Source of the DNA: Patescibacteria group bacterium | GTDB taxonomy: Bacteria; Patescibacteriota; Patescibacteriia; JAXHNJ01 | Assembly: GCA_041649715.1 (NCBI GenBank) | Contig: JBAZMP010000001.1 | Location: 309,287 to 373,286, forward strand | Length of the DNA stretch: 64,000 nt | Direction: 5' to 3' | Shown: in pieces, positions 1 to 64,000 of the stretch | Numbering within the stretch: position 1 is the stretch's first letter | Layout of the letters: every line of letters starts with the position of its first letter | The notes under the pieces: generated by a model | Seen by the model: the letters and a program-made list of their open reading frames with translations, nothing else | What the model was told of the DNA's origin: nothing | Databases searched by the model: none | Translations under genes and position numbers: made by a program

Positions 1-35
1 CAGAGTTAAGCCGAATGTCTCTTGGAAACGAGTGA

Positions 36-76
36 TTTTTTGGCTTGAATAAAAGCAGGAAAAATGCTAAGGTAGG
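36..76 (+). promoter_or_regulatory. Conserved ~40-bp upstream element, copy 1 (TTGAAT-17 bp-TAAGGT promoter-like) in front of dinD
   Basis: The sequence TTTTTTGGCTTGAATAAAAGCAGGAAAAATGCTAAGGTA is repeated almost identically at 1086..1126 in front of the next operon. It reads as a -35 TTGAAT, a 17-bp spacer, a TGn motif and a -10 TAAGGT. Confidence 0.45.
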
Positions 77-118
77 GGAGTAACATATACGAATTTCGGT
101 GGCTGGGAGAAAAAATAT

Positions 119-973
119 ATGGAAAAACAGATCATTGTCCGGCTGCATAAAAATTTCGAGGATTGCGCCCGCGAAAAAGACGGCGTGGAATTTTGGTATG
201 CCCGCGAATTGCAGGAATTGCTCAACTATGACAAGTGGGGCAATTTTGAGAATGTCATAAATAAGGCGAAAATAGCCTGCCGGAACGCGAAACAAGAGGT
301 CGCCGACCATTTTGCCGACGTCGGGAAAATGGTTGATTTGGGTTCCGGAAGCCAGCGTGAAGTGCCTGATATTATGCTGACGCGTTATGCCTGCTACCTG
401 ATCGCCCAGAATGGCGATCCGCGAAAAGACGAGATTGCTTTCGCTATGACCTATTTCGCGGTGCAGACGCACAAGCAGGAAATAGTCGAGCAGCGCCTGG
501 TCCAGTGGGAACGGGTGCGCGACCGGGGAAAGCTTTCTACTTCTGAAAAATCTCTTTCCGGCGTGCTTTTTGAGCGCGGAGTGGACAGCCAGGGGTTTGC
601 CCGGATCAGGAGCAAAGGTGATGCCGAGCTTTTTGGCGGATTAACAACTCAGGATATGAAGCAGAAATTAGGCGTGCCGAACAGCCGACCGCTGGCTGAT
701 TTTTTGCCCAGCGTAACCATTAAGGCCAAGGATTTGGCGAATGAAATAACTAGCCATAATATCCGGAAAGATACGGATTTGCGGGGGGAAGTTCCCATTA
801 CTTCAGAGCACGTGAAAAGCAACCGCAATATGCGCCAGATGCTCGGCAAGAGCGGCATTTACCCCGAAGACTTGCCGGCGGAGGAAGACGTGAAAAAGCT
901 TGAACGCAAGCTTAAGTCGGAAAATAAAAAATTGCCAAAGGCGGTTAAGAAGCTGAAAGATAGCAAAAAATAA
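119..973 (+). CDS. dinD: DNA-damage-inducible protein D (DinD)-like protein
   Basis: 284 aa. Strong collinear similarity to E. coli DinD as I recall it: ...GSGSQREVPDIMLTRYACYLIAQNGDPRKD... matches GSGAQRELEDVHLSRYACYLVVQNGDP. It also has FWYARELQELLNYDKWGNF and a basic C-terminus. Confidence 0.8.
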   Translation: MEKQIIVRLHKNFEDCAREKDGVEFWYARELQELLNYDKWGNFENVINKAKIACRNAKQEVADHFADVGKMVDLGSGSQREVPDIMLTRYACYLIAQNGDPRKDEIAFAMTYFAVQTHKQEIVEQRLVQWERVRDRGKLSTSEKSLSGVLFERGVDSQGFARIRSKGDAELFGGLTTQDMKQKLGVPNSRPLADFLPSVTIKAKDLANEITSHNIRKDTDLRGEVPITSEHVKSNRNMRQMLGKSGIYPEDLPAEEDVKKLERKLKSENKKLPKAVKKLKDSKK

Positions 974-1062
974 TCCCACGTTGAGACATTAGAAAAACAG
1001 CCCAAGCTCTAAAGTGCCGCTTAAAGATTGAATTTGTTAAATAGATAATAATAGGCTTTGTG

Positions 1063-1092
1063 GCGCCTCGCTGCGGCTCGGCGCCTTTTTTG
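1063..1092 (+). terminator. Intrinsic terminator after dinD
   Basis: GGCGCC-tcgctgcggctc-GGCGCC hairpin followed by TTTTTT. Confidence 0.5.
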
Positions 1093-1126
1093 GCTTGAAT
1101 AAAAGTAAGAAAAATGCTAAGGTAAA
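1086..1126 (+). promoter_or_regulatory. Conserved ~40-bp upstream element, copy 2 (TTGAAT-17 bp-TAAGGT) in front of the restriction-modification operon
   Basis: TTTTTTGGCTTGAATAAAAGTAAGAAAAATGCTAAGGTA matches copy 1 at 38 of 41 positions. Confidence 0.45.
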
Positions 1127-1213
1127 GGCATAAAATAACACAAATTTTGGTGGAAAATAGATTATAATACGGAGGTAAATTAAAAGAATTTTTGGGCAAT
1201 TAAATAAAAATAT

Positions 1214-3586
1214 ATGAATAGAAATGTAGTTGAAGAATATTTAAAAAAACAGAAAATAAAAGTCGTTGAGGAATTTGATTTTGAAAAAAAGAAAGTAAAA
1301 TATTCCGAAAAGATAAGAGGTTGGAAGATTGATAAATTTAGGGGCGATGAGGAAATCGTTAGAGCTTTTGTTCTTGCTAAACTTGTAAACGAATTGGGAT
1401 ATAAACCTGAGAATATTGAATTGGAAAAAGAATATGATATTGGTAGACCAAAGGTAAATAAACCCAGAATTGATATTATAGTTAAAGACGATAAAGACAA
1501 CGTTTTTTTGTATATTGAATTAAAAAGCCCCGCAGATTATGAAAAAGATAAGGATGAAGTAATTGAGAAACAACTTTTTAATCTTGCTTCACAAGAACAG
1601 GGCCAAGGTAAAAAAGTAAAATATCTCGTATTATATACAATTGAAATTGTTGAAACCCAGATAAAAGACAAATGTATTTTGATTGACTATGAAAAATTTA
1701 ATTCATTCAACACGTGGAAAGAAGTACGAAATTACGCAGATGAATTACCCGAAAGATATGAAAAAGCTCAAAAAGAACCATACGTAAAAGGTGGAAAAAA
1801 AGATTTAGAGACAAACTTTTCATATGAACAGCTTGATGGGCTGAGAAAAAATCTACATAATGTACTTTGGGGAGGTGGTGGAACAGATGACAACGATATT
1901 TTTTCGTCATTAGTAAATATTATTTTGGCAAAAATTCAAGATGAAAGCGAAAAAGAGGAAGGCGGAGAATATGACTTCCAAATTCGTTCATTTAAAGATG
2001 GCGAAAGTTTTGAAACCAACCAGCAACTTTTTATAAAAATAAATGATCTTTATATAAGAGCGTTAAAACAAAGATTAAATATTATTGACGAAAATGAGTT
2101 AAAAGAAAGCTTTGTAATTGATAAAAAGAAATTTTCTCTTGCAAAATTAAAATACACTATAATGCAAATCGAGAGATATTCATTTGTGGACGGGAAAAAC
2201 AGCTTTGACGGTAAAGATATTCTAGGAGACTTTTTCGAGGGTATTATTAGAGAAGGATTTAAACAAACAAAAGGTCAATTTTTTACGCATGTTAATATTG
2301 TAAGGTTTTTGCTTTGGGGGTTGCAACTTGATAAGCTAGCAATTGATAAAGTGAATAAAGATTTAGAAATTCCCTACCTAATAGATCCAAGCGCCGGTAG
2401 CGGCACTTTCCTGATTGAATATATGAAGTTTATTACCGAAAATCTCAAGAGAAGATTTAAAAGTAGACTAGCAAAAAAAAGAGACGTAGAGGACAAATTT
2501 AATCAATGGTTTATCCCTGACCACCGAGAAAATAAATGGGCACAACATTATATTTATGGCATAGAAACTAATTTTAATCTAGGTACTGCTACTAAAGTAA
2601 ATATGATTTTGCATGGGGATGGCTCAACTAATGTTTTTGTTAAAGACGGACTATTACCTTTTAATTATTACGACAAAGAAACCGCGCCGAACTATTTGAA
2701 GCAAAGCGAACAAGACAAAAACTACTTTAATAAAGAAGTAAATAAGCAATTTGACGTGATTATAACTAATCCTCCATTTAGTGTCACTTTGGATAATGAA
2801 ACAAAAGAGCATCTTACTAAAGAGTTTATTTTTGGAAGCACAAAAAACTCGGAAAATTTGTTTGTAGAAAGATGGTATCAATTATTAAAACCTAACGGAA
2901 GATTTGGGGTAGTTTTGCCAGAAAGTGTTTTTGATACAACAGAAAATAAATACATTCGTCTATTTATTTACAAATATTTTAAAATTAAAGCAGTAGTTTC
3001 TTTACCACAACTTACTTTTCAGCCGTTTACAAGTACTAAGACTAGTCTTTTATTCGCTCAAAAGAAAACTGATAAGGAAATTGAAGAATGGAATAAACTT
3101 TGGAGTAAATATAGTAGTGAATGGAGTGCTCTAAAAAATAAGTGTAAAAATTTATTATTGGTCTATTTAGAAAACAAAGACAAAAAGAAATTATCTTCAA
3201 TCAAAGATTTGTTAGAATCGGAGAAAAAAGAGATATTATTAAGAATGCTTAAAGATAATATTGAAGAAGATGATAAAAAATTATTAGCAAAAGAGCTGAT
3301 ATATAAATACAAAAGTGAATTAGTTGAACTTTGTGAATATGATAACGATACTAAAGATGTTTTTGGTTTTGTCAATACCTGGTGGGTTTTTAGTGAGGTA
3401 GCAAAAATACTCAATTACAAAATTTTTATGGCAGAAGTAGAAAATATTGGATATAAAAGGACTAAAAGAGCTGAAAAACCTATGCCAAACGAACTTTATC
3501 GCGTAAATGATAAAGGAGAAGTTTTAGTTGATGATGGCAGGATAGAAACTGCTTTAGATTATTTAAGAAAAGTGATATGGGATTAA
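1214..3586 (+). CDS. Restriction-modification bifunctional subunit: N-terminal HSDR_N-type PD-(D/E)xK nuclease domain fused to a gamma-class N6-adenine DNA methyltransferase (BcgI-A-like Type IIB, or a Type I M-like subunit)
   Basis: 790 aa. The N-terminal region has PRIDIIVKDDKDNVFLYIELKSP, a D..ExK nuclease motif. Methyltransferase motif I is LIDPSAGSGTFLIEY and motif IV is ITNPPFSV. The gene overlaps the downstream S gene by 10 nt and is extremely AT-rich. Confidence 0.75.
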   Translation: MNRNVVEEYLKKQKIKVVEEFDFEKKKVKYSEKIRGWKIDKFRGDEEIVRAFVLAKLVNELGYKPENIELEKEYDIGRPKVNKPRIDIIVKDDKDNVFLYIELKSPADYEKDKDEVIEKQLFNLASQEQGQGKKVKYLVLYTIEIVETQIKDKCILIDYEKFNSFNTWKEVRNYADELPERYEKAQKEPYVKGGKKDLETNFSYEQLDGLRKNLHNVLWGGGGTDDNDIFSSLVNIILAKIQDESEKEEGGEYDFQIRSFKDGESFETNQQLFIKINDLYIRALKQRLNIIDENELKESFVIDKKKFSLAKLKYTIMQIERYSFVDGKNSFDGKDILGDFFEGIIREGFKQTKGQFFTHVNIVRFLLWGLQLDKLAIDKVNKDLEIPYLIDPSAGSGTFLIEYMKFITENLKRRFKSRLAKKRDVEDKFNQWFIPDHRENKWAQHYIYGIETNFNLGTATKVNMILHGDGSTNVFVKDGLLPFNYYDKETAPNYLKQSEQDKNYFNKEVNKQFDVIITNPPFSVTLDNETKEHLTKEFIFGSTKNSENLFVERWYQLLKPNGRFGVVLPESVFDTTENKYIRLFIYKYFKIKAVVSLPQLTFQPFTSTKTSLLFAQKKTDKEIEEWNKLWSKYSSEWSALKNKCKNLLLVYLENKDKKKLSSIKDLLESEKKEILLRMLKDNIEEDDKKLLAKELIYKYKSELVELCEYDNDTKDVFGFVNTWWVFSEVAKILNYKIFMAEVENIGYKRTKRAEKPMPNELYRVNDKGEVLVDDGRIETALDYLRKVIWD

Positions 3587-4989
3587 ATAAATTTACAGTT
3601 GATTTTCAAAATATTGGTGAACAACAATTTTTAAGACCCAATTTTGGTTACAGGTATTTTTTTGATATTCAGAATGCGGAAATTTATCCTACAAAAGATA
3701 GTATTAAATTAAAATATGTCTTGAATGAGATGCCGATGAAGAAAGTAAGCAAGGGTGAATTAGAAGAGTCAGAAATTCTGATTGATATAGGAAATATTGA
3801 AAGAAGATTTAATAATTTAATAAATTTAGTAGAAGTAGATAGAATAGGTTCTGATAAAAATATAATGCAATATGGAGACATCATTATACCTAAATTGCAA
3901 CCACAAATGGGGAATATTTTTTTAAATTCTGGTCATAAAAGATTTATAGGATCTACCGAATTGCTTGAATATAAAATTAATGAAAATTATAATCCCATAT
4001 TCATTTATTACTTAATTACTTCTAATAAATTTCTTTTTGATCTAGCAAAATTGGAAAGTGGAAAAGCGCATAGAAGGGTAAATTCAGTAGATCTGTTAAA
4101 AATTAGAATTCCCTTAATATCTAAAGAATCGCAAGATTTAATTGTTGCTCAAATATGGCCGATTGAAAAGAAAATTAATGAACTAAAAAAACAAATTGAA
4201 CAACCTCAAAATGTTATTAATAAAGTTTTTGCAAGAGAATTTGGTTTTGATTTAGAAAAATATGAAAAGTTAAAGAAAGATAAGTTTTCCGAAGTAGATT
4301 TAAAAGATATTTTGAGACATAATTTTGTTAGAATAAGTTTTCATTTTCATCATAAAACTCTTATTGCCATTGAAAATAAATTAAAAAATAAGAATTATTG
4401 GGCGCCGGTTAATTCATTATTTAGTTTATTCGGTGGAAAAAGAATACCAAAGGGTAAGAGTTTTTCGAATATCGAAACGGACTATTATTATTTAAGACCT
4501 ACGGAAGTAAGTATTTGGGGTATTGATAAGATTAACGTTCCATTTATCCCTGTATCAATTTATGATCAGTTAAAGAGATATAAAATAGTAACGGATGAAT
4601 TTTGTATTTCAATTGTCGGTACTTTAGGGAAAACCGCGTTAATTAACACAGATATTTTAGATATAGGAAAAGATAATTTAATATTAAGTGAAAACTTTAT
4701 TAAACTAAAACCTAAAAAACATATAAATAGTTTATTTTATATTTACTTTTTTTATAGTTTTATTTTTGAAGCGCAAATTAATAGAGAATATACCATAACA
4801 TCAATAAAAAAATTAGGTATTGATAAATGGAATAATATAAAAATTCCATGTATTTCTATTATAAAACAGCAAAAAATTGTTGATGAAATCAAGGGTGAAT
4901 TAGACAAACAAGAAAAATTTTATAAGAAAATTGAAATGGAAAGAGATAAAATTGATGAGATTATTGAAAAAGTGATTATTCGTGAATAG
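3577..4989 (+). CDS. hsdS: Restriction-modification specificity subunit (HsdS / BcgI-B-like, two target-recognition domains)
   Basis: 470 aa. Two variable domains are separated by the conserved central coiled-coil spacer (LISKESQDLIVAQIWPIEKKINELKKQIEQ). The C-terminus has a matching repeat (IKQQKIVDEIKGELDKQEKFYKKIE). It is translationally coupled to the methyltransferase gene. Confidence 0.8.
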   Translation: MGLNKFTVDFQNIGEQQFLRPNFGYRYFFDIQNAEIYPTKDSIKLKYVLNEMPMKKVSKGELEESEILIDIGNIERRFNNLINLVEVDRIGSDKNIMQYGDIIIPKLQPQMGNIFLNSGHKRFIGSTELLEYKINENYNPIFIYYLITSNKFLFDLAKLESGKAHRRVNSVDLLKIRIPLISKESQDLIVAQIWPIEKKINELKKQIEQPQNVINKVFAREFGFDLEKYEKLKKDKFSEVDLKDILRHNFVRISFHFHHKTLIAIENKLKNKNYWAPVNSLFSLFGGKRIPKGKSFSNIETDYYYLRPTEVSIWGIDKINVPFIPVSIYDQLKRYKIVTDEFCISIVGTLGKTALINTDILDIGKDNLILSENFIKLKPKKHINSLFYIYFFYSFIFEAQINREYTITSIKKLGIDKWNNIKIPCISIIKQQKIVDEIKGELDKQEKFYKKIEMERDKIDEIIEKVIIRE

Positions 4990-5064
4990 ACTCATATTTA
5001 AGTCATTTTTACAATATCCATTGACCTAATTTATTTCAATTAATAATTATTAATTAAGAATATT

Positions 5065-5985
5065 ATGGCAAATCTCTATTGGAAAAAGAATAAAAAAATA
5101 TTAGCCGCTACCGAGACACCATTTAAAACAGAAGATGAACTTGAACGTTATCTATTAGATACCCGGGGGATTTTAAGCGAAATCAATATAATAAATAGGC
5201 AAATTAGGTCCAAAACGGTTTCAGGAATAGAAATTCCAGATATGATCGGAGTTGATAGCGAGGGTTCCATTGTTATTATTGAAAATAAAAATGTTCCGGT
5301 TGATGAAAGGATTATTTCTCAGGTACTTAATTATGCTCTTTGGGCAGAATCTAATCCAGATTCAATAAAGAATTTATGGCTTCAAGCTGATCAAGAAGGC
5401 GTGGAACCAGAATGGGACAATTTACAAATTCGCATAATGATAGTTGCCCCAGAAATAAAACCACATTTAGCAAAATTCATTTCAAAAATTGGATACCCAA
5501 TTGATTTATTAGAGATAAAAAAATTTAATATTAGTAAAGATGAATTTATTGTGTTAAATAAAATAGAACCAAATATAATTGATACAAAACCAGTACATGC
5601 AAAAAGAAATTATGATTATTCATATTATTCAACCAATCATAATAAGGAAAGTGTAAAAAAACTTGAAAAAGCTGTAAATAGCGTTGAAAATTATGTTAAT
5701 AAAAACAAATGGAAATTAGAAAAAAAATTTAACCAAGGTTATGTGGGCTTTAAATATGGTTTTCCCTTAGTTTTTGGCATACAGTGGTTAGGAACCAGAT
5801 CCTTCGGGTTTTTTTTCAAAATGCCTAAAGCAAAAATGAAAAAAATTATTGTTCCGGGCCTTGAATTTAAGGGTTATAATGATCGGTGGGATCAAGTAGA
5901 ATATAAAATTATTTCACCTACTTTTGACGTTAAAAAATTAAAACCAGTGTTTCTAGCTTCATACAATTATGTCAAAGGAGAATAA
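5065..5985 (+). CDS. PD-(D/E)xK nuclease-like protein of unknown function (restriction-endonuclease-like fold, possible NucS/DUF91-like core)
   Basis: 306 aa. IPDMIGVDSEGSIVIIENKN followed by QVLNYALWAE reads as D...ExK plus a QxxxY motif. The gene is AT-rich and sits inside the defense island. Confidence 0.45.
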   Translation: MANLYWKKNKKILAATETPFKTEDELERYLLDTRGILSEINIINRQIRSKTVSGIEIPDMIGVDSEGSIVIIENKNVPVDERIISQVLNYALWAESNPDSIKNLWLQADQEGVEPEWDNLQIRIMIVAPEIKPHLAKFISKIGYPIDLLEIKKFNISKDEFIVLNKIEPNIIDTKPVHAKRNYDYSYYSTNHNKESVKKLEKAVNSVENYVNKNKWKLEKKFNQGYVGFKYGFPLVFGIQWLGTRSFGFFFKMPKAKMKKIIVPGLEFKGYNDRWDQVEYKIISPTFDVKKLKPVFLASYNYVKGE

Positions 5986-6031
5986 CATTTTTTCTTTAAA
6001 AGTTGCGCTATAATATAATAAGATATGCAGC

Positions 6032-6598
6032 ATGAGTAATCTTGAAACATTTTTCGAACAATTCGAAGAATGGGTGCTAAAAGATATTAAAATAGTACTA
6101 GAATTAGTAAATAAAGAAGGTAATTCATTAGCCCCTGATAGAAGAGTGGTGGTTTGGCGGCGCCCGCTTGTCGCCGGAGTTATATTAATATGTTGCGCTA
6201 TCGATACATTAGCCGCATTTCGTTATGGCCGAACTAATAATAATGTGGGAACATATTTTATGCGCTTTGTTAGAGATTATTTTGCGCAAAGCCGTGACAC
6301 TAGATATAATGATGAGCAAATCTATAAGGGGTTACGTAATGCATTATTACACGGCTATTCTCTTGGATCAGATTTAGCATTAAGTCATACTAGCGCTTCA
6401 CGGCATTTGACGAAAGAAGCAAACAAAATAGTTATAGATGTATTTTCACTGCAGCAAGATTTAGAAAAAGTATATTCTATCTATAAAAGTGAATTGAAAA
6501 ATGGACAACATATTCCAGAATTTAATGATAGATGGAATTACGCACCTCTTATTCAATATTTTCCTGATATAGATTTAAAACTTAATAGCAGAAATTAA
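6032..6598 (+). CDS. Hypothetical protein (defense-island associated)
   Basis: 188-aa ORF with no recognisable motif. It follows the nuclease-like gene 46 nt downstream and is followed by a strong terminator. Confidence 0.5.
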   Translation: MSNLETFFEQFEEWVLKDIKIVLELVNKEGNSLAPDRRVVVWRRPLVAGVILICCAIDTLAAFRYGRTNNNVGTYFMRFVRDYFAQSRDTRYNDEQIYKGLRNALLHGYSLGSDLALSHTSASRHLTKEANKIVIDVFSLQQDLEKVYSIYKSELKNGQHIPEFNDRWNYAPLIQYFPDIDLKLNSRN

Positions 6599-6652
6599 AG
6601 TAATTCAAACATAAGCTCATTTTTCCCTCCCCACTGGCGGTTTTTGCCTAAC

Positions 6653-6687
6653 AAAAAAATCCTCAAAAAAGCTGACGAGGATTTTTG
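6653..6687 (+). terminator. Intrinsic terminator
   Basis: AAAAAATCCTC-aaaaaagctgac-GAGGATTTTTG hairpin. Confidence 0.6.
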
Positions 6688-6691
6688 ACTA

Positions 6692-6871
6692 TTAAATAGT
6701 CAAATCGTGAATAGGTACACTAGCTGCCCAACGTTTTATCCATTGAACAGAATCTATAGCATTTTGTTTTGAGGAATAACCCTCACTCCAAGCAACGAAT
6801 TCGTTGTTTGCAGCAACAAGACGCCATCGGTACTCATTTGCGTTATCACGATAGATTTCGAATCTAATCAT
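6692..6871 (-). CDS. YegP/UPF0339 (DUF1508) family small protein, absent from the ORF track because it is under 60 aa
   Basis: Reverse-strand translation gives MIRFEIYRDNANEYRWRLVAANNEFVAWSEGYSSKQNAIDSVQWIKRWAASVPIHDLTI (59 aa), the classic DUF1508 pattern FEIYkDkageyRfRLkA.NGEiia.SegY.sk. Confidence 0.7.
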   Translation of the reverse strand: MIRFEIYRDNANEYRWRLVAANNEFVAWSEGYSSKQNAIDSVQWIKRWAASVPIHDLTI

Positions 6872-7293
6872 GATTTTTTTCCTTTGTTAGACTATACTTA
6901 GGAGTCGACCTTTAATTTACTCCCAGGACAAAAACCAAATAATTTAGTTCCTATCAGGGGAGAATTAAAAGCGACTTAATCTAGATATAGAATAAGCGCC
7001 GGATTTTACCTCGCCAGCTTTTTCAAAGAGTTTTTAACAGCTACATACTAACGAATAATAATGTCTCTGTCAAGTAGGTTTATTATTTTAGCTAAAAAGC
7101 TTATAATAAATCCATGTCCAAATACTACAACTCTAAGCGCACCAAACATCTTTTTGACCCTACCTTTTTTAACGCTATTTGTTATAAGCACTAAATCCGA
7201 AATACGAAACTCTAAACAAATTCTAATTTCTCAAATCCGAAATTCGAAACTGAGGGTTTTAAAAGCCAAAGACGATAACGAAAAACAAGCGGT

Positions 7294-7405
7294 AGAGGGG
7301 GTCCGGGGGAAAAACTGAAAGCCAAACGGCCATACGGAACAACCTTACCCACCTCTCGCGGTTTTTTTCCCCCGGAACTTTTGCTACTTTTAGTTATAAA
7401 AGTAG
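7294..7405. repeat. Structured repeat family A, copy 1 (GGGGTCCGGGGG ... CCCCCGGAAC long hairpin plus a small 3' hairpin)
   Basis: GGGGGTCCGGGGGAAAAACTG...CGGTTTTTTTCCCCCGGAAC, then CTACTTTTAGTTATAAAAGTAG. Related copies lie at 10409..10530, 12596..12755 and 12866..12955. Confidence 0.7.
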
Positions 7406-7409
7406 AAAT

Positions 7410-7525
7410 ATATCAGTACAGACAAAAAAGTAAGTAGGGGATAATCAAAAAAGACTGTCTACCCTTCGAGGCTCAAGCCTGTCCTGAGTGGCATCGAAGG
7501 ACACCTCAGAGTGACAGTTTTATTT
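7410..7525. repeat. Structured repeat family B, copy 1 (AGTAGGGGATAA..CTGTCTACCCTTCGAGGCT-[variable]-CACCTCAGAGTGACAGTTTTA)
   Basis: The conserved 5' and 3' arms can pair (CTGTCTACCC with GGGTGACAG) around a variable core. Copies lie at 10141..10215, 10560..10640, 10700..10795 and 12757..12790. Confidence 0.65.
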
Positions 7526-7695
7526 TGATTCTTTTTCACCAAAAAAACAAACAATCAACCAAGACATTTTTTATCCGCCCGCTAGCCTTAGCGTGTTTTT
7601 TGTATGAAGAAGTTTATCCACCTTGACTTAGAAAGGTATATATATTAGTGTTAAGTTAGTACTAATTCAGTAAATTAGCACAATCTACTAATTTT

Positions 7696-8283
7696 ATGAA
7701 ATGGCTAGATTTTGAGCGAAAAATTAAGAGTAAAAATATTAAGCTGTTCACGCCGCTTGATGTGCAGAGATTTTTAGGCCGGTCTAAAATAGCCGCCCGT
7801 TTTTTGATCCATCGCCTGAAAAAAAATGGCTATATTGTGAGCCTCAAACGCGGTTTGTATAAGCTGTCCGATGAACAAATTCCGGATCTGTATCTGGCCA
7901 ATAATATTTACGCCCCCTCGTATGTTTCCCTGGAATTCGCCCTTTCGTACCACGGAGTCATTCCCGAAACTGTCTATGAGATAACTTCGGTTACCACCAA
8001 GGCCACCCGCCGGTTTGAGGCGCTGGGAAAAGTTTTTTCTTACCACAAAATAAAAAAACCGGCTTTTACCGGCTATGTCATCCAAAAACAGGGCGGGTTG
8101 GGTTTTCACGTCGCCGAACCAGAAAAGGCTTTCGTGGATGCGAATTATTTTCGGCTCTTGGACGGCCGAAAACCGCTGTCCCGCTTCAACAAGGATAAAA
8201 TTGATTTAAAAAAGGCCTTGTTTTATGCCGCTCTTTTCGGCAATCAGAAACTTAACAATATAATTAAAACAACGCTTCAATGA
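7696..8283 (+). CDS. abiEi: Type IV toxin-antitoxin system antitoxin AbiEi (winged-HTH transcriptional regulator)
   Basis: 195 aa. The N-terminus MKWLDFERKIKSK...FTPLDVQRFLGRSKIAARFLIHRLKKNGYIVSLKRGLYKL is typical of AbiEi. The gene overlaps the downstream gene by 4 nt (ATGA). Confidence 0.75.
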   Translation: MKWLDFERKIKSKNIKLFTPLDVQRFLGRSKIAARFLIHRLKKNGYIVSLKRGLYKLSDEQIPDLYLANNIYAPSYVSLEFALSYHGVIPETVYEITSVTTKATRRFEALGKVFSYHKIKKPAFTGYVIQKQGGLGFHVAEPEKAFVDANYFRLLDGRKPLSRFNKDKIDLKKALFYAALFGNQKLNNIIKTTLQ

Positions 8284-9023
8284 TTTCCCAGGAATTAATA
8301 AAAAAAATAGCCAGTCAGAATAAAACAGCGGATTTTCCCAATATTGTCCGCGAGTATTTTCAGCACCTTTTTTTATCCGAGCTCTATAGATTATCCGGCG
8401 CCGAGAATTTGCTTTTTAAGGGCGGGACCGCTTTGCGCATTATCTACGGCAGTCCGCGCTTTTCCGAGGATTTGGATTTTACCCTGATCGGCGTTGAAGG
8501 TTACCGGAAAAAGGAATTCGCGGAAAGCCTGTTTCTCAGCGTTTTGACCGAGATTGAAAAAATCGGCATTAAGGTGGAGATAAACCGGAAGTCGGATGAG
8601 ACCCGCGAGGGTTATTTTGGCGATGCGAACTATCAGGTTTATGATTATCCCGAAACGTCCGTGAGTATAAATATATCCTCAAGAGAGGGAAAAGATATTA
8701 AGGGCGAGATTGATTCCATCGCCAATGATTTCATACCGACTTATAATATTCTGCATCTGTCAAAAAATGTGTTGGTGGAAGAAAAAATAACGGCCGCGAT
8801 CACTCGGGCGAAACCCAGAGATTTTTACGATGTCTATTTTATCCTTAGAAAAAATTTGCTGGCGACAGAAAATAAAAAAATACTCCCTGACATCCTTGAT
8901 AAATTGAATAACACTGATATTAATTTTACCCAGGAATTAGGCATTTTCTTGCCGAAGGATCAGCAGCAAATAGTGAAAGATTTCAAGAATATTTTAACTT
9001 CTGAAATAAAGCGTTATATTTAG
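8280..9023 (+). CDS. abiEii: Type IV toxin-antitoxin system toxin AbiEii (DUF1814 nucleotidyltransferase)
   Basis: 247 aa. It has the nucleotidyltransferase motif LFKGGTALRIIYGSPRFSEDLDFTL (GS...DxD), and its size and operon partner are typical. Confidence 0.75.
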   Translation: MISQELIKKIASQNKTADFPNIVREYFQHLFLSELYRLSGAENLLFKGGTALRIIYGSPRFSEDLDFTLIGVEGYRKKEFAESLFLSVLTEIEKIGIKVEINRKSDETREGYFGDANYQVYDYPETSVSINISSREGKDIKGEIDSIANDFIPTYNILHLSKNVLVEEKITAAITRAKPRDFYDVYFILRKNLLATENKKILPDILDKLNNTDINFTQELGIFLPKDQQQIVKDFKNILTSEIKRYI

Positions 9024-9036
9024 CCTTAACATATTT

Positions 9037-10059
9037 ATGGAAACCAAAAATCCAATGAAAACCAAAAAGTGGCTCTGGTACGCCGCAGCGGCTCTTTTAT
9101 GTTTTATCGCCATCGCCGCTTTTGCCTGGAGCGCGGCCAATAAGAGCAAGAATACGAACGCGGTGGCCGTGGCCAATAAAAACGTAAATTCGGCTGCTAA
9201 TTCCAACGCCGCAGCTGGTCAGAACGCCAATAGCAGTCTGGCCAATACCAATACGAACACCAATAATAATACTAATGCCAGCGCCAATACCAACGCTAGC
9301 CAGATCGTGACCGCGGCCAAGACCATTGATGAAACAGCCATTACGCTGGTGCAAAAAAGTACCGGCCACTGCGAAGCCTTGGCTCCTTTGGACTGGTCTT
9401 TTGTCACCAATGCCGAAGGGAGCGGCGCGGATCTTTATTCCGCCGATAAATCCTTGAAAGCCGCCATGCACGCCGGCTGGGGGATCTCGGCCGTCTATAC
9501 CTACATGTATCCGACCGTGGATTCTTTTCTTTCCGCCTGGCTCGGTTATGCTTATACCGGTTCATTTACCAACGGAGGCATTACCTTGGCCGCCGCCCAG
9601 GATGTTTATGAAGGTTTTATCCAGCGGGAATTTACCACCTCAAACGGCCGCAAAGGGGTGGCGATATACAAGACCTACAATTTCGGCGACCCGACCATGT
9701 ACGTGGTTTCCGTTTATATCGCCGATACGGCCAGCGACAAGTGGGAGACCAGCGGCGCTCAGCCATTTTACGTCGCCCTGACCATCCGCTGCGTCACCCA
9801 GCTCCGGCCGGTAACTTCCAGCGTTGATCCTTACACTTCTGATCCGGGCAGTTCTTCTGACAATCCCGAAGTGGGCCTGTCTGACAAATGGACCGAAGCC
9901 ATTATGGGTTATGAAAATGTCTATTCCCCGACCACGGGGGAGCATTACGAAGCGCCCCTTACTTCCGAGTGGCAGGGCGGTCCGCAAGGAACCGGTTATT
10001 ACCGCAGCCTTCCCAATGGCGGTTATGAAAAACTTGAACCGGGGTTTGGAGAGTACTAG
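9037..10059 (+). CDS. Membrane-anchored extracytoplasmic protein of unknown function with an Asn-rich linker
   Basis: 340 aa. A basic N-terminus and one TM helix (WLWYAAAALLCFIAIAAFAW) are followed by an NTN/NAN low-complexity linker and a globular domain. GC content is markedly higher than in the neighbouring genes. Confidence 0.6.
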   Translation: METKNPMKTKKWLWYAAAALLCFIAIAAFAWSAANKSKNTNAVAVANKNVNSAANSNAAAGQNANSSLANTNTNTNNNTNASANTNASQIVTAAKTIDETAITLVQKSTGHCEALAPLDWSFVTNAEGSGADLYSADKSLKAAMHAGWGISAVYTYMYPTVDSFLSAWLGYAYTGSFTNGGITLAAAQDVYEGFIQREFTTSNGRKGVAIYKTYNFGDPTMYVVSVYIADTASDKWETSGAQPFYVALTIRCVTQLRPVTSSVDPYTSDPGSSSDNPEVGLSDKWTEAIMGYENVYSPTTGEHYEAPLTSEWQGGPQGTGYYRSLPNGGYEKLEPGFGEY

Positions 10060-10830
10060 GCAGATAATATTATTGTCATACTGAGGAGCCATGAGATCCT
10101 GAGTCGCATCGAAGGACGAATGGCGTCTCGAAGTATGACCGTTTAGACACATAAAAGCCTGTCTATCCTTCGAGGCTCGCATTGCTCGCACCTCAGGGTG
10201 ACAGTTTTAGTTTTATTTGAAATTCGGTGCATCGGATTTAATCGTCAGGCGGCGAAGCGTTGACGAGCCGCCACTAAGAAAAAGTTAGCAGTAATTTAAG
10301 CTTTCAGCAGGCTGGGGTCTCTGCCTACGGCAGACAGGTGGGGGCTTCATCGCCTTAAATATTTTACAGCGTTTTTTGCTATTAAAAATAACGAAAATTT
10401 AATGGGCGAGGGGGTCCGGGGGAAAAACTGAAAGCGAATGGGCTACGCGGTAAAACCAACCCCCTGTGCTCGCGGTTTTTTTCCCCCGGGGCTTTTGGTT
10501 CTTTTGGCCTCAAAAGAACAAGACAATCAGCCTTGCCCCCTAAAATAAAAATTTTCTAAAGGTAAAAACTCACCCTTCGAGGCTCCCATTCGACGCGGCT
10601 CATGCTCGCACCTCAGGGTGACAGTTTTATTATTTTGGTTTTTGGAGTCTGCCCTGAGTGGCAACGAAGGGGTTACAAAAGTTGAAATACTTCGGCACAG
10701 ACTAAAGATTGAGTAAGGGATAAACAGAAGAAACCGTCTACCCTTCGAGGCTTAGGCGTTGCCTTCGCACCTCAGGGTGACAATTTTAGTTTGCATTTAT
10801 CAACTTTATAAGATTAAAATAAAAGACCCT
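10060..10830. repeat. Non-coding island densely packed with structured repeat modules (families A and B, a TTAGCAG..GCTTTCAGCA module and an AGCCTTGCCCCC..AAAATAAAA module)
   Basis: Family A copy at 10409..10530. Family B arms at 10158..10215, 10571..10640 and 10735..10795. A CTGCCCTGAGTGGCAACGAAGGGGTTACAAAAGTTGAAA module at 10644..10690. No credible ORF. Confidence 0.7.
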
Positions 10831-10879
10831 TTTGTTCAAGCAGTGGGTCTTTAGGCATCTGCTAGCTTGCGGATGGGCG

Positions 10880-11188
10880 CTACGAGAGGAACTGGATCCA
10901 GCCATGGCGGGTGCGAAAATCGAATTTGATGAGATGATCGTGCGGTCCCTCCCGGTCAACCGAGTAGGCCTTTATTATCCAGCGTTCGCCGGAGACGTCT
11001 GCCCGCTCCATCCCTCGGATAGCGGCGTTAACGGCGGTTTGAGGCGCCATGGGCGGCATACCTCGTTTCCACGGCTTCGGCGTGATCTTGAATTCTACCC
11101 ATTTCTGTTCGTGATTCTGGCCCACGAACAGAGCGATGAGGGCGTCGAACTTCGACGGCCCGTCGAGGATCTCAATACGCTGTGCCAT
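10880..11188 (-). CDS. Hypothetical protein (GC-rich)
   Basis: 102-aa ORF with an excellent Shine-Dalgarno sequence AGGAGGT 6 nt upstream of the ATG on the minus strand. The overlapping plus-strand 178-aa ORF is Arg/Pro-rich junk. Confidence 0.5.
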   Translation of the reverse strand: MAQRIEILDGPSKFDALIALFVGQNHEQKWVEFKITPKPWKRGMPPMAPQTAVNAAIRGMERADVSGERWIIKAYSVDREGPHDHLIKFDFRTRHGWIQFLS

Positions 11189-11375
11189 CCGGCACCTCCT
11201 GGGAAAAGAGCGGATTTCCTTGGGCTAGGCGGAAATCACCGGCCTACTTATTCCCGTTTTTGCCCGCGGGAACGACCTGCTCATCCGAGACAGGAATTAC
11301 GGATATTACAAATTAGCATAGAGACAAAACTTAGTCAAGAGTTTTTATTTTTTTCAATTAGAGTATAATAAACTT

Positions 11376-11627
11376 ATGGAAACCTCTAAAATCGAATCTT
11401 TTGCGCAAGCCATGGCCAGAGCGGAAACACTGGAAAGGGAAGGCGGTTTAACTGACGAAGTGATGGCTATAAGGATGTGGGTCAAAGAAAAATATCCAAC
11501 GGAGTTTGCCGGATATCTTAAGAATAAAACCGATAAAGCCGGCAGCGCCGGCGAAACCATCCATTCCAATGTCTACGGGAAAAAAAGAATGGATGACCTG
11601 AAAAATAAAAGAGAAATTAAATTCTAA
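11376..11627 (+). CDS. Hypothetical small protein
   Basis: 83-aa ORF with a TATAAT box about 10 nt upstream. The protein is charged and helical. No motif recognised. Confidence 0.4.
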   Translation: METSKIESFAQAMARAETLEREGGLTDEVMAIRMWVKEKYPTEFAGYLKNKTDKAGSAGETIHSNVYGKKRMDDLKNKREIKF

Positions 11628-11637
11628 AAATATCCAT

Positions 11638-12531
11638 ATGCAAAAAAAATCCTGGCTTAGCCTCATTTATTTTCTGGTTTTTGGCTTATTAATAATTTTT
11701 ACTTTCTTATTCAAAAGCCGTTCTCTGCTGTATGTAGTAATTCCCATTTTTTTTGGTTTTATCGTGGTTTTGAGTTTGATAAATGTTGGAGGCAAGATGT
11801 TTTCTTTTTCCAAAGGTTTGATGACCATGAGTAAAACCGGGCCGGTTTTTACCTCTAAGGTCTGGTCTTGGCGGGAAGGGGAAACGATTGATTTCGCCGA
11901 TATTTTTCCGGGGTTGAAGGACGTGACCTCATTTTTCAGTGAAATGCCACTGCCGAAAATAAAACCGGAGAGAGTGGCGATTGGAGAAAAAGAGGGGGTG
12001 AATTATAATATTTACCGGCTTAATTTCACGAATATCGTAAAAGTTCCGGCCAGCCGCAAACCGGGCTTCCGGCCGCTGATAATCCACGGGGTTAAAGCGC
12101 CGGGAATGAGCGGGGGCTTGAATTCAAGTGTGAGCCAGAGCTTTAATATTTTGCAGGCCAGATTGACTTTTCCTGGATCTTTCCCCGGCCGTTTGATTAT
12201 CCAAAGAGTTGCCGGGCCGACCTTGGGCCGTGATATTGATCTGGAAAGCGTGGAATTTAACAAAAAAGTTCAGGTCTATACCAATCAGGCCAAAATCGCT
12301 TACCAGATTTTATCCCCGGATTTTATGGACTGGTATTTGAAACTGCCTGATCAGCCGGTTATCGCTTTTGACCAACAGATATGTTATTACACCCTGATCG
12401 GATTCAGTAATAAGGGTGAGGAAGAGATTACCGCCGATATTGAACAATTGATTGACCGCGTCCTGCATTCAGGGGCTTTAACCTTATCCCAAATCCCAAA
12501 TCCTAAATCCAAAACAAATCCCAATATCTAA
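11638..12531 (+). CDS. Hypothetical membrane protein (two N-terminal TM helices plus a globular domain)
   Basis: 297 aa. TM helices are LSLIYFLVFGLLIIFTFLF and VVIPIFFGFIVVLSLINV. The last roughly 12 codons (PNPKSKTNPNI) are encoded by an AAATCC-type repeat. Confidence 0.55.
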   Translation: MQKKSWLSLIYFLVFGLLIIFTFLFKSRSLLYVVIPIFFGFIVVLSLINVGGKMFSFSKGLMTMSKTGPVFTSKVWSWREGETIDFADIFPGLKDVTSFFSEMPLPKIKPERVAIGEKEGVNYNIYRLNFTNIVKVPASRKPGFRPLIIHGVKAPGMSGGLNSSVSQSFNILQARLTFPGSFPGRLIIQRVAGPTLGRDIDLESVEFNKKVQVYTNQAKIAYQILSPDFMDWYLKLPDQPVIAFDQQICYYTLIGFSNKGEEEITADIEQLIDRVLHSGALTLSQIPNPKSKTNPNI

Positions 12532-13175
12532 ATCTGAAATTCGAAACACGGCGGCGTCGTCTCATTTTATGGTGAACAAAAGTAATCAGAAAGCGTGGGG
12601 GCTCCGGGGGTTTTCCTCAGTCCGCAGGGGTTTTAGCGTCTATTTACGCAAATCTTGAACGAATTAAAACCCCCGGGGCTCTTTGGTACTTTCTGGCCCC
12701 AGAAAGTACAAGCAAACAGCCTTGCCCCCAAAAATAAAATTTTCAAAAAAGTAAAACTAACCCTTCGACGCGGCTCAGGGTGACAAGAGGAGAAAGGCGG
12801 CGAAACCAGGGGCGAGCCGCCTAGTGAATAAAAATTAGCAGATACTTTATGCTTTCAGCAAAACAGGGGTCCGGGGGGAATGCTCGACTTTGCGGCTTTT
12901 AGCATTTATATGAGTTTTAAGGGGGCAATCATTCCCCCCGGAACTTTTGCTACTGGAGCCTGCCCTGAGTGGCACCGAAGGGGTTACAAAAGTTGAAAGA
13001 TAGCATCTAAAAAAACAGCTAAAGTAAAACAAAATAATAAACCAAAAAATTACTCTCGCCCGTCTTACGCATAGGTCGATCTTTTTGGCTAATTTAAGCA
13101 GAAATAACAAAAAGACGTTAATTTTGACTAAATCGGCTAAAATCGCTATAATAAAGTTAAATACAGGAGGGGAAA
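12532..13175. repeat. Non-coding island of structured repeat modules (family A copies 3 and 4, a family B fragment, and others)
   Basis: GGGGGCTCCGGGGGTTTTCC...AAAACCCCCGGGGCTC at 12596..12680. GGGGTCCGGGGGGAATG...CATTCCCCCCGGAAC at 12866..12955. CTGCCCTGAGTGGCACCGAAGGGGTTACAAAAGTTGAAA at 12958..13000. Confidence 0.7.
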
Positions 13176-14480
13176 TTGAGTAAACAAATGCCGTATATTT
13201 TGTTATCAGACATCAAGCAATATTTAGGCCAAGAGGTGCTTCTTAAAGGCTGGGTTTTTAACGCCCGGTCTTCCGGAAGCCTCTTTTTTTTACAGCTGCG
13301 GGACGGCTTGGGAGAGGTTCAGGGAGTAGTTTCCAAAAAAGAAGTCAGCCCGGAGGTTTTTGACGCCGCAAAGAAGCTTCAGATAGAATCTTCCGTGGAA
13401 GTCACCGGGATTTTGAAAGAAGAGGCTAAATCGCCCTCGGGTTTTGAAATTCAGGTTAAGGATTTGAAAGTCATTCAGATAGCCTCCGATTACCCGATCG
13501 CCAAAAAAGAGCACGGCCCGGATTTTCTGATGGATAACCGGCATTTGTGGCTTCGTTCTTCCCGCCAGCGGGCGATTTTAAAAATAAGGGATTCGGTTAT
13601 TTGGGCCGCCCGCAAATTTTTTAAAGACAATAATTTTACGCTGACGGATTCGCCGATCCTGACGCCGACCGCCTGCGAAGGGACGACCACGCTTTTTAAA
13701 ACCAAATATTTTGAGGAAGACGCTTATCTCGCGCAGTCCGGACAATTATACATTGAAGCGACGGCCGCCGCCCTGGGCCGGGTTTATGATTTCGGGCCTA
13801 CATTCCGGGCGGAAAAATCCAAGACCCGTCGTCACCTGATGGAATTCTGGATGCTGGACGCGGAAGCGGCTTTTGTGGAGCATGAGGAAAACTTAAAGAT
13901 CCAGGAAAATCTGATCAGTTCCATTGTTAAATATGTTTTGGAAAATAATAAAAAAGAGCTGGCAGTTTTGGAAAGAGACATAAAACCTTTGGAAAAAATT
14001 AAGCCGCCTTTTTACCGCAAGAAATATGAAGAGGTTATTAAGGATCTGCAAAGCAAGGGAAGCCCGATAAAATCCGGGGATGATTTCGGCGGAGACGAGG
14101 AAACCCTGATTTCCAAGGATCTGGACAAACCGGTTTTTGTCACGCATTGGCCGAAAAGTATAAAACCTTTTTACATGAAACAGGATCCCCGAAATCCCAA
14201 ATTAGTTTTGAATGCTGATTGCCTCGCCCCGGAAAGTTTTGGCGAGATCATCGGCGGTTCGCAAAGGGAAGATGATTATGAAACTTTGAAAGCCAACATG
14301 GAAAAAGCGAAAATTCCCATCAAGGATTACCAGTGGTATTTGGATTTGCGCCAATACGGCACTTTTCCGCACTCCGGTTTTGGCTTGGGAATTGAAAGAA
14401 CCGTGGCCTGGATCTGCGGATTAAAGCATATCCGCGAGACGATACCGTTTCCAAGAATGCTGAATAGACTTAGGCCATAG
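13176..14480 (+). CDS. asnS: Asparagine--tRNA ligase
   Basis: 434 aa. Class II motif 2 is FRAEKSKTRRHLMEFWMLDAE and motif 3 is GFGLGIERTVAWICGLKHIRETIPFPR. It has an N-terminal OB anticodon-binding domain and the size typical of AsnRS. A TTG start sits 5 nt after AGGAGG. Confidence 0.85.
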   Translation: MSKQMPYILLSDIKQYLGQEVLLKGWVFNARSSGSLFFLQLRDGLGEVQGVVSKKEVSPEVFDAAKKLQIESSVEVTGILKEEAKSPSGFEIQVKDLKVIQIASDYPIAKKEHGPDFLMDNRHLWLRSSRQRAILKIRDSVIWAARKFFKDNNFTLTDSPILTPTACEGTTTLFKTKYFEEDAYLAQSGQLYIEATAAALGRVYDFGPTFRAEKSKTRRHLMEFWMLDAEAAFVEHEENLKIQENLISSIVKYVLENNKKELAVLERDIKPLEKIKPPFYRKKYEEVIKDLQSKGSPIKSGDDFGGDEETLISKDLDKPVFVTHWPKSIKPFYMKQDPRNPKLVLNADCLAPESFGEIIGGSQREDDYETLKANMEKAKIPIKDYQWYLDLRQYGTFPHSGFGLGIERTVAWICGLKHIRETIPFPRMLNRLRP

Positions 14481-14499
14481 TTGGTATTAATTTGTTATT

Positions 14500-14672
14500 T
14501 TTAAATCCTAAATTCTAAATCCGAAAATCTAAACAAATCTTAAATTCTAAATTCCAAATTCAAAACCGGTTTGGAACATTGGAAAATTAGGGCTTCGAAT
14601 TTGTTTCGGATTTAGGATTTCGCGCTTCGAATTTATCTGAATTTTGGTGCTTGTAATTTGGAATTTTGAAGA
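14500..14672. repeat. Long AT-rich palindromic hairpin of the AAATYC/GAATTT family (probable bidirectional terminator)
   Basis: AAATCCTAAATTCTAAATCCGAAAATCT...TTTCGGATTTAGGATTT. The two arms are near-perfect reverse complements across more than 60 nt. Confidence 0.65.
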
Positions 14673-14699
14673 ATTATATCGTATAGATTATTAATTACC

Positions 14700-15125
14700 A
14701 TGCCTGAAACAATTTTCAACCCCCCTGGTTATCAGAAAAATAATAAATCAAAGAAAATTGTGATCATTGTTCTTGTCATTCTTGTTTTGTTAGTCGCGGC
14801 TTTCTTTTTCGGCTATTTTTACCAGAAAAATAAGTGGAGTGTAAGCGACATATTTACTTTTGAATCAGATTGCGCCAAAGAAGGCGGGAGTATTTCCGTT
14901 ACTGGTAAGTTCAAGAAGTGCTGCGGGTCTTTAAAGCCAGTCCGCCCATATAGGATGATAGATACGGCGCAAGACACAAAACCACTTCTATTAACAGTTG
15001 ATTTCTATAAGGGAGACATTGCTTGTACCGGTCTTCCTGGCGGTATGGATTGCGTCCGTTGCGGGAATGGCAAATGCGGTAAAGGCGAGAATATCTGTAA
15101 TTGCCCGCAGGATTGCAAGGAATGA
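14700..15125 (+). CDS. Signal-anchored Cys-rich extracytoplasmic small protein
   Basis: 141 aa. A TM anchor ending in GYFY is followed by a domain with 11 Cys (CCGSLKP, CTGLPGGMDCVRCGNGKCGKGENICNCPQDC). Confidence 0.6.
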   Translation: MPETIFNPPGYQKNNKSKKIVIIVLVILVLLVAAFFFGYFYQKNKWSVSDIFTFESDCAKEGGSISVTGKFKKCCGSLKPVRPYRMIDTAQDTKPLLLTVDFYKGDIACTGLPGGMDCVRCGNGKCGKGENICNCPQDCKE

Positions 15126-15146
15126 GAATATTAGTATTAAAATAAT

Positions 15147-16421
15147 ATGGAAGATCAAACTCAACCCAATCCGACAAAGGAAAAACGCCCTCAAAAAACC
15201 AGCTTGCTGGCCATTCTTATTTTGATCGCCGTCCTGCTCGGGGCGATCATTATCGCCGGCTACTTCTATTTTGTTCCGGCGGACAGGGAGAATAAAAACA
15301 CCAATCAGGTGGCGGTCAGTTCCAATTCTAATGAAAATCAGAACACCAGCCAGCTTTTAGGCGGAGATGAAGATGAGCACGGCTGCAAAGGTTCGGCCGG
15401 CTATTCTTGGTGCGAAGCTAAGCAGAAATGCTTGAGAATTTGGGAGGAGGTCTGCCCAAGTAGCTTTAATAATTTGGGAAATAGCGCCCCCACTTTATCG
15501 GGCGAATTCTGGATGATTCAAAATTATACCGCTAAATTAAAGAGTATTAATATTGCCAATAAAGAGATTAAAGAATGGACGGAATATCCAAATCAACCTC
15601 AAAATAGCGAAAATGAAATACCGGCGCCAAAAGGTAATCACATGTTATATAATAAAAAAGATACTGACGGAAATTGGGCCTTGTATGTTTCTGAGACCAA
15701 TGGTAAAAATGAAAAACTTATTACGACTGGCGGGGTGTGTACAGATGGTCCGTGTTCCAAAGAAAATACTTATGGAGTGGGCAAAATTTCTCCGGATGGG
15801 CAATATGTTTCATTCAGAAAAGGAGAAAATAGCATTGTTAAAAATCTTGTCACTGATAAAGAAACCATTCTGCCCTTAAAACTGACTCTCGCTCCTGCGG
15901 CTTTTACTCCTCTTCAGACATATGTTTACACAGTTTCACAAAAGGAAAATGAGGTTAATTATTACCTGGAAATCGGCAAGTTATCAGATACTGAATTTCG
16001 CTTGATTAATCCCGCACTTTCCCTTTTTTATGCCATTGATTTTTCGCCGGACGAAAATTATTTTGCCATTAGTGGTAATCAGGGAGTTTGCATCTATGAG
16101 ACAAAGACCGGCCAGTTATTAGACAAAAAAGAGAGTAATGATATGTCAGGAATTTACGAAATAGTTTGGCTATCAAACAATAAGCTTATTTTGCGGACTC
16201 ATAATTCAGTTTTGCATCAATTTACTTTAATCGATCATAAAATTACCGAAGAAATAATATACAAAGCCGAATATTTAGACTCCCTTTTTAGAATAGATGA
16301 CAATAATGTTCTTTTGCGATCCGGCGGTAATGATTTGATAGTGATTAATACGACTACCGGAACTATAACCGAAGTTTATTCAAGTGACGATTATTTCGCT
16401 ATTTTAGGGTCAAAGGAATAA
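15147..16421 (+). CDS. Signal-anchored secreted protein with a Cys-rich module and TolB-like beta-propeller repeats
   Basis: 424 aa. The N-terminal leader KEKRPQKTSLLAILILIAVLLGAIIIAGYFYFVPADRENKN is shared with the next gene. Repeats such as SPDGQYVSF and FSPDENYFAISG are propeller-like. Confidence 0.6.
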   Translation: MEDQTQPNPTKEKRPQKTSLLAILILIAVLLGAIIIAGYFYFVPADRENKNTNQVAVSSNSNENQNTSQLLGGDEDEHGCKGSAGYSWCEAKQKCLRIWEEVCPSSFNNLGNSAPTLSGEFWMIQNYTAKLKSINIANKEIKEWTEYPNQPQNSENEIPAPKGNHMLYNKKDTDGNWALYVSETNGKNEKLITTGGVCTDGPCSKENTYGVGKISPDGQYVSFRKGENSIVKNLVTDKETILPLKLTLAPAAFTPLQTYVYTVSQKENEVNYYLEIGKLSDTEFRLINPALSLFYAIDFSPDENYFAISGNQGVCIYETKTGQLLDKKESNDMSGIYEIVWLSNNKLILRTHNSVLHQFTLIDHKITEEIIYKAEYLDSLFRIDDNNVLLRSGGNDLIVINTTTGTITEVYSSDDYFAILGSKE

Positions 16422-16447
16422 TTATATTAAATAGTCGAAAAAAATAA

Positions 16448-17311
16448 ATGCCAAACCAACCTCAAATTAATCCGCCAAAGGAAAAACGCCCTCAAAAAAC
16501 CAGCTTGCTGGCCATTCTTATTTTGGTCGCCGTTCTGCTCGGCGCGATCATTGTCGCCGGCTATTTCTATTTTGTTCCGGCGGACAGGGAAAACAAAAAT
16601 GCCAGCCAGGCGGCGGAAAACTCTAATATTAATGTAAATTTAAATAATAATGAAAATCAGAATAATAATTCAAATAATAGCGCTAGCGCAAATGAGGTAA
16701 AGACAGCCATTGGCTTGGTCAGCTTAAGCTGTGCCACGAAATCTGACTGTGTGTTAATTGGTAAAGAGAAAGATTATGATTGTTGCGGCATTGGTAGTTG
16801 CCTCGACTATTCTCAGGGGATTTGGGTGGCGGTGAATAATCGTTCTTTCCAAGAAATTATCGAGCGACATAATTGTAATATAGCCTGCCCTGATAATATG
16901 GAGGTATGTTTTTATAATGATTATTATGAAGTAGGATGCCAGAATAACCGCTGTCAAACGATAAAAGTAACTAAGACTACTGAAAATTCCGATTCAAATG
17001 AAATAAGTGTAATCGGCGGTCAGGTGAGTTTGAGTTGTTCTTCAAAGCAAGATTGTCGATTGATTGACAAAGAAAAGGACTATACCGTTTGTTGTTCTCA
17101 ATATTCTCAACCGGACTATACCAAAGGGATTTGGGTAGCGGTCAATAGTAGTTCTTTCCAAAAAATTGTTGGCTCTAACAGCGCCTGCAAATTGAAAGTC
17201 TGCCCGGATAATATGGAAGTATATTATAGCGGTAATGTTCCGTATGAAGTGGCATGCCAGAATAACCGCTGTCAAACGATAAAAATAAACAGGACTATTG
17301 TTGAGTATTAA
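16448..17311 (+). CDS. Signal-anchored secreted protein with a tandem duplicated 8-Cys domain
   Basis: 287 aa. The leader is about 92 percent identical at the DNA level to that of 15147..16421. There are two roughly 90-aa repeats (VSLSC..DC.LI.KEKDY..CC......GIWVAVN..SFQ.I......C....CPDNMEV.Y......EV.CQNNRCQTIK). Confidence 0.65.
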   Translation: MPNQPQINPPKEKRPQKTSLLAILILVAVLLGAIIVAGYFYFVPADRENKNASQAAENSNINVNLNNNENQNNNSNNSASANEVKTAIGLVSLSCATKSDCVLIGKEKDYDCCGIGSCLDYSQGIWVAVNNRSFQEIIERHNCNIACPDNMEVCFYNDYYEVGCQNNRCQTIKVTKTTENSDSNEISVIGGQVSLSCSSKQDCRLIDKEKDYTVCCSQYSQPDYTKGIWVAVNSSSFQKIVGSNSACKLKVCPDNMEVYYSGNVPYEVACQNNRCQTIKINRTIVEY

Positions 17312-17317
17312 AGAATA

Positions 17318-17368
17318 TGGACCGAATATTCACTTCGCAAACCTTAGACAAGGTAGACAAAAAATAAA
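17318..17368 (+). pseudogene. Remnant duplicate of the aspS 5' end (encodes MDRIFTSQTLDKVDKK then a stop)
   Basis: About 50 of 55 nt identical to 18660..18714, the true aspS start. Confidence 0.7.
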
Positions 17369-17376
17369 TAAAATTT

Positions 17377-18648
17377 ATGTTAAATCAAATTCAACAAAAT
17401 CAGCCTAACCAAAAGAAGCCGAAAAAAAGTCTCGCTCCAATATTAACTCTCGGTTTCATCGCCGCCCTTTTAATAGCGGCCATGTCTTTTGGGTACGTGA
17501 AATACATCAAGAATGGGAACGAGAATGCGAACAATTCAGTGGCCTGCACCATGGAGGCCAAGCTCTGTTCGGACGGCTCGGCCGTTGGCCGCGTGCCGCC
17601 TACTTGCGAGTTCGCGCCCTGCCCCAATGAAAATGGGAATTCAAATGTTAATTTAAATGCCAATGTCTCGGTCAATGCCAATGAAAATTTGAATACCAAC
17701 ACAGCGGTCAGCGAAGTAGAAAAATGGCAGAATTATCAACTGGAATACGATAAATTTGGCAAGCTCACTTCTTTTTCCTATAAGTATACCTATAATCAAC
17801 AGACAAAGATTGTTACTCCATTTGATATCGCATTATATCGCGGCTCGGTGACTCCTTATGGTGTTATTTTTTTTAAAGTCGGAGAAATGAGGCAAGCCAC
17901 GGGTACGAATATCGGAGAATTTAGCTATGAATACGGTATCAATCCGGATTTTCAATTGTTTAATTATCAGACCCAGTCTTTTAAATCATTGCCGGCTTTT
18001 TCTTTGAAACTGGCCGGAAGCCAATTTGAAAGAATTTACGCCCTGCATTTTTCCGCGACCGAACCAAAGATATTGGTTGAAATCGGAGAATACGATACCA
18101 GTAGCTCTCATTTCGAGCCGGGACTGGTAGAAAGCCAGCCGGTGAAGACCCACGGGGTGGTCTATGACGTCGTCACCAACCAGTATTTGACCGGCGACCC
18201 CTTGACGATCTATTTAGATCTGATCGGCCAAACCACGACATTGTGGAACGGTATGTCCTGGGATAGTCTGCACCAGATCGCGGTGGCGGCGCCGGGCGGG
18301 GAAGGATGTGGCGCTTATAATTCTTTGACAGTTGTCTACCTGGATCAAGAAAGAGCCGTGACCGTCGGCGGTGAAGGCAGTTTCAATTTTAAAAAAGAAA
18401 TATGCAACCCAAGTAACGGGGTAAGCCCTGATCGTAAATGGTTTGTTTTAGATGGATGCAATAACGAAAATAAATTCGACGTCAATCTCTTTAATTACGC
18501 CAGTTTTCCTGAGCCAATTCTAAAAAAACTCTCCATCTCGGTTTCGAATAATAATGTTTGTCATGTTTATGTGAAAGAATGGAATATCAGTCAGACCTAC
18601 CCGATCATTACTTTTAATGACGGCACGATTATTAATTTTAACGAATAA
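17377..18648 (+). CDS. Signal-anchored secreted protein of unknown function (Asn-rich linker)
   Basis: 423 aa. An N-terminal TM anchor is followed by NGNSNVNLNANVSVNANENLNTN and a large globular domain. The gene is flanked by the aspS-start direct repeats. Confidence 0.6.
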   Translation: MLNQIQQNQPNQKKPKKSLAPILTLGFIAALLIAAMSFGYVKYIKNGNENANNSVACTMEAKLCSDGSAVGRVPPTCEFAPCPNENGNSNVNLNANVSVNANENLNTNTAVSEVEKWQNYQLEYDKFGKLTSFSYKYTYNQQTKIVTPFDIALYRGSVTPYGVIFFKVGEMRQATGTNIGEFSYEYGINPDFQLFNYQTQSFKSLPAFSLKLAGSQFERIYALHFSATEPKILVEIGEYDTSSSHFEPGLVESQPVKTHGVVYDVVTNQYLTGDPLTIYLDLIGQTTTLWNGMSWDSLHQIAVAAPGGEGCGAYNSLTVVYLDQERAVTVGGEGSFNFKKEICNPSNGVSPDRKWFVLDGCNNENKFDVNLFNYASFPEPILKKLSISVSNNNVCHVYVKEWNISQTYPIITFNDGTIINFNE

Positions 18649-18659
18649 AATATAAAATA

Positions 18660-20039
18660 ATGGACCGCATTTTCACTTCGCAAACCTTAGACAAGGTCGA
18701 TAAAAAAATAAAGCTGGCCGGCTGGGTGCACCGGACGCGCCGGATGGGCTCGATCGTTTTTATTGACCTGCGCGACCGCGAAGGCCTGATCCAGGTGGTT
18801 TTTGACAAGCATTTTAAAGAAGCCCGGGAATTGCGGCCGGAATTTGTCATTGAGTTGGAGGGTAAAGTAGTCAAGCGCGAATTAAAAAATATCAATACGG
18901 ATTCGCCGACCGGCGAAATAGAGGTGCAGGCCACAAGCCTGAAAGTGCTGGCCAAAGCGAAGACTCCGCCTTTTGAAATTGAAAATGAAGAGCGGCAGGC
19001 CAGCGAGGAATTAAGGCTTAAATACCGCTATCTGGATCTGCGGCACGAAAGAATGAAAAAGAACCTGATCTTGCGCCACAAAGTGATCAAATTCATCCGC
19101 GACTGGCTTTCTACCTCCGGTTTTATGGAAATTGAAACGCCGCTTTTGACCAAGGGCACGCCGGAAGGGGCCAGAGAGTACATCGTCCCTTCCCGCAATT
19201 TTGCCGGCCAATTCTATGTCCTGCCGCAAAGCCCCCAGCAGTTCAAGCAATTGCTGATGGTGGCGGGCTTGGAAAAATATTTCCAGATCGCCAGATGCTT
19301 CCGCGATGAAGACGCCAGGGGAGACCGGCAGGCGGAATTTACCCAATTAGACTTGGAAATGTCCTTTGTCTCCCAGGAAGATATATTGAAGCTTTCCGAG
19401 GAATTGTTCATTCAGCTGGTCCAAAAAATCTGTCCGGAGAAAAAGATCGCCAAGATTCCTTTTCCGCGCTTAAGTTATGATGAGTCCATGAAAAAGTATA
19501 AAAGCGACAAGCCGGATCTGCGGAAGAATAAAAAAGACAATAACGAACTGGCTTTTGCCTGGGTTTTGAATCCTCCGCTTTTTGAAAAAAGCGTGACGGA
19601 AAAAAAGTGGGTTTCCACCCACCATCCTTTTACTATGCCGGTCGAGGATGATATTGAATTATTAGATAAAGAGCCAAAAAAAGTTAAAGCGCAATCCTAT
19701 GATATAGTTTTAAATGGTTTTGAAATCGGTACCGGGAGTGTCAGAATCCACGAGGCTTCCTTACAGTACAAAATATTCCAAATTTTGGGTCTGAACGAAA
19801 AAGAGATCCAGGAGCGCTTCGGCCATATGCTGGAGGCTTTTTCCTACGGCGTGCCGCCGCACGCGGGCATCGCCCCGGGTTTAGACAGGTTAGTCATGAT
19901 ATTGGCCGGCGAGCCGAATATCCGGGAAGTGATCGCTTTCCCCAAGACCGCCGATGCCCGAGATTTAATGATGGGAGCACCGTCGGAGTTACCTGAGAGT
20001 CAGGTTAAAGAGGCATATATTAAGAAACTGAAAAATTAA
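18660..20039 (+). CDS. aspS: Aspartate--tRNA ligase (short form lacking the bacterial GAD insertion)
   Basis: 459 aa. Motif 2 is FQIARCFRDEDARGDRQAEFTQLDLEMSF. The GSVRIHE motif is present. Motif 3 is PPHAGIAPGLDRLVMILAGEPNIREVIAFPKT. Confidence 0.85.
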   Translation: MDRIFTSQTLDKVDKKIKLAGWVHRTRRMGSIVFIDLRDREGLIQVVFDKHFKEARELRPEFVIELEGKVVKRELKNINTDSPTGEIEVQATSLKVLAKAKTPPFEIENEERQASEELRLKYRYLDLRHERMKKNLILRHKVIKFIRDWLSTSGFMEIETPLLTKGTPEGAREYIVPSRNFAGQFYVLPQSPQQFKQLLMVAGLEKYFQIARCFRDEDARGDRQAEFTQLDLEMSFVSQEDILKLSEELFIQLVQKICPEKKIAKIPFPRLSYDESMKKYKSDKPDLRKNKKDNNELAFAWVLNPPLFEKSVTEKKWVSTHHPFTMPVEDDIELLDKEPKKVKAQSYDIVLNGFEIGTGSVRIHEASLQYKIFQILGLNEKEIQERFGHMLEAFSYGVPPHAGIAPGLDRLVMILAGEPNIREVIAFPKTADARDLMMGAPSELPESQVKEAYIKKLKN

Positions 20040-20067
20040 ACAAAATAATTTTAGAATATTGCTAATT

Positions 20068-20195
20068 ATAAATTTCAAATTACAAATCTCAAGTTCCAAA
20101 TAAATTCCAATGACCAAAATTTCAAACTTTTTAAACTATCTGGTGTTTTGGTCATTTGATCATTGAAAGTTGGTGCTTGGAATTTGGAATTTGTT
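20068..20195. repeat. Long palindromic hairpin of the AAATYC family after aspS
   Basis: ATTCCAATGACCAAAATTTCAAAC...GTGTTTTGGTCATTTGA...TTGGAATTTGGAATTT. The arms are reverse complements. Confidence 0.6.
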
Positions 20196-20280
20196 TGACT
20201 AATATTTACAAAATAGTCGTGAACATCTCAAAATTACAGAAATATATTCTTATCACGGCCTACCTAAACCGCGGCAAAAA

Positions 20281-20542
20281 AATGAGCCGAAAAGGGTTTG
20301 AGAAATTTTATTATTCATATAAAAACAAGCCGAAAAGAGAGGATATTCAGAATATCATTACCAAGTCTTCGGAGCGCCTGATAGACAAGGAAATGCTCGT
20401 CGGCTACGGCCGGAGGACGCCCCACAAATGGTTTATCGACGAGATAAGCCTGACCGCCAAAGGCAAAAGAACAGCCAAGAAAATGTTAGGGGAACAGCAG
20501 CAGCTTCCTTTTAAAATTAACACAAAGGGAAAAAAGAAATGA
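20281..20542 (+). CDS. Hypothetical small basic protein; start uncertain (the track ORF starts at 20156 inside the hairpin)
   Basis: MSRKGFEKFYY... (87 aa). It overlaps the next gene by 4 nt (ATGA). The upstream in-frame ATG at 20156 lies within the palindrome and is less likely. Confidence 0.4.
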
Positions 20543-22032
20543 AAAAAATCATCATTATTTTCGGCTTATTATTGATCCTGGTGCCGATTAAAACTTCCGC
20601 CGACGGGATGATTGTGCCGATGCCAGATTATTACATGTATGAATCCGACCAGCGGGCGGTCATTTTGTACGAAGGCGGCACCCAGACGGAAACCATGGTC
20701 TTGTCGGTTAAGTTCCAGGGCAATGCCAAAGATTTTGCCTGGATAATTCCCGTGCCGAACCAGCCGGAGATAACCAAGGGATCGGATACTTTGTTTACGG
20801 CTGTTTCGGAGTTGACACAAGGCAATTATTATAATTATTACGGTGCGTCCGAACTGGGCTTGGGCTCGACCCGGAATGTCACTCAAGATGTAAGCGTGGT
20901 CGAGACCAAAAAAGTCGATTATTACGATATCACGACGCTGACCTCTACTGATAGCCAGGCCTTAGTTAAGTGGCTGAACGACAACGGTTATCCGTATCCC
21001 GCCGGCAGTGAATATATTTTTAACAGTTACATTACCAATAACTGGTACTTTGTCGCCTTGAAGATCGACACCACCGCCCTGGCCGGTACGGCCGCCACCA
21101 CTGATCTAAGGGAGGGCCACGCCACCCCGCTCAAATTGACGTTTAAGGCCAAAAATTTGGTTTACCCTTTAAAAATCTCTTCTGTCGTTACGGAATCTAT
21201 CACTAAAAAAACCAATACCAATACGAATAACAACCTGAATACCAACAGCCCCTATATTTTGGAGGATACAAGCACCGGTCCGGCCGTCGATAGCGCCATT
21301 TATCCTTACTATCCTTCGCAGGTGAGCGTGGAGCTTTATATTCTGGCCGACCATAAAAAGACACTGGCGAATTTCACCACCGCTTACGGCAATTGGGTGA
21401 AAAAAAGCGTTATCGAAGATTGGGCGGCGAATGACCAGGGCGATCCCTTGCTTTCCCCCTCCCGGGACAAATATTTTTTGACCAAGCTGACCCGGCAAAT
21501 GACCTATTTCCAGATGAGCGAGGATCTGTTCCCGCGGGACGCCAGCGACAATAAGAAAGTGATCAGCGGCAGTCAGTATGATTGGCTGAATCTTGAAGTT
21601 ATCCTTATGTTCCTTTTGGCGGTCAGCCTGTACACGGTTTTTATCTTTGCCATCGGTATTTTTTCGCCCCTGGGTCTGGCCTTTGTTATTTTTACGCTGG
21701 TCCAGTTTAAGGCAAAGAGTAGGGCCTGGCGGATAATCGCCTGGATCGTTCAGATAGGAGTGACGGCGGTATATTATCTGGTTGCGGCCGTGATCATTCT
21801 CGCCTTTTTAGGCAGTCCATACGGTCTGGCCGAACTGCCCCGCAGCCTGATTTCCGGCGGTTACAGTTCCAGCGAATTTCTTTCCTCTGATAGTCTGATC
21901 TGGCTCTTTACCTTTTTGCTGCCCCTGGCCGTTTTCCTGGCCCTGCCGGTTTTGACCCTGGTCTGGCAGTCAAGATACCGGAAAAATCGGGCCTTAAAAC
22001 CCGCGGCCATTAACAATTTAAATAAAAAATAA
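20539..22032 (+). CDS. Secreted protein with a C-terminal 4-TM membrane domain, unknown function
   Basis: 497 aa. Signal peptide MKKIIIIFGLLLILVPIKTSA, a large extracytoplasmic domain with a TNTNTNNNLNTN linker, and C-terminal hydrophobic helices. Confidence 0.6.
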   Translation: MKKIIIIFGLLLILVPIKTSADGMIVPMPDYYMYESDQRAVILYEGGTQTETMVLSVKFQGNAKDFAWIIPVPNQPEITKGSDTLFTAVSELTQGNYYNYYGASELGLGSTRNVTQDVSVVETKKVDYYDITTLTSTDSQALVKWLNDNGYPYPAGSEYIFNSYITNNWYFVALKIDTTALAGTAATTDLREGHATPLKLTFKAKNLVYPLKISSVVTESITKKTNTNTNNNLNTNSPYILEDTSTGPAVDSAIYPYYPSQVSVELYILADHKKTLANFTTAYGNWVKKSVIEDWAANDQGDPLLSPSRDKYFLTKLTRQMTYFQMSEDLFPRDASDNKKVISGSQYDWLNLEVILMFLLAVSLYTVFIFAIGIFSPLGLAFVIFTLVQFKAKSRAWRIIAWIVQIGVTAVYYLVAAVIILAFLGSPYGLAELPRSLISGGYSSSEFLSSDSLIWLFTFLLPLAVFLALPVLTLVWQSRYRKNRALKPAAINNLNKK

Positions 22033-22035
22033 TCT

Positions 22036-22572
22036 ATGGTCCAATATTACATCCCGGAAAAGAAGGCGGCCGAGGAAAAATCCAAAATGGAGAAAAAGAA
22101 AAAAGACGAAATATACTCCTGGAGCATTTTTTTCGGCGTGCTTCTGACGGTCGTTCTCATCACCCTTTATGAAAAAACAATGCTCGATCTGCCCCGTTTT
22201 TTCAACCCCTATTATCAGGATTGCCATCGGGCCAACCTGATCCTTTGTGAGACGATCAAGTATGAGGCGGCCCGTCTGTTCTTGTTTTTGGCGATAGTTG
22301 CCCCTCTTCTGGTCATCGCCTTGATTTTGTATCTGGCCGGCCGAAAAAAACCGGTCAAAAGCCAGTCCAAGATCCTGAAAAGGGCTTATTACATTTCGGT
22401 CCTGGTCGTGGCCTCTCATCTGTTTATCGCCTTCGCCCTTTTCCTTTTTCGCCATTACCGCGAGATCGGCGTTTATGTCATCTTGGGCTGTTTTGCCCTC
22501 ACGTTCATCATTCTGATCATTTGGCTGCAGCGGCGGCACAACCGGCCGAAAGAAGGCATTATTAATCAATAA
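22036..22572 (+). CDS. Hypothetical integral membrane protein
   Basis: 178 aa with four predicted TM helices. The overlapping minus-strand ORF is charged low-complexity and was rejected. Confidence 0.5.
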   Translation: MVQYYIPEKKAAEEKSKMEKKKKDEIYSWSIFFGVLLTVVLITLYEKTMLDLPRFFNPYYQDCHRANLILCETIKYEAARLFLFLAIVAPLLVIALILYLAGRKKPVKSQSKILKRAYYISVLVVASHLFIAFALFLFRHYREIGVYVILGCFALTFIILIIWLQRRHNRPKEGIINQ

Positions 22573-22585
22573 CTATCTCAAATCT

Positions 22586-23083
22586 ATGTCCATCCCCGCT
22601 AAAATTAAAAATTATCTGACAAAAAACAAGCTTAAATTCGAGATCTTAAAGCATAAAACGGTATTTACCGCCTACGATCTCGCCCAGACGACCAGAACCA
22701 AGCTGGCTGAAATCGGCAAGACGCTCTTTGTCAAAGCGGACAAAGATTATTATCTGGTGGTTTTGCCGGCTCACCGGCGGCTGAACATCCCCAAGCTGAA
22801 AGGTCTTTTAAAGGCGAAGAAGATCAGCATCGCAAGAGAAAATGAGATGAAGACCAAGCTTGGGATAAAACCCGGCGCCATCACCCCCTTTGGCAGCCTC
22901 TATAAGATCTCCATCGTCATGGACAAATCGCTGGCCAAGGCGCAGAAAGCCTTGTTCGGGGCGGGCAGTTTCACGGAAAGCCTAAGGTTTAAACTGAAGG
23001 ATTACATCAAGTTTGAAAAACCGATCACCGGTGACGTGGGGGAGGCCTCGGACCTTAAATTGCAGGTAAAAAAGAAAAAATAA
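22586..23083 (+). CDS. YbaK/ProX-family aminoacyl-tRNA deacylase-like protein
   Basis: 165 aa. It follows the YbaK pattern: an N-terminal L..N.I.F...H, KTLFVK.D.....VV.P, and GIKPGAITPFG. Confidence 0.5.
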   Translation: MSIPAKIKNYLTKNKLKFEILKHKTVFTAYDLAQTTRTKLAEIGKTLFVKADKDYYLVVLPAHRRLNIPKLKGLLKAKKISIARENEMKTKLGIKPGAITPFGSLYKISIVMDKSLAKAQKALFGAGSFTESLRFKLKDYIKFEKPITGDVGEASDLKLQVKKKK

Positions 23084-23302
23084 AGGGAAAAATGAGGGAA
23101 AAGTTGAAAATCTGCGGGGCCGGTTTTTCGAGCCTGCCCGCGCGCTACGGCCGGAGAGCCCGGGCGTATTTTAAAAAGACCTTGGCATGTACCAAGCCAT
23201 CCGCCTTAGCCGGCTGAACAAAAAATCCCGGCATCACTTCCGGCCTTAATAAGCTGCGTCGGCATCGTTTTTCCAAAATGGCCACGTTAAAAATATCTTG
23301 CC

Positions 23303-24010
23303 ATGTACAAAATTAAGATCGAACAATTTGAGGGGCCGCTGGACTTATTGCTTCAGCTAATAGAGGAGCAGAAACTGGAAATTACCCAGGTGTCCTTATC
23401 AACCGTTACCGAACAGTATATCGCGATTCTGGACCAGAATACGTCCATCCCGCCCGAAGAGCTGGCGGATTTTCTGGTGGTGGCGGCCAAGCTTTTGTTC
23501 ATTAAATCAAGGGCCTTGTTGCCCTATTTGTCGCCCGACGAGGAAGACTTAGGCAGCGAGCTTGAACAGCAGCTTAAGATGTACCGGCTTTTTTACGAGG
23601 CCTCCAGGGTCATCCATAAGATGATCCTCAAAAAAAGGTTCTGTTTTTACCGGGAGACCAGCCGTCTGATCATCCCCGTCTTCATTCCGCCGGAAAACAT
23701 CACCGTCCGGGATCTGGGACATTTTTTTCGGGCGATTTTACGTGAGATCGAGCCGATTATCGAGATTCCCAGACAGGCGATGCACCGGACCATTTCTATC
23801 CGCGAGAAGATCAGCCAGATCAAGGAATTTATCTTCCAAAGCGAAGGCCTCAATTTCAAGAATTTGATCAAAGAAGCCAAATCCCGGACGGAAATCATCG
23901 TTACCTTTCTGGCTTTGCTGGAGCTGGTCAAGCAGCGGGACATCGCCGTTTGCCAAAACAGTATTTTTTGTGATATTAACATTAAAAAAATTAATCCATC
24001 AATAACATGA
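23303..24010 (+). CDS. scpA: Segregation and condensation protein A
   Basis: 235 aa. The N-terminus MYKIKIEQFEGPLDLLLQLIEEQKLEITQVSL is the ScpA signature. The gene overlaps scpB by 4 nt. Confidence 0.8.
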   Translation: MYKIKIEQFEGPLDLLLQLIEEQKLEITQVSLSTVTEQYIAILDQNTSIPPEELADFLVVAAKLLFIKSRALLPYLSPDEEDLGSELEQQLKMYRLFYEASRVIHKMILKKRFCFYRETSRLIIPVFIPPENITVRDLGHFFRAILREIEPIIEIPRQAMHRTISIREKISQIKEFIFQSEGLNFKNLIKEAKSRTEIIVTFLALLELVKQRDIAVCQNSIFCDINIKKINPSIT

Positions 24011-24639
24011 GTTTAAAAACAAAAATCGAAAGCCTACTCTTTGTTTCTTTAAGGCCGCTTTCTTCAACCAAGATCGCCGAACTTTTGGCGGCCGAAAAAG
24101 GGGAAGTGGAGACCGCTCTTGAAGATCTAAAAACCGAGATGAACGGAAGCGAACGCGGAATAACGCTGATGCAACTGGGGACAAAATATCAGCTTTCGAC
24201 TTCTCCGGACAACTCAAAGATCGTCCGGCAGTATCTCAAAGACGAGCAAACCGGCGAACTGACCCGTCCGGCCCTGGAAACCCTGACCATCATCGCTTAC
24301 CGGGGGCCCATCACCAAGGCCGATCTGGATGTCATCAGGGGCGTCAACTGCGCTCTTATTCTGCGCAACCTGATGATCAAGGGCCTGATAGAAGCGATTG
24401 AAGACAAGGCGAAAATGACCCATTATTACCAGGTGACTTTTGATTTTTTGAAATTTCTGGGGTTGGCTGAAGCGAAAGAGCTGCCTGACTTTGAAAAACT
24501 TAATAAGGACGAGAATCTTTTTAAACTTCTCCATCCGGACTCATCGCTTCCCCAGGGCGGGCCGGAAGAAGCGGCAAAAAAACCTGAAAATAGCCCGCCA
24601 AATCCTGAAAGCCTTCCGGTCGATCCGGCTCAAACCTGA
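24007..24639 (+). CDS. scpB: Segregation and condensation protein B
   Basis: 210 aa. Winged-helix motifs IESLLFVS..PLS and LETLTIIAYRGPITKADLDVIRGVN. Confidence 0.8.
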   Translation: MSLKTKIESLLFVSLRPLSSTKIAELLAAEKGEVETALEDLKTEMNGSERGITLMQLGTKYQLSTSPDNSKIVRQYLKDEQTGELTRPALETLTIIAYRGPITKADLDVIRGVNCALILRNLMIKGLIEAIEDKAKMTHYYQVTFDFLKFLGLAEAKELPDFEKLNKDENLFKLLHPDSSLPQGGPEEAAKKPENSPPNPESLPVDPAQT

Positions 24640-24789
24640 TTTACAATCATTGAAAAATATTGTATATTAAAGACTGATTACGCCGCCTTTTTCCCAAGTT
24701 TTCTTAAGGACTTGACGAATAGACCTCTTTTAAAGCCATCATTCCGATCGACGGGGTGCGGCCGAGGGCGGCATTTTACGAATTTACCC

Positions 24790-25605
24790 ATGATTCAGAA
24801 AATCAAAGGCAAAAAATCTTCTGTTTCTCCCCTGGTCATTGCCAACTGGAAGATGAATCTTCTTTATCAGTCAACTGAAGAATTGATCATTGAATTGCGC
24901 GAAAAGCTGAAAAATTTCCACCACAAGTGCCATATTGTTGTTTGTCCCTCTTCCGTCTATCTGGACCGGGCCAGGCAATTACTGATCGCTTCAAAGATCG
25001 AGCTCGGGGCGCAGGACGCTTTTTGGGAGTTAACGGGCAATTACACCTCGCAGATTTCCGTCAATATGCTCAAGGAATTCTTCTGCCGGTACGTCATTAT
25101 CGGGCATTCCGAGCGTCGGCTTTACACCGGGGAAAACGACGAGATAGTCGACCGGAAAACGGTGACCGCCGTCCGGAACGGCCTGATCCCGATTGTCTGC
25201 GTCGGCGAGACACAGGAACAGCGGCGCGAAGGGGTCCAGGCCATGGTGATCGCCGACCAGGTGAAGAAAGCTCTGCGCTACGTCAATCCTCTGTTTCCGC
25301 ATGAGCGGATTATCATCGCTTATGAGCCGGTCTGGTCGATTTATCCCGGTCAGCCCTGTCATCCCGCCCAGGCGCGGGAAGTCGCCCTGATCGTCAGGCA
25401 GGCCCTGATCGACAGTTATCCCGAAAGCGTGGTTGATAATAACATAAAGATCGTTTACGGCGGCAGCGTCAACGAGACGAACGTAAATGATTATGCCGAC
25501 GGCAGTTTTTTCCAGGGTGTTTTGGTGGGCAACGCTTCGCTTCAAGCCGATAAACTTATAAAAATAATAAAAAATATCAGTCATAAAAAGATAGAAAGGA
25601 GATAA
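24790..25605 (+). CDS. tpiA: Triosephosphate isomerase
   Basis: PLVIANWKMN, IIGHSERR, AYEPVWSI and IVYGGSVN are present. The track ORF starts at 24712, but the in-frame ATG at 24790 gives a more typical N-terminus. Confidence 0.85.
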   Translation: MIQKIKGKKSSVSPLVIANWKMNLLYQSTEELIIELREKLKNFHHKCHIVVCPSSVYLDRARQLLIASKIELGAQDAFWELTGNYTSQISVNMLKEFFCRYVIIGHSERRLYTGENDEIVDRKTVTAVRNGLIPIVCVGETQEQRREGVQAMVIADQVKKALRYVNPLFPHERIIIAYEPVWSIYPGQPCHPAQAREVALIVRQALIDSYPESVVDNNIKIVYGGSVNETNVNDYADGSFFQGVLVGNASLQADKLIKIIKNISHKKIERR

Positions 25606-25611
25606 GCCGCC

Positions 25612-27533
<1,922 letters not shown>

Positions 27534-27558
27534 AATCTTTCGAAAGGAGGTGAATAAG

Positions 27559-27741
27559 TTGAAACTTACTTATCGTGTCTTGGCCGAGTCTTTGTGGTGG
27601 TTTGGTTTTATCTGCGCCATTTTTGGCGTGGTAACCGAAATCTCCGGCCAGCAAGTTTATCTTTCCTCGTATTTTTATCTGGAAATGGCGGTCGTCTCCT
27701 TTTTGGGCGGTATTCTGGTCGTGCTCAAGGAGCGGAAATAA
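27559..27741 (+). CDS. Hypothetical 2-TM small membrane protein
   Basis: A TTG start sits 5 nt after GGAGGTG. Two hydrophobic helices. Low support. Confidence 0.3.
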   Translation: MKLTYRVLAESLWWFGFICAIFGVVTEISGQQVYLSSYFYLEMAVVSFLGGILVVLKERK

Positions 27742-27919
27742 CCGGCTTTCCAAACTCAATTCATTAAAAAAGGTTCTTCCCAAAATGTATGGCCTGGAGG
27801 AAGTATTAAATCGTCTAATTTTTCGTATTAAAAGATAAATTTTAGTATTTTTTTACCGCCTTTGCCTTTTTAAAAAAACTGGTCAAGCCCGGCGGAAAAT
27901 TGCCTTAGATTCAAATTTA

Positions 27920-27997
27920 GCCGCCTTCGTCTAGCCCGGTCCAGGACGCGTCCCTCTCACGGACGAAACATGGGTTCGAATCCCGTAGGCGGTACCA
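27920..27997 (+). tRNA. tRNA-Glu (anticodon CUC) with encoded CCA
   Basis: GCCGCCTTCGTCTAGCCCGGTCCAGGACGCGTCCCTCTCACGGACGAAACATGGGTTCGAATCCCGTAGGCGGTACCA. The acceptor stem has 7 base pairs and the T-loop is GGTTCGAATCC. The anticodon loop CTCTCAC places CTC at positions 34-36. It closely resembles E. coli tRNA-Glu. Confidence 0.9.
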
Positions 27998-28029
27998 GAT
28001 ATAAGTATTATAAACAACTAATATAATAA

Positions 28030-28674
28030 ATGATTATGTTCGAAACAACACCAAAATCATCCGACCCGCTTGATATGTTCGAGGTGACACCAAAATCGCC
28101 CGCCCCGCCTAATCTGCCGGCCGAAAAAAATACGGCGGTCGGCTCGCGACTTCCCGAGGAGCTATTGGATGAAGTGATGGAAGGCGGCTCCGGCAAGGGC
28201 AAGAAGATAATCCTGGTTATTTTAGGCGTTATCATCCTGGCGGGGCTGGTTTTTGGCGGTTATATTTTATACAACAAATATTTCGGCGCCCCTTCTGAAA
28301 ATGAAAATATCAGTAATATCAGTAATCAGGCCGGAAACAAGAATATCACGATCCCACCGGCCGATATCCAGGCCCTGGCTCTCTGCTATTTAAAAGAACA
28401 TGCTGACGCCTCTTTCTATTTTCCCGCCGGACTGATAAGGGGAGATTACGAAAAGGCGGCGGCTAACGCGGCCGGCTGCGCAAGTTTCAGCGCCGATGAA
28501 TTGAGCGCCATCTTTTATTATTTTACCCTTGATCCGGATCAGGACGGCCTGAATTACGTCGTGGAGCAAAAATACGGCACGGACAACAGCAAGAAGGACA
28601 CGGACGGGGATTCCTACGGCGATCTTGTCGAGATAAACGGCGGCTATAATCCTTTAGGGCCGGGAAAATTATAA
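28030..28674 (+). CDS. Membrane-anchored protein of unknown function
   Basis: 214 aa. A Pro-rich N-terminus and one TM helix (IILVILGVIILAGLVFGGYILY) are followed by an extracytoplasmic domain ending in DTDGDSYGDLVEINGGYNP. Confidence 0.55.
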   Translation: MIMFETTPKSSDPLDMFEVTPKSPAPPNLPAEKNTAVGSRLPEELLDEVMEGGSGKGKKIILVILGVIILAGLVFGGYILYNKYFGAPSENENISNISNQAGNKNITIPPADIQALALCYLKEHADASFYFPAGLIRGDYEKAAANAAGCASFSADELSAIFYYFTLDPDQDGLNYVVEQKYGTDNSKKDTDGDSYGDLVEINGGYNPLGPGKL

Positions 28675-28739
28675 ATTTATGGGTGCCAGAAACCTTTATT
28701 TTCCGCTTGTTTTAAGGCAAAATTTAATTTATAATATAT

Positions 28740-29339
28740 ATGGCATCAAATAAAGAAGGAGGAAATCCCATGAAAAAATATATAATATTAGGCTTAATCG
28801 TTATCGTGGTGGTAGCCGGATTGCTGGCCTTGTTTTGGTTTTATCCGGGGATTTTCCCTTTTGGGCAGAACAAAAATTCCGCCTCCCAGAATACCAATTT
28901 AACCGCGAACACTAATGCGTCGGTCAATCAAAACACGAACACGCCAGCCGTAAATCTTAACATCAGTCTCAAGACGGGGAGCATTCAGGTAAATAAGGCC
29001 GTCACCTACAGAAACATTGAATTTAAGGTCTTGACCGCTGACAAGTCAAGCGTATTTGAAAAGATGGAGGCAGGCAGCGGCCAGACGCTGGTCGGACTGT
29101 ATCTGGAAAGGATAACCGGAGGCAACATTGTTGACATCTCTTCCTGGCTGAGAACAGAGATCAAGCTTAAAAACAGCCAAGGCCGGGAGTTTTCGCTTTT
29201 CGGCTATAATTTGCCCGGGGGAAGCGCCCCTTCCTATTCCGCCAGTTATCTGGTCTTTGAAACCGGCCAGAAAGATAGCGGCTTTTCCCTGAATTTCGGC
29301 ACGGGCGAGGCCTTTCAGACTATCGATTTAGGTTTTTAA
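28740..29339 (+). CDS. Membrane-anchored protein of unknown function with an Asn-rich linker
   Basis: 199 aa. A TM anchor is followed by NTNLTANTNASVNQNTNTPAVNLN and a beta-rich domain. Confidence 0.55.
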   Translation: MASNKEGGNPMKKYIILGLIVIVVVAGLLALFWFYPGIFPFGQNKNSASQNTNLTANTNASVNQNTNTPAVNLNISLKTGSIQVNKAVTYRNIEFKVLTADKSSVFEKMEAGSGQTLVGLYLERITGGNIVDISSWLRTEIKLKNSQGREFSLFGYNLPGGSAPSYSASYLVFETGQKDSGFSLNFGTGEAFQTIDLGF

Positions 29340-29399
29340 GTTAATCCTTTAAAACTATCCTTTTTTAGATACTTTGGATAGTTTTAAAATTAATTATTT

Positions 29400-30527
29400 A
29401 TGAAAATAGCGATTGTCACGCAAAGTTATTATCCGATCAAGGGAGGGGTGGCGGAGCATGTCCATGCTCTTTCCGGAGAGCTGGAAAAATTAGGGCATAA
29501 AGTCGTCATCATCACCGCCAATTTTACCGGTTTGGACGATAATTATGGACGTTGTGTCTATCGGATCGGCCGCGACTTGACGATTCCGATAAACGGCGCC
29601 TTCAACAACATGACGGTCGGTTTTTCCTTAAAAAAACAGTTGGAGGAAATTGAAAGCAAGGAAAAATTTGATCTTATCCATATCCATCAGCCGATTGACC
29701 CGATCCTGCCTTTAATGGCTTTGAAATATTTAAAAGCCCCCAAAGTCGGCACTTTCCATACCTACAGCGAGGGAAGCTATATTTTGGAGACTTTAAAGAA
29801 TCAGGCCAAGCCTTTTTTTGATCGTCTTTCCGGCTTGATCGCGGTCTCGTCTTCCGCGCGGGAATACATCACCCGGTATCTGCCCGGTGATTACCGGATA
29901 ATCCCCAACGGCGTGGACACCACCCGGTTTTCTCCCGAAGTGGAGCCCTTGGAAGGATATAAAAATAGCCGCGATTTCAAGATATTATTTGTGGGCAGAA
30001 TGGACCCCCGCAAGGGTTTTAAGTATTTGTTGAGGGCTTTCCCTCTGATCTATCAAAAGATCACCAATGTCCGCCTGATCGTGGTGGGCAATGGATTTTT
30101 GCGGACGTTTTACCATTTATCCCTGCCTTCCGTTCTGCGGCCCAGAGTGGATTACCGGGGTTTTGTTTCAAGGGCCGATCTGCCCCGGTATTATGCCTCC
30201 TGTGATGTTTACTGTTCGCCGGCCACCATGGGCGAAAGTTTCGGCATCGTTCTTTTGGAAGCGATGGCCTCGGGCAAGCCGGTCATCGCCTCGGATATCC
30301 GGGGTTATAATTCCATTCTGGAAGACGGCCGCCAGGGATATTTAGTGCCCAAAGAAAATCCCCTGGCTTTGGCGGAAAAAATCATTGATTTGGCCTGTGA
30401 CCAGAAAAAAAGAGAAATGATGGGGGCGGCTGGCCGGCAAAAAGCCCTGACCTTTGATTGGGGGAGGGTGGCGAAAGAGATTGAGGGACTATACCGGGAA
30501 GTTCTGGGGAAAAAGGGAAAGTCATAA
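29400..30527 (+). CDS. Family 4 glycosyltransferase (GT4)
   Basis: 375 aa. The N-terminus MKIAIVTQSYYPIKGGVAEHV..L.KLGH.V is typical, as is the C-terminal E(x7)E motif region ESFGIVLLEAMASGKPVIASD. Confidence 0.8.
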   Translation: MKIAIVTQSYYPIKGGVAEHVHALSGELEKLGHKVVIITANFTGLDDNYGRCVYRIGRDLTIPINGAFNNMTVGFSLKKQLEEIESKEKFDLIHIHQPIDPILPLMALKYLKAPKVGTFHTYSEGSYILETLKNQAKPFFDRLSGLIAVSSSAREYITRYLPGDYRIIPNGVDTTRFSPEVEPLEGYKNSRDFKILFVGRMDPRKGFKYLLRAFPLIYQKITNVRLIVVGNGFLRTFYHLSLPSVLRPRVDYRGFVSRADLPRYYASCDVYCSPATMGESFGIVLLEAMASGKPVIASDIRGYNSILEDGRQGYLVPKENPLALAEKIIDLACDQKKREMMGAAGRQKALTFDWGRVAKEIEGLYREVLGKKGKS

Positions 30528-30531
30528 AATT

Positions 30532-32424
30532 ATGGAGGAAGGGGTAAAAAATATAAAGAGAGCAAAAGGGGCTTTTCGTTTTTTTATCTTGGCCGGCCTA
30601 GTGATTGTTTTGCCGCTTTTTGTTTTTATTTTTATCAATCAGCCGCTAAAACCCACCCTGGTCGTGATCAAGGAGGAAAGCAGGTTGAAAGTTGATTCAC
30701 CGCTGGAGATCCAGTTTGACTGGCCGGTCGCCCGCCAAGTAAATATCACCATTGAACCGGCGGTAACGGGCGAGGTGGCTTATAAGAATATGATCATCGG
30801 CCAGCATTTTTCGCGGACCGTGGTTTTTACCCCGGAGCTTAACTTTTGGCCGGACACCACCTACCAAGTGAGGGTTTCAAATGTGAAATCCGTTTTGCCG
30901 AGCTTGTTGCCGGCCCGGGAATATGTCTATACTTTTACCACGGAAAGTGTGCCGAAAATCAAATCCCTGACCCCGGAAGTTGTTGGGGAAATAAGGGCAG
31001 ACCAAGAATTCAAAATAACCCTGGATAAAAAACCGGCCAACCTGGCAGAATACGAATATCGTTTTTTGCCGGCTGTTGATTATGACACTCTGTTAAGCGA
31101 AGAGGGAAAAACCGTCACTTTAAAGCCTAAAAGCTTGCTTTCCCAGGGCCAGACTTATCAGTTATCTGTTTGGCAGAAAAAAATCCGGAATTTTTATCAG
31201 AAAAATGAGGCGGGTTTCCGGGCCGAGCCGGAAAGTATTTGGACCGGCAATTTTGCCGTCCGGGAGGCTCCCTTTCTTTCGGGCTTTTCCCCGAAAGGAG
31301 AAAATGTCGGCTTAAACGCCGAGATCACCGCGGTTTTTAACGAGCCGGTGGAAACTGCTTCTTTCAAAGAGAGCCTTTCCATCACGCCGGCTTTATCAGG
31401 CGATTGGCGGACCGAAGATCAAAAAACCTTTGTTTTGAAAGAAGCGACACTCGCCAAAGACACCGACTATAAAGTTTTGATCCGCCGGGGCTTAAAGACT
31501 CTCAAGGGCGGATATTTCACCGAAGACGCCACGCATACTTTTAAAACGATCGGCCCGGTGGAAATCGCTCGTTTTTCTCCGGCTGATGGCGCCGCCGGCG
31601 TTTCCGTCAGTCATTCTTTTTCCGTCACTTTTAACCAGGCAGTGGATAAAACATCGGCCCAAAGTCATTTTTCCCTTGAGCCGGCGGCTGCCGGAGATTT
31701 TTTGTGGTCAGGGGAGACATTGACTTTTAAGCCAAAGGCTTCCTTAGCTTTTAATACGACCTATCATCTCACGATATCCAAGGGAGTGAAAAGCTTGTCG
31801 GGTTTTGATTCGGAAGAAGACTATAAAACAAACTTTACCACCGAGCTTTCCCTGACGAAATTGGCCGTTCCCTTCCACCGGCAGGAGCATAATTTAAGCT
31901 GCGAGACCGCCACCCTGGTCATGGCCTTGGCCTACCGAGGGGTGAGCGTTTCGGAGGCCGCGATTATAGATTATATCGGCTTTGACCCCACGCCGAAATC
32001 AGGGGGCGTCTGGGGTAATCCTAACGTCGCTTTTGTCGGCGACATTGACGGCCACCAGCCTTCGACCGGCTACGGAGTCTATTGGGATCCGATCACCAGA
32101 GCCGCCGATCAATACCGGAGCGCTTATGATTTTACCGGCTGGAATATCTCCGATTTGACCGCGGAGATCAAGAAAGGCAATCCGGTGATCGTCTGGGGCA
32201 CGGCCGGTTCCGGAGCCAGGATTGACTGGAAGACGCCCGCCGGCGGCAACGTGGTGGCCGTCAGCGGCGAGCACACCCGGGTGGTTGTCGGTTTTATCGG
32301 TTCGGCCGAAAATCCGAGCAAAATCATTACTTTAGACCCGCTTTCCGGGGAAAAGTATTTTACCTTGAGCAGTTTTCTTTGGAACTGGGGGCTTTTGGGC
32401 CGAAGCGGCGTGGTGGTCGAATAG
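30532..32424 (+). CDS. Membrane-anchored multidomain protein with a C-terminal YvpB/C39-like cysteine peptidase domain
   Basis: 630 aa. An N-terminal TM helix is followed by repeated beta-sandwich-like segments. The C-terminal domain LAVPFHRQEHNLSCETATLVMALAYRGVSVSE ... GEHTRVVVGF matches the Peptidase_C39_2 (YvpB) pattern VP...Q....CE..S..M. Confidence 0.6.
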   Translation: MEEGVKNIKRAKGAFRFFILAGLVIVLPLFVFIFINQPLKPTLVVIKEESRLKVDSPLEIQFDWPVARQVNITIEPAVTGEVAYKNMIIGQHFSRTVVFTPELNFWPDTTYQVRVSNVKSVLPSLLPAREYVYTFTTESVPKIKSLTPEVVGEIRADQEFKITLDKKPANLAEYEYRFLPAVDYDTLLSEEGKTVTLKPKSLLSQGQTYQLSVWQKKIRNFYQKNEAGFRAEPESIWTGNFAVREAPFLSGFSPKGENVGLNAEITAVFNEPVETASFKESLSITPALSGDWRTEDQKTFVLKEATLAKDTDYKVLIRRGLKTLKGGYFTEDATHTFKTIGPVEIARFSPADGAAGVSVSHSFSVTFNQAVDKTSAQSHFSLEPAAAGDFLWSGETLTFKPKASLAFNTTYHLTISKGVKSLSGFDSEEDYKTNFTTELSLTKLAVPFHRQEHNLSCETATLVMALAYRGVSVSEAAIIDYIGFDPTPKSGGVWGNPNVAFVGDIDGHQPSTGYGVYWDPITRAADQYRSAYDFTGWNISDLTAEIKKGNPVIVWGTAGSGARIDWKTPAGGNVVAVSGEHTRVVVGFIGSAENPSKIITLDPLSGEKYFTLSSFLWNWGLLGRSGVVVE

Positions 32425-32446
32425 GAGATTTTGTTCTATAATAAGA

Positions 32447-33421
32447 GTGATTAAATATAAACTGATGTCCCATTGTGTTCTCATTTTCGAAAAAGAAACC
32501 ATCCGGGAAGCAGGCTTGGAGGATATCCACAAGGATGATCTGATCTGGGCGGATTTTCAAGATCCGACGGAAAAGGATTTAAAATTTGTTGCCGAACTGA
32601 TCGGGACCGGCATCCCGGAGATAAAAGAATGGTTTAAGCCCTCGCAAAGGCCGACTCTGTTCCAGCAGGATGATTACTCGGCCATTTTTTTAGGTTTCCC
32701 CGTGGCTAGCAATAAATCTATCCACGCTCATCCTTTGTTAATATTTGTTTCTAAAGACCGGAACGATATCATAACCCTGCATCGCGGCCCGTGCCTGGCT
32801 CTTGAAAAAGTCCATTCCTACAATGAATTGCGTAATTTGCGGGTTTTTAAGGGCGGTATTACTAACGTGCTTTTAGCCATCCTGGAAGAAGTGGTGGACA
32901 GTTTTTTTGATAACGTGGAAAAGATCAGCGACGATTTGGAAAATATTGAAGGCCATATGTTTGACTATAAAAACAGCCGGAACGTGATGAACCTAACTTT
33001 TACAGTAAAAAAAAGCCTGATCTATCTGAACCGGGCCCTGATCGCTGACCGCGAGGTCGTCATGGGGATAGAAAGGCAGTATGTAAAATTTTTCGACGAG
33101 GAACGACTAGGGGATTTCCGCGATCTATCCCTGAAGATCGTCCAGCTGATCGAAATGATGACCACCTACCGGGATATCATCACTTCGACCATTGAGATTC
33201 ATCTCTCGGCCATTTCCAATAACCTGAACGTGACCATGAAGAAAGTCACCTCCTGGGGCGCTCTAATCTTGGTGCCCAGTCTGATCGCCGGTATTTTTGG
33301 CATGAATTTCGAATACATCCCCATTTTGCATGAAAGAACTGGTTTCTATATATCCATAATATTAATGGTGTCATCGGTATATGTTCTGGCGCGGTATTTT
33401 CAAAAGAAAGACTGGCTGTAA
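32447..33421 (+). CDS. corA: Magnesium/cobalt transporter CorA
   Basis: 324 aa. The C-terminus has two TM helices with the GMN signature (IFGMNFEYIP) and the typical cytoplasmic domain. Confidence 0.8.
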   Translation: MIKYKLMSHCVLIFEKETIREAGLEDIHKDDLIWADFQDPTEKDLKFVAELIGTGIPEIKEWFKPSQRPTLFQQDDYSAIFLGFPVASNKSIHAHPLLIFVSKDRNDIITLHRGPCLALEKVHSYNELRNLRVFKGGITNVLLAILEEVVDSFFDNVEKISDDLENIEGHMFDYKNSRNVMNLTFTVKKSLIYLNRALIADREVVMGIERQYVKFFDEERLGDFRDLSLKIVQLIEMMTTYRDIITSTIEIHLSAISNNLNVTMKKVTSWGALILVPSLIAGIFGMNFEYIPILHERTGFYISIILMVSSVYVLARYFQKKDWL

Positions 33422-33426
33422 AAAAA

Positions 33427-34230
33427 ATGAAGAAGAAAATAATAATATTGTTATTAATCCTAACACTCGCCTGTCTTTTTTATTTCGGCCGGCACCAGAT
33501 CGCGGAATTATGGGAGAATTTCGTGGCCGAACCCCTGCCAGAACCGACTCCTCTGGAAAATATCAATACAAGGATAAATCAAAATACTAACGCAGCGGTC
33601 AATCAGAATCAAAATATTAACTTGTCGGTGAATAATAACCTTAACGCCGCGCCGCCCGTTTTACCGTCTGAATTCAATCTAGTCGTGCCTTTTACCACTC
33701 AGTCGCCGTTTGCGGAATGGACCGAGCAGGATAACGAATCCTGCGAAGAAGCGGCGATTTTGACCGTCCATTATTACTGGCAAAAAAAGACTTTTACCAA
33801 ACAAATTGCCAAAGAGGAGCTGCAAAAGATTGTGGATTATGAAATGGCGCATCTGGGTTTTTACAAAGATACGGATGCGGAAGAAACGGCCCAGTTGGCC
33901 AAGGATATGTGGGGCTACAAGCGCGTGGACGTGGTTTGGGATCCGACGCTTGAGGATATAAAACAGCAGGTCTATGCCGGCCGACCGGTGATCTTGCCGA
34001 CCGCGGGAAGAGAGTTAAAAAACCCGAATTTCAAAACGCCGGGGCCCATATACCACATGGTGGTGGTGCGCGGCTGGACCAAGGGTATGATCATTACCAA
34101 TGATCCGGGCACGCGCAAAGGTGAAAATTACCAATATTCCCCTGATATTTTAATGAATGCGGTGCATGACTGGAACGACGGGGATATAATGAATGGAAAA
34201 AAGGCGATGATTGTGATTTATCCGAATTAA
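33427..34230 (+). CDS. Signal-anchored YvpB/C39-like peptidase-domain protein
   Basis: 267 aa. A TM anchor and Asn-rich linker are followed by LVVPFTTQSPFAEWTEQDNESCEEAAILTVHYYWQ ... YHMVVVRGW, which matches the Cys and His regions. Confidence 0.55.
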   Translation: MKKKIIILLLILTLACLFYFGRHQIAELWENFVAEPLPEPTPLENINTRINQNTNAAVNQNQNINLSVNNNLNAAPPVLPSEFNLVVPFTTQSPFAEWTEQDNESCEEAAILTVHYYWQKKTFTKQIAKEELQKIVDYEMAHLGFYKDTDAEETAQLAKDMWGYKRVDVVWDPTLEDIKQQVYAGRPVILPTAGRELKNPNFKTPGPIYHMVVVRGWTKGMIITNDPGTRKGENYQYSPDILMNAVHDWNDGDIMNGKKAMIVIYPN

Positions 34231-34248
34231 TCTTTAATATCCTCAATT

Positions 34249-34701
34249 ATGCCGGAGAAAGAAAGAGATTTCTTAGTCCGTAAGCCGATTAGAGTGAGTA
34301 TCATTATGAATGTTGATGTAAGTGATTGGGCCCTTAAAGACAAGCTGCCCGAAGGCTATATATGCGGTGGTGGCGTATTTAGTTTTCCCGCCGGGTATCG
34401 GGAATCCTACATTGTCAATGGAAAAGAATATAATTGTGAGGGTAATTTGAGCTTAGAGGAGCAAAGGGCTGATATTACACATGACCTGACGGAAGGAGGC
34501 TTTTCTCTTCAGGAAGCGGAAGAGTATATGGTCAATCTTAAGACCGTAGAATGGTCAGTCAGCTATTTGAATTACGATGCTTCGCAAAAGTGGCTGGAAC
34601 TACATCCGGAATTTGAAGATGAAGCCATGAAAATCTTAAAAGAAGCTATCAATGAGCTTAAAGCGGAAGGAAATGAACAAGGGAGACGGGTCAGAAGGTG
34701 A
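34249..34701 (+). CDS. Hypothetical acidic protein
   Basis: 150-aa ORF with no motif recognised. It is flanked by an imperfect direct repeat of about 26 bp. Confidence 0.45.
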   Translation: MPEKERDFLVRKPIRVSIIMNVDVSDWALKDKLPEGYICGGGVFSFPAGYRESYIVNGKEYNCEGNLSLEEQRADITHDLTEGGFSLQEAEEYMVNLKTVEWSVSYLNYDASQKWLELHPEFEDEAMKILKEAINELKAEGNEQGRRVRR

Positions 34702-34724
34702 TGCTTGTGATTTATCCGAACGAT

Positions 34725-34862
34725 TGAAATAAATTCCAATATCCAAATTCAAAACACGCCCCAGAGGCGTTTTTTTGTATTAAAAAAATGGATCGTTAGA
34801 GTTTTGGATTTCGAATTTGGAATTTGGGTATTGTTTGGAACTTGGAATTTGTGATTTGGTAT
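34725..34862. repeat. AAATYC-family palindromic hairpin with a nested canonical terminator (ACGCCCCAGAGGCGTTTTTTT)
   Basis: ATTCCAATATCCAAATTCAAAAC ... GTTTTGGATTTCGAATTTGGAATTTGG. The inner GC hairpin plus T-tract lies at 34752..34776. Confidence 0.6.
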
Positions 34863-35002
34863 TTAGCGGCTAAATAGCGGCACAGTCAAGAATAGGGGAT
34901 AACCTTCCCTTTAAAATTTGACTCTCAAAAAGGGCGATGATATAATGTGGATAAGTATGTAATTGCATACTTTTCATACTTAATAAAATCAAGCAAAAAA
35001 CC

Positions 35003-35356
35003 ATGAAAAAAATCGCTTTAATCGCCACAATGGCTATCGCTTGCGTCTTGCCTCTTGCCGTTTTGGCCCAAACGCCGCTTTCTATTGAGAATGTCGGCAG
35101 TACCCTGGGTCTTGGCACGGCTGATCTCAAGGCCAGCGTTTTAAACATCCTCCAGTGGGTCCTGGGTCTGCTTGGCTTAATCGCGGTGATTATGATCATT
35201 ATCGGCGGCATAACACTGCTGGTGCCGACGAGCGCCGAAGCGGGAGAGAAAGCGAAAAAGATAATTACGGGGGCGGTCATCGGTTTGGTCGTTATCTTGC
35301 TCGCCTGGGCCATTATTATCTTTGTCATCAACACGACCACTAACGTGACGGTTTAA
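35003..35356 (+). CDS. Small secreted 2-TM protein: a candidate TrbC/VirB2-like pilin, or a hydrophobic bacteriocin-like peptide
   Basis: 117 aa. Signal peptide MKKIALIATMAIACVLPLAVLAQT, then two long hydrophobic helices separated by the basic loop PTSAEAGEKAKKIITG. The overlapping minus-strand ORF was rejected. Confidence 0.45.
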   Translation: MKKIALIATMAIACVLPLAVLAQTPLSIENVGSTLGLGTADLKASVLNILQWVLGLLGLIAVIMIIIGGITLLVPTSAEAGEKAKKIITGAVIGLVVILLAWAIIIFVINTTTNVTV

Positions 35357-35372
35357 AAATTAATATAAATAT

Positions 35373-35627
35373 ATGGTATCGACTAAGCAGCCGGAAATCT
35401 TCGGCACCGTGACCGTCGGAGAGCGCGGCCAGATCGTCATCCCCGCCCATCTGCGCGAGAAACTGCGCCTGAAAAAAGGCGACCAGCTGATGGTTTTCTG
35501 CCATTTAAACCAGATAATCGGTCTGGTCCGCTCAAATGAGATGTACGAATTTTTGAACCGGATCACCAACCGGATGGTCAAACAGGTGGATAAATTTAAA
35601 GAAGCCATTAAAAAACAGGGATTATAA
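35373..35627 (+). CDS. AbrB/MazE/SpoVT-family DNA-binding protein
   Basis: 84 aa. VTVGERGQIVIPAHLREKLRLKKGDQLMV is the swapped-hairpin AbrB-type motif. Confidence 0.7.
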   Translation: MVSTKQPEIFGTVTVGERGQIVIPAHLREKLRLKKGDQLMVFCHLNQIIGLVRSNEMYEFLNRITNRMVKQVDKFKEAIKKQGL

Positions 35628-35630
35628 CGA

Positions 35631-36440
35631 ATGGAAAATATCATCGAAGTCAAGAATCTAACCAAAAAATTCAAGGATCTGACCGCCGTGGATAGCATCT
35701 CTTTTAACGTCAAAAAGGGGGAGGTCTTCGGTTTTTTAGGGCCGAATGGGGCCGGTAAATCCACGACCATCCGGATGCTGACCACCTTGATGCGGCCGAC
35801 TTCCGGCCAGGCGACCGTGGCCGGACACGACGTTTCCAGCCAGCCGGATCTGGTGCGCGAGCACATCGGTTTAGTGGCGGAAAAAATCATCCTCTATGAT
35901 CGGCTGACGGCAATGGAAAATCTGATGTTTTTCGGTAACCTTTATCATTTACCAAAAAATGTCATTAAAGAAAGAGCGGCTAAGTGGCTGAAAGCCCTGG
36001 ATATGGATAAATGGGAAAAAAAGCAGACCGGTACTTTTTCCACGGGCATGAAGCAAAGAGTGAATATCGTCCGGGCCCTTTTGACCGAGCCGGAAGTGAT
36101 GTTTCTGGATGAGCCGACTTTGGGCCTGGATCCGCAGACGTCCCGCTCCATCCGGGATTTTATTAAAGATTTGCATGCCCACGGGGTGACGGTTATTTTG
36201 ACCACCCATATTATGCCCGAAGCGGACGAACTTTCCGATACCATTGCGATTATTGACCGCGGCCGGATTATCGCCTTAGACACTCCTTCTGACCTAAAAG
36301 CTCGCTGTAATAAGCCGAATGCTACCCTGGAAGACGTTTTTCTTTCTTTGACCGGCCGGGTCATGCGCGAGGAAACCCATAATAATATACCTTCGGCCCG
36401 AGGCCGCCATTTCATGGGTGGCCGGTCCCGGATCAGATAA
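35631..36440 (+). CDS. ABC transporter ATP-binding protein
   Basis: 269 aa. Walker A GPNGAGKST, signature FSTGMKQR, Walker B VMFLDEPTLGLD and a His-loop TTH. Confidence 0.85.
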   Translation: MENIIEVKNLTKKFKDLTAVDSISFNVKKGEVFGFLGPNGAGKSTTIRMLTTLMRPTSGQATVAGHDVSSQPDLVREHIGLVAEKIILYDRLTAMENLMFFGNLYHLPKNVIKERAAKWLKALDMDKWEKKQTGTFSTGMKQRVNIVRALLTEPEVMFLDEPTLGLDPQTSRSIRDFIKDLHAHGVTVILTTHIMPEADELSDTIAIIDRGRIIALDTPSDLKARCNKPNATLEDVFLSLTGRVMREETHNNIPSARGRHFMGGRSRIR

Positions 36441-36458
36441 TTAACTCCTTATATTAAT

Positions 36459-37670
36459 ATGAAAAAGTTCGGACAAATTTTCATTGACAGCTTCCGGATG
36501 GCCCGCAAAGACCTGCTGGATTTTTCCCGCGACCGGATGCAGCTGGTTTTTTTCATGATCATGCCCGTTTTTATGATGATCATGACGGGTTTTATTTTTC
36601 CCTCGCAAAGCTCTTTGAAGGATATCTCTCTGGGCCTGGCCAATCAGGACAAGGGACAGATGGGGGTAATCCTGACCAAAGTGCTGACCGAGATGAAGAC
36701 TTCAAGCGGCGCCGCGATCTTTAAGATTAAGACATATGCCGATGTGGACGGCCTGAAGCAGGGGATCCGGGCCCAAGCCATAAATGGCGGCGTCTTTATC
36801 GGTTCTGATTTTTCAAGTCTCGTCCAGAACAATCAGCAAGCCACGGTTTCCCTCGTTCCGGATCAATCAAATCCACAAATTTCCCAGATTCTCACCCAGA
36901 TCTTGGAGCGGGTTATTGCCGGTACGGGGAATAGCGTCGCCCAGGCCAAGGTGGGCGAAATGTTAAAACTGACCGCCACCGCCAATCCGAGCCTGTCGCA
37001 GGTTGACCCGGAAGCCATCATTAGTCCGATCCAAACCACTTTGGATAATTTGATTCCCGGCGAGACGAATTATTTTCAGTTTATCGCCCCGGGGATAATG
37101 GCCTTGATCGTGATGATGTCGGTGATGGCGGGCTTAGCCGCTTCCGTGTCCCGGGAACGGGAATCTGGCACTCTGGACGGTTTGCTCATCGCGCCGGTTT
37201 CGCGGCTTTCCATAATCTTGGGCAAATCACTTTCTCAAACCGTCCGCGGCATGGTCCAGGGTCTGGTGGTTCTGTTTTTGGCCATTCTTATCTTTGGCGT
37301 GCACGTCTACGGCAACTGGCTGATCATGATTTTACTGATGTTCCTTGGGGTGTTTGCTTTCATGGGTGTTGGCATCCTTGTTTCCGCGATGGCCACCGCC
37401 CAGGAAACGGCCATGACCATCATGATGACCCTGCAGTTTCCCATGATGTTCTTATCCGGCACTTTTTTCCCGATTCAGCAGATGCCTCACTTCATGCAAT
37501 ATATTTCGAAAGTGATACCGCTAACTTATGAATCTACGGCCCTGCGCAAGGTCATTGTCCTAAGCGCGGGATTTAGCGCCGTCTGGACCGAGATAGTAAT
37601 ACTTTTTGTTTTCGGGGCGGTGATGCTGGCGATTGCCGTGCCGATGTTTCGGAGGATGGTGACAAGGTAA
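36459..37670 (+). CDS. ABC-2 type transporter permease
   Basis: 403 aa. An N-terminal TM helix and large extracytoplasmic loop are followed by 5 C-terminal TM helices, the typical ABC-2 architecture. It lies downstream of the ATPase. Confidence 0.75.
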   Translation: MKKFGQIFIDSFRMARKDLLDFSRDRMQLVFFMIMPVFMMIMTGFIFPSQSSLKDISLGLANQDKGQMGVILTKVLTEMKTSSGAAIFKIKTYADVDGLKQGIRAQAINGGVFIGSDFSSLVQNNQQATVSLVPDQSNPQISQILTQILERVIAGTGNSVAQAKVGEMLKLTATANPSLSQVDPEAIISPIQTTLDNLIPGETNYFQFIAPGIMALIVMMSVMAGLAASVSRERESGTLDGLLIAPVSRLSIILGKSLSQTVRGMVQGLVVLFLAILIFGVHVYGNWLIMILLMFLGVFAFMGVGILVSAMATAQETAMTIMMTLQFPMMFLSGTFFPIQQMPHFMQYISKVIPLTYESTALRKVIVLSAGFSAVWTEIVILFVFGAVMLAIAVPMFRRMVTR

Positions 37671-37671
37671 A

Positions 37672-37845
37672 CAAACTAAATTCTAAATCCGAAATCCTAA
37701 ATTCTAAACAAATCATAATATCTAAATCACAAATTCGAAACCCCATTAGAAATTCTATTTTTAAATAGGAAACCGGTTTGGGACATTGGAAAATTATTGC
37801 TTCGAATTTGTTTAGGATTTAGAAATTGAGATTTGGAATTTTATC
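37672..37845. repeat. AAATYC-family long palindromic hairpin
   Basis: AAATTCTAAATCCGAAATCCTAAATTCTAAACAAATC ... GATTTGTTTAGGATTTAGAAATT. The arms are complementary. Confidence 0.65.
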
Positions 37846-37928
37846 CTTGATATTAATTAGAAAAAAGGGGGAGATAATGGAATTTTGCTCTTTTTTTTGG
37901 TATACTTAAAAGGAAAGGAATAAAAATT

Positions 37929-40199
37929 ATGGATAATGAATCAATTAAGCCCAAGCCTCCGGTTAAAAAGGCCAATTTTACCATTTGGATCGTTTTGGGA
38001 GCGATCATAGTCATTGTTTTAGCTTTTGGCGGTTATTATCTGTACAGCCAAAGAGCCGGCAACAAAAATACCAATACAGTCAGCCAAACGAATATCAATG
38101 CCAATATCAACGAGAGCGAGAATCTGAATAATAATCTGAACTTGAATGTCAATCAGGCGGTTAACGGCAATACCAATACCTCGGTGGCCAAAACCGGCTG
38201 GCAGCTTATTACCTATCAGCGGGCGGACCACGGTTTCACTTTCCAGCTACCGGAAAATTGGACGACCTGGGGCGGCTGGAACGGCTTTCGCGAAACAGAC
38301 CCTTTGGCTGGCGCTCATTTGGCGGATAATGACAAATATCTGGACTTGACTCTCAATTATTTTGTAAATACCGAGCCGTCTTTTGAAACCTGGCTGGCGA
38401 AACGCAAAGAAGCCATAAGCAAGGACGAAACGATTATCAATGAACAGATAAAAACGATTAACGGCTCTGAGGCGGCCGTAATAGACACCCAATACGATTA
38501 TGTCATTAGCGGAGGCGGAATATATTTAAAAGTCTACGCTTTCGTACCGCGCGGCGATAAGATTTATAAACTTGAAGCAAGTGGGAAAAAGGATTTTTTT
38601 GAAAGCCAAAGCCAAGGTGTTGACGGAATAATTGAGTCTTTTAAATTTATCGACGTAAAACCAATCGCAGAGATCAATACAATTTCTTACGGGCAGAAGA
38701 TATCCTCAAACCTTGCCTATAACCTTGAAGTTGATTGGCTGGCCGAACCCTTGAGTATCAATATGAAAGAACCTTCCCTGTTAAAATCCGATAGCGGCGT
38801 TATGAACCGGGATTACTATCAAGTCGGAACGATCACTAACGGCCGCTATAAAGACAAGAAGCTGCTCGATATTTTTGAAACACCGGATGGGCCGGCTTTT
38901 TATCCTGACTTGTATCGGGTGGTATACGACGAGGAGAGTCGGACATTCACGTATCTGGAAAAACTTTCGGCCACCCTTTCCGATTACGTCAAGGAGAATT
39001 TTGCTTACGACACGGGTTCCACAATCAGCTCTTTGTCTGGAATGCCCGCCGAAATTTCCATTCCTGATTCACAGATAAAACTGGCGGCCGAAGCTTATTC
39101 TTTAAACGGACGCTTTTCCTCCTATGAAAATTTAGAGCTATTATTTACGGATACGACAGCGGGAAAAGTATATTTTGACTCGGTGAAAAAATGTTTTCTG
39201 ATCGAGACACCAGACAGTTTGGTCAAGCTCTATTATCTTAAACTGGACTTTGTCAGCAATTTCACGCCGCCGGAATATTCTTCATCCACGATTTCTCTCA
39301 TCCCAGCGGTTACTTGGACGGATGGCAGCAAAGTGACGAAAGAATACACGTACAGTGAGCCCACCGGCTGTGGGTCAAGCTATTGTCAGTCATTGTTTAC
39401 CGCCGAAGAACTCGGCGGGGCTGACGTGCTCCAAGTCGCCGGCAAGACATCGGCCGGAGATAACGTCTATGAATATAAGGATAAAAACGCCCAATTGCTG
39501 CAGGATACCTACAAAGAATACGGAGTGCCATATCAGGGCGAAAAGGTCGGTTACGAGCAATTTATAAGCGGTCACCCGGTTTTTTACTGGCCGGACCCGT
39601 TTGGCCGATATTTGCGGTTTAAGAAGTCTGAATTTTTGCCCATGGTTGAGTGTGCAAAACCCGTGATCTATCTTTATCCGGAAAAAACGGAAAAAATAAG
39701 GGTGGAAGTGGCGCCGAACGGCGGTTTCTCTGAAACGATCCCGACCTATCCAGATGACGGTTGGCTGGTAACGGCTTCTCCGGCCGGCGAGCTATTAGCC
39801 GAAGATGGCGGAATATACCCATATCTTTTCTGGGAAGGTTTTGGCTTCAACTACAAAATTCCGGACAGAGGTTTTATCGTGGCTAAAAAAGATGTCGGTG
39901 TTTTCCTCTCGGAAAAATTAATAGCCTTGGGCTTGAATGAAAAAGAGGTCGGCGAGTTCAAGGATTTCTGGCTGCCCAAGATGTCAGAAAAACCCTATTA
40001 TTTTATCACTTTCGTCGATCAGAATGTCTTTAACGAACTTGCGCCCTTGAAAGTGACGCCGCAACCCGACCGGATCATCCGGGTTTTTATGGATTATAAA
40101 CCATTGGACGCCCCGATAAGCGTGGAGCCTCTGGAGATTTCGACGCCGGAAAGATCCGGTTTCACCGTGGTGGAGTGGGGCGGTGCCCTGCACCGATAA
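37929..40199 (+). CDS. Large membrane-anchored extracytoplasmic protein of unknown function
   Basis: 756 aa. A TM anchor ending in GGYYLY is followed by an NTNTVSQTNINANINESENLNNNLNLNVN linker and no recognisable catalytic motif. Confidence 0.6.
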   Translation: MDNESIKPKPPVKKANFTIWIVLGAIIVIVLAFGGYYLYSQRAGNKNTNTVSQTNINANINESENLNNNLNLNVNQAVNGNTNTSVAKTGWQLITYQRADHGFTFQLPENWTTWGGWNGFRETDPLAGAHLADNDKYLDLTLNYFVNTEPSFETWLAKRKEAISKDETIINEQIKTINGSEAAVIDTQYDYVISGGGIYLKVYAFVPRGDKIYKLEASGKKDFFESQSQGVDGIIESFKFIDVKPIAEINTISYGQKISSNLAYNLEVDWLAEPLSINMKEPSLLKSDSGVMNRDYYQVGTITNGRYKDKKLLDIFETPDGPAFYPDLYRVVYDEESRTFTYLEKLSATLSDYVKENFAYDTGSTISSLSGMPAEISIPDSQIKLAAEAYSLNGRFSSYENLELLFTDTTAGKVYFDSVKKCFLIETPDSLVKLYYLKLDFVSNFTPPEYSSSTISLIPAVTWTDGSKVTKEYTYSEPTGCGSSYCQSLFTAEELGGADVLQVAGKTSAGDNVYEYKDKNAQLLQDTYKEYGVPYQGEKVGYEQFISGHPVFYWPDPFGRYLRFKKSEFLPMVECAKPVIYLYPEKTEKIRVEVAPNGGFSETIPTYPDDGWLVTASPAGELLAEDGGIYPYLFWEGFGFNYKIPDRGFIVAKKDVGVFLSEKLIALGLNEKEVGEFKDFWLPKMSEKPYYFITFVDQNVFNELAPLKVTPQPDRIIRVFMDYKPLDAPISVEPLEISTPERSGFTVVEWGGALHR

Positions 40200-40200
40200 A

Positions 40201-41067
40201 ATGAAAAAGTTCTGGCCGATAATACTGCTCGCGCTTTTTTTGAGTGGCTGCGGAAAATGCGTTTCGGTTAACAGAGTCGGTCCGGTAAGCGGTGATGGCA
40301 TTACGCACCGTTCATTTTTGCTGGACCGGGATTTTTTCAGCCGCGCTTACTATTCGGGCCGCGCCACTACGGTCAAGGAAAAAGTAACCGCCGGCATTAT
40401 TCCGCATCATTTGCTGGCCGCCTATTTAATCGGAGATTTTTTTAGAGGTTTGCAAGCTTATAATCAACCTTCCACGGTTGTTTTAATCGGCCCTAACCAT
40501 GCGAATTTCGGCCGGAGCCAGATTATTTCCTCACAAGGCTTCTGGCGGACGCCCTATGGCTATTTGGACCCGGATTTTAGGATCATAAACGCTCTGGTCA
40601 AAAAAGATATCGTAACGGTGGAAGAAGGGGTTTTTATCTCGGAACACTCTATTTCCGCGGAGGTGGCCTTCATAAAAAAGAGTTTTCCGCGGGCAAAAAT
40701 TGTGCCGATAATATTAAAGAACAGCACGTCCGAGCAAAAAGCCGAGCAGCTGGCGGCCGCCTTATCAAAAATATTGCCGCGCGACGCTTTAGTGGTTGCC
40801 AGTCTGGATTTTTCCCATTACGTCAGTCCGGCCGAAGCCAGGCGACAAAACAAGGTTAATATAGAGATTTTAAAAAGAAACGACCCGGCGGAAGTGGCCG
40901 ACATGTTCGTCGATTCCCGCCCGACTGCCCAGACTTTAATGTATTATTTGAAAGAAAAAGGATTCCATAAGCCTTTGATCTTATCCGATTCTAATACCGC
41001 CGAAGTGATCGGTAATCCCGATCTTGCCGAGGTAACGAGTTATATCACGGCTTATTACTACCGATGA
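40201..41067 (+). CDS. MEMO1-family protein (AmmeMemoRadiSam system protein B), lipoprotein
   Basis: Lipobox LLALFLSGC. Motifs GIIPHH, LIGPNH, SEHSISAEVAFIKKSF and ASLDFSHY match MEMO1. The start was moved to 40201 from the track's 40183. Confidence 0.65.
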   Translation: MKKFWPIILLALFLSGCGKCVSVNRVGPVSGDGITHRSFLLDRDFFSRAYYSGRATTVKEKVTAGIIPHHLLAAYLIGDFFRGLQAYNQPSTVVLIGPNHANFGRSQIISSQGFWRTPYGYLDPDFRIINALVKKDIVTVEEGVFISEHSISAEVAFIKKSFPRAKIVPIILKNSTSEQKAEQLAAALSKILPRDALVVASLDFSHYVSPAEARRQNKVNIEILKRNDPAEVADMFVDSRPTAQTLMYYLKEKGFHKPLILSDSNTAEVIGNPDLAEVTSYITAYYYR

Positions 41068-41092
41068 TGAATTAAAGCAGGGGAAATGGCTA

Positions 41093-41119
41093 TTAGCACT
41101 CTTGACCCGAGAGTGCTAA
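41093..41119 (+). promoter_or_regulatory. CIRCE operator (HrcA binding site), overlapping a TTGACC-18 bp-TATAAT promoter
   Basis: TTAGCACTC-ttgacccga-GAGTGCTAA is a perfect 9-N9-9 inverted repeat. The -10 TATAAT sits at 41126..41131, only 8 nt before the hrcA ATG, so the mRNA is possibly leaderless. Confidence 0.9.
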
Positions 41120-41139
41120 TTAAGATATAATAGTATTGT

Positions 41140-41847
41140 ATGGTTTTAGATGAGAGAAAAAGCGCTTTACTTAGCGCAATTATCAAGGAACACATAAAAA
41201 GCGGCTTGGCCGTTGGTTCTAAAATACTTGTGGATAAGTACGGTTTTCATCTGTCGCCGGCCACGATCCGCCATGAAATGACGGTTTTGGAAAAAAAAGG
41301 CTATATTTTTCAGCCTCATACATCCGCCGGCCGGATCCCAACGGAAGCTGGCTGGCAGTTTTATCTGAATAATTCCCTTAAAGATAAAAGCTTATCCGCC
41401 AAGGAAAAAGGCGATTTGGACGCCGTCTTTAAAACTTTTGAAGAGTCGGAACTCAAGGTAAAAAACTTAGCGAAAAAACTGGCGGAGATCAGCCGCGAAG
41501 CAGTGATTGTCGGTTTTAATCCTGACTACATTTATTATACCGGCCTTTCCCAGCTTTTTCGCCAGCCGGAATTTACCGAATATCATCTGATTTTCCATCT
41601 CTCGGAAGTTATCGATCATCTTGAGGAAGTGATAACCCGCTTGTTCAAAGAAGTGGCGGAAAATGATTTTAAAATTTTGGTGGGGCAGCAGAATCCGTTC
41701 GGTCCGGAGTGCGGAGCGATAGTTTCCAAATTCAAAAATAAAAAGGGAGAAGCGGGCATCTTCACGCTGTTGGGTCCGGCCAGGATGGCCTACGAGAACA
41801 ATCTGGCTCTCCTAAAATATTCTCATTCATTATTAAGCACTATTTAA
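41140..41847 (+). CDS. hrcA: Heat-inducible transcription repressor HrcA (short form)
   Basis: 235 aa. The N-terminal wHTH RKSALLSAIIKEHIKSGLAVGSKIL ... ATIRHEMTVLEKKGYIFQPHTSAGRIPTEAGWQ is HrcA-like. Confidence 0.8.
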   Translation: MVLDERKSALLSAIIKEHIKSGLAVGSKILVDKYGFHLSPATIRHEMTVLEKKGYIFQPHTSAGRIPTEAGWQFYLNNSLKDKSLSAKEKGDLDAVFKTFEESELKVKNLAKKLAEISREAVIVGFNPDYIYYTGLSQLFRQPEFTEYHLIFHLSEVIDHLEEVITRLFKEVAENDFKILVGQQNPFGPECGAIVSKFKNKKGEAGIFTLLGPARMAYENNLALLKYSHSLLSTI

Positions 41848-41859
41848 GGAAACTTATTC

Positions 41860-42372
41860 ATGGATAAACAGAGTGAACAAAAATCCTCTTTCGCTAAAGC
41901 TTCAGAGGACAAGAAAGAAGATCATGACAGCGTTGAATTTTGGAAAGCCAAGGCGGAAGAACATCTAAATGGCTGGAAGCGGGCGAAAGCGGATTACCTC
42001 AATTTAAAAAAGGATGCGCAGAAAGAAAAAGAAGATCTGATCAAATTTTCCAACGCCGCTTTGGTGATAGAGATACTGCCGATTTATGATCATTTAAAAC
42101 TGGCTTTTTATCATCTGCCGAAAGAGCTGGAAAATAGCAATTGGGTAAAAGGCATTTCCGGCATAAAAAAACAGACCCAGGATTTTTTGGAAAGTCTAGG
42201 AATCAAGGAAATTAAAACAATCGGCGAAAAATTCGATCCCAACTTTCATGAAGCCGTTGTCCACGAAAAAAAGGAAGGTTTTAAAACGGACATAATTTTT
42301 GAAGAGATAAAGCCGGGGTATATGATGGAAGGCAAGGTGCTTTATCCGGCGAAGGTGAAAGTGGCTAAATAA
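41860..42372 (+). CDS. grpE: Nucleotide exchange factor GrpE
   Basis: 170 aa. WKRAKADYLNLKKDAQKEKEDLIKFSNAALVIEILPIYDHLKLA. Confidence 0.85.
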   Translation: MDKQSEQKSSFAKASEDKKEDHDSVEFWKAKAEEHLNGWKRAKADYLNLKKDAQKEKEDLIKFSNAALVIEILPIYDHLKLAFYHLPKELENSNWVKGISGIKKQTQDFLESLGIKEIKTIGEKFDPNFHEAVVHEKKEGFKTDIIFEEIKPGYMMEGKVLYPAKVKVAK

Positions 42373-42434
42373 ATCGAGATTCGAGATTGGTGATTCGTGA
42401 TTCGTATCCGAATCCCGGATCTCGAATCACGAAC
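42373..42434. repeat. Palindromic hairpin of the GATTCG/CGAATC family
   Basis: CGAGATTCGAGATTGGTGATTCGTGATTCG ... CGAATCACGAAC. Confidence 0.55.
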
Positions 42435-42465
42435 ATATAATAATTAACAGAAGGAGAACAAAACT

Positions 42466-42882
42466 ATGGCAATTATCAGATATCGGCCCTTTTGGCCGGA
42501 ATTCGACGAAGATTTTTTTAACCTGCCGGACAAGATGATGGGTTTCACTCCCGCCGTGGATATTTATGAGGACAAAGACAATGTCATTGTGGAATCACCC
42601 TTAGCCGGACTTGACCCGGAGAAAGTGAATATTGAGATTGAGGATAATGTTCTGAAGATATCCGGAGCCAGCGAAAAAAAGAGCGAGGTAGACGAAAAGA
42701 ATTATTACCGCAAGGAAATCCGCGCCGGCTCTTTTTACCGGGCGGTCGCCCTGCCTAAGGCGGTGGAAGGCTCTAAAGCCGAAGCGACTTTCGACAAAGG
42801 AATCCTTAAAGTCGTGATCCCGAAAAAAGAAGAAGCCCGGCCGAAAAAAATCGCGATTAAAGCCAAGAAAGCGGCTAAATAA
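42466..42882 (+). CDS. Hsp20/alpha-crystallin family small heat-shock protein
   Basis: 138 aa. PAVDIYEDKDNVIVESPLAGLDPEKVNIEIEDNVLKISG ... ILKVVIPKK. Confidence 0.85.
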   Translation: MAIIRYRPFWPEFDEDFFNLPDKMMGFTPAVDIYEDKDNVIVESPLAGLDPEKVNIEIEDNVLKISGASEKKSEVDEKNYYRKEIRAGSFYRAVALPKAVEGSKAEATFDKGILKVVIPKKEEARPKKIAIKAKKAAK

Positions 42883-42982
42883 CGAGATACCGGACCCCGT
42901 GAAGGTTTGCCTTCACATGGCTTTCCGGGCGGGAAGAGGAAAATCTCGTCTTTCCACCTGGAAGATAATTAATCATAAAAAT

Positions 42983-43336
42983 ATGAACGGTTTCGATAAC
43001 AAATTTAATCAACAGTCCAATCCCGGTTTCCGGCAGATGAAATTAAACGGCCGCTGCCCGATTTGTCAGGCAATGTATGATTTCCAGAAGCTGCAAATAT
43101 TAGGCGAGCAGGACCAGTCGATTTTGGTGTATTTGGAATGTCCGGTCTGCCGTGCGGCCATTCTTTCTATTTTGTCCATGGATCCGCGCGGCTTGTCCGC
43201 CCAAGGCATGGTCACGGATCTGACCTCAGAGGAAGTGATGGACTTGAACGACTACGAGCCGGTGGATACAGATGATGTCTTGACTCTGCATGAATCATTG
43301 GAGGAAGACAAGCCGGCTGACAATTTTTTGGGATAA
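42983..43336 (+). CDS. Zinc-ribbon protein of unknown function (heat-shock operon member)
   Basis: CPICQAMYDF ... CPVCRAAIL gives two CxxC pairs. The start was moved to 42983 because the track ORF start at 42899 overlaps a terminator-like hairpin. Confidence 0.45.
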   Translation: MNGFDNKFNQQSNPGFRQMKLNGRCPICQAMYDFQKLQILGEQDQSILVYLECPVCRAAILSILSMDPRGLSAQGMVTDLTSEEVMDLNDYEPVDTDDVLTLHESLEEDKPADNFLG

Positions 43337-43342
43337 GGCTAA

Positions 43343-43435
43343 CGTGATTCGAAACTCGAGACTCGTGATTCAACCGAATCCCAAATCACGAATTACCAAT
43401 CACAAATCAATCACCAATCTTGAATCCCGAAATCA
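43343..43435. repeat. Hairpin-rich low-complexity repeat (CGAATC/AAATCA units)
   Basis: CGTGATTCGAAACTCGAGACTCGTGATTCAACCGAATCCCAAATCACGAATTACCAATCACAAATCAATCACC. Confidence 0.5.
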
Positions 43436-43483
43436 AAATAATTAACAAATTAACTAACGAATATTAAATAAAGGAAAAACAAT

Positions 43484-45394
43484 ATGTCAAAAATTCTAGG
43501 TATCGATTTAGGCACAACCAATTCCGCCATGGCGATTATTGAAGGCGGCGAGCCGAAAGTCTTGGAAAACTCCGAAGGCAACCGGACCACGCCGTCGGTC
43601 GTCGCCATTTCAAAAAAAGGCGAACGGATGGTCGGCCAGGTCGCCAAACGTCAGGCCGTGATTAACCCCACCAACACCCTTTATTCCCTGAAACGCTTGA
43701 TCGGCCGCCATTTTTCCGATGAAGAAGTGCAGAGAGATATAAAGGTTTTGCCTTTCAAAATCAAGCAGTCAGGCGAAGGCGTTAAAATAGAAATGGCGGG
43801 CAAGGATTACACCCCGCAGGAGATCTCCGCCATGGTTTTGGCGAAATTGAAAGCGGACGCAGAGAATAAATTAGGCGAGAAGATCACCGAAGCGGTCATT
43901 ACCGTGCCGGCTTATTTCGACGATTCGCAAAGACAGGCGACCAAAGACGCCGGCCGGATCGCCGGTTTTGAAGTCAAGAGAATCATCAATGAACCGACGG
44001 CCGCCGCCCTGGCCTATGGCTTTAATAAAAAGAAAGACGAGAAGATCGCGGTCTACGATCTGGGGGGCGGGACTTACGATATTTCCATTTTGGAAGTGTC
44101 GCAGGATACCGTGGAAGTGAAATCGACCAACGGCGACACCCATCTGGGCGGTGATGACTTCGACCAGAGGATCATCCAGTGGCTTGTTTCCGAGTTCAAA
44201 AAAGACCAAGGCATTGATTTATCCAATGATATCATGGCTTTGCAACGCCTGAAAGAAGCGGCGGAAAAAGCCAAGCATGAGCTTTCCACTGTGACCGAAA
44301 CGGAAATTAACCAGCCGTTCATCACCACCGACGCTTCAGGGCCCAAACATTTGCAGCTGAAAATGACCCGGGCCAAGCTGGAAAGTCTGGTCGGCGATCT
44401 GGTGGAAGCGACTAAGGCGCCCATGCAGAAAGCTTTGGATGACGCCGGTTTGAAAACTTCGGACATTAATGAAGTGATTTTAGTCGGCGGCATGACTCGT
44501 ATGCCCATGGTTCAAGCGACTGTCGAAAAATTCTTCGGCAAAAAGCCGAATATGACCGTTAACCCGGATGAAGTGGTGGCGGTCGGCGCCGCGGTGCAAG
44601 CCGGTGTGCTGCAAGGTGATGTCAAAGACATCTTGCTGCTTGATGTGACGCCTTTAACCTTAGGTTTGGAAACTTTGGGTAGCGTCATGACGCCATTAAT
44701 CAATCGTAATACAACCATTCCCACGGCCAAGACGCAGGTCTTTTCCACGGCCGCGGATAATCAGACCAGTGTGGAAATTCATGTTTTGCAGGGAGAAAGA
44801 CCGATGGCCGGAGACAACAAGACTTTAGGCAGATTCATGTTGTCTGGAATTCCGCCGGCGCCCCGCGGCATGCCGCAGATTGAAGTGACTTTTGACATTG
44901 ATGCTAACGGCATCTTGAATGTCAAAGCCAAAGACAAAGCCACGGGCAAGGAACAGGGGATCACTATTACCGCTTCCACGACATTGTCCAAAGACGAAGT
45001 GGAAAAGATGAAAAAAGAAGCGGAAATCCACGCGGCCGAAGACTTGAAGAAAAAAGAACTGGTGGATTTGCAAAACCAGGCCGAATCCCTAATCTTCATG
45101 TCCGAAAAAGCTTTGAAAGACGCGGGAGCCAAAGTGCCCGACAAAGATAAGAAAGAAATTGAAAGCAAGATTGAAGCCGTCAAAAAAGTCCAGAAATCCG
45201 AAAACAAAGATGAGATCAAGAAAGCCGTTGACGAATTGAACCAGGCCATTCAAAAGATCGGCCAGGCCATGTATGGTCAGCAAGGACCCCAGGCGGGAGC
45301 GCCAGGCGGTAAGGCCGGCCCGCAACCCGGTTCCCAAGAGCCAAAAGACGATAAAGGCCCGGTAGATGCGCAGTATGAAGAGGTAAAGAAATAA
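43484..45394 (+). CDS. dnaK: Chaperone DnaK (Hsp70)
   Basis: 636 aa. [18 protein letters not shown], the EKAK substrate-binding domain and an acidic C-terminal tail. Confidence 0.95.
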
Positions 45395-45411
45395 CGACTT
45401 AAATAAACTCA

Positions 45412-45440
45412 AGGGGCGGAAATACTCCGCCCCGTTGGGT
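45412..45440 (+). terminator. Intrinsic terminator after dnaK
   Basis: GGGGCGGAAATACTCCGCCCC followed by a T-rich run. Confidence 0.55.
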
Positions 45441-45735
45441 GTTTAAGAATATGAGCGACTTGGATCTTAGTGAAATTAGTAAAACAGTTCCAAAAAATTG
45501 GGATACTTCTTCAATGTCTTCAGAGCCCAAGCCCGAGATTACCACCGATAGAGATTATAACCAATTATACATGGATAATTTAGACCTGAAGCGTGAAATA
45601 AAAAATCTTGAAAAAGAACTTGGGGAACAGAAAGACAGATATAAAAGACTGAAAAATTATCTTATTGAAATTGTTATAGGAGTAATAATAGTTATTATTG
45701 GCGCTTTTTTAATAAGCATATTAAATATTAATTAA
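45439..45735 (+). CDS. Hypothetical coiled-coil protein with a C-terminal TM helix
   Basis: 98 aa. The C-terminus is IEIVIGVIIVIIGAFLISIL. Confidence 0.4.
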   Translation: MFKNMSDLDLSEISKTVPKNWDTSSMSSEPKPEITTDRDYNQLYMDNLDLKREIKNLEKELGEQKDRYKRLKNYLIEIVIGVIIVIIGAFLISILNIN

Positions 45736-45743
45736 TATAATTT

Positions 45744-46037
45744 ATGAACGGAGAATCACAACAAAAAGTTAACATCAAGGCCAATGATGAGACCATGATA
45801 GGCGCTTACGCCAATAACATGATGGTGGCGCATTCCAAAGAGGAATTTGTTATGGATTTTATTCATCTTTTTCCGCCCCAAGGGTTGCTCGTTTCCCGAG
45901 TTATTACATCTCCTGGTCACATGAAACGGATTATCTCTGCCTTACAGGACAATTTAAAGAAGTACGAAGAAAAATTCGGAAAGGTTGAGCAGGCCGAAGC
46001 GCCTAAACAAGAAGGAGTAGGGTTTGAAACAAGGTAA
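45744..46037 (+). CDS. DUF3467 family protein, copy 1
   Basis: 97 aa. YANNMMVAHSKEEFVMDFIHLFPPQGLLVSRVITSPGHMKR fits the DUF3467 pattern. It is about 85 percent identical to 48453..48743. Confidence 0.65.
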   Translation: MNGESQQKVNIKANDETMIGAYANNMMVAHSKEEFVMDFIHLFPPQGLLVSRVITSPGHMKRIISALQDNLKKYEEKFGKVEQAEAPKQEGVGFETR

Positions 46038-46258
46038 ATCTAATGTTTACCCCCGGCGAAATCGCGGACGGGCTACGCCTAGCCGTCATTCCGAACTTGG
46101 TTCGGAATCTCCCACTAGAATACGCGTAATTAATAACGGAGATCCTGAAACGAGTTCAGGATGACGGGTGGGGGAATAGGCGGAAAAATTTATTTGAAAA
46201 ATAAAAGAAGCCCAAACTCCGTTGAGTCGGGCTTCACCGTAAGTTCGAAATGATCTTT

Positions 46259-46651
46259 CTACTTCCTAATCCGAGTGTCGCTACTATAAGATTGAATACC
46301 GTAGATGGGATCGCGGAGATTCGTTTTCAGTTCGATTCTGCAATCCCAGCCGGGGAAACTCTTACGGTGGTGCGAAATGACGGCTTTTGCCTCTTGAAAG
46401 GCTCTGCGCCAGAATGGCCGCATGATTTTCTTGTCAGCTTCCGGCGTGGGTTTCCAGTTGTACTCGTGCTCAGGGCTGGTTATTTTTGCCGGCACCAGGT
46501 CATTTTTTTTCAGACCGGGGAAATCCACCTTGATCTTGCCGTAGACACTAATCGCGCCCACTCTCACTAGGCGATCATCAGCCAAATGAGGCGGGGTTAA
46601 GGTGTAAGCGACTTCTATTTCAACTTTCTGCGCACTAACCGTAATGTCCAT
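46259..46651 (-). CDS. Hypothetical protein
   Basis: 130-aa ORF on the minus strand, convergent with DUF3467 copy 1. No motif recognised. Confidence 0.45.
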   Translation of the reverse strand: MDITVSAQKVEIEVAYTLTPPHLADDRLVRVGAISVYGKIKVDFPGLKKNDLVPAKITSPEHEYNWKPTPEADKKIMRPFWRRAFQEAKAVISHHRKSFPGWDCRIELKTNLRDPIYGIQSYSSDTRIRK

Positions 46652-46749
46652 AGTCAGACCCCCAAAGGTTAAGTTTTCACGTTTTCTCCAATTCAGTTTT
46701 TCAACTTAACATATTAATATTATACTGTCAAGCCTAAAAAGCCGGCCAA

Positions 46750-47178
46750 ATGGCGGAAAAATATATGAAACACGTCAAAGCAATTATCATAGAGAACAAT
46801 AAAATTCTTTTGCTGAAAAGAAACAGAGAAGGCCGGATTTATTGGGTTTTTCCCGGCGGACAGGTGGAAAGTGGAGAGACGGATGAGCAGGCTTTGAAGA
46901 GGGAAGTCAAAGAAGAGGTTGGAGTAGACGTTTCCGTCGGGAAGCTGATTTTTCAGACGAAATATAAATTGCCAAAAAAAGAGACTAAAGAAGATGAATA
47001 TTTTTATCTTTGCCGCTACATCGGCGGTGAAATCGGTACAGGCCAGGGGCCGGAATATCAGCCCAATTCCGGCTATGTCGGCACTTATGAACCGCAGTGG
47101 GTGGCAATAAAAGACTTAAGGAAAATGAAAGTATTACCGGAAGAAGTGAAAAATCTGGTGCCGGAAAAATTTCTTTGA
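46750..47178 (+). CDS. NUDIX hydrolase
   Basis: 142 aa. The Nudix box is GGQVESGETDEQALKREVKEEVGV. Confidence 0.85.
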   Translation: MAEKYMKHVKAIIIENNKILLLKRNREGRIYWVFPGGQVESGETDEQALKREVKEEVGVDVSVGKLIFQTKYKLPKKETKEDEYFYLCRYIGGEIGTGQGPEYQPNSGYVGTYEPQWVAIKDLRKMKVLPEEVKNLVPEKFL

Positions 47179-47188
47179 AAATAAAAAA

Positions 47189-47208
47189 GGGCTGTCGAAT
47201 GACAGCCC
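47189..47208. terminator. Bidirectional terminator hairpin
   Basis: GGGCTGTCGAATGACAGCCC lies between convergent genes. Confidence 0.55.
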
Positions 47209-47250
47209 GTGGTTTCTCAAAATTTCGAGGTAAAATGTACTCTGCTATTC

Positions 47251-47466
47251 CTAGCTCTCGAGTTTAGCGCGGAGATTCAGTAGTTTCCCGCGGACTCCCA
47301 GAAGTTTTTCTTCTTTCTTTTTAACCTCGTCATAATGATCAGCGAGAGAAACGGGGAGATGCCGAGCTCTGTTCAACCCATCCTCGGCCCCTGCGAGCTC
47401 TTTTTGGGCTCGGTCTTGCTCAAGCATGATGTCAATCAAGGCTTTGACCGCTTCCATGGCCTTCAT
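47251..47466 (-). CDS. Hypothetical small coiled-coil protein
   Basis: 71 aa. The Shine-Dalgarno sequence GAGGAGG sits 6 nt upstream on the minus strand. Confidence 0.5.
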   Translation of the reverse strand: MKAMEAVKALIDIMLEQDRAQKELAGAEDGLNRARHLPVSLADHYDEVKKKEEKLLGVRGKLLNLRAKLES

Positions 47467-47653
47467 TCTAAGCCTCCTCTCAAGGTTTATTGTTTTTGTC
47501 CCGTCTGCTAGTTATAAAAGGACAGATGATTAGTCTATATCTTATTAGAGGAAATTATCTTTGTCAAGTTTATAAATGAGGCGGAAAAATTTCTTTGAAA
47601 AATAAAAAGGAAGCGACGTGGGTCGCTTCCGAAAATGTGCTCTTGTTGAATTT

Positions 47654-47920
47654 TCAGCTCATGATCCGGTACTTGGAACCGTCCGGCCGAACGATGTAAA
47701 TGCGGTCCTGGATACCCATTGAAGATTGTCCGCCGGAGGTGGCGGACGGTTGGGTTTTCTCCAACCCGGCGAGCTGCTTTTTAGCGGCGGCAATGGCCTT
47801 TTTCTCCGTCGGGTAGGAACCCGGAATCGGATAATCCTCATTTGAGAAAGTATCGTACCCCTCCAGATGCCATCTTCCTGCTTCCGACTTTTTCTTCGCC
47901 GCAGGACGTTTCTTTTCCAC
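47654..47920 (-). CDS. Hypothetical small basic protein
   Basis: 88 aa. A GTG start sits 7 nt after AAAGGAGGT, and the terminator hairpin GGAAGCGACGTGGGTCGCTTCC lies downstream. Confidence 0.5.
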   Translation of the reverse strand: MEKKRPAAKKKSEAGRWHLEGYDTFSNEDYPIPGSYPTEKKAIAAAKKQLAGLEKTQPSATSGGQSSMGIQDRIYIVRPDGSKYRIMS

Positions 47921-48030
47921 TAAGGACCTCCTTTGTTTAACGAGAAAAGTACCAGACGGATTGATTAAAACAAGTTAGCATTAATGTTTTTTATTGTCAA
48001 GCCCTCTTTTTCCGGCGCGGATGGGCGAAT

Positions 48031-48060
48031 AAAAAAAGAGCGGCTTTAAAAAAGCCGCTC
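48031..48060 (-). terminator. Intrinsic terminator for the 48080..48337 gene
   Basis: GAGCGGCTTTaaaaaAAGCCGCTC, with a T-tract on the minus strand. Confidence 0.6.
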
Positions 48061-48079
48061 GGCAATGAACAATATTGTT

Positions 48080-48337
48080 TTAATGAAAGATACGGCACTC
48101 TCCTTGGTTGAAATCATCAAAGGGTTTGTCGCTGAAGTCTATTATCCCTCTGGCACTCCATTTTACGCGGATTGAATCACGTTGTGAAGGATTGGTCAGA
48201 TTGACGATGACGATTCCGCCGGCCTCCTGGTCTAGGCGGCCGATCACCAGATAAACGATAGAGGGTTTTTCCGGGATCTTGACTTCAATCTTCTCGCCAC
48301 CGTTAAGAGCAAAAAATTCCCGGCTGCTTAAGCTCAT
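48080..48337 (-). CDS. Hypothetical small protein
   Basis: 85-aa ORF. GGAGG sits upstream on the minus strand (AAAGGAGGAATCAACC ATG) and a terminator lies downstream. Confidence 0.5.
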   Translation of the reverse strand: MSLSSREFFALNGGEKIEVKIPEKPSIVYLVIGRLDQEAGGIVIVNLTNPSQRDSIRVKWSARGIIDFSDKPFDDFNQGECRIFH

Positions 48338-48452
48338 GGTTGATTCCTCCTTTTAAACATTTTCTCAAAACAACATCCCGATAATTCCAGTATTAGTCCG
48401 GATTCATTATTTTGTCAAGTCATTTATATTAATTAACTAAGTATTTAAACCT

Positions 48453-48743
48453 ATGAACGGACAGCAACAACAAGTAAACATCAAGGCCAGTGACGAGGTC
48501 ATAAAAGGCGTTTACGCCAACAATATGATGGTGGCACATTCAAAGGAGGAATTTGTTATGGATTTCATTCATCTTTTCCCGCCTCAAGGATTATTGGTTT
48601 CTCGCGTCATTACTTCTCCCGGTCACATGAAAAGAATCCTGGCTGCTCTGGCCGATAACCTGAAAAAGTACGAGGAAAAATTCGGCAAGATTGAAACGGC
48701 CGAAGCGCCTAAGCAAGAAGGCATTGGTTTCGCGACCAAATAA
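48453..48743 (+). CDS. DUF3467 family protein, copy 2
   Basis: 96 aa. It is a paralog of 45744..46037. Confidence 0.65.
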   Translation: MNGQQQQVNIKASDEVIKGVYANNMMVAHSKEEFVMDFIHLFPPQGLLVSRVITSPGHMKRILAALADNLKKYEEKFGKIETAEAPKQEGIGFATK

Positions 48744-48786
48744 AAAACTCCCCTAGCGTGTAAGGGAGTTTCGGAAAAATTCAAAT

Positions 48787-49215
48787 CTACTTGCTTTTTT
48801 GCGCGAGCAGACGGGGCGCGAAACGAGCTAAAGCGCTCATCAAACTGACGGCAAGGATCAGGTGGAAATAATGGTAATCGTATTGGGGATCTGGCGCGAA
48901 AAGCGATCTTTTGGGGTTTTCGATGAGGAAAAAGGGCAGCAGGGAAGCCAAGGATAAAAGCACGATCACCCAAGAGCAGCACTCGTCGCCGTAGGGAAGC
49001 AGAATGTAGCAGAGAGCGGCCAAAGCCGTCAGGGGAACGAGGCAGTACAAAAGGGAAAAAGGAAACTGGAAGTACTGCCAGTAATAGATGGAGAAAGCCG
49101 CGACAAAAATCAGTAATGCCATTAAGATCAGCCAGTCGTTTTTTCTCAAGAGGTTCCCCCTCTCTTTTGAAGAACAAAGACACAAGAAAAACAATTTAGT
49201 GAGGGCGGCACTCAA
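48787..49215 (-). CDS. Hypothetical 4-TM membrane protein; start uncertain (non-ATG start in the track)
   Basis: Hydrophobic helices. It is the first of three tandem minus-strand small membrane proteins. Confidence 0.4.
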   Translation of the reverse strand: MSAALTKLFFLCLCSSKERGNLLRKNDWLILMALLIFVAAFSIYYWQYFQFPFSLLYCLVPLTALAALCYILLPYGDECCSWVIVLLSLASLLPFFLIENPKRSLFAPDPQYDYHYFHLILAVSLMSALARFAPRLLAQKSK

Positions 49216-49216
49216 A

Positions 49217-49639
49217 TTAAGAATTCTTTGATTTCAGATATTGCTCAGCGATCTGACGGCCGTGATTGAAGGCGACCTCCATTTCGTTTCGGATAAGAAG
49301 ATTCATAAACCAGGCGGCGCCATGTCCGAGACTGATGACAAAGATCCATAGCCCGCCATAGGTAAGAAAAACCTTGGAATCGAATTTATGGAAGTAGAGG
49401 GTGCCAAAACCCAGGAGGATAAGAGAGGCGATCAAGTCGGAGTAGAAGACATACAGCGAGCGCTGGCCATGGGAAAGGTAGAAATAAGCGGCCGCCGCGG
49501 TGATGGGGATGAGGAAAGAAAGTAAAGAAAGGGAAGAGAGGCGGTTATCGGTCGCCACGAGAACGAACCAGGTAACATAAGCAGACATAGCCGCTAGAGC
49601 GATAATAATCGCCAGCATGAACCATTTCATCTGTTTCAT
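49217..49639 (-). CDS. Hypothetical 4-TM membrane protein
   Basis: 140 aa. Its architecture is similar to its neighbours. Confidence 0.5.
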   Translation of the reverse strand: MKQMKWFMLAIIIALAAMSAYVTWFVLVATDNRLSSLSLLSFLIPITAAAAYFYLSHGQRSLYVFYSDLIASLILLGFGTLYFHKFDSKVFLTYGGLWIFVISLGHGAAWFMNLLIRNEMEVAFNHGRQIAEQYLKSKNS

Positions 49640-49794
49640 CTCGCACGCTCCTTGTTAAAGGACAAAGGAATCCGAGAAGAAGTTTAATGCCATAAAATTA
49701 GCAAAGGTTAGATTTTTTGTCAATAAATCCCGTTAGAAAAGCGATTTCTATCGGGATAAAAAATCCCCTGATGGCAGGGGATTAGACGTTAAGT

Positions 49795-50241
49795 TCACTT
49801 ATCTTCCGGATCATCGTTGATCCAGGGAAATTGTTTTCGGAGTTCTTCTATCCTGGCTTCTTCCTTTTCCTCCAGATATATCCGGAAGTTATCGTACAAA
49901 GCCCGGGTGGCCCAGCCGAGCAGACCAGAAATGAAAAGGCAGCCGAAAACCAGCGTGGAATATTCCAAGAGATGTTTCCTCGCGAACGGATCCAAGATGA
50001 CATCGGGAGTAAGTATCAGTGTTCCTAGCGTCAAGATAAAAATCAGCCGCAGAGTTTCCACGGGATGCCAGCGGCGCAGCAGAGTGAGCAGATAAGGAAC
50101 CAGAGCGATAACGAGGAATGCGGCAAAGGGCAGTATGAATCTTTTTTCCATGCGCAGACCGCTGATGACCGAGGCAACCACAATAAGAATCAGACCGAAA
50201 GAGGCCATGGCCGCCAAAACTTTGGCCGATTTGATGACCAT
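49795..50241 (-). CDS. Hypothetical 4-TM membrane protein
   Basis: 148 aa. GGAGGAG sits upstream on the minus strand. Confidence 0.5.
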   Translation of the reverse strand: MVIKSAKVLAAMASFGLILIVVASVISGLRMEKRFILPFAAFLVIALVPYLLTLLRRWHPVETLRLIFILTLGTLILTPDVILDPFARKHLLEYSTLVFGCLFISGLLGWATRALYDNFRIYLEEKEEARIEELRKQFPWINDDPEDK

Positions 50242-50564
50242 CGGTTAGCTCCTCCTTTTGTTTGAAAGAACGATTAGACCGTCAAATTCAAACCCACCTT
50301 AACAAATAATATTTGCTTTGTCAATAACTTGCCTGCCTATAAAAAAATTGCTCTTCGAATTTTTCCCGGAAAGACACGGTGATTCCTTCAGACATGATCA
50401 GTTCTCCTTTTGATTTTTACTTTCGTGATTTAAGATGAATAAGGACAAAACTGCGCCAATAAATTACCCCGTCAGCCGAATGTTGTCGAGCAGAACAGCT
50501 GTTTTATAGTTGATTGTACCCTCAAAATATGGTAATATTTAAACATTAAATTTAATGACAGAAA

Positions 50565-51749
50565 ATGCAACAAAATAAAATAGCCGAAAGTAAAAATGAG
50601 GGTAAAAAAGAAATAAAGTTGACCCGAGGCCAGACGATCAAGTCGATGGTGCTGGGCGTTCTGACCTTGGGGGCAGGATTTTTGGCGTGGTTCGCCATTG
50701 CCCGCATCTTAAATAACGGTTTGCGGTTTGACAGCGCGAATATCTGGTTATTTATTTTTGATGTTATTTTTCCGGTTTTAGCTTTTTGCCTCTGGGTGGC
50801 TTTTATCGGAATAGACGCCATTTTTATTCGGAAAAAAATCTGGGTTTATCCCCTTGCCTTGCTGTCAATTATACCCTTGTTTATGTTTTTTCCTCTTAAT
50901 ATTTATGCCCTTATCGCTTTTACCATCATTGTTTTAGCCTATTTGTATTTTATACGTGGTGCCAGGCGGGAGCGCAGGGATCGGATAAAATTTCATTTAA
51001 TCAATTGCCTAAAAGTTCATTTAGGCTTGACCCTTATTTTTTGTATCGCCGCCATCTCTCTGCTTTTTTACAGTCACATGGCCGAAAAGCAGAAAAACGG
51101 CCAAACAAACACCAATGATGTGGTGGCTTCAAGCACGGCTGATTTGGTCAATCTATTTTTGGAAAGTCAATTCAGCAACTATAATCCGGACCAGACTTTA
51201 GATGAATTCATTTTACAGTCCGGCCAGCAGTTCATCGAACAACTCGGACCCCAGCTGGGCGAGGGAGTAAAAGTCGAATCGAGCTTCCAAACCGAGAATT
51301 TAATCAACAAGATTGAAGAAGCGATAAACAGGGGTGAAATTAAAAGAGATGATCTGCCGGCGGAATTATTACAAAAATTGGATGAGGGCCGGTTAACCGC
51401 CAGTGACGTGGTGGATGCCCAATTGACTTCGCTCTTTACGGACCAGCTGGCGGCTGGCCGGGATGATTTTTTAAAACAGCTTGGCGTCGAGGCGAAAGGT
51501 ACGGATAAGATATCCGAGGTGGTGAAAAAGATCGTCAGTCATTTGCTGAGCGAGGGTTTACTGCCGTTTGTGACCTGGTTGCCGCCTTTTTTGGCGATTT
51601 CCTTGTTTTTTACCCTGGCGATTTTTGATTTTCTCTACGTCATTTTCGTCAAGATCATCGCTCTTCTAATATATCTCGTTTTGTTAATTTCTAAGTTTAT
51701 TATTGTAAAGAAGGAGACTAAAGAAGTGGAAGTGGCGGAGCTTTCTTAA
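50565..51749 (+). CDS. Hypothetical polytopic membrane protein
   Basis: 394 aa. About 5 TM helices in the N-terminal half and 2 at the C-terminus, with an acidic helical middle region. Confidence 0.55.
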   Translation: MQQNKIAESKNEGKKEIKLTRGQTIKSMVLGVLTLGAGFLAWFAIARILNNGLRFDSANIWLFIFDVIFPVLAFCLWVAFIGIDAIFIRKKIWVYPLALLSIIPLFMFFPLNIYALIAFTIIVLAYLYFIRGARRERRDRIKFHLINCLKVHLGLTLIFCIAAISLLFYSHMAEKQKNGQTNTNDVVASSTADLVNLFLESQFSNYNPDQTLDEFILQSGQQFIEQLGPQLGEGVKVESSFQTENLINKIEEAINRGEIKRDDLPAELLQKLDEGRLTASDVVDAQLTSLFTDQLAAGRDDFLKQLGVEAKGTDKISEVVKKIVSHLLSEGLLPFVTWLPPFLAISLFFTLAIFDFLYVIFVKIIALLIYLVLLISKFIIVKKETKEVEVAELS

Positions 51750-51758
51750 GTATATTTT

Positions 51759-52892
51759 ATGGCTAAGGATTATTACAATCTGCTGGGTGTGGAAAAATCC
51801 GCTTCCGAAGAGGAAATCAAGCGGGCTTTTCGGCGCCTCGCCCACCAGCATCACCCGGACAAGAGCGGCGGTAATGAGGCTAAATTCAAAGAAATCAACG
51901 AGGCTTATCAGGTTTTGGGCAACAAGGAAAAACGGCAGCAGTATGATCAATACGGCACGACCTTTGATGACGCCGCCCGCGGCGGCGCCGGCGGCTGGCA
52001 GGATTTTTCTAGGGGGGCCGGCGGTTTTAATTGGTCGGATTTTTTCCGCCAAGGGCAGGCGGGCGGTACCCAGGAACAGGAGCAGGAATTTGATTTTGGA
52101 AATATCGGCGATATTTTTGGCGATATCTTTGGCTTTAGCGGCGGGAGGCAGACAAGAACCAGAAAAACCAAAGCTCGCGACATTACCGTGAGCCTAAACA
52201 TTGATTTCAAGGAGGCGGTTTTTGGGGCGGAAAAATTAATTGATCTTCATAAATCCGTAGCCTGTCCGCGTTGCGGCGGAACAGGAGCCGAGCCCGGCGC
52301 CAAAGTGGAAACCTGCCCGACCTGCCATGGTGCCGGCCAGGTACAAAGGATCCAAAATAGTTTTTTTGGCCAGATCCGCAGTTATGGCGTCTGCCCGGCC
52401 TGCCACGGACAGGGAAGTGTCATGAGCAAGAAATGCGCGGAGTGTAAAGGCAAGGGAACGATAAAAGATACGAAAAGAATAAAAGTAAAAATTCCCGCCG
52501 GCATTGACTCCGGTCAGACGATCCGGCTGACGGGGGAAGGGGAGGCGGCCGGTTTGGCCGGCCGTCCGGGCGATTTATTTCTTCAGGTTGAAGTAAATCC
52601 GGACTCATACTTTAGGCGGGAAGGGGAGGATATTTACACCGAAAAAGAAATCACGTTTTCCCAAGCCGCTTTAGGAGCGACCGCCGAAATTGAGACCGTG
52701 GATGGACCAGTTAAATTGAAAATTCCCGGCGGCACCCAGTCGGAAAAGTTATTTCGTTTAAAGGATAAAGGGGTGCCGCACTTGCAAGGCCGCGGGAGAG
52801 GGGATCATTACGTCAAGATTATTGTAAAAACGCCAACTCATATAAACCGGCGGGCCAGGGGATTACTAGAGGAGTTATCTGGCGAAGAATAA
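51759..52892 (+). CDS. dnaJ: Chaperone DnaJ
   Basis: 377 aa. J-domain DYYNLLGVEKSASEEEIKRAFRRLAHQHHPDK, a G/F-rich region and four CxxCxGxG zinc-finger repeats. Confidence 0.95.
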   Translation: MAKDYYNLLGVEKSASEEEIKRAFRRLAHQHHPDKSGGNEAKFKEINEAYQVLGNKEKRQQYDQYGTTFDDAARGGAGGWQDFSRGAGGFNWSDFFRQGQAGGTQEQEQEFDFGNIGDIFGDIFGFSGGRQTRTRKTKARDITVSLNIDFKEAVFGAEKLIDLHKSVACPRCGGTGAEPGAKVETCPTCHGAGQVQRIQNSFFGQIRSYGVCPACHGQGSVMSKKCAECKGKGTIKDTKRIKVKIPAGIDSGQTIRLTGEGEAAGLAGRPGDLFLQVEVNPDSYFRREGEDIYTEKEITFSQAALGATAEIETVDGPVKLKIPGGTQSEKLFRLKDKGVPHLQGRGRGDHYVKIIVKTPTHINRRARGLLEELSGEE

Positions 52893-52953
52893 ATATTGCT
52901 TATTCTCGTAAATTATGCTATAATATAAGAGCTGGATAAATAAAAACAAACAA

Positions 52954-53511
52954 ATGCCTTTTATTTTAGGCAATGTCATCACTAACGTATCGAGTTCGGC
53001 CTCAAGTTACGTGGCCAACATAAACTGGGGACAGCCCACTTGGGATCTGTTTATTGTCCTCTTTTTTATTATCGCTGGCTTCCTGTATGGCTTATCTTTG
53101 GGACGGGACCGCATTATCGTGATAATTGTCTCTATTTACATGGCTCTTGCGGTCATTAACACGCCACCGGTCATGTCGGTCTTGCGCGAACTGACCATGT
53201 GGAAAATGTCCACATTTTTGGTTGTTTTTATCGCCTTGTTTTTCCTTTTGTCACGCTCGGCCCTGATGAAAACTTTCGGCGCCGAGGCCCAGGGTTCCTG
53301 GTGGCAGGTGATCTTATTCAGCGTGGTCCATGTCGGTCTGTTGGTGAGCGTAGTCCTGTCTTTTTTGCCGGCCGAGGCGGTGGCCAAGCTTTCTCCCTTA
53401 ACCCGGACTTTATTCGTTTATGATTATGCGCGGTTCGCCTGGATTGTCGGACCAATCCTTTTATTGATATTTCTCAAAAGCAAAGAGAAAAAGATAAAAT
53501 ACGATATCTAA
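52954..53511 (+). CDS. Hypothetical membrane protein
   Basis: 185 aa with 5 predicted TM helices. Confidence 0.5.
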   Translation: MPFILGNVITNVSSSASSYVANINWGQPTWDLFIVLFFIIAGFLYGLSLGRDRIIVIIVSIYMALAVINTPPVMSVLRELTMWKMSTFLVVFIALFFLLSRSALMKTFGAEAQGSWWQVILFSVVHVGLLVSVVLSFLPAEAVAKLSPLTRTLFVYDYARFAWIVGPILLLIFLKSKEKKIKYDI

Positions 53512-53563
53512 GTTTACGCGAATATAAAAAAGATCGTATCCCAGGGTCTTTTTTTGTTTGGGC

Positions 53564-53592
53564 TTGACAAATTCGCCCAGTTATGATAATCT
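53564..53592 (+). promoter_or_regulatory. Candidate sigma70-like promoter (TTGACA -35; weak -10)
   Basis: TTGACA, a 17-nt spacer, then TAATCT, with a TATGAT just upstream, about 120 nt before the 53711 gene. The -10 is poor. Confidence 0.3.
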
Positions 53593-53710
53593 ACCTGGTC
53601 ATCTCAATGTACTTCTGTGCTCATATAATTATATATAATTATAAAATAAATTCATCCAGGCCTCATTTTAGCAGGACAACGCATCTACATCATAGGAGCT
53701 CTGATCAGCT

Positions 53711-54034
53711 ATGGAGGGGAAGGCTGCCCAACAGGACAAGCTGTCTTACGTTCTGATTGACCCGACCGATAAGGGTTTGATCATTTATGGTCCGGTCGCG
53801 CGTTTTCCGGGCGACAAAATCTGCGCCGAGATTAAGCGGCGGCTGTCGGAAAAAGGTTTTTGGTTCGATGAATCAAAAACCATGGTCTTTATCAGTTTGA
53901 CGCCTCTTTCAGAGGAGCGCTTGGCAAGCTTCATTGATTTAAGAATCAATGCCAGGGAGGTTGTCATCTCATATTCGTATCTCCGCCAAAAAAGCGCCAA
54001 GTGGGTCAATCTGAACGGCAATCACGAGGGCTAG
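53711..54034 (+). CDS. Hypothetical protein
   Basis: 107-aa ORF. No motif recognised. Confidence 0.45.
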   Translation: MEGKAAQQDKLSYVLIDPTDKGLIIYGPVARFPGDKICAEIKRRLSEKGFWFDESKTMVFISLTPLSEERLASFIDLRINAREVVISYSYLRQKSAKWVNLNGNHEG

Positions 54035-54038
54035 TCCG

Positions 54039-54938
54039 CTAGCCCTTTTTTATTTGGGGTGGTTTATTTGCCGGTAAAAATATGGTGGCGACCAGACTTC
54101 TTTCCTTGCCGTATTTTTCATAGTTTTTTAGAGCCAAGCGTTTGGAAAAAGAGACAAGTTTTTTAGGCATTAATTTAGAATTTTTCTGGTATATTTTAGC
54201 AAAGAAATTCCTATTTTTTAGGGTTTCTATAAATCCGTCGGAATAGAAAACTAGCAAATCCCCTTTGGTTAATTTTATTTTACCCTGGCCAATGAACGGT
54301 TCAGCCGACTTTTCTCCGGTCAAGGCGCCGTAGGAAACTAATCTAGAATTAAATATTTTATTAGGCCGGTTTCTGTGTTTGGTTCTGATCAGGTAGCGAT
54401 AGGCGGGCAGTGAATAATTCAAATTTTTTGTTTTCAGGTGTTTCTTTTCAAAATCAGTGAACTTTTTCATATCGTCTTCCGTCTGAAATTTCAAGCGGCC
54501 GTTTTTATCAAAAATAGCCAGACCGCCATCGCAGATATAGCCGTAATACAAGACATCGTATTTTATCAGACCGCCGCTCGCCACACAGCCGAAATAGTCA
54601 TTGACGAGATAGTCGACATTTTTTATTTTTTTCCGGTTATAATTTCTAATCAATCCGTTTATTTTGATAAAAATTTTTTTGATGTCATTAGTGTTTCGGC
54701 CAAGTCGAATAAAATTTTTGCAGAAAATATCGGCGACAGCTTTGGCGCCGCTGGGATTAGGATAATATTTTAATATCTTCCTGATATTTCTGCTATCTTT
54801 TGGGAAATCCTTCGGTAATTTCGGGTCGCGCGTAATACCGTCCGCCACGCAAAAAATATGGTGGTGGGCGGCCACGGCGTCTTCGGACGGAATTAGTTGG
54901 CCGTATTTAATATTCGGTAGTTGAATTTTTATTATCAT
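54039..54938 (-). CDS. PP2C-like (SpoIIE-type) protein phosphatase-fold protein
   Basis: 299 aa. AAHHHIFCVADGIT, GCVASGG...YICDGGLAIF and LVFYSDGFIETL resemble the PP2C metal-binding motifs, though the usual GGH is absent. Confidence 0.45.
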   Translation of the reverse strand: MIIKIQLPNIKYGQLIPSEDAVAAHHHIFCVADGITRDPKLPKDFPKDSRNIRKILKYYPNPSGAKAVADIFCKNFIRLGRNTNDIKKIFIKINGLIRNYNRKKIKNVDYLVNDYFGCVASGGLIKYDVLYYGYICDGGLAIFDKNGRLKFQTEDDMKKFTDFEKKHLKTKNLNYSLPAYRYLIRTKHRNRPNKIFNSRLVSYGALTGEKSAEPFIGQGKIKLTKGDLLVFYSDGFIETLKNRNFFAKIYQKNSKLMPKKLVSFSKRLALKNYEKYGKERSLVATIFLPANKPPQIKKG

Positions 54939-54943
54939 ATTTT

Positions 54944-55924
54944 TTATTTCCGGCTGTTTTGGGCCGGAGTTTTTAAATTCAGCGTTTTAACGATTGAGCT
55001 TATAGATGAGGTAATAACGAGCTTTTGTCGCAGTTTTGAAGCGTCGGGTTGACCCGAAACATACCAGGCCAGATGTTTGCGCAGTTCCACTAGGCCGTAT
55101 TCACCCTTACTCTGAAAGGCTAATTCCGCGTGGCGGAGCATTACTTTCTTGATTTGTTCCCAGTGAAATTCTTGGTAGCGGCCGGCCCCCAAATAATCTT
55201 TTATCTGTTGGAATAGCCAAGGCCGGCCGCGCACGCCGCGGGCCAAGCCTAAGCCGTCAGCCTTGGTTTTTTCTAACATGATTTTAGCTTCTTCGGGTTT
55301 ATTTATTCCGCCGTTGGCCAAGACCGGAACACTGACCATGGTTTTTGCTTTTTTTATCATTTCATAATCAACAGGTCCGGCAAACTCCTGTTCGTAAGAG
55401 CGGCCGTGGATCATAATAGCGGCAACCGGGAGGGCGTTTATCCTCTTTATAAAATCAATGGCGGTTATTTTTCCGCCCCTATCATTGATTGAAGTCCTTA
55501 TCTTGACGGAAACAGGCAAAGAGGTGCCTTTTAGCGTGTGTATTATTATTTCGTAACATTTGTCCAGGTTTTTCATCAATGTCACGCCGCCGCCATGGGC
55601 CACGACCTTTTTGGCCGGGCAGCCGAAGTTGATGTCAATTCCCGAGGCCCCCGAATTTTCTACTTGCGCGGCGGCGGCCGTAAACTTTTCCGGCCTTTTT
55701 CCGAAGAGTTGAATAACCAGGGGTCTTTCCTTTTTATTGAATTTTAGCAGTTCTAGAGTTTTTTTCCCGCCGTAGAATAAACCGTCAGCCGAGGTCATTT
55801 CCGAATATAAAACATCCGCCCCGTATTCCCGGCAGATCTGACGGAAAGCGGAATCGGTGATGCCGGCCATGGGGGCCAGAGCTAGGATTGGCTTGCCTGA
55901 TTTTTGCCAGAAGTTTTTCGCCAT
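54944..55924 (-). CDS. dus: tRNA-dihydrouridine synthase
   Basis: 326 aa. ILALAPMAGITDSAFRQICREYGADVLYSEMTSADGL, with a TIM barrel and the catalytic Cys region. Confidence 0.85.
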   Translation of the reverse strand: MAKNFWQKSGKPILALAPMAGITDSAFRQICREYGADVLYSEMTSADGLFYGGKKTLELLKFNKKERPLVIQLFGKRPEKFTAAAAQVENSGASGIDINFGCPAKKVVAHGGGVTLMKNLDKCYEIIIHTLKGTSLPVSVKIRTSINDRGGKITAIDFIKRINALPVAAIMIHGRSYEQEFAGPVDYEMIKKAKTMVSVPVLANGGINKPEEAKIMLEKTKADGLGLARGVRGRPWLFQQIKDYLGAGRYQEFHWEQIKKVMLRHAELAFQSKGEYGLVELRKHLAWYVSGQPDASKLRQKLVITSSISSIVKTLNLKTPAQNSRK

Positions 55925-55968
55925 CTAATCATTCTAGTTTAAAAATTTAGACAAAGCAAATCCCCCAT

Positions 55969-56193
55969 CTACGCGCCGTAAATGGGGGACTGGGTAATTA
56001 AAATTCTACTTACCCTTACGAAAGGACGATTAAATGCCCAACAGGGCAATGCAGAAAAGGCCTAGGCAGGAGACGATCGTGCTGGCCAGGGTAATACCGC
56101 CAGCGATTTCTCCCATGACATGTGTGTCTTTCTTGCCCTTGCCTTCAGGATTATTTCCCTCGGGTGGGATGGGCTTTGTTTGGTTTTTTTCCA
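55969..56193 (-). CDS. Possible small tail-anchored membrane protein, not in the ORF track
   Basis: Minus-strand translation gives MEKNQTKPIPPEGNNPEGKGKKDTHVMGEIAGGITLASTIVSCLGLFCIALLWAFNRPFVRVSRILITQSPIYGA (74 aa), in the gap between dus and the Clp-like gene. A weak Shine-Dalgarno sequence AAAGGAAAA is present. Support is low. Confidence 0.3.
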
Positions 56194-56260
56194 TTTTTGT
56201 TTTCCTTTTTGTTTTTGTTTTTCCGAAAAGTTATTTTTCGGATATATTATTTCGACCTTT

Positions 56261-57208
56261 TTATTTTTTTGTTTGAGGGAGTCGGAAACTGTCGTGCGCC
56301 CAGTCGTCAGTTACCGATTGAACGTCTTGTTCCGTAACTATCGCTTTTTGTTTTTCGTATTTTTGGGGATTCGTGATGCTATCCAGCCTTACCTTAGCGG
56401 CGGTTTCGTCCATCAGGTCAATCGCTTTATCCGGAAAAGTGCGACCGGAGAAGACGGAGGCGGAAAGATTGACGCAGGCGGCCAGCGCTTGATCAGAGAT
56501 TTTAACGGAATGATGGCGTTGGTAGCGGTGCCTTAATCCTTTCAATATTTCCAAAGTTTGCTGGGGGGATGGTTCATCGACAAACACCGGCTGAAATCTT
56601 CTTTCTAGTGTTCTGTCCTTAGCGATGGATTTTTCATAATCTTGCAGGGTAGTGGCCCCGATGGCCTGCAGCTCTCCGCGCGCCAAAGCCGGTTTTAAGA
56701 TATCAGCCGCGTCAATGGCTCCGGTGGCTTCGCCCGCTTCGGCTAATGAATGGAGTTCGTCAATAAAAATAATAATATTTCTTTTGGAAGCGATTATTTC
56801 GTCCACCACCATTTTTAATCTTTTTTCAAATTCGCCGCGGTACTTTGTGCCGGCGACCAGACCGGAAAGGTCAAGGGCGAGAAGCCTTTTATCTTTTAAG
56901 GGTTCGGGTACCTCGCCCCTTACGATCTCGTTAGCCAGTTCTTCAACAATCGCGGTTTTGCCCACGCCCGACTTGCCGATTAACACAGGATTATTTTTCG
57001 TCCGTCGGGTCAAAATCTGGATGACTCTTTGGATTTCGTGGCTGCGGCCGACCACTGGGTCAAGTTTACAGGCCCTGGCCAGGTCAGTTAAATCCTTGGA
57101 GTATAGGGCCAAAGTGTTGGTACGCGCCGTTACTTTTTGGCTGCGCTGGTAAAGGAATATGACAACCACGAGGCCGAGTAAACCGATGATATATATGTAG
57201 ATATTCAT
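56261..57208 (-). CDS. Membrane-anchored ClpB/ClpC-like AAA+ ATPase consisting of the D1 domain only
   Basis: 315 aa. An N-terminal TM helix ([18 protein letters not shown]) runs directly into [53 protein letters not shown] (Clp D1 Walker A), then FIDELH (Walker B) and a sensor region. There is no N-domain, M-domain or D2. Confidence 0.6.
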
Positions 57209-57214
57209 AATTTT

Positions 57215-57501
57215 TTATAGGCCGGTATTAAACTCCAGATCGTTATTTCCCGCGTTGGCATTCAGGGGATCTGTTTGATTAGTCGCGGCGTTATTATTCA
57301 GCTGCCTGTTAAGGTTTGATAAATTGGAGGGTTGATTGACATTTAAAGAGTCAGTTTTGGCGGAATTATTCATGATCAAGGTGTAGGCGCCGGCGAAAAC
57401 GATGACACCAACCGTGAGAAAGCAGGTGGCGAGCATAAAGCCCAAAGAAAGCCGGGTTTGAAGATTGGTTTTTGTCGCAATCTGAACTTCGCTTTTTTTC
57501 A
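57215..57501 (-). CDS. Small signal-anchored Asn-rich protein (start trimmed to MKKSEVQ)
   Basis: A TM anchor ending in GAYTLI is followed by NNSAKTDSLNVNQPSNLSNLNRQLNNN. It is tightly packed between the CorA-like and Clp-like genes. Confidence 0.4.
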
Positions 57502-57507
57502 TATCCT

Positions 57508-58434
57508 TTATAAAAACTTTTTTTTCTTGAAAAATTGCCAGCTGACCAAGGTGGCGAACAAGAGAACAACGAGAATAATCCAAAAGCCCCAGCGGAAATG
57601 GAGGAAGGGGGTGTCTTTAGCGTTAATGGCAAAAATGGAGGCGATCAAGGTGAGAATGAAAATAATCACCGAGATGCTGGTAAAGGTTTTCATGATGTCG
57701 TTCAAACGGTTTGAGATCAATGATTCATTCGTTTCGTGCAGCGCCTCGATTGATTCCTTGAAGCTTTCCAGATGATCCCAGATTTCCTTACTTAGTTCAA
57801 TCAGATCGTTATAATAAATCGACATTTTTTGGTTTCTGGAGAAGCCCGTGTCTTTTATGATTATACTGAGCTTTTTCAGGGTATTTTTATGAGCCTGCAT
57901 AATTTGACGGAAATCGGTGATATTGCGCCGAATGATTAGAATTTCAGAGACCATCTTTTTTTCCGAGCCGCTGAAAATCTCCCTTTCGATGCTCCTGATG
58001 TCGAGACTGACATGATCGAGCATCGGATAGCAGTAACAGAGGAGTTTGTCCAGGATCTGGTAAAGCAGGAAGACGGAGCCTTCGGACAATATTTCGTATT
58101 TGACTTTTTCCTCGGTCTGGCAGGATTGAAAAAGCCCTCTTAGGGGCGCTAAATTATTATTGTGGACAGTGACAAAATAATCTTCTCCGATAAAGAAATC
58201 TATTTCCGAGGGCTCGATTTCGCGCGTTTTTCGGTTATAAACCGGGAATAAGAGAACCAGAAAAATATATTTTGGATACTTTTCGATTTTTGGCCTTTGG
58301 CCGTAAATCAAACAATCCTCTAGATCAAGAGGATGGAAAGGGAAGTTATTCCTTAGGAAATCAATCTCGCCTTTTTCCGGATTGACAATATTAATCCAGC
58401 GTAAATTTTTCGTCCTAATTTCCGCTAAACTCAT
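57508..58434 (-). CDS. CorA-family divalent cation transporter-like protein with a non-canonical AIN in place of GMN
   Basis: 308 aa. The N-terminus is CorA-like (FPFHPLDLEDCLIYGQRPKIEKYPKYIFLVL). Two C-terminal TM helices carry FAINAKDTPF where YGMNF is expected. Confidence 0.55.
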   Translation of the reverse strand: MSLAEIRTKNLRWINIVNPEKGEIDFLRNNFPFHPLDLEDCLIYGQRPKIEKYPKYIFLVLLFPVYNRKTREIEPSEIDFFIGEDYFVTVHNNNLAPLRGLFQSCQTEEKVKYEILSEGSVFLLYQILDKLLCYCYPMLDHVSLDIRSIEREIFSGSEKKMVSEILIIRRNITDFRQIMQAHKNTLKKLSIIIKDTGFSRNQKMSIYYNDLIELSKEIWDHLESFKESIEALHETNESLISNRLNDIMKTFTSISVIIFILTLIASIFAINAKDTPFLHFRWGFWIILVVLLFATLVSWQFFKKKKFL

Positions 58435-58566
58435 GTGATTTTTTGTTTTTGTTTTATTTAACTTCTGCTTTTATTGTAGCACACTTTTCCTGTTTTGTAA
58501 AGGGTGTCGTCTTTAAGAAAAGTCCCCTTCGATTCTCTCAAAGGGGACATCTGCATCATGTGCATA

Positions 58567-59445
58567 TTACTTTTGGTCAAAGCCCGACGGGATTTTTACC
58601 GCGTCGACGCTTTTTCGCATCCCGGGGTTAGTCAGGAATATTTCCGGGATGAGATCGCGGCCGTCTCTGCCATAGAGCCGGCCGTTGCCGGTGACCACGA
58701 ACTCATAGCCTCCGGAATTTCTTCCGTTGACGTTTCCGCTCACGGAATACTGGCCCGGTAGAAAATCATAGGGGCACGCTCGGTTAGGCGGGACGATGAC
58801 TTCACGGGGGACGACGTCGTAAACCAACTTCGACTCATACCTCATTCCGTTGTCGTCTTCCCACTTGTTGACCACATTGCGCGGCGAACCATTTTTTTCC
58901 AGCCAGGAAAGCCGGATAGGGACACCCCACTTGTTGATGAAGGTAACCCGCGTCGCCTGATAGGTGAGTGGATGGGCGAACGAACGGTTCAGCCGTTCCG
59001 CGCCGTAGGGCGTGATATCCACGATTCGGGGCAGAAGAATATTTTCCATTCCGCGATTCGTGTCAAATGTCTTTCCTCCTCCGCCGGGGATTAGAAGAAA
59101 GCCGATCCGGGCGTTGTATTGCGTGTTTGCCGGCAGGTCCACTCTCACTTTTTTGCCCGGCCCAACTTCGATCCGGTACCAGGCCGTCCGGTACAAAAAA
59201 GGATTGGCTTGGTTCGGGTCAAAGTACCGCAGTACCCGGAATTCAAACTGGGCAAAAACGGGTTCTGTCGCCCAATTTTGGAATTCGACCGGGAACCAAG
59301 GTTCGGCGTACTGTTGCCGGATGTCTTGGGCCCTGGTTTCCGCCGAAACGGAATATACCGGCGTGGCCAACTGCTGGAATACGCTTCCGCAGCCCGCATT
59401 TGCGCTCATCAAAAGTATGATGAAAAGAACATGCGCCTTTTTCAT
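58567..59445 (-). CDS. Secreted lipoprotein of unknown function
   Basis: 292 aa. Signal and lipobox MKKAHVLFIILLMSANAGC, followed by a beta-rich domain. Confidence 0.55.
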   Translation of the reverse strand: MKKAHVLFIILLMSANAGCGSVFQQLATPVYSVSAETRAQDIRQQYAEPWFPVEFQNWATEPVFAQFEFRVLRYFDPNQANPFLYRTAWYRIEVGPGKKVRVDLPANTQYNARIGFLLIPGGGGKTFDTNRGMENILLPRIVDITPYGAERLNRSFAHPLTYQATRVTFINKWGVPIRLSWLEKNGSPRNVVNKWEDDNGMRYESKLVYDVVPREVIVPPNRACPYDFLPGQYSVSGNVNGRNSGGYEFVVTGNGRLYGRDGRDLIPEIFLTNPGMRKSVDAVKIPSGFDQK

Positions 59446-59572
59446 GACCAGACCTCCTGTGTTTTCGCCTTTTTTCGTATTCTATTTCCGCAACTCGTTA
59501 TGCTAGCATATTTTTACTCTCTTGTCAAGAGGCGAAATTTATGGTATACTATAAACATAATCAAGCGATTTT

Positions 59573-60115
59573 ATGGTCAATCTTTCGGTCGGACAAATTG
59601 AACAAGAAAAAAAAGAGCCTGTTTTGAAAGAACCGGCGAAAGATTTTGAAGTCAAAAAAGAGACGGAGGTTTTTCCGGAAAAATCGGTCGAAAGGGCCGT
59701 GGAAGTCCGAACTGAGAAGGAAGCCGCTAAAAAAGAAGAACAGCCGCCGGCGATAATAGAGAAAGAAGCGGCCGGCCAACCCTCATCATCCGTGGGGGTG
59801 ACGGCGCCTAAGGTCGCAAAGACCCCGGTCATAAGGGAAATTGAAGGGATTATGGAAGAAGATCTGGCTGAGATTTATAACCGCCTGGACGAAAAGCAAA
59901 AGATAGTTTTTAAGGTGGAGGGGGAGAAAACGGCGACGAAAATAGGGGAGCTGCTTCAATCGGTTAAGACAAAGGCCAGGCAGATTTTAGAGCTGATAAA
60001 GCGCTGGCTGAAGGTTATTCCTGGCTATAACAGGTTTTTTTTGGAGCAGGAAGCAAAAATAAAGACAGACAAAATTTTGCGCCTAAAAGACAAAGAACAA
60101 AAAGGGGGAGATTAA
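59573..60115 (+). CDS. Hypothetical Lys/Glu-rich protein
   Basis: 180 aa. Its stop lies 2 nt before the TTG start of the downstream ATPase, so the two genes are probably an operon. Confidence 0.45.
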   Translation: MVNLSVGQIEQEKKEPVLKEPAKDFEVKKETEVFPEKSVERAVEVRTEKEAAKKEEQPPAIIEKEAAGQPSSSVGVTAPKVAKTPVIREIEGIMEEDLAEIYNRLDEKQKIVFKVEGEKTATKIGELLQSVKTKARQILELIKRWLKVIPGYNRFFLEQEAKIKTDKILRLKDKEQKGGD

Positions 60116-60117
60116 GC

Positions 60118-62697
60118 TTGTTTCATCTTCTACAAACATTATTGATTTCGAACCAAACAGCTCTGCCGGCCTTGACTAATTTAGGGGGCAAGCAGGCCGG
60201 TTTTTGGCAAAATCCCATACTGGTGGCCGTTTTATATTTTATCGCGGTATTGTTATTTTTGGCGGCGCTCATGTTTTTGGTTCGATATCTTCTGACGCGG
60301 CGCCAGGCCAGACCGGCCTCTTTAAGAAAAATCATCCTTTTAGTGACGCTGCCCAAGGAAGTCGGGAGTAAAGAAAAGCAGCCGGAAAAACCACTCAGGG
60401 AACTTATTGATGAAGCGGAAGCGATGTTTTCTTCTTTGGGCGGTATGCGGGCGCAGCGAGGCTTGGAAGTTTTTTTTACCGGGCGCACTGATCATTTTTC
60501 TCTGGAGATCGCCGCCTATGACGGTTTGATCTCATTTTACGTGGTTGTCCCGGCTTTTTTGCGGACTTACACCGAAGAGCAGATTCATTCCCAGTATCCG
60601 AAAGCGAACATCGAAGAAGTTGAGGATTATAATATTTTTACACCGGAAAGCCAGATCGTGGCCACTTCCCTCCGATTCAAAAAATCCTATATTTTTCCCA
60701 TCAAGACCTACCGTTTGATGGATGTCGATCCCTTAAGCTCGTTGACTAACGTTTTGTCAAAGATCCCGAAAGGAGAAGGGGCGGTTATCCAGTATATTGT
60801 TCGTTCGGCTAAAGCCCAATGGCACGGCCGCGGGGCCGGCGTGGCAAAAAAAATGCACGAAGGCAAAAATTTGAAGGAGGCGCAGGGCGTTCACGGCGTA
60901 AACGCGATCTTTTCGAATTTCGCCAGCATTTTTTTTCCCAAGAAGAAAAAAGAAGAAATGGATTTGCGGCCTAATTTTCGGGTATCCCCGCGCGATGAGG
61001 AAATCGCCAAAAGTTTGGAAGAGAAGACTTCCCGGGCGGGCATGGATGTAAATATACGCCTTATCGTCTCGGCTAAAACGAAAGAACGGGCCCTCGCGCT
61101 GAACCGGGAGATTGTTAATGCTTTTAGCCAGTATAACCTATACGAATACGGTAACGGTTTAGTCAAACGAAACCTCTGGACGCCCTGGAGCCAAAATAAG
61201 TTAGTGATGAGTTATATCTACCGGATGTATAACGAGCGTCATAAATTAATACTTAATTCCGAAGAAATGGCCAGCTTATTTCATTTTCCTCTGGAAAGCA
61301 CCGAAACCCCGAACATCCGCTGGCTGCTCGCCCGCAAGGCGCCCGCGCCGGTTAATCTTCCGTCAGAAGGCATAATCCTGGGGCAAAATATTTTCCGCGG
61401 AGAAAAGAAGCTTGTCCGCCTTAAGCGGGATGACCGTCGCCGGCACGTCTACATGATCGGGATGACCGGCTCGGGTAAATCAGTTCTCATGCAGGAAATG
61501 GTCAAGCAGGATATTCGGAATGGGGACGGTGTCTGCGTGATCGATCCGCATGGCGGACTAGTCGAGGACATTCTGGCCTGTATTCCTAAAGAAAGGGCGG
61601 AAGATGTCGTGCTGTTTGAACCATCTGACGTGGAAAGACCGGTGGGTTTGAATATGCTGGAAGCGACCAGCCCGGAAGAAGCGGATTTTGCCGTTCAGGA
61701 AATGATCGCCATTTTTTACAAGCTTTTTCCGCCGGAGATGATCGGTCCTATGTTTGAGCATAATATGCGCAATGTGATGCTGACCCTAATGGCCGATAAA
61801 GAATATCCCGGCACGATCGCCGATATTCCCCGTATGTTCACCGACAAGGCCTACCAGGAGTACAAATTGAAAAAGGTCACGGATCCGGTCGTGCGGTCAT
61901 TCTGGGAAAAAGAGATGGCGAAAACGACGGATTTCCACAAATCAGAAATGCTGGGCTACTTAATTTCTAAAGTCGGCCGTTTTGTGGAGAACCAGATGAT
62001 GCGCAATATAATCGGTCAGCCGCACTCGGGTTTTAATTTTCGGGAGGTGATGGATAAGCAGAAGGTTTTACTCGTAAATCTCTCCAAAGGAAAAACGGGC
62101 GAAGTTAACAGCAATTTGCTCGGCTTAATCCTTGTTTCCAAACTGCAGATGGCCGCTTTAGCCCGGGCGGATATGCCCGAGAGCGAAAGAAAGGACTTTT
62201 ATCTTTATATCGACGAATTCCAGAATTTCATCACTCCATCCATCGCGACCATTCTGTCTGAGGCAAGGAAATACAAATTGAATTTGATCATGGCTCATCA
62301 ATATCTGGGTCAATTGACGCAGGGGCAAAATAATAATATTCGCGACGCGGTTTTGGGGAACGTCGGCACGCTTATCGCTTTCCGTATCGGCGTTGAAGAC
62401 GCAGAAATTATCGCCCGTCAGCTGGATCCCGTTTTTTCCGAATACGACGTGGTGAATATCGCTCGTTTTAACGCGTATATAAAACTTTTAATTGATAATG
62501 CCACGGCTAAGGCTTTTAATATTGCTACTTTTCCTCCCACTATCGGCAATCCTTTAATTAGCAAAAAAATCAGGGAACTTTCTCGTTTGAAATATGGACG
62601 ATCAAGAATACAGGTTGAGGCAGAATTGATGGAGCGGACAAAATTGGGCGAAGTGATAAAAACACCGTTCCCGAGTTCAGGCGAGAAGAATATTTAG
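60118..62697 (+). CDS. VirB4/TrbE-like (AAA_10/DUF87 superfamily) P-loop ATPase, membrane-anchored
   Basis: 859 aa. A TTG start sits after AAAGGGGGAG. The N-terminus has a TM helix. Walker A is GMTGSGKS, Walker B is LYIDEFQNF, and the conserved EARKYKLNLIMAHQYLGQL motif is as in the VirB4/TraG families. Confidence 0.55.
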   Translation: MFHLLQTLLISNQTALPALTNLGGKQAGFWQNPILVAVLYFIAVLLFLAALMFLVRYLLTRRQARPASLRKIILLVTLPKEVGSKEKQPEKPLRELIDEAEAMFSSLGGMRAQRGLEVFFTGRTDHFSLEIAAYDGLISFYVVVPAFLRTYTEEQIHSQYPKANIEEVEDYNIFTPESQIVATSLRFKKSYIFPIKTYRLMDVDPLSSLTNVLSKIPKGEGAVIQYIVRSAKAQWHGRGAGVAKKMHEGKNLKEAQGVHGVNAIFSNFASIFFPKKKKEEMDLRPNFRVSPRDEEIAKSLEEKTSRAGMDVNIRLIVSAKTKERALALNREIVNAFSQYNLYEYGNGLVKRNLWTPWSQNKLVMSYIYRMYNERHKLILNSEEMASLFHFPLESTETPNIRWLLARKAPAPVNLPSEGIILGQNIFRGEKKLVRLKRDDRRRHVYMIGMTGSGKSVLMQEMVKQDIRNGDGVCVIDPHGGLVEDILACIPKERAEDVVLFEPSDVERPVGLNMLEATSPEEADFAVQEMIAIFYKLFPPEMIGPMFEHNMRNVMLTLMADKEYPGTIADIPRMFTDKAYQEYKLKKVTDPVVRSFWEKEMAKTTDFHKSEMLGYLISKVGRFVENQMMRNIIGQPHSGFNFREVMDKQKVLLVNLSKGKTGEVNSNLLGLILVSKLQMAALARADMPESERKDFYLYIDEFQNFITPSIATILSEARKYKLNLIMAHQYLGQLTQGQNNNIRDAVLGNVGTLIAFRIGVEDAEIIARQLDPVFSEYDVVNIARFNAYIKLLIDNATAKAFNIATFPPTIGNPLISKKIRELSRLKYGRSRIQVEAELMERTKLGEVIKTPFPSSGEKNI

Positions 62698-62733
62698 ATT
62701 GTCCGGAATAAAAATAAGTGCTATCATAAAAAC

Positions 62734-63264
62734 ATGGATAGTCTTTTTTTTATTCTATATTTTTGCCTTATTATCGTTATTGTTGGTACAGCTGCCTGGG
62801 CCGGAATAAAAGCCGCCCCCTGGGTGCCGACACGCCAAAAAGATATTAAACGGATGCTTGAGTTGGCCAGAATAAAACCGTCGGATTTAGTTTACGATCT
62901 GGGGGCGGGAGACGGTCGCTTAGTCGTCGCCGTGGCTAAAGAATATCCGTCTAAAGTGGTCGGCTTTGAATTATCCGTGCTTCCGTATTTGGTCGCTCGC
63001 CTAAGAGTGAGGCTGGCCGGTTTTGGTCCGCGTACAAAAATTTTGTTCAAAGATTTCTATCATTATGATGTTTCGGGAGCGGATGTCATCTTATGTTTCT
63101 TGACCCCTAAGGCGATGAGCCGTCTCAGCCCTAAATTCAGCCGTGAATTAAAAAGCGGGGCCAGGATAATAAGCTATGCCTTCAAAATTAAGGATTGGCC
63201 GATTGCTGAAATAAGCAAGCCTCAGGCGAAAGATACCCCCATATTCCTGCATGTTAAAAAGTAG
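62734..63264 (+). CDS. Small class I SAM-dependent methyltransferase with an N-terminal TM helix
   Basis: 176 aa. Motif I is VYDLGAGDGRLVVAVAKEY. Confidence 0.6.
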   Translation: MDSLFFILYFCLIIVIVGTAAWAGIKAAPWVPTRQKDIKRMLELARIKPSDLVYDLGAGDGRLVVAVAKEYPSKVVGFELSVLPYLVARLRVRLAGFGPRTKILFKDFYHYDVSGADVILCFLTPKAMSRLSPKFSRELKSGARIISYAFKIKDWPIAEISKPQAKDTPIFLHVKK

Positions 63265-63444
63265 CTTGACGAATTTTTGAGGCTATGTTATTATTCTTTG
63301 GCGACTAAAAATAAAAAAAACAAACTATAAACAAACAATATAAACAAAACCTAAAATTAAAAATAAAACAATTTGTAACGAAAACACAAAAATACAAATC
63401 AGTAAAAAACAAAAGACTAAAAAATAAAATAAAGGAAAATAAAA

Positions 63445-63990
63445 ATGCCAAAACAAAATAAGCTCCAATTAATAAAAAAATTGATTGATTCGGCGGTAGA
63501 CAGCATTAATCAGGCCAAATCCCTTTTAGCCGAATTAACCGGACAGGCGGTATCTTCGGAAGCGGAAGAGAAAGCGCGGGAAGTGGGCAGCGTTGACCTC
63601 TCCACTGACAACACAAAAATAATTGAAGGGGTTTTTGACGGGCAGAATATGATCGGCCCGGACGGCAAGCAGTATTCCATCCCCGCCAATTATGCCTCAA
63701 AATCAAAACTCGTCGAAGGTGACATCTTAAAATTGACCATCATGCCCGATGGTTCTTTTGTTTACAAGCAGATCGGTCCGGTGGAAAGAAAAAGACTCGT
63801 CGGAACCCTCATCAAGGACGAAAGTACCGAGGATTTCAAGGTTTTGTCCGAAAACAAGACTTATGGGTTGCTTTTGGCGAGTGTTACCTATTTCAAGGGT
63901 GATGTCGGTGATGAAGTGGTGATTTTAGTGCCGGAGAAAGGGGAAAGCAGCTGGGCGGCGGTTGAAAATATCATAAAAAAGTCGTTATAA
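63445..63990 (+). CDS. Hypothetical protein
   Basis: 181-aa ORF preceded by an A-rich leader. No motif recognised. Confidence 0.45.
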   Translation: MPKQNKLQLIKKLIDSAVDSINQAKSLLAELTGQAVSSEAEEKAREVGSVDLSTDNTKIIEGVFDGQNMIGPDGKQYSIPANYASKSKLVEGDILKLTIMPDGSFVYKQIGPVERKRLVGTLIKDESTEDFKVLSENKTYGLLLASVTYFKGDVGDEVVILVPEKGESSWAAVENIIKKSL

Positions 63991-64000
63991 CTTTTTCGTA

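Follow-up and report, generated by a model that had tools for sequence, protein, structure and literature searches.

Few non-coding elements in bacteria are as abundant as REP-type repeats, whose sequences are lineage-specific. To our knowledge, an enzyme is known for the GTAG class of REPs only (RAYT). A CGTC-tagged REP superfamily, described by Di Nocera et al. 2013 (PMC3733652), is frequent in Alphaproteobacteria, occurs in several phyla and includes the Neisseria dRS3 repeat of NIMEs. Its members are described there as perfect 8-9 bp stems that open with two A-T pairs and have loops of 4-5 nt and a CCA tail, and the family 'apparently lack[s] a dedicated transposase' (PMC3733652).

Here we analysed a 64-kb stretch of a Patescibacteria genome (the window, to which all positions refer) containing three repeat islands, A, B and C. 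We interpret these islands as Patescibacteria mosaic clusters of REP/BIME/NIME-like hairpins, probably spread by a GIY-YIG nuclease encoded elsewhere, a mechanism that we infer; the probability of this reading is, in our estimate, roughly two-thirds.

The initial annotation had described positions 10060-10830 (island B) as an ORF-less island of repeat modules, and this was borne out: the segment is made up of such modules and lacks a credible ORF. From the stop codon of a 340-aa gene (10059) to ~10808 the ORF list contains no frame of at least 60 aa; minus-strand ORFs of 43 and 45 aa are the only ones there, and the gene caller of the public assembly called zero genes in this gap. Self-blastn aligned 10483-10583 with 12670-12771 (84%, E 1e-19), 10634-10687 with 12945-12998 (89%, E 7e-12), 10149-10213 with 10724-10792 (81%), 10388-10643 with 7275-7536 (69% over 271 nt, E 6e-27) and 10672-10793 with 7393-7527 (73%, E 2e-18). 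Motif counts were compared with expectations from 100 shuffles. CCTCAGGGTGACA (at most one mismatch) was observed 5 times against 0.02 expected and CCTGAGTSGCANCGAAGG 4 times against 0.00; GGGKYCCGGGGG, with 5 against 1.6, is weak taken alone, and every one of its sites is the foot of an 80-nt hairpin. Exact string search confirmed all module coordinates.

The same modules recur in a different order at 12532-13030 (island C) and 7185-7530 (island A), and an additional unit copy (L200:6860-7027, minus strand, 172 nt aligned at 80%) lies outside the window, ~3 kb before its start. Island A and the upstream copy had been overlooked in the earlier description. Island C had been drawn from 12532 to 13175; its reordered modules were recovered, its right edge is at ~13030, and the remainder (13030-13179) is the conserved AsnRS upstream region, common to relatives, which carries the AsnRS promoter (TTGACT-17-TATAAT, 13124-13152). 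The true AsnRS start codon is ATG (13188) rather than TTG (13176). Island B ends at ~10808-10820. The adjoining hairpin at 10821-10852, together with its T-run, forms the intrinsic terminator belonging to the minus-strand gene 10880-11188, and the plus-strand ORF 10832-11368 is therefore probably spurious.

At least 11 long- or short-type hairpin copies (defined below) are present in the window, none inside a credible ORF. Across the three islands, copies in F and K orientation are mixed with the modules M1, hp2, M2, M5, X and Y in varying order. The islands therefore show the features of REP/BIME mosaics, namely short extragenic repeated palindromes, compensatory stems and both orientations interleaved with other motifs.

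Table 1. Repeat modules and adjoining features in the window. R1, covariance model (see text); L073 lies in a related Patescibacteria genome and L201 is the 89% relative.
Island	Feature	Position	Strand	Evidence and remarks
A	AAATYC satellite left arm, before repeat unit	7192..7250	+	repeat families D1/D3, exact search
A	M1 long hairpin, GGGGGTCCGGGGG + AAAAA ... TTTTT + CCCCCGGAAC, interior variable	7297..7378	+	RNA fold -38 kcal/mol, z -2.8
A	hp2 hairpin CTACTTTTA/TAAAAGTAG, empty form, loop without short element	7378..7409	+	24-nt indel versus B and C copies
A	type-I unit conserved linker	7410..7454	+	88% to L073:3885-4001
A	M3 long-type hairpin CTGTCTACCCTTCGAGG..CCTCAGAGTGACAG, short-type element in loop (7481-7502)	7455..7517	+	R1 E 0.1; composite also in L015 (96%)
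B	long-type hairpin, K orientation, TGTCATACTGAGG..TCTCGAAGTATGAC, nested short-type element (10096-10117)	10074..10139	+	DNA fold -13.7 kcal/mol, z -2.9; R1 match 10091-10122, E 0.011
B	M3 copy B1, long-type hairpin, F orientation	10159..10204	+	self-blastn, exact search, R1 E 1.4
B	hairpin Y, GGCGGC..GCCGCC	10248..10272	+	sequence inspection, exact search; second copy 12796-12821
B	M2, TTAGCAG..GCTTTCAGCA, TYAGCA direct repeat 20 nt apart	10285..10309	+	exact search; stands before M1 in C2, L073 and L200
B	hairpin X, GGGGTCTCTGCC-TACG-GCAGACAGGTGGGGG	10314..10344	+	exact search; variant at L073:3718-3770
B	M1 copy	10410..10492	+	RNA fold -49 kcal/mol; 79% to island A copy
B	hp2' hairpin GTTCTTTTG/CAAAAGAAC, type-II unit	10493..10522	+	compensatory changes versus C copy and L201
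B	M5, A-rich tail of type-II unit, CAGCCTTGCCCCCTAAAATAAAA...	10528..10570	+	84% to 12670-12771
B	M3 copy B2, long-type; short-type F element CATTCGACGCGGCTCATG in loop (10587-10604)	10571..10624	+	exact search; composite also in L078 (88%)
B	hp2 with short-type element at apex (10651-10672)	10633..10688	+	alignment, motif count
B	type-I unit linker	10689..10734	+	85% to L073:3908-4022
B	M3 copy B3, long-type hairpin	10735..10783	+	R1 E 0.01; DNA fold z -2.3
outside B	terminator hairpin AAAGACCC..GGGTCTTT + T-run of gene 10880-11188	10821..10852	-	sequence inspection
C	type-II unit: M1 copy C1 (inner stem TTTT/AAAA, not AAAAA/TTTTT) + hp2'	12597..12712	+	RNA fold -53 kcal/mol, z -3.7; kept in L201
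C	M5 tail	12717..12758	+	self-blastn
C	complete short-type hairpin, F orientation, AACCCTTCGACGCGGCTCAGGGTGACAA	12759..12786	+	top R1 match in window, 35.9 bits, E 2e-8
C	hairpin Y	12796..12821	+	exact search
C	type-I unit C2: M2 (12835-12860), M1 (12866-12944, inner stem GAATG/CATTC), hp2 with short-type element (12962-12983)	12835..12999	+	80% copy on opposite strand, L200:6860-7027
solitary	short-type variant GTCCCCTTCGATTCTCTCAAAGGGGACA, between two minus-strand genes	58520..58550	+	weak R1 match, E 8

Nearly every module is a hairpin whose stem is maintained by compensatory changes. In the core family, an invariant CTGAG...TCGAAG core surrounds two non-Watson-Crick positions that are likewise invariant; the stem covaries, and a TGTC tag is usually present. 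The family occurs as a long form of 45-60 nt (CCCTTCGAGG..CCTCAGGGTGACA) and a short form of 22 nt (CCTGAGTGGCAnCGAAGG), the latter also found nested within the apical loops of other hairpins. The earlier division into separate module types had to be amended here, as CCCTTCGAGGCT..CCTCAGGGTGACA and CTGCCCTGAGTGGCAnCGAAGGGG proved to be the long and short forms of this one family on opposite strands. Covariation of the short type scored 0.416, compared with 0.134 in shuffles (none of 500 reached the observed value) and at most 0.135 in slid controls; double changes numbered 39 at pair 7-26, 47 at pair 8-25 and 20 at pair 14-18. The apical stem of the long type carries double changes in 14-17 of 78 sequences, and M1/hp2 is compensatory in 13 of 32 pairs (6 copies).

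Among 288 copies the tag reads TGTC in 143, GTTC in 30 and CGTC in 16, and the window copies carry TGTC. Pairing is ~80% at stem positions 1-2 but only ~30-35% within the tag, indicating an unpaired terminal tag. An A-T pair follows the tag directly in 131 of the 288 copies, the second position being variable, and no CCA tail was seen among the family copies. Loops measure 2-5 nt. Single hairpins have unremarkable nearest-neighbour folding energies (z -0.3 to -2.9). Wobble asymmetry gives contradictory indications of the folding strand, with stem positions 3-4 favouring one strand and 5-6 the other; the K strand has a tandem G-A, which we compared with the K-turn/K-loop. The long form, with 25 fixed bases, has 128 copies; its loci, at least 111, belong to several distant phyla and include Bradyrhizobium isolates. 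The existence of this cross-phylum family and its tie to GIY-YIG nuclease genes (see below) had gone unnoticed in the initial annotation. Most copies across genomes are solitary, and tandem arrays also exist (52-nt period, L039). M1, M2, X and Y were seen in this lineage only (6 copies), and thus nothing links them to the nuclease.

Hairpins of this kind might also act as RNA. According to this explanation, which we regard as unlikely, the islands are transcribed together with the neighbouring genes or between them, and their hairpins work as terminators, mRNA stabilisers or small RNAs, the M2-M1-hp2-linker-M3 unit (~245 nt) being a small-RNA gene with M3 as its terminator; such a role would be compatible with mobility, as in enterobacterial REPs. 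Four of the five plus-strand F-oriented hairpins of the window (long-type copies A, B1, B2 and B3) are followed by TTTTA-type runs, so that a terminator role is possible; the fifth, the short-type hairpin at 12759-12786, has no such run. Every M1 and M3 copy in the window is on the same strand as the genes beside it, the M1 base uses G-U pairs possible on one strand only, and the 89% relative retains the hp2' pairing by compensatory change. That many REPs are transcribed is argued by Di Nocera et al. 2013 (PMC3733652).

Several observations oppose an RNA role. The same hairpin lacks T-runs in the related genome JBDRMK01 and in GC-rich genomes, and the M1 interior is not conserved. Rfam 15 returned nothing relevant at gathering score in the window or in 20 GIY-YIG loci, nor any family in the 6.8 kb around the islands even at E 10. 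The promoter scan detected the AsnRS promoter only and no promoter-like site upstream of the units. The short-type loops of 2-3 nt are closed by a covarying C-G pair, and such loops are better known in DNA hairpins than in RNA. Moreover, copies that are nested and in both orientations are ill-suited to a single defined RNA.

Other scans of the locus gave a single unrelated tRNA-Glu (tRNA/tmRNA), terminator counts equal to chance and zero matches to M1 in viral contigs. A CRISPR array was rejected, as the spacing is irregular and the sole Rfam CRISPR-DR match is below threshold and inside a gene. A hammerhead ribozyme, considered after comparing the CUGA..GAA core by hand, was rejected because the UGA of CUGAUGA is missing and Rfam gave no match.

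The islands are located in a strain-specific defence region with defence genes, patchy GC and lost synteny. As previously stated, they bracket accessory gene blocks, in the order A, AbiEi-AbiEii-340 aa, B, 102 aa/83 aa/DUF3137, C, AsnRS. Presence/absence variation, anticipated in the initial annotation, was found among relatives. Those with AsnRS 75-83% identical have a spacer of 80-160 nt and no island, and the 89% relative L201 keeps one unit and lacks the 12739..13029 block, an indel polymorphism of ~290 nt (L201 1-82 corresponds to 12655-12738 and 94-243 to 13030-13179, with a gap of 11 nt in L201 versus 291 nt here). The otherwise conserved hp2 hairpin carries a 24-nt short hairpin at its apex in some copies and lacks it in others, and the islands of close relatives differ by whole-module indels. 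From these indels and the genomic context we infer recombination at the island sites. The suggestion of a decayed array of a mobile non-coding element holds insofar as the copies are non-coding and probably mobile; instead of one array, the islands combine, as a mosaic, at least two types of unit with several hairpin families that are independent of one another.

These comparisons also bear on the improbable case of local segmental duplication and decay of one ancestral intergenic region, with neither mobility nor any connection to a nuclease. In its favour, all three islands fall within 6 kb and large parts of them are colinear (271 nt at 69%). However, the same units are non-syntenic in another genome (L073, L015, L078, L197) and the core hairpin with its 25 fixed bases occurs in distant phyla, and these copies largely refute it; an opposite-strand copy 10 kb away and discrete 24-nt and 290-nt indels bounded at modules count against it as well. 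Still less probable is that the hairpins are cassette recombination sites like integron attC, at which a site-specific recombinase shuffles the defence blocks. Conserved unpaired bases, variable loops and the bracketing of accessory blocks in a defence region would fit such sites, but no integrase or recombinase was found among the scanned neighbours, the hairpin ends read TGTCA/TGACA rather than RYYYAAC/GTTRRRY, and several hairpins stand at each junction, with tandem arrays elsewhere and most copies solitary. A chimeric or collapsed repeat, conceivable in a metagenome assembly because repeats assemble poorly, is least probable of all, as the same proteins (and gene order where shown) occur on long contigs from more than one assembly or source (at most 3 contigs; ENA, NCBI, JGI), copies that are 69-89% identical are too divergent to collapse, and the independent assembly of a relative has one unit in common.

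The reading of the islands as mobile hairpin clusters draws further support from the association of the core hairpin family with a nuclease gene in other genomes. Stand-alone GIY-YIG genes (UPF0213, Slx1-like) adjoin the hairpin in 6 of 111 hairpin-selected loci, representing five phylum-level lineages, and form the largest non-orthologous neighbour cluster in this set. In the reverse direction, 80 loci were chosen by protein alone, from one GIY-YIG subfamily seeded from hairpin-adjacent genes. At least one hairpin lies within 250 nt in 56 of the 72 protein-selected loci having both flanks, and hairpin density is 5.0 per kb near the GIY-YIG gene versus 0.28 in the remaining non-ORF sequence of those contigs. 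Orientation is biased and inverted: upstream of the gene there are 45 K and 21 F hairpins, downstream 43 F and 23 K. Upstream copies read TGTCAnnCTGAG.. and downstream ones ..CTCAGnnTGACA. The strict long-type motif is found beside GIY-YIG in only ~5 of the 80 loci; the association became apparent with the short type present in the flanks.

The covariance model R1, built from GIY-YIG flanks only, was run on the 64-kb window, where its four best matches all fall within the three islands (best E 2e-8). No GIY-YIG gene was found in the window or the 10 kb upstream (74 kb of the source genome scanned). The related genome JBDRMK01 holds both the GIY-YIG nuclease and dispersed copies; two of its GIY-YIG genes are flanked by M3/M4 copies, including the exact GCCTGCCCTGAGTGGCAACGAAGGG of the window. 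In the isolate Sphingomonas parapaucimobilis YK209 a GIY-YIG gene lies between hairpins, and the hairpin dimer occurs at ~40 places on the replicons.

The nuclease is a minimal domain of 95-107 aa that matches Pfam PF01541 (1e-18). Residues Y7, Y17, R27, H31 and E65 are invariant and correspond to the GIY-YIG catalytic set, and the enzyme is, judged by its sequence, probably active. Its identity of 60-65% across phyla is consistent with horizontal spread. An empty-site search (GIY-YIG gene between nrdR and an RNA methyltransferase, plasmid records) yielded no informative relative. In the literature we found no link of GIY-YIG (YhbQ, COG2827, UPF0213) to REP, hairpins or transposons, and searches with the sequence strings of the repeats returned primers only. 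As inverted copies of the hairpin flank GIY-YIG genes in distant phyla, Patescibacteria and Alphaproteobacteria among them, the nuclease is a candidate for the enzyme spreading such repeats. On association alone, the nuclease gene might home into existing hairpin clusters, or the hairpins might instead be its expression signals.

In the model that we favour, the GIY-YIG nuclease encoded elsewhere in the genome would recognise the hairpin once folded, in extruded or single-stranded DNA, and nick or cut at that place. Repair templated on other copies would then copy hairpins, and sometimes the gene too, into new sites, preferentially existing hairpin loops and clusters; with this preference, copies would accumulate as mosaics. 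M1, hp2, M2, X and Y would be lineage-specific companions of the hairpin family, and the accessory (defence) genes lying between the repeat-rich seams may be inserted, lost and exchanged more readily because of them.

More tentatively, and at somewhat less than even odds in our judgement, TGTC/CGTC-tagged CTGAG/TCGAAG hairpins and the minimal GIY-YIG nuclease may constitute an unrecognised cross-phylum replicator, with the Patescibacteria islands as its accumulation sites and defence-gene seams. If so, the missing enzyme would be supplied for a REP superfamily reported in 2013 without one, and the system would be a REPIN-RAYT analogue driven by a different, structure-specific nuclease. Confirmation would also give a cellular role to the large UPF0213/YhbQ-like family, for which we found no assigned function, explain one very common origin of the spurious small ORFs in genomes from soil and groundwater, and indicate that tiny CPR genomes too carry such replicators, placed where defence-gene blocks begin and end. 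In annotation, the islands should be treated as repeats, not genes.

Compared with known systems, the elements resemble MITEs in being small, non-coding, dispersed and mutually nested, but are single hairpins of 22-60 nt; terminal inverted repeats matching a known IS, and target-site duplications, were not seen by eye. Like homing endonuclease genes (phage seg, I-TevI relatives), a small GIY-YIG gene lies between host genes. Homing enzymes, however, have a separate DNA-binding domain and target the uninterrupted site rather than their own flanks, whereas the minimal proteins described here are flanked by a dispersed repeat.

REP/BIME and REPIN-RAYT systems (Enterobacteria, Pseudomonas) share with these islands short imperfect extragenic palindromes, compensatory stems, inverted doublets and clusters of alternating orientation with other motifs; REPIN-RAYT likewise places a small nuclease gene between inverted repeats and leaves most copies solitary. 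The tag differs, being TGTC(A) here and GTAG in REPIN-RAYT, as does the gene, which is GIY-YIG (UPF0213, Slx1-like) rather than an HUH/Y1 transposase. No Y1 transposase turned up among the neighbours scanned, GIY-YIG being the recurrent neighbour, and JBDRMK01 carries at least two GIY-YIG genes. Unlike in REPs, the core sequence is common across phyla. The CGTC superfamily of Di Nocera et al. (PMC3733652) shares the unpaired terminal CGTC/TGTC tag followed by A, the short loops, and the arrangement in dimers and clusters among repeats of other families. The examples decoded from the supplement of that study (PMC3733652) are VIPAKAGI and VIAGLDPAI-type, unlike the CTGAG/TCGAAG found here. The present family is further set apart from that superfamily by its invariant core with two non-Watson-Crick positions, the variable apical stem of its long form and its strong association with GIY-YIG genes.

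The 770-bp island at 10060-10830 (island B) had been described as ORF-less and built of mosaic repeat modules that recur downstream, and both descriptions held. An ORF scan found no ORF of at least 60 aa between a 340-aa gene that stops at 10059 and ~10808, and public annotation has no gene call in the same gap. Comparison of the window with itself recovered the reported modules and added others. Island B contains repeats within itself, matches island C (12532-13030) in stretches of 104 nt (84%) and 54 nt (89%), and has 271 nt (69%) and 135 nt (73%) in common with a third cluster, island A (7185-7530). One unit has a fourth copy, on the opposite strand ~3 kb before the window starts, and module motif counts exceed those in shuffled sequence by orders of magnitude. 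To the right of island C, 13030-13179 is the conserved promoter region of the AsnRS gene. The window is also on record within a Patescibacteria (CPR) metagenome contig (ENA ERZ27247363 k141_3042223, 382 kb).

Beside island B, the public gene call and the initial annotation both use a plus-strand 178-aa TTG ORF (10832-11368). Its translation resembles antisense junk, and a minus-strand 102-aa ORF (10880-11188) has a canonical terminator (10852 to 10821) and then a T-run behind it; the plus-strand gene is probably spurious.

Almost all modules are hairpins, and the islands are REP/BIME- or NIME-like mosaics of them. Copies of module M1 vary in their interior and differ in their inner stem (AAAAA/TTTTT, TTTT/AAAA or GAATG/CATTC); for M1, M2, X and Y only six copies are known. 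Hairpins hp2 or hp2' directly follow M1, and pairing in them, as in M1, is kept by double changes. One core hairpin, read on opposite strands, has a long form, module M3 (CCCTTCGAGGCT..CCTCAGGGTGACA), and a short form, module M4 (CCTGAGTGGCAnCGAAGG). Short-form copies are housed in the apices of other hairpins; neither hp2 of island A nor an hp2 copy from a related genome holds one at the exact nesting point, giving a clean 24-nt indel. On one strand of the core hairpin, tandem G-A pairs can presumably form beneath a GNA or CTTG-type mini-loop, and such mini-loops are well known from DNA hairpins. A terminator or stabiliser role is possible for plus-strand hairpins with a T-run after them.

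Repeat modules, nested copies, satellite runs and defence genes
Feature	Position	Description
M1		80-nt hairpin; conserved foot GGGGGTCCGGGGG / CCCCCGGRRC
Type-I unit		M2-M1-hp2-linker-M3
Type-II unit		M1-hp2'-M5-M3
Short copies nested in M3	7481-7502; 10587-10604	
Short copy nested in reverse-oriented long hairpin	10096-10117	
Short copies nested in hp2	10651-10672; 12962-12983	
AAATYC satellite, window	7192-7250; 12488-12547; 14495-14667; 20062-20193; 34730-34858; 37677-37841; 41720-41745	
AAATYC satellite, related Patescibacteria locus L073	3385-3550; 4040-4100	
Methyltransferase (HSDR_N_2/N6_Mtase/Eco57I) and type I-like specificity subunit	in 1214-9023	25-31% GC
PDC-S18 candidate defence protein	5065-5985	E 2e-100
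AbiEi/AbiEii	in 1214-9023	

A second repeat family comprises AAATYC-type satellite runs (7 nt), often as two inverted arms that form big intergenic palindromes at gene ends. A lone left arm immediately precedes each of islands A and C, and the satellite at 12488-12531 encodes the C-terminus (..PNPKSKTNPNI*) of a 297-aa DUF3137 protein. Two long direct repeats bear no relation to the islands: 45759-46038 with 48465-48744 (280 nt at 79%) and 15139-15338 with 16440-16639 (200 nt at 84%), the latter tying the starts of two adjacent, probably paralogous genes (424 aa and 287 aa).

Upstream of AsnRS lies a strain-specific defence region of patchy composition, with a defence island at 1214-9023. The low GC of 1200-6600 (25-31%, versus ~42-48% elsewhere) suggests that it was acquired recently. 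Immediately 5' of the window are Bro-N, NYN and 23S_rRNA_IVP genes. Comparison with related genomes, as the initial annotation had proposed, revealed presence/absence variation. Relatives with 75-83% identical AsnRS have the order ATPase-DUF2238-AsnRS with a spacer of 80-160 nt and no island, and an 89% relative retains the C1 unit, whose hp2' carries a compensatory change there, and lacks 12739-13029. This block starts in the M5 tail and continues with a short hairpin, Y, M2, M1 and hp2/M4. In a 75% relative, TGTCCCGAGCGTAGCGAGAG-like motifs in the spacer that separates DUF2238 from a 158-aa gene (L193:9188-9418) may represent the core hairpin in diverged form.

The core hairpin extends far beyond this genome. 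An exact search with both M3 halves (25 fixed bases, one genome per species) returned 128 copies at 111 loci in Patescibacteria, Peregrinibacteria, Eremiobacterota, Acidobacteriota, Alpha- and Gammaproteobacteria (Bradyrhizobium isolates among them) and Bacteroidota. Flanks are AT-rich or GC-rich in keeping with each host, and the apical stems vary by compensatory change. No Rfam family matched.

Among ORFs no more than 120 nt from a hairpin at these 111 loci, the biggest cluster beyond mere orthologues was a ~97-aa gene, flanked by inverted hairpin arrays in Eremiobacterota and Acidobacteriota and by inverted hairpins also in Patescibacteria, Peribacteria and Cyclobacteriaceae. Its product is a stand-alone GIY-YIG domain (Pfam PF01541, 1e-18) with invariant Y7, Y17, R27, H31 and E65, whose nearest solved relatives are the UPF0213 proteins 1zg2 and 1ywl. 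Homologues of one such protein (locus L006) are 57-68% identical over ~100 aa in Patescibacteria, Nitrospirota, Nitrospinota, Margulisbacteria, Brocadia, Ignavibacteria, Flavobacteria and Eremiobacterota, which as sequence identity is unusually close across such distant phyla and consistent with horizontal transfer.

In the converse test, 80 metagenome loci were picked by the GIY-YIG protein only. The strict long motif is rare near these genes; their flanks bear the short form, TGTCAnnCTGAGCnnGTCGAAGnn 5' of the gene and its complement 3'. At least one hairpin copy lies within 250 nt of the gene in 56/72 loci, and hairpin density per kb of non-ORF DNA is 5.0 beside the gene versus 0.28 elsewhere on the same contigs, with a ~2:1 orientation bias in the inverted sense. 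Across 88 flank copies, picked by a pattern that fixes CTGAG and TCGAAG, stem covariation was strong, at 0.416 versus 0.134 when shuffled (0/500 shuffles as high; slid controls at most 0.135), and covarying pairs include one closing a 2-3 nt loop. A covariance model built from GIY-YIG-flank copies alone placed its four best matches in the 64-kb window all inside the three islands (top E 2e-8).

No GIY-YIG gene was found in 74 kb of the window's own genome. The related genome JBDRMK01 has the window's composite units at non-syntenic sites and two GIY-YIG genes with M3/M4 on their flanks, one of these copies matching the window's M4 exactly. The finished Sphingomonas parapaucimobilis YK209 genome carries the GIY-YIG gene between nrdR and an RNA methyltransferase gene, with hairpins on both sides, and the hairpin doublet occurs at ~40 places on the replicons. 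There (NZ_CP155752.1, 295264-296742) the gene overlaps the methyltransferase gene start by 4 nt. Head-to-tail arrays can also adjoin GIY-YIG genes (L039:990-1236, 1576-1715; L020:6300-6500, 6835-7375), that of L039 comprising five identical copies with a period of 52 nt. Runs of half-hairpins (GCTCGCACCTCAGGGTGACA repeated) beside the genes at these two loci suggest local amplification or aborted copying.

We propose a model in which the GIY-YIG nuclease would recognise the folded hairpin and break DNA there, and repair templated by other copies would spread hairpins, preferentially into existing hairpins and clusters. The literature covered, with few subscription journals in it, yielded no report tying a GIY-YIG nuclease to such repeats. 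A 2006 GIY-YIG survey regards the stand-alone proteins of bacteria as minimal Slx1-like enzymes; it remarks on domain mobility and leaves repeats unmentioned. It also describes a GIY-YIG domain fused to a SPOUT methyltransferase in Erythrobacter, echoing the S. parapaucimobilis gene order; such fusions may be by-products of the element inserting upstream of a methyltransferase gene. REPs of the CGTC/TGTC superfamily 'apparently lack a dedicated transposase', insert into palindromes and, in Neisseria, occur clustered with repeats of other families (Di Nocera et al. 2013, PMC3733652). The core hairpin resembles that superfamily in its tag and general design; its core sequence is unlike the examples decoded from the supplement of that study.

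Follow-up and report, generated by a model that had tools for sequence, protein, structure and literature searches.

Intergenic hairpins of a Patescibacteria contig belong to one AT-rich palindromic repeat with 7-base units

The hairpins that follow genes in the window, meaning the whole 64 kb stretch of DNA that was analysed, are copies of an AT-rich palindromic repeat that is built from 7-base units and fills intergenic gaps. The copies occupy the gap from a stop codon to the ribosome-binding site of the next gene, and comparison of related genomes shows that each is gained or lost as a discrete unit. Our preferred explanation, to which we give about an even chance, is a dispersed, self-folding palindromic heptanucleotide-repeat insertion element that is co-transcribed with its neighbours as an intercistronic hairpin.

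Window and element coordinates

Called genes account for 87% of the window and non-coding sequence for 13%. Almost all genes in the first 46 kb lie on the + strand, and every element in the window sits between co-directional genes; among 20 elements the flanking genes are mostly co-directional. The T4SS-pilin Pfam domain, which is typical of Patescibacteria, was found in the window. The flanking genes had been named asnS, aspS, grpE and ABC permease in the earlier note on this DNA, and Pfam supports these names (the last as an ABC-2 permease). The element at 14500 and its flanks are 100% identical in a separately assembled Logan contig (L246); because this independent assembly is identical, the element is not an assembly artefact. 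The gene 3′ of this element is an orphan with itself as its sole match.

The arms and hairpins were located as follows.

7186..7251, + strand: solo left-type arm (A/C-rich sense), full length; nhmmer 44.8 bits, E = 6.5e-13
12486..12547, + strand: solo left-type arm; nhmmer 45.1 bits
14503..14568, + strand: left arm of the element at 14500, beginning 23 nt past the asnS stop; nhmmer 40.0 bits, TRF periods 7 and 32
14568..14672, − strand: right half of the element at 14500, about 1.5 inverted arm copies; nhmmer 14666–14603 (45.9 bits) and 14621–14568 (27.6 bits)
20070..20125, + strand: left arm of the element at 20068, beginning 31 nt past the aspS stop; nhmmer 36.0 bits
20141..20192, − strand: right arm of the element at 20068, including GGTGCTTGGAATTTGGAATTT; nhmmer 26.1 bits
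34716..34762, + strand: left arm of the element at 34725, 3′ two-thirds only, beginning 15 nt past the stop of ORF 34249–34701; nhmmer 23.3 bits
34756..34777, no strand assigned: canonical bidirectional intrinsic terminator at the centre of the element at 34725; terminator scan positive on both strands
34801..34864, − strand: right arm of the element at 34725; nhmmer 40.0 bits
37678..37742, + strand: left arm of the element at 37672, beginning 8 nt past the ABC-2 permease stop; nhmmer 44.7 bits
37775..37841, − strand: right arm of the element at 37672; nhmmer 37.0 bits
42373..42434, + strand: hairpin of a second word, (TCGNGAT)n / (ATCNCGA)n; inverted repeat of 24 nt at 83%, TRF period 7
43343..43435, + strand: second-word heptamer array, GATTCGN then AATCACN, between an unnamed ORF and dnaK; TRF period 7

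All eight ranges in which the earlier note had reported palindromes or fragments hold sequence rich in AAATYC/GRATTT or in GATTCG, in intergenic gaps. Their position directly 3′ of coding regions was borne out: the left ends follow the stop codons of asnS, aspS, an unnamed ORF, the ABC-2 permease, grpE and another ORF by 1–31 nt. A check of position, confined to the window, placed all sites within the 13% of non-coding sequence. The right arms in the window end 28–140 nt upstream of start codons. In the element at 14500 the right half includes a GGTGCTT variant unit and ends 28 nt upstream of the ATG at 14700, and the element at 42373 starts 1 nt past the grpE stop and ends 32 nt before hsp20. 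Neighbouring ORF calls are distorted by the elements. The arm at 12486 encodes the final ~15 codons of ORF 11638–12531 together with its stop (the tail at 12486–12531), and a called gene start (TTG) at 20156 falls within the right arm of the element at 20068.

Architecture of the arms

Ten arms aligned in the A/C-rich sense show that one arm of ~64 nt has the layout 2 × [(AAATYCN)×4 + AAAC], i.e. two 32-nt halves, the second of which again consists of four AAATYCN-like units followed by AAAC. Periods of 7 and 32 were returned by TRF independently of the arm alignment, with period 7 at 12486, 14502, 20070, 20177, 34803, 37676, 42374 and 43377, all of them intergenic. The unit logo has 2.0, 2.0, 1.5, 1.3, 1.0, 1.1 and 0.15 bits at A, A, A, T, Y, C and N, respectively: within the heptamer AA is invariant and the following A, T and C are strong, with Y at position 5 and a free position 7. 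The variant units AAGCACN and AATGTCC/AATATCN recur in the arms.

An nhmmer search with a profile built from the aligned arms gave 11 matches at six sites, with E = 3e-13 to 3e-6, and none elsewhere in the 64 kb. Inverted pairs are found at 14.5, 20.1, 34.7 and 37.7 kb, and solo arms at 7.2 and 12.5 kb, all within 38 kb. In an inverted pair two arms surround a variable centre, giving 130–180 nt without an ORF. The pattern AAATYCNAAATYCNAAATYCNAAA (three consecutive AAATYCN units followed by AAA) occurs six times in the window, against 0.00 expected from shuffles.

Several details of the earlier description need correction. The palindromes are not of free form, since all are made of copies of one arm. 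The palindromes had been called near-perfect, which overstates an arm complementarity of 75–85% in the inverted-repeat finder (36 nt at 83% in the element at 37672). The supposed fragments at 7195 and 12490 each prove to be an entire solo left arm; that at 7186..7251 is 72–82% identical to other left arms, and a search downstream of it for a partner arm found none. Six sites are made of the AAATYCN word; those at 42373 and 43343 are made of a different heptamer, GATTCGN.

The arms also have polarity. Left arms are 72–83% identical to one another, compared with 61–70% when each is set against its reverse-complemented right partner. The right halves of the elements at 14500 and 37672 have a non-palindromic stretch in common, CCGGTTTGGRACATTGGAAAATTA..GCTTCGAATTTGTTT.

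Folding of the transcribed elements

Folding had been suggested as a check, and as + strand RNA the four long elements reach −34 to −45 kcal/mol: −44.8 (14500), −34.0 (20068), −40.2 (34725) and −39.0 kcal/mol (37672). Against their own shuffles these four have z = −2.0 to −3.4 (−3.2 for the element at 20068); the whole element at 14500 has z = −4.1 by the folding tool's own shuffle. The hairpin at 42373, with 24-nt arms, folds at −31.0 kcal/mol with z = −5.5. The sequence at 43343 is mainly a direct array and folds at −13.3 kcal/mol on the + strand and −30.7 kcal/mol on the − strand.

In the window, the own-arm duplex energies rank in the middle of the cross-element pairings, i.e. no element-specific co-adaptation of the arms was seen. 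Compensatory evolution was considered for the window copies and rejected, as own-arm pairing is no better than cross-element pairing and left arms are more similar to other left arms than to their partners. Pairing with the own partner is far better in five elements of other genomes (L080, L090, L050, L063 and L109). In five of five window elements the sense strand folds as stably as the antisense strand or more so; across the family, no significant excess of sense-strand stability was found (12 of 19 elements, p = 0.29). Because of these own-arm and strand results, the window copies look degenerate and pairing is taken as a generic trait of the vocabulary. The window copies look old and decaying, not tuned. 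The elements may act at the RNA level, in processing, stability or partial termination; a role as candidate RNA-stability elements is plausible.

Termination and the heat-shock cluster

The earlier note had proposed bidirectional terminators or RNA-stability elements. Stated in full, the elements would be bidirectional Rho-independent terminators or selected 3′-end RNA stabilizers, with the A/U-rich arms as extended tracts. The elements do lie 1–31 nt past stop codons, and their sense fold is the equal of the antisense fold or better in all five window elements compared. The centre of the element at 34725 is a textbook terminator, with a hairpin at 34756–34770 (ACGCC-CCAGA-GGCGT followed by T7) and an A-tract upstream, and a strong σ70-like promoter comes next (34918–34946, TTGACT-17-TATAAT with TG). 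GC hairpins flanked by heptamer arms were also seen in L173 and L122. However, a nested GC hairpin with a T-tract, which had been attributed to some of the elements, is present in just one, and seven of the eight sites are without a GC stem and U-tract. Terminator scans found no such structure in the elements at 14500, 20068, 37672, 42373 and 43343, and a GC-rich stem of at least 5 pairs with a 3–8 nt loop and an immediate U-tract was found in one element only (34756–34770); a weak 5-pair candidate follows the solo arm at 12548–12560. The solo arms, moreover, are unable to form a hairpin, right arms of several genomes and phages adjoin the next Shine–Dalgarno sequence or ATG inside a gene cluster, one copy lies inside a 16S rRNA gene (described below) and the family as a whole has no strand asymmetry.

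The two second-word elements bear on the same question. A perfect CIRCE at 41093–41119, the sole one in the window, overlaps a promoter upstream of hrcA. It is the single CIRCE and promoter of the hrcA-grpE-hsp20-dnaK cluster, and both second-word elements (42373 and 43343) lie within that cluster, upstream of dnaK. Efficient termination at either is unlikely because dnaK downstream would be cut off. These elements were themselves compared with CIRCE and do not match TTAGCACTC-N9-GAGTGCTAA; the real CIRCE is that at 41093–41119.

The canonical terminator reading thus fits one copy only, the element at 34725, and the bidirectional terminators of the earlier note do not hold as a general description, with a GC stem and U-tract at one of eight sites and two elements inside a heat-shock operon. 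We infer that the element is not a classical intrinsic terminator, and a role of the whole family as selected terminators or stabilizers seems quite unlikely. For annotation, the elements should not be labelled terminators.

It was also considered whether the hairpins sequester ribosome-binding sites, so that downstream translation would depend on upstream translation or on temperature, by coupling or as an RNA thermometer. At L103, L136, L080 and the phage loci there is no gap between the stop codon and the left arm, nor between the start codon and either the last GGAUUU unit or a CUCC-GAA-GGAG mini-hairpin; in the window, the second word family flanks hsp20 and dnaK. Against this, the right arms in the window end 28–140 nt short of the start codons, each downstream gene has a Shine–Dalgarno sequence of its own outside the hairpin and the perfect CIRCE already gives heat-shock control. 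We regard such sequestration as highly improbable.

Occurrence in relatives and other phyla

Relatives were sampled through AsnS, the nearest available in JGI metagenomes being 80 loci (572 kb) with 57–65% identity, plus one at 91%. The arm profile matches one of the 80 loci, L136. The relatives contain many period-7 arrays of other words, some of them inverted pairs that fill stop-to-start gaps; examples are L158 (CGTAACT/TTACGAG), L173 and L136. Because relatives use other words, the heptamer-hairpin design is common in the group and the AAATYC word is not. The earlier label of lineage-typical hairpins therefore fails for the AAATYC word and stands in the looser sense of heptamer hairpins with other words.

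A scan for the three-unit pattern in one genome per GTDB species gave at least 120 loci. Going by the labels of the metagenome-assembled genomes, the matches listed include Acidobacteriota, Verrucomicrobiota, Cyanobacteria, Chloroflexota, Bacteroidota, Planctomycetota, several Patescibacteria groups and others; such labels can mislead, e.g. L080 is labelled Alcaligenaceae. The GTPase that neighbours the L080 element is nearest to named Gemmataceae proteins (65–66% identity), and L080 is on this account Planctomycetota-like and certainly not Patescibacteria. Most of the loci listed are plain arrays such as (AAATCCG)n or (AAATTCA)n, often beside other heptamer arrays, in keeping with the over-representation of heptameric repeats already published (PMC4692102, PMC4679880). 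These plain arrays often adjoin start codons; with crude ORF calls, 52 are sense and 35 antisense, which gives no clear bias.

About a dozen loci among the matches listed have the same composite palindrome as the window, in genomes of 33–67% GC, with the non-periodic units AAACAAAT, AAGCAC(C/G) and AATGTCC/AATGACC. AAACAAAT lies at most ~45 nt downstream of the pattern in nine of the 120 matches listed, against 0.3 expected, and this count is free of profile bias. The composite architecture also occurs in Planctomycetota, Nitrospirae and Saccharibacteria. Foreign arms score 30–43 bits on the window profile, the same range as the window arms, and the arms do not cluster by genome (identity 0.685 between window arms and 0.699 between window and other arms). 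Because the arms are unclustered by genome, constraint towards a universal consensus fits better than neutral decay after a recent burst.

Rfam 15 gave no match to the elements at the gathering score and none at E ≤ 5 across 6–44 kb; on the related loci only the 16S gene itself matched. BLAST of the element at 14500 against plasmid and phage collections returned no match, to which the low-complexity filter may contribute. Other repeat classes were considered and rejected: attC sites, CRISPR/TIGR arrays and telomere-like repeats have defining end motifs, spacers or genes that are absent here.

Phage copies and a copy in 16S rRNA

The sequence AAATYCNAAACAAATYCNAAT matches 42 IMG/VR contigs, and 21 of the 42 have arm-profile matches; the signature GGTGCTTGNAATTTGGAATTT has no exact match in the viral contigs. 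Ten related tailed-phage head modules carry arms, with genes for a portal, a scaffold-like protein and the major head protein. In L205 and L224 the element lies between the stop codon of the scaffold gene and the Shine–Dalgarno sequence of the capsid gene.

L041, from Saccharibacteria, has a copy inside its 16S rRNA gene. In the cmscan alignment, 173 nt replace five consensus positions at a hairpin tip, near model positions 208–216 of SSU_rRNA_bacteria.

Gain and loss of copies

Presence or absence at orthologous sites was found in three independent comparisons. In the first, between the window and L122 (asnS 83% identical at the nucleotide level), homology ends at 12483; the arm and the ORF tail that it encodes are absent in L122, in which the gap holds a different repeat. 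The second comparison is at the phage scaffold/capsid junction, which is empty in L242, with stop and start 2 nt apart, and filled in L205; their capsids are 85% identical. L235, L244 and L234 are also without an element at this junction, L228, L230 and L237 have copies at this and other junctions, and in L235 another insertion is nested in a right arm. In the third, the palindrome of L080 is missing from the orthologous 5′ regions of L247 and L248, which have other heptamer arrays instead.

No direct repeat that could be a target-site duplication adjoins the window copies. AAGGAGRAA is present on both sides of the elements in L205 and L228, 7–8 nt from the left end, and coincides with the Shine–Dalgarno sequence; these flanks may be a duplication or simply Shine–Dalgarno sequences. 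No transposase, RAYT or Y1 transposase was found among the called genes of the window.

These observations bear on a purely local origin, in which the arrays are heptanucleotide SSRs produced by replication slippage and the palindromes arise by template switching at existing hairpins, the whole being immobile and without function. Over-representation of heptamer SSRs and a polymerase-slippage hypothesis have been published (PMC4692102). Simple (AAATCCG)n and (AAATTCA)n arrays occur in many phyla, relatives have other heptamer words with some inverted pairs, and neither a target-site duplication nor a transposase was found in the window. Because arrays of unrelated words fill equivalent sites in relatives, slippage in situ can also create such sequence. 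It does not account for the non-periodic punctuation (AAACAAAT in a fixed column, AAGCAC and AATGTCC) or for the 2 × 32-nt layout, both common to genomes of 33–67% GC and to phages. Adjacent units vary at positions 5 and 7 only, although slippage should homogenize them, and the boundaries between filled and empty sites are sharp. We consider a purely local origin unlikely.

A further reading takes the arms as a binding platform. A protein might read ~7 nt per subunit, either of the cold-shock/S1 type with an OB-fold on the transcribed G/U-rich or A/C-rich arm or one that binds DNA, with a possible role in translation, antitermination or nucleoid structure. The fixed AAAT-C with free positions 5 and 7 is the pattern expected of repeated recognition, the same consensus is present across phyla and simple arrays are frequently at start codons. 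For Bacillus subtilis CspB, one protein bound per heptamer is cited in PMC4679880. On the other side, a comparison of 35 loci linked no candidate gene to the elements: when all ORFs of these loci were compared with each other, only phage head genes recurred, and these are from related contigs. The simple arrays are without strong orientation bias (the 52 sense and 35 antisense above, from a crude ORF call), and palindromic arms would pair and mask single-strand sites. Such a platform seems very unlikely as the main explanation.

Proposed explanation

In the insertion-element explanation that we prefer, the element would spread or be exchanged as a unit, in the manner of a MITE or REP; phages would be a plausible vehicle. 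The insertion would be tolerated because its transcript self-folds into a long AU-rich hairpin. In this form the insertion would be looped out of its mRNA or rRNA, so that the stop and start signals on either side would stay near each other. The window copies would be read through within polycistronic transcripts. Their effect, if any, would be that of an intercistronic hairpin: a barrier to 3′ exonucleases, a site for a double-strand RNase or a partial, non-canonical terminator. Against the insertion-element explanation count the failure to define a target-site duplication, the lack of a transposase or RAYT gene in the window, arms that do not group by genome, arrays of unrelated heptamer words at equivalent sites in relatives, sense strands that across the family are not consistently the more stable, and own-arm pairing in the window copies that is no better than pairing between elements.

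A bolder version is conceivable, although we hold it to be rather doubtful. The element would then be a functional, horizontally spreading, self-folding module of a previously undescribed class, as opposed to decayed simple repeats, cross-phylum and phage-borne, that enters stop-to-start gaps and rRNA loops, with its consensus and 7-nt period kept by a conserved host reader (a cold-shock/S1-type OB-fold) or by a mobilizing enzyme. If the consensus is selected, there would be a conserved reader of 7-nt-periodic RNA or DNA, and the old question 'why seven?' would become testable. Mobility, if real, would make it a non-coding element of unusually broad host range that breaks contigs and leads to overextended gene calls in metagenome assemblies.

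Comparison with known systems

Since 2007 it has been known that the DNA between bacterial genes is enriched in heptanucleotide repeats, for which no function has been established (PMC4692102, PMC4679880). Heptamer arrays have been described in Xanthomonas (GGGAATC) and Nostoc (GGGGAYT; PMC4692102) and in Beggiatoaceae (TAACTGA; PMC4679880). The sequences described here consist of tandem 7-nt intergenic units, as heptanucleotide SSRs of the cyanobacterial STRR type do. They resemble these repeats in their degenerate, 'heterogeneous' 7-nt units, in their occasional inverted stem-loop pairs and in fast turnover between relatives. On the other strand the Xanthomonas and Nostoc units read GATTCCC and AATCCCC, similar to the AAATCC and GATTCG words here. 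Unlike STRRs, the elements have a fixed arm of ~64 nt, non-periodic punctuation, a higher-order period of 32 nt and mostly inverted pairs. The composite is common to phyla and phages, whereas no higher-order conserved unit is given in PMC4692102 or PMC4679880. A literature search by topic and by sequence string found no description of an AAATYCN palindrome family. Heptamer SSRs and MITE-like or REP-like palindromes are known; the conserved 2 × 32-nt layout and the reach across phyla, phages and rRNA appear to be undescribed.

MITEs and related palindromic repeats include Correia elements of Neisseria, ERIC/IRU of enterobacteria, RUP and BOX of pneumococci and Nezha of cyanobacteria; they are co-transcribed with genes, and some are substrates of RNase III or RNase E and alter mRNA stability. 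The elements here are likewise short (100–200 nt), non-coding and AT-rich, with terminal inverted arms, many intergenic copies (four pairs and two solo arms in the window), presence/absence polymorphism and hairpins in mRNA. They differ in that the arms are internally repetitive heptamer arrays, no target-site duplication is defined and their reach extends across phyla and phages; to our knowledge, no MITE family extends beyond a single genus or family. No parent IS or trans-acting transposase was found within the window, and we know of no parent IS for AAATYCN elements.

REP units are GC-rich, lineage-specific sequences of 20–40 nt that are linked to RAYTs and classically protect upstream mRNA from 3′ exonucleases. 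As with REP, BIME and REPIN sequences, the elements are palindromic and extragenic and lie after stop codons within operons. They are nevertheless AT-rich with 64-nt arms, not short GC-rich units, and no RAYT is present in the window.

With bidirectional intrinsic terminators the elements have in common an A-rich arm, a hairpin and a U-rich arm after stop codons, and the element at 34725 contains one true example. Most copies, however, are without a GC-rich stem or a U-tract adjoining it; their stems are 50–65 nt long and AU-rich, and they are found inside operons and an rRNA gene.

Intervening sequences of rRNA are hairpin insertions in rRNA helices that are removed by RNase III. The L041 copy resembles them, being self-complementary, 173 nt long and inserted where a 16S hairpin has its tip, and differs from them in that its sequence family also sits between protein-coding genes.

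Gene models distorted by heptamer elements, and other repeats

The gene models at 11638–12531 and 20156–20542 are distorted by heptamer elements. In the first, the stop codon and the last ~15 codons come from a solo arm (a lone copy of the AT-rich AAATYCN arm); the counterpart on L122, a related contig in which this arm is absent, encodes a protein ending in ...GALAKE*. The second was called as a gene of 128 aa, with its TTG start lying within the right arm of the inverted pair that follows aspS. Two other repeats were also located.

7275–7530, 10388–10800 and 12590–13000, window: second composite repeat, three copies, in long gaps without genes
10072–10240, window, and 1389–1554, L122: ~170-nt repeat, TTGTCATACTGAGGAG...CCTCAGGGTGACAGTTTTA

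The second composite repeat, with 76–94% identity among its copies in the three gaps, is a different family from the heptamer arms, and no Rfam family matched it. It consists of GGGGGTCCGGGGGAAAAA...TTTTTTTCCCCCGG, GCCCTGAGTGGCA.CGAAGGGGTTACAAAAGTTGAAA and CCCTTCGAGGC...CACCTCAGGGTGACAGTTTTA, the third part of which looks like a terminator. Solo heptamer arms lie directly 5' of the repeat in two of the three copies. The ~170-nt repeat is followed by a short tail resembling the right arm (GGTGCATCGGATTT in the window and AGTGCTTCGGATTT in L122). Upstream of asnS, the gap is occupied by the ~170-nt repeat in L122, whereas in the window it holds a solo arm and other repeats.

Other features of the window

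41093–41119: perfect CIRCE operator, TTAGCACTC-N9-GAGTGCTAA, upstream of hrcA-grpE-hsp20-orf-dnaK
35003–35356: T4SS-pilin-domain protein
60118–62697: TrwB/VirD4-type coupling protein, 859 aa
63304–63444: A-rich block of low-complexity tandem repeats (periods 6, 13, 15 and 27)

The CIRCE operator overlaps a TTGACC/TATAAT promoter; dnaJ lies ~7 kb beyond the operon, with several small ORFs in between. The pilin-domain and coupling proteins are separated by ~25 kb. The A-rich block, which has no relation to the heptamer family, occupies the intergenic space that precedes the final ORF. Positions 1–9100 form a low-GC island (27–29% GC at 2–6 kb versus ~46% elsewhere) encoding a Bro-N protein, an AbiEii toxin, a 790-aa Eco57I-like N6-methylase/restriction fusion and two unassigned ORFs; it has the appearance of an acquired defence island.

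Heptamer elements in phages and other bacteria

In phage contigs, a CUCC-(G/A)AA-GGAG mini-hairpin containing the Shine–Dalgarno sequence of the downstream gene lies directly 3' of the palindrome right arm.

L230 and L237: four mini-hairpin sites each
L205, 2600–2620: mini-hairpin site
L228 rc, 9290–9300: mini-hairpin site

The otherwise near-identical phage contigs L235 (6740–6900) and L244 (7990–8010) are distinguished by an unrelated ~170-nt insertion nested within the palindrome's right arm.

In Acidobacteriota, Verrucomicrobiota, Cyanobacteria and Bacteroidota, simple arrays of (AAATCCG)n or (AAATCCA)n frequently reach the start codon without a separate Shine–Dalgarno sequence (L011, L012, L019, L020, L029, L083, L085 and other genome-scan loci); by a crude count among the matches listed, 52 were sense and 35 antisense. 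In the Gemmataceae-like loci L247 and L248 (1440–1480 in each), ATCACTG-type and CTGACCN-type heptamer arrays occupy the 5' region orthologous to that of the palindrome in L080, a Planctomycetota-like locus, which indicates that heptamer words are exchanged for others while the intergenic site they occupy stays the same.

Follow-up and report, generated by a model that had tools for sequence, protein, structure and literature searches.

The babA/babB/babC genes of Helicobacter pylori and the opa genes of Neisseria are paralogues with near-identical 5′ segments, and RecA-type recombination yields mosaics of them with swapped ligand-binding parts. These paralogues are dispersed, share both of their ends, and have variable parts that are homologous alleles. 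A further route of exchange is the homology-facilitated illegitimate recombination known from natural transformation of Acinetobacter and Streptococcus pneumoniae. The products of the Mycoplasma vsp and vpma genes are lipoproteins whose lipobox reads AAKC; the genes have conserved 5′ UTRs and undergo Xer1-mediated site-specific inversion around a single promoter. In M. bovis vsp and M. agalactiae vpma, conservation of the N-terminal export region extends across the family and to related species, whereas no homology links the mature parts (PMC2268961). For the CPR, Meheust et al. reported numerous families specific to this group that have one or more TM helices and an extracellular localization, as well as an MdbA-like/VKOR disulfide system; theirs is a family census, which describes neither leader-sharing arrays nor domain exchange at the level of a locus (bioRxiv 10.1101/335083).

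The locus described here lies in a 64-kb window (the whole stretch of DNA analyzed) from an uncultured Patescibacteria group bacterium and consists of four genes, g1 to g4, between asnS and aspS. Like vsp and vpma, it is a tandem family of putative surface-protein genes with a conserved N-terminal export region in a bacterium of reduced genome. Unlike vsp and vpma, its genes encode predicted signal anchors of the uncleaved type, lack a lipobox, have 5′ UTRs that are not conserved between g2 and g3, lie in one orientation, and have no recombinase within ±10 kb. It shares with bab and opa the presence of paralogues with near-identical 5′ segments, but the array is tandem, only the first 50-65 codons are shared, and the bodies appear to have different folds. 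Integron cassettes and Rhs/CDI loci likewise occupy a fixed place in the chromosome and join a conserved 5′ part to 3′ coding modules that can be exchanged; unlike these, the g1-g4 array shows no integrase or attC, toxin-immunity pairs, pre-toxin motifs, or orphan 3′ cassettes, and every gene is complete with its own start and leader. We consider it reasonably likely that the asnS-aspS interval is a lineage-specific hypervariable surface-protein array, shuffled by general and illegitimate recombination among leaders and linkers.

Organization of the asnS-aspS interval

The gap between asnS and aspS is filled by four co-oriented plus-strand ORFs (NCBI WC528_01650-01665), and an ORF check placed all four at the starts given in the initial annotation (Table 1). 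AsnS is 92% identical in amino acid sequence to its counterpart in the related genome L082, and AspS is 90-97% identical to that of L082, L083, L084, and L169. Nucleotide homology to L082 (81%) is continuous from asnS to position 14680 within the asnS-g1 spacer. The TTGGAATTTRRAAT motif in this spacer is enriched (7 matches versus 0.69 expected), and the spacer probably holds the asnS terminator and the promoter region of the array. Spacers of 21, 26, 65, and 11 nt separate g1, g2, g3, g4, and aspS, and no terminator-like hairpin was found inside the g1-aspS array. Because the putative promoter-bearing spacer and the essential aspS bracket the array and internal terminators are absent, g1 to g4 are probably co-transcribed and expressed with aspS.

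Table 1. Features of the asnS-aspS interval and its flanks (window coordinates)
Feature	Position	Strand	Description
asnS, asparaginyl-tRNA synthetase	13188..14480 (alternative start 13176)	+	Pfam tRNA-synt_2 1.7e-74; conserved left flank
asnS-g1 spacer	14481..14699		hairpin-forming repeats D4, I6, D8 and TTGGAATTTRRAAT motif
g1, WC528_01650	14700..15125	+	141 aa; predicted signal-anchored small protein, 10 Cys
g2, WC528_01655	15147..16421	+	424 aa; b-type leader, Asn-rich linker, 4-Cys mini-domain, orphan body
b-type leader core, copy 1	15177..15299	+	codons 11-51 of g2; 93.5% identical to copy 2
g3, WC528_01660 = P0029	16448..17311	+	287 aa; b-type leader, Asn-rich linker, two tandem Cys-rich domains
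b-type leader core, copy 2	16478..16600	+	codons 11-51 of g3
aspS start remnant	17317..17367	+	copy of the first 48 nt of aspS (17317-17364), MDRIFTSQTLDKVDKK then stop; between g3 and g4
g4, WC528_01665 = P0121	17377..18648	+	423 aa; chimeric leader, mini-domain, predicted beta-propeller body
aspS, aspartyl-tRNA synthetase	18660..20039	+	Pfam tRNA-synt_2 3.6e-117; conserved right flank
post-aspS spacer	20040..20210		hairpin 20113-20153 (I1, D8, I7); TTGGAATTT motif, as in asnS-g1 spacer

Membrane anchors and the shared leader

Each of the four products has exactly one hydrophobic segment, starting at residues 15-17 after a basic tail that carries K/R (Kyte-Doolittle, 19-residue windows), and sequence matches in the PDB are confined to TM anchors from single-pass proteins. 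The products are predicted to be Sec-dependent signal-anchored (type II, N-in) membrane proteins, and we infer that they are exposed at the surface with the N-terminus inside the cell. Each would comprise a short basic cytoplasmic tail, a hydrophobic anchor of 20-25 residues ending in G-Y, an Asn/Thr-rich low-complexity linker and, beyond it, small disulfide-rich modules followed by a globular ectodomain. The CPR machinery that oxidizes exported cysteines (bioRxiv 10.1101/335083) is consistent with such Cys-rich ectodomains. Two other signal types were considered and rejected. A prolipoprotein lipobox is absent: in all four products the hydrophobic segment and the residues immediately following it are free of Cys, and the first Cys comes 15-45 residues beyond. 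Judged by the prepilin peptidase site of type IV pilin-like class III signal peptides (G|F/M-x-x-x-E at the start of the hydrophobic segment), the leaders, which read ..KKTSLLAILIL.. and ..KKSLAPILTLGF.., have no G-F-T-L-I-E type motif. The architecture that the initial annotation had regarded as common to the four genes (basic N-terminus, TM helix, Asn-rich linker) is present in all of them, but the window has at least four more genes with an anchor followed by an N/T/S/Q-rich linker (9037, 28740, 33427, and 37929); because this design of exported proteins is generic in the genome, it is no mark of the cluster.

The stretch of about 170 bp described as almost identical in g2 and g3 is real, but is better described as a homologous block of 200 nt with a near-identical core of 123 nt. 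Between 15175-15335 and 16476-16636, 141 of 161 nt are identical (87.6%), and within the core the figure is 115 of 123; outside it, identity drops to 70% over codons 1-10 and to 66% over the linker, and past 15341 it is at the random level of 30%. The DNA directly upstream of the two starts (28-47 nt) is only 34-42% identical between the genes. The shared peptide had been quoted correctly, with 41 residues and two I/V differences between g2 and g3, and six of the eight nucleotide differences in the core are synonymous. Taken alone, the similarity of g2 and g3 could also stem from duplication followed by uneven constraint. Beyond g2 and g3, a search for other DNA copies of the leader module, as the initial annotation had proposed, found none within the 64-kb window.

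Ectodomains of the four genes

There is no homology between the bodies of g2 and g3, in agreement with the claim that their mature domains are unrelated. In g2, a 4-Cys mini-domain (15360-15458) precedes an orphan body (15459-16418). The Cys module of its earlier description is thus present, but the beta-propeller repeats correspond only to sub-threshold Pfam matches (WD40/PQQ), and the body may be a propeller. The annotated tandem 8-Cys domain of g3 is indeed a tandem duplication of a Cys-rich domain (about 16706-16969 and 17003-17287; repeats D2, D5, and D12, 83-86% nucleotide identity), but with a Cys count of 10 + 8. The second of these domains is 76.8% identical in nucleotide sequence to a domain of P0160 in L167. 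In g4, a mini-domain of the form CTMEAKLC..CEFAPCP (17545-17625) is followed by a body (17689-18645) that is predicted to be a Kelch/TolB-like beta-propeller: the AF2 model is all-beta (pLDDT 84.7, pTM 0.81), and Foldseek matched it at probability 1.0 to Kelch and TolB propellers, with TM-scores of only 0.25-0.44. The family of the g4 body is also found elsewhere behind unrelated leaders and in a different genomic context. The bodies of g2 and g3 have a GC content of 33-40% versus 44-51% in the flanks, which fits import from elsewhere but also an Asn/Lys-rich composition.

Variation of the locus among related genomes

The locus is polymorphic between related genomes, as seen on short metagenome contigs of close relatives (L082, L083, L084, L167, and L169, with L084 and L167 presumed to come from one genome), all genome comparisons being with species-level relatives (flanks about 81% identical in nucleotides) and not with strains. 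The relatives carry the same interval with the same leader types, a, b, and c, joined to other ectodomains and differing in gene number and gene order. The interval of L082 contains a433, b356, and c260; a b-type gene directly abuts aspS in L083, L084, and L169; and L167 has the order a, c, b. Leaders align between genomes at 69-82% nucleotide identity, near that of the housekeeping flanks, while the bodies gave no match. The g1 leader is weakly a-type-like, and the whole gene has no DNA-level counterpart in L082. The a-type genes a447 and a433 have only a C-terminal half in common.

The pairings of leader and ectodomain also vary. Leaders of type b precede two PsbP-like domains (b356, P0039, P0045, and P0158), a 4-Cys module with an orphan body (g2), or two copies of the 8-Cys domain (g3), and those of type c precede a 4-Cys module with a PsbP-like domain (c260), a single 8-Cys domain (P0160), or a different Cys module with the predicted beta-propeller (g4). 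Pfam PsbP_2 (PF18933) was matched by the relatives' genes at the same positions (b356 at 55 bits and P0045 at 32 bits, the others just below the cut-off), and by none of the four genes g1 to g4 above the gathering score. The outcome named beforehand as counting against a variable locus, no variability together with no other copies of the module, did not occur.

Recombination scars and the proposed origin of the variation

Recombination at the shared 5′ module had been proposed from the sequence of the window, and several scars do map to leader modules. The g3 leader core is 93.5% identical to that of g2 versus 73-80% to its orthologues, and its 30-nt tail is 83% identical to the orthologues versus 70% to g2 (Fisher p = 0.018 and 0.005, values that rest on the 30-nt tail). 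Sample ERZ27247707 contains another pair of paralogues, 90% identical in the core and 53% in the tail. The start of P0158 consists of the a433 5′ UTR and MTNQ fused to a b-leader, making an a/b chimeric gene start, and the g4 leader joins a b-type tail (17377-17427) to a c-type helix (17428-17513). The aspS remnant (repeat D6, 92%; blastn 53 nt at 90.6%) also aligned with the aspS starts of the relatives, and we read it as the scar of an illegitimate join made when g3 directly preceded aspS, as a b-type gene does in L083, L084, and L169.

In the mechanism we propose, the three paralogous leader types are inherited with the locus, and the ectodomains behind them are replaced, duplicated, deleted, and reordered. 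This would most likely proceed by ordinary homologous and illegitimate recombination, with paralogous leader segments and AAT/AAC-rich linker DNA supplying the (micro)homology. The near-identical g2/g3 core, the chimeric leaders, and gene loss would result from unequal crossing-over and gene conversion between leaders, and the 48-nt aspS remnant from an event that was homologous at its aspS end and illegitimate at the opposite end. Homology-facilitated illegitimate recombination, with aspS as anchor and one illegitimate join, would give exactly the pattern at 17317-17364, where a small duplicate from the anchor gene lies beside newly joined DNA, and is a model for this scar only.

In more distant Patescibacteria the asnS-aspS gap ranges from 34 to 3927 nt and is either empty or occupied by unrelated genes (Fic-like, NUDIX, MetK-like); L014, L017, and L104 have other N-terminally anchored ORFs in it. 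Such contents, the lack of further module copies in the window, and the generic anchor and linker design would be compatible with ordinary gene turnover at a hot spot, in which g2 and g3 reflect one recent tandem leader duplication, the bodies come and go via unrelated indels, and the leaders are uninvolved. We judge this unlikely, as within the close clade the leaders are alignable at flank-like identity while every body differs, and four independent junctions lie in or at the edges of leaders (the g2/g3 mosaic, the P0158 chimera, the chimeric g4 leader, and homology ending in linkers). Functional constraint might instead account for leader similarity by itself, through recognition for export, insertion, or processing, with purifying selection maintaining the identity of g2 and g3. 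All nine aligned leaders have G-Y following the helix, and both amino acid changes in the g2/g3 core are conservative, but synonymous sites are also near-identical between g2 and g3 (8 differences in 123 nt), whereas between orthologous leaders 18-31% of these sites are different. Constraint also gives no account of a g3 tail that groups with the orthologues while the core groups with g2, and we find it very unlikely as the sole explanation.

Search for dedicated machinery

The resemblance to a cassette locus noted in the initial annotation found no support in its machinery: on our reading the array is not a programmed cassette system, with no att or attC-like sites, silent cassettes, or inverted genes, and no recombinase within ±10 kb. 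Precomputed Pfam lists contain no recombinase or integrase within ±10 kb, all four genes are on the plus strand, and no inverted repeats were found at their starts. These observations bear on programmed phase or antigenic variation as in Mycoplasma vsp/vpma/vsa, where bodies are brought behind a single expressed leader by a site-specific recombinase. Conservation of N-terminal regions between species with no homology in the remainder is as in vsp and vpma (PMC2268961), but genes on one strand only, a complete leader for each, the lack of a nearby recombinase or of repeats at the starts, unconserved g2/g3 5′ UTRs, and the missing lipobox cysteine largely refute this mechanism, which is highly improbable here.

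Three further systems were rejected. An integron gene-cassette array would not fit spacers devoid of imperfect inverted repeats in all four cases, or the lack of an integrase within ±10 kb. A diversity-generating retroelement would call for a reverse transcriptase and for a template and a variable repeat that differ at adenines; the leader is the sole long repeat here, the mismatches between its g2 and g3 copies are A/G, C/T, and G/C and mostly synonymous, and the ±10-kb Pfam list contains no RT. As to a polymorphic toxin (Rhs/CDI-like), the conserved part spans only about 50-65 codons, there are no toxin Pfam matches or small immunity ORFs, and the bodies are predicted beta-propeller, Cys-rich, or PsbP-like domains.

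A metagenome assembly artefact, with two strains joined at the repeated leader to give a false tandem order, is scarcely credible. The repeat does trouble assemblers, as shown by relatives' contigs that break at leaders or close to them (the end of L167 falls within a b-type gene). But the g2 and g3 copies can be told apart by 8 positions of the core and by their tails and bodies, a 382-kb ENA contig and a 608-kb NCBI MAG contig agree in the gene order, and mis-joining at a repeat would collapse the copies into one instead of doubling them.

Conclusions

The shuffling of surface genes is of a familiar kind; in this case it occurs in a lineage that has been little studied, and the recombination scars are clear. 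The array probably serves to diversify binding domains for contact with a host or ligand. A stronger version, in which the leaders would be fixed recombination handles of an ectodomain-exchange locus in an essential tRNA-synthetase operon, captured binding domains would be automatically expressed and anchored, and the locus would be a main determinant of host-cell or ligand attachment in this episymbiotic CPR lineage, we regard as speculative and unlikely.

CPR bacteria are thought to live attached to other cells and, to our knowledge, the surface molecules that set specificity are almost unknown. The g1-g4 locus is a concrete candidate for such molecules and is easily located between two universal genes. 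Closely related genomes differ there almost only in their exposed domains, and the DNA still records the route of exchange. The analysis also exposes three unannotated small or medium-sized domain families: the GYSWCE..IWEE 4-Cys module, the CTMEAKLC..CEFAPCP module, and the 8-Cys domain of g3. Paralogous anchors at flank-like identity with unalignable bodies behind them provide a search recipe for other reduced genomes.

Organization of the asnS–aspS interval

The four genes g1–g4 (WC528_01650–01665) lie between asnS and aspS and all point in the same direction (4/4), with spacers of 21, 26 and 65 nt between successive genes and 11 nt between g4 and aspS. A 608-kb MAG contig and an ENA contig (ERZ27247363 k141_3042223) both carry them, and their products (NCBI MFA5069961–64) are annotated as "Patescibacteria group bacterium". 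The cluster described in the initial annotation is confirmed. None of the four products (0/4) had a Pfam match above threshold, and PDB sequence searches gave either TM-anchor look-alikes or no match. All four have a basic tail and a single strongly hydrophobic segment, which begins at residue 15–17, and continue with an N/T/S/Q-rich linker and then Cys-rich modules; the outer genes g1 and g4 share this architecture as had been proposed. At least four further genes of the window also combine such an anchor and linker, so this design is not special to the cluster.

Features of the asnS–aspS interval (window positions)
Feature	Position	Strand or location	Description
asnS	13176/13188–14480	left flank	class II tRNA synthetase (Pfam)
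g1	14700–15125	+	ORF
g2	15147–16421	+	ORF
g2 leader core	15177–15299	g2	
g2 4-Cys mini-domain, GYSWCEAKQKCLRIWEE	15360–15458	g2 aa 72–104	no Pfam model
g3	16448–17311	+	ORF
g3 leader core	16478–16600	g3	
Copy of aspS start	17317–17364	between g3 and g4	48 nt
g4	17377–18648	+	ORF
g4 mini-domain, CTMEAKLCxDGSAVGRxxPxCEFAPCP	17545–17625	g4 aa 57–83	unannotated, widespread
aspS	18660–20039	right flank	class II tRNA synthetase (Pfam)

Hairpins follow asnS and aspS (e.g., 20113–20153), and no internal terminator-like hairpins were found within the array. Together with a promoter-like spacer and the tight gene spacing, these features suggest that g1–g4 and aspS form one transcription unit ending with aspS. 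The motif TTGGAATTTRRAAT occurs in three intergenic spacers (14544–14664, 20072–20190 and 34810–34848; seq matches total 7 against 0.69 expected), two of which bracket the g1–g4–aspS block and are also hairpin-forming; it may be a terminator or promoter element or a small repeat family. Downstream of aspS, a DUF2330 membrane protein gene (window 20539–22032; 11770–13458 in the relative L104) and a small basic protein gene (20156–20542) are syntenic in several relatives and give the variable region a stable boundary on the right. The relative L082 carries an additional 97-aa membrane-anchored Cys-rich gene directly after aspS (12185–12478) that is missing from the window, and gene flux therefore also reaches the spacer on the far side of aspS.

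The shared leader module

The stretch of about 170 bp reported as almost identical between g2 and g3 is real (141/161 nt), but near-identity is confined to a 123-nt core (115/123 nt, 93.5%). Outside the core, identity is 70% over codons 1–10 and 66% in the linker and is random farther on; the mature domains are unrelated, as had been proposed, and so is the DNA upstream of the two genes. Of the eight differences within the core, two exchange I and V and the remaining six are synonymous. A search for other DNA copies of the module found none in the 64-kb window. A profile of nine leaders had no match in a 5.8-billion protein set, for which short length and composition filters are likely responsible. 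Two adjacent genes with a related leader (MDTPKQ..PKENENENTNQ) were found in sample ERZ27248201 (L171 145–981 and 1016–1237), an indication that tandem pairs with a shared leader are common in the group.

Ectodomains of g2, g3 and g4

The Cys module ascribed to g2 is a 33-residue 4-Cys module, GGDEDEHGCKGSAGYSWCEAKQKCLRIWEEVCP, to which almost all of the 187 database matches of g2 are due. The remainder of g2, described in the initial annotation as beta-propeller repeats, is an orphan whose WD40/PQQ matches all fall below threshold; it may be a beta-propeller. The 4-Cys module occurs in over 150 proteins, from CPR bacteria and DPANN archaea among others and even from one eukaryotic transcriptome entry, often in tandem (four copies in P0001) and elsewhere beside Kazal, DUF333, DUF5667 and serpin domains. 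In a representative-based search g2 missed itself: its 90%-identity cluster (P0199/P0200) is represented by P0200, an unrelated 57-aa fragment with a Vps35 match, and this clustering artefact makes g2 invisible to such searches.

The tandem Cys domain of g3 was upheld as a tandem duplication of an 85–95-residue Cys-rich domain. About 35 cluster representatives belong to its family, for which Pfam has no model. Its structure model is only partly confident and matched no fold in the PDB. The g4 mini-domain is also present in numerous exported proteins, P0112, P0024 and P0034 among them. The 320-residue g4 body, which has six homologues at 37–51% identity, is confidently modeled as a beta-propeller; in another organism, members of this family have unrelated leaders and adjoin ABC transporter genes.

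Same leaders, different ectodomains in relatives

Close relatives were reached by exact-protein look-ups of leader-sharing matches. In L082 (GCA_043812155.1; AsnS 92% and AspS 90% aa identity, flanks 81% nt) the order is asnS, a433, b356, c260, aspS, where the letters denote leader types. A b-leader gene lies immediately before aspS in L083, L084 and L169 (AspS 91–97%), and L167 (AsnS fragment 93.5%) reads asnS, a447, P0160 (c-leader), b-leader gene, giving a leader order of a-c-b versus a-b-c. DNA homology between the window and L082 is continuous through asnS up to 14680; past this point it is found only at the leaders (76–82%), the 4-Cys module (75%) and aspS. Ectodomains are PsbP-like in most relatives and Cys-rich or propeller bodies in the window. 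P0160 has a single 8-Cys domain 76.8% nt identical to g3 domain 2, and homology between a433 and a447 is confined to the C-terminal half (80%). These loci show that three leader types persist at roughly flank-like divergence while gene content, order and ectodomains differ. A 33-nt AT-rich element, AATTATAAATTATACATTATWAATTAT.., 94–97% identical among L169 (1305–1337), L084 (1317–1349) and L082 (12554–12586), precedes aspS in two of these relatives and another gene in the third, and could be a promoter-like spacer that is mobile.

Distant relatives were found by AspS-anchored scans of GTDB genomes and JGI metagenomes, where the nearest AspS among the matches listed had 60–66% identity and belonged to Berkelbacteria-like and other Patescibacteria. 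In distant Patescibacteria asnS often precedes aspS, with a gap of 34 to 3927 nt. The gap contains other N-anchored + strand ORFs in L014, L017 and L104, and unrelated genes or none in the remainder. Neither hhalign nor BLASTP linked the bodies of g2 and g4 to each other or to gap proteins from distant relatives, that of L014 among them.

Recombination scars

The start of aspS recurs at 92% identity between g3 and g4, with a stop codon behind it. A b-type gene abuts aspS in three relatives, and the copy looks like a relic of that arrangement. It could have been left by a join placing g4 before aspS, or g3 before g4; a single homologous crossover in aspS, combined with one illegitimate join, would yield the remnant. 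The remnant (17317–17367) still forms an intact ORF of 16 codons, whose end lies 9 nt ahead of the g4 start, and is overlapped by a promoter-like match, TAGACA-18-TAAAAT (17345–17374); it could serve as an upstream ORF or promoter for g4.

The g3 tail is 83% identical to b356 and P0039 versus 70% to g2, whereas its core is 93.5% identical to g2 versus 73–80% to b356 and P0039 (Fisher p = 0.018 and 0.005). The g3 leader is a conversion-like mosaic. Two b-leaders of sample ERZ27247707 (L084 and L167, presumed to share a genome) follow the same pattern, with 90% identity in the core and 53% in the tail. In P0158 (L169) the 5' UTR and the four opening codons are those of the a-type gene and a b-leader comes after them, which is the mark left by a deletion from one gene start to the next. 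Codons 1–17 of g4 are b-type (70–75% nt identity to b tails), a tail absent from orthologous c-leaders.

Comparison with known systems and proposed working

The initial annotation likened the locus to a cassette or polymorphic surface-protein locus. Polymorphism between relatives with retention of the leaders was found; cassette machinery was not, within ±10 kb. The composition profile of the bodies does not discriminate between import and compositional bias. An invertase switch was rejected, as the genes are co-oriented, with no inversion repeats at the array and no recombinase within ±10 kb. Likewise, there is neither an integrase within ±10 kb nor an attC-like repeat at the array for an integron, nor a reverse transcriptase within ±10 kb for a DGR. 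The leaders have no lipobox or pilin motif, against a pilin reading, and g1–g4 bear no toxin or immunity signatures, against a polymorphic toxin. Among described systems, Mycoplasma vsp/vpma comes nearest: its genes keep their 5' region and signal peptide from species to species, the rest is unrelated, and switching requires the Xer1 recombinase (PMC2268961); the two are alike in outcome, not machinery. The interpretation in the initial annotation is partly supported: the locus is an array of surface-protein genes that is polymorphic, shares leaders and bears recombination scars, but, judged from the ±10 kb around it, it is not a dedicated cassette system.

We propose that insertion of the g1–g4 products would be N-in, C-out, that anchor and linker would keep them at the surface, and that their cysteines would be oxidised by the MdbA/VKOR-type system reported for CPR (10.1101/335083). 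Recombination from one paralogous leader to another, and likewise within the repetitive AAT/AAC DNA of the linkers, would reshuffle the displayed ectodomains, and the putative purpose of this may be host or ligand attachment or escape from recognition.
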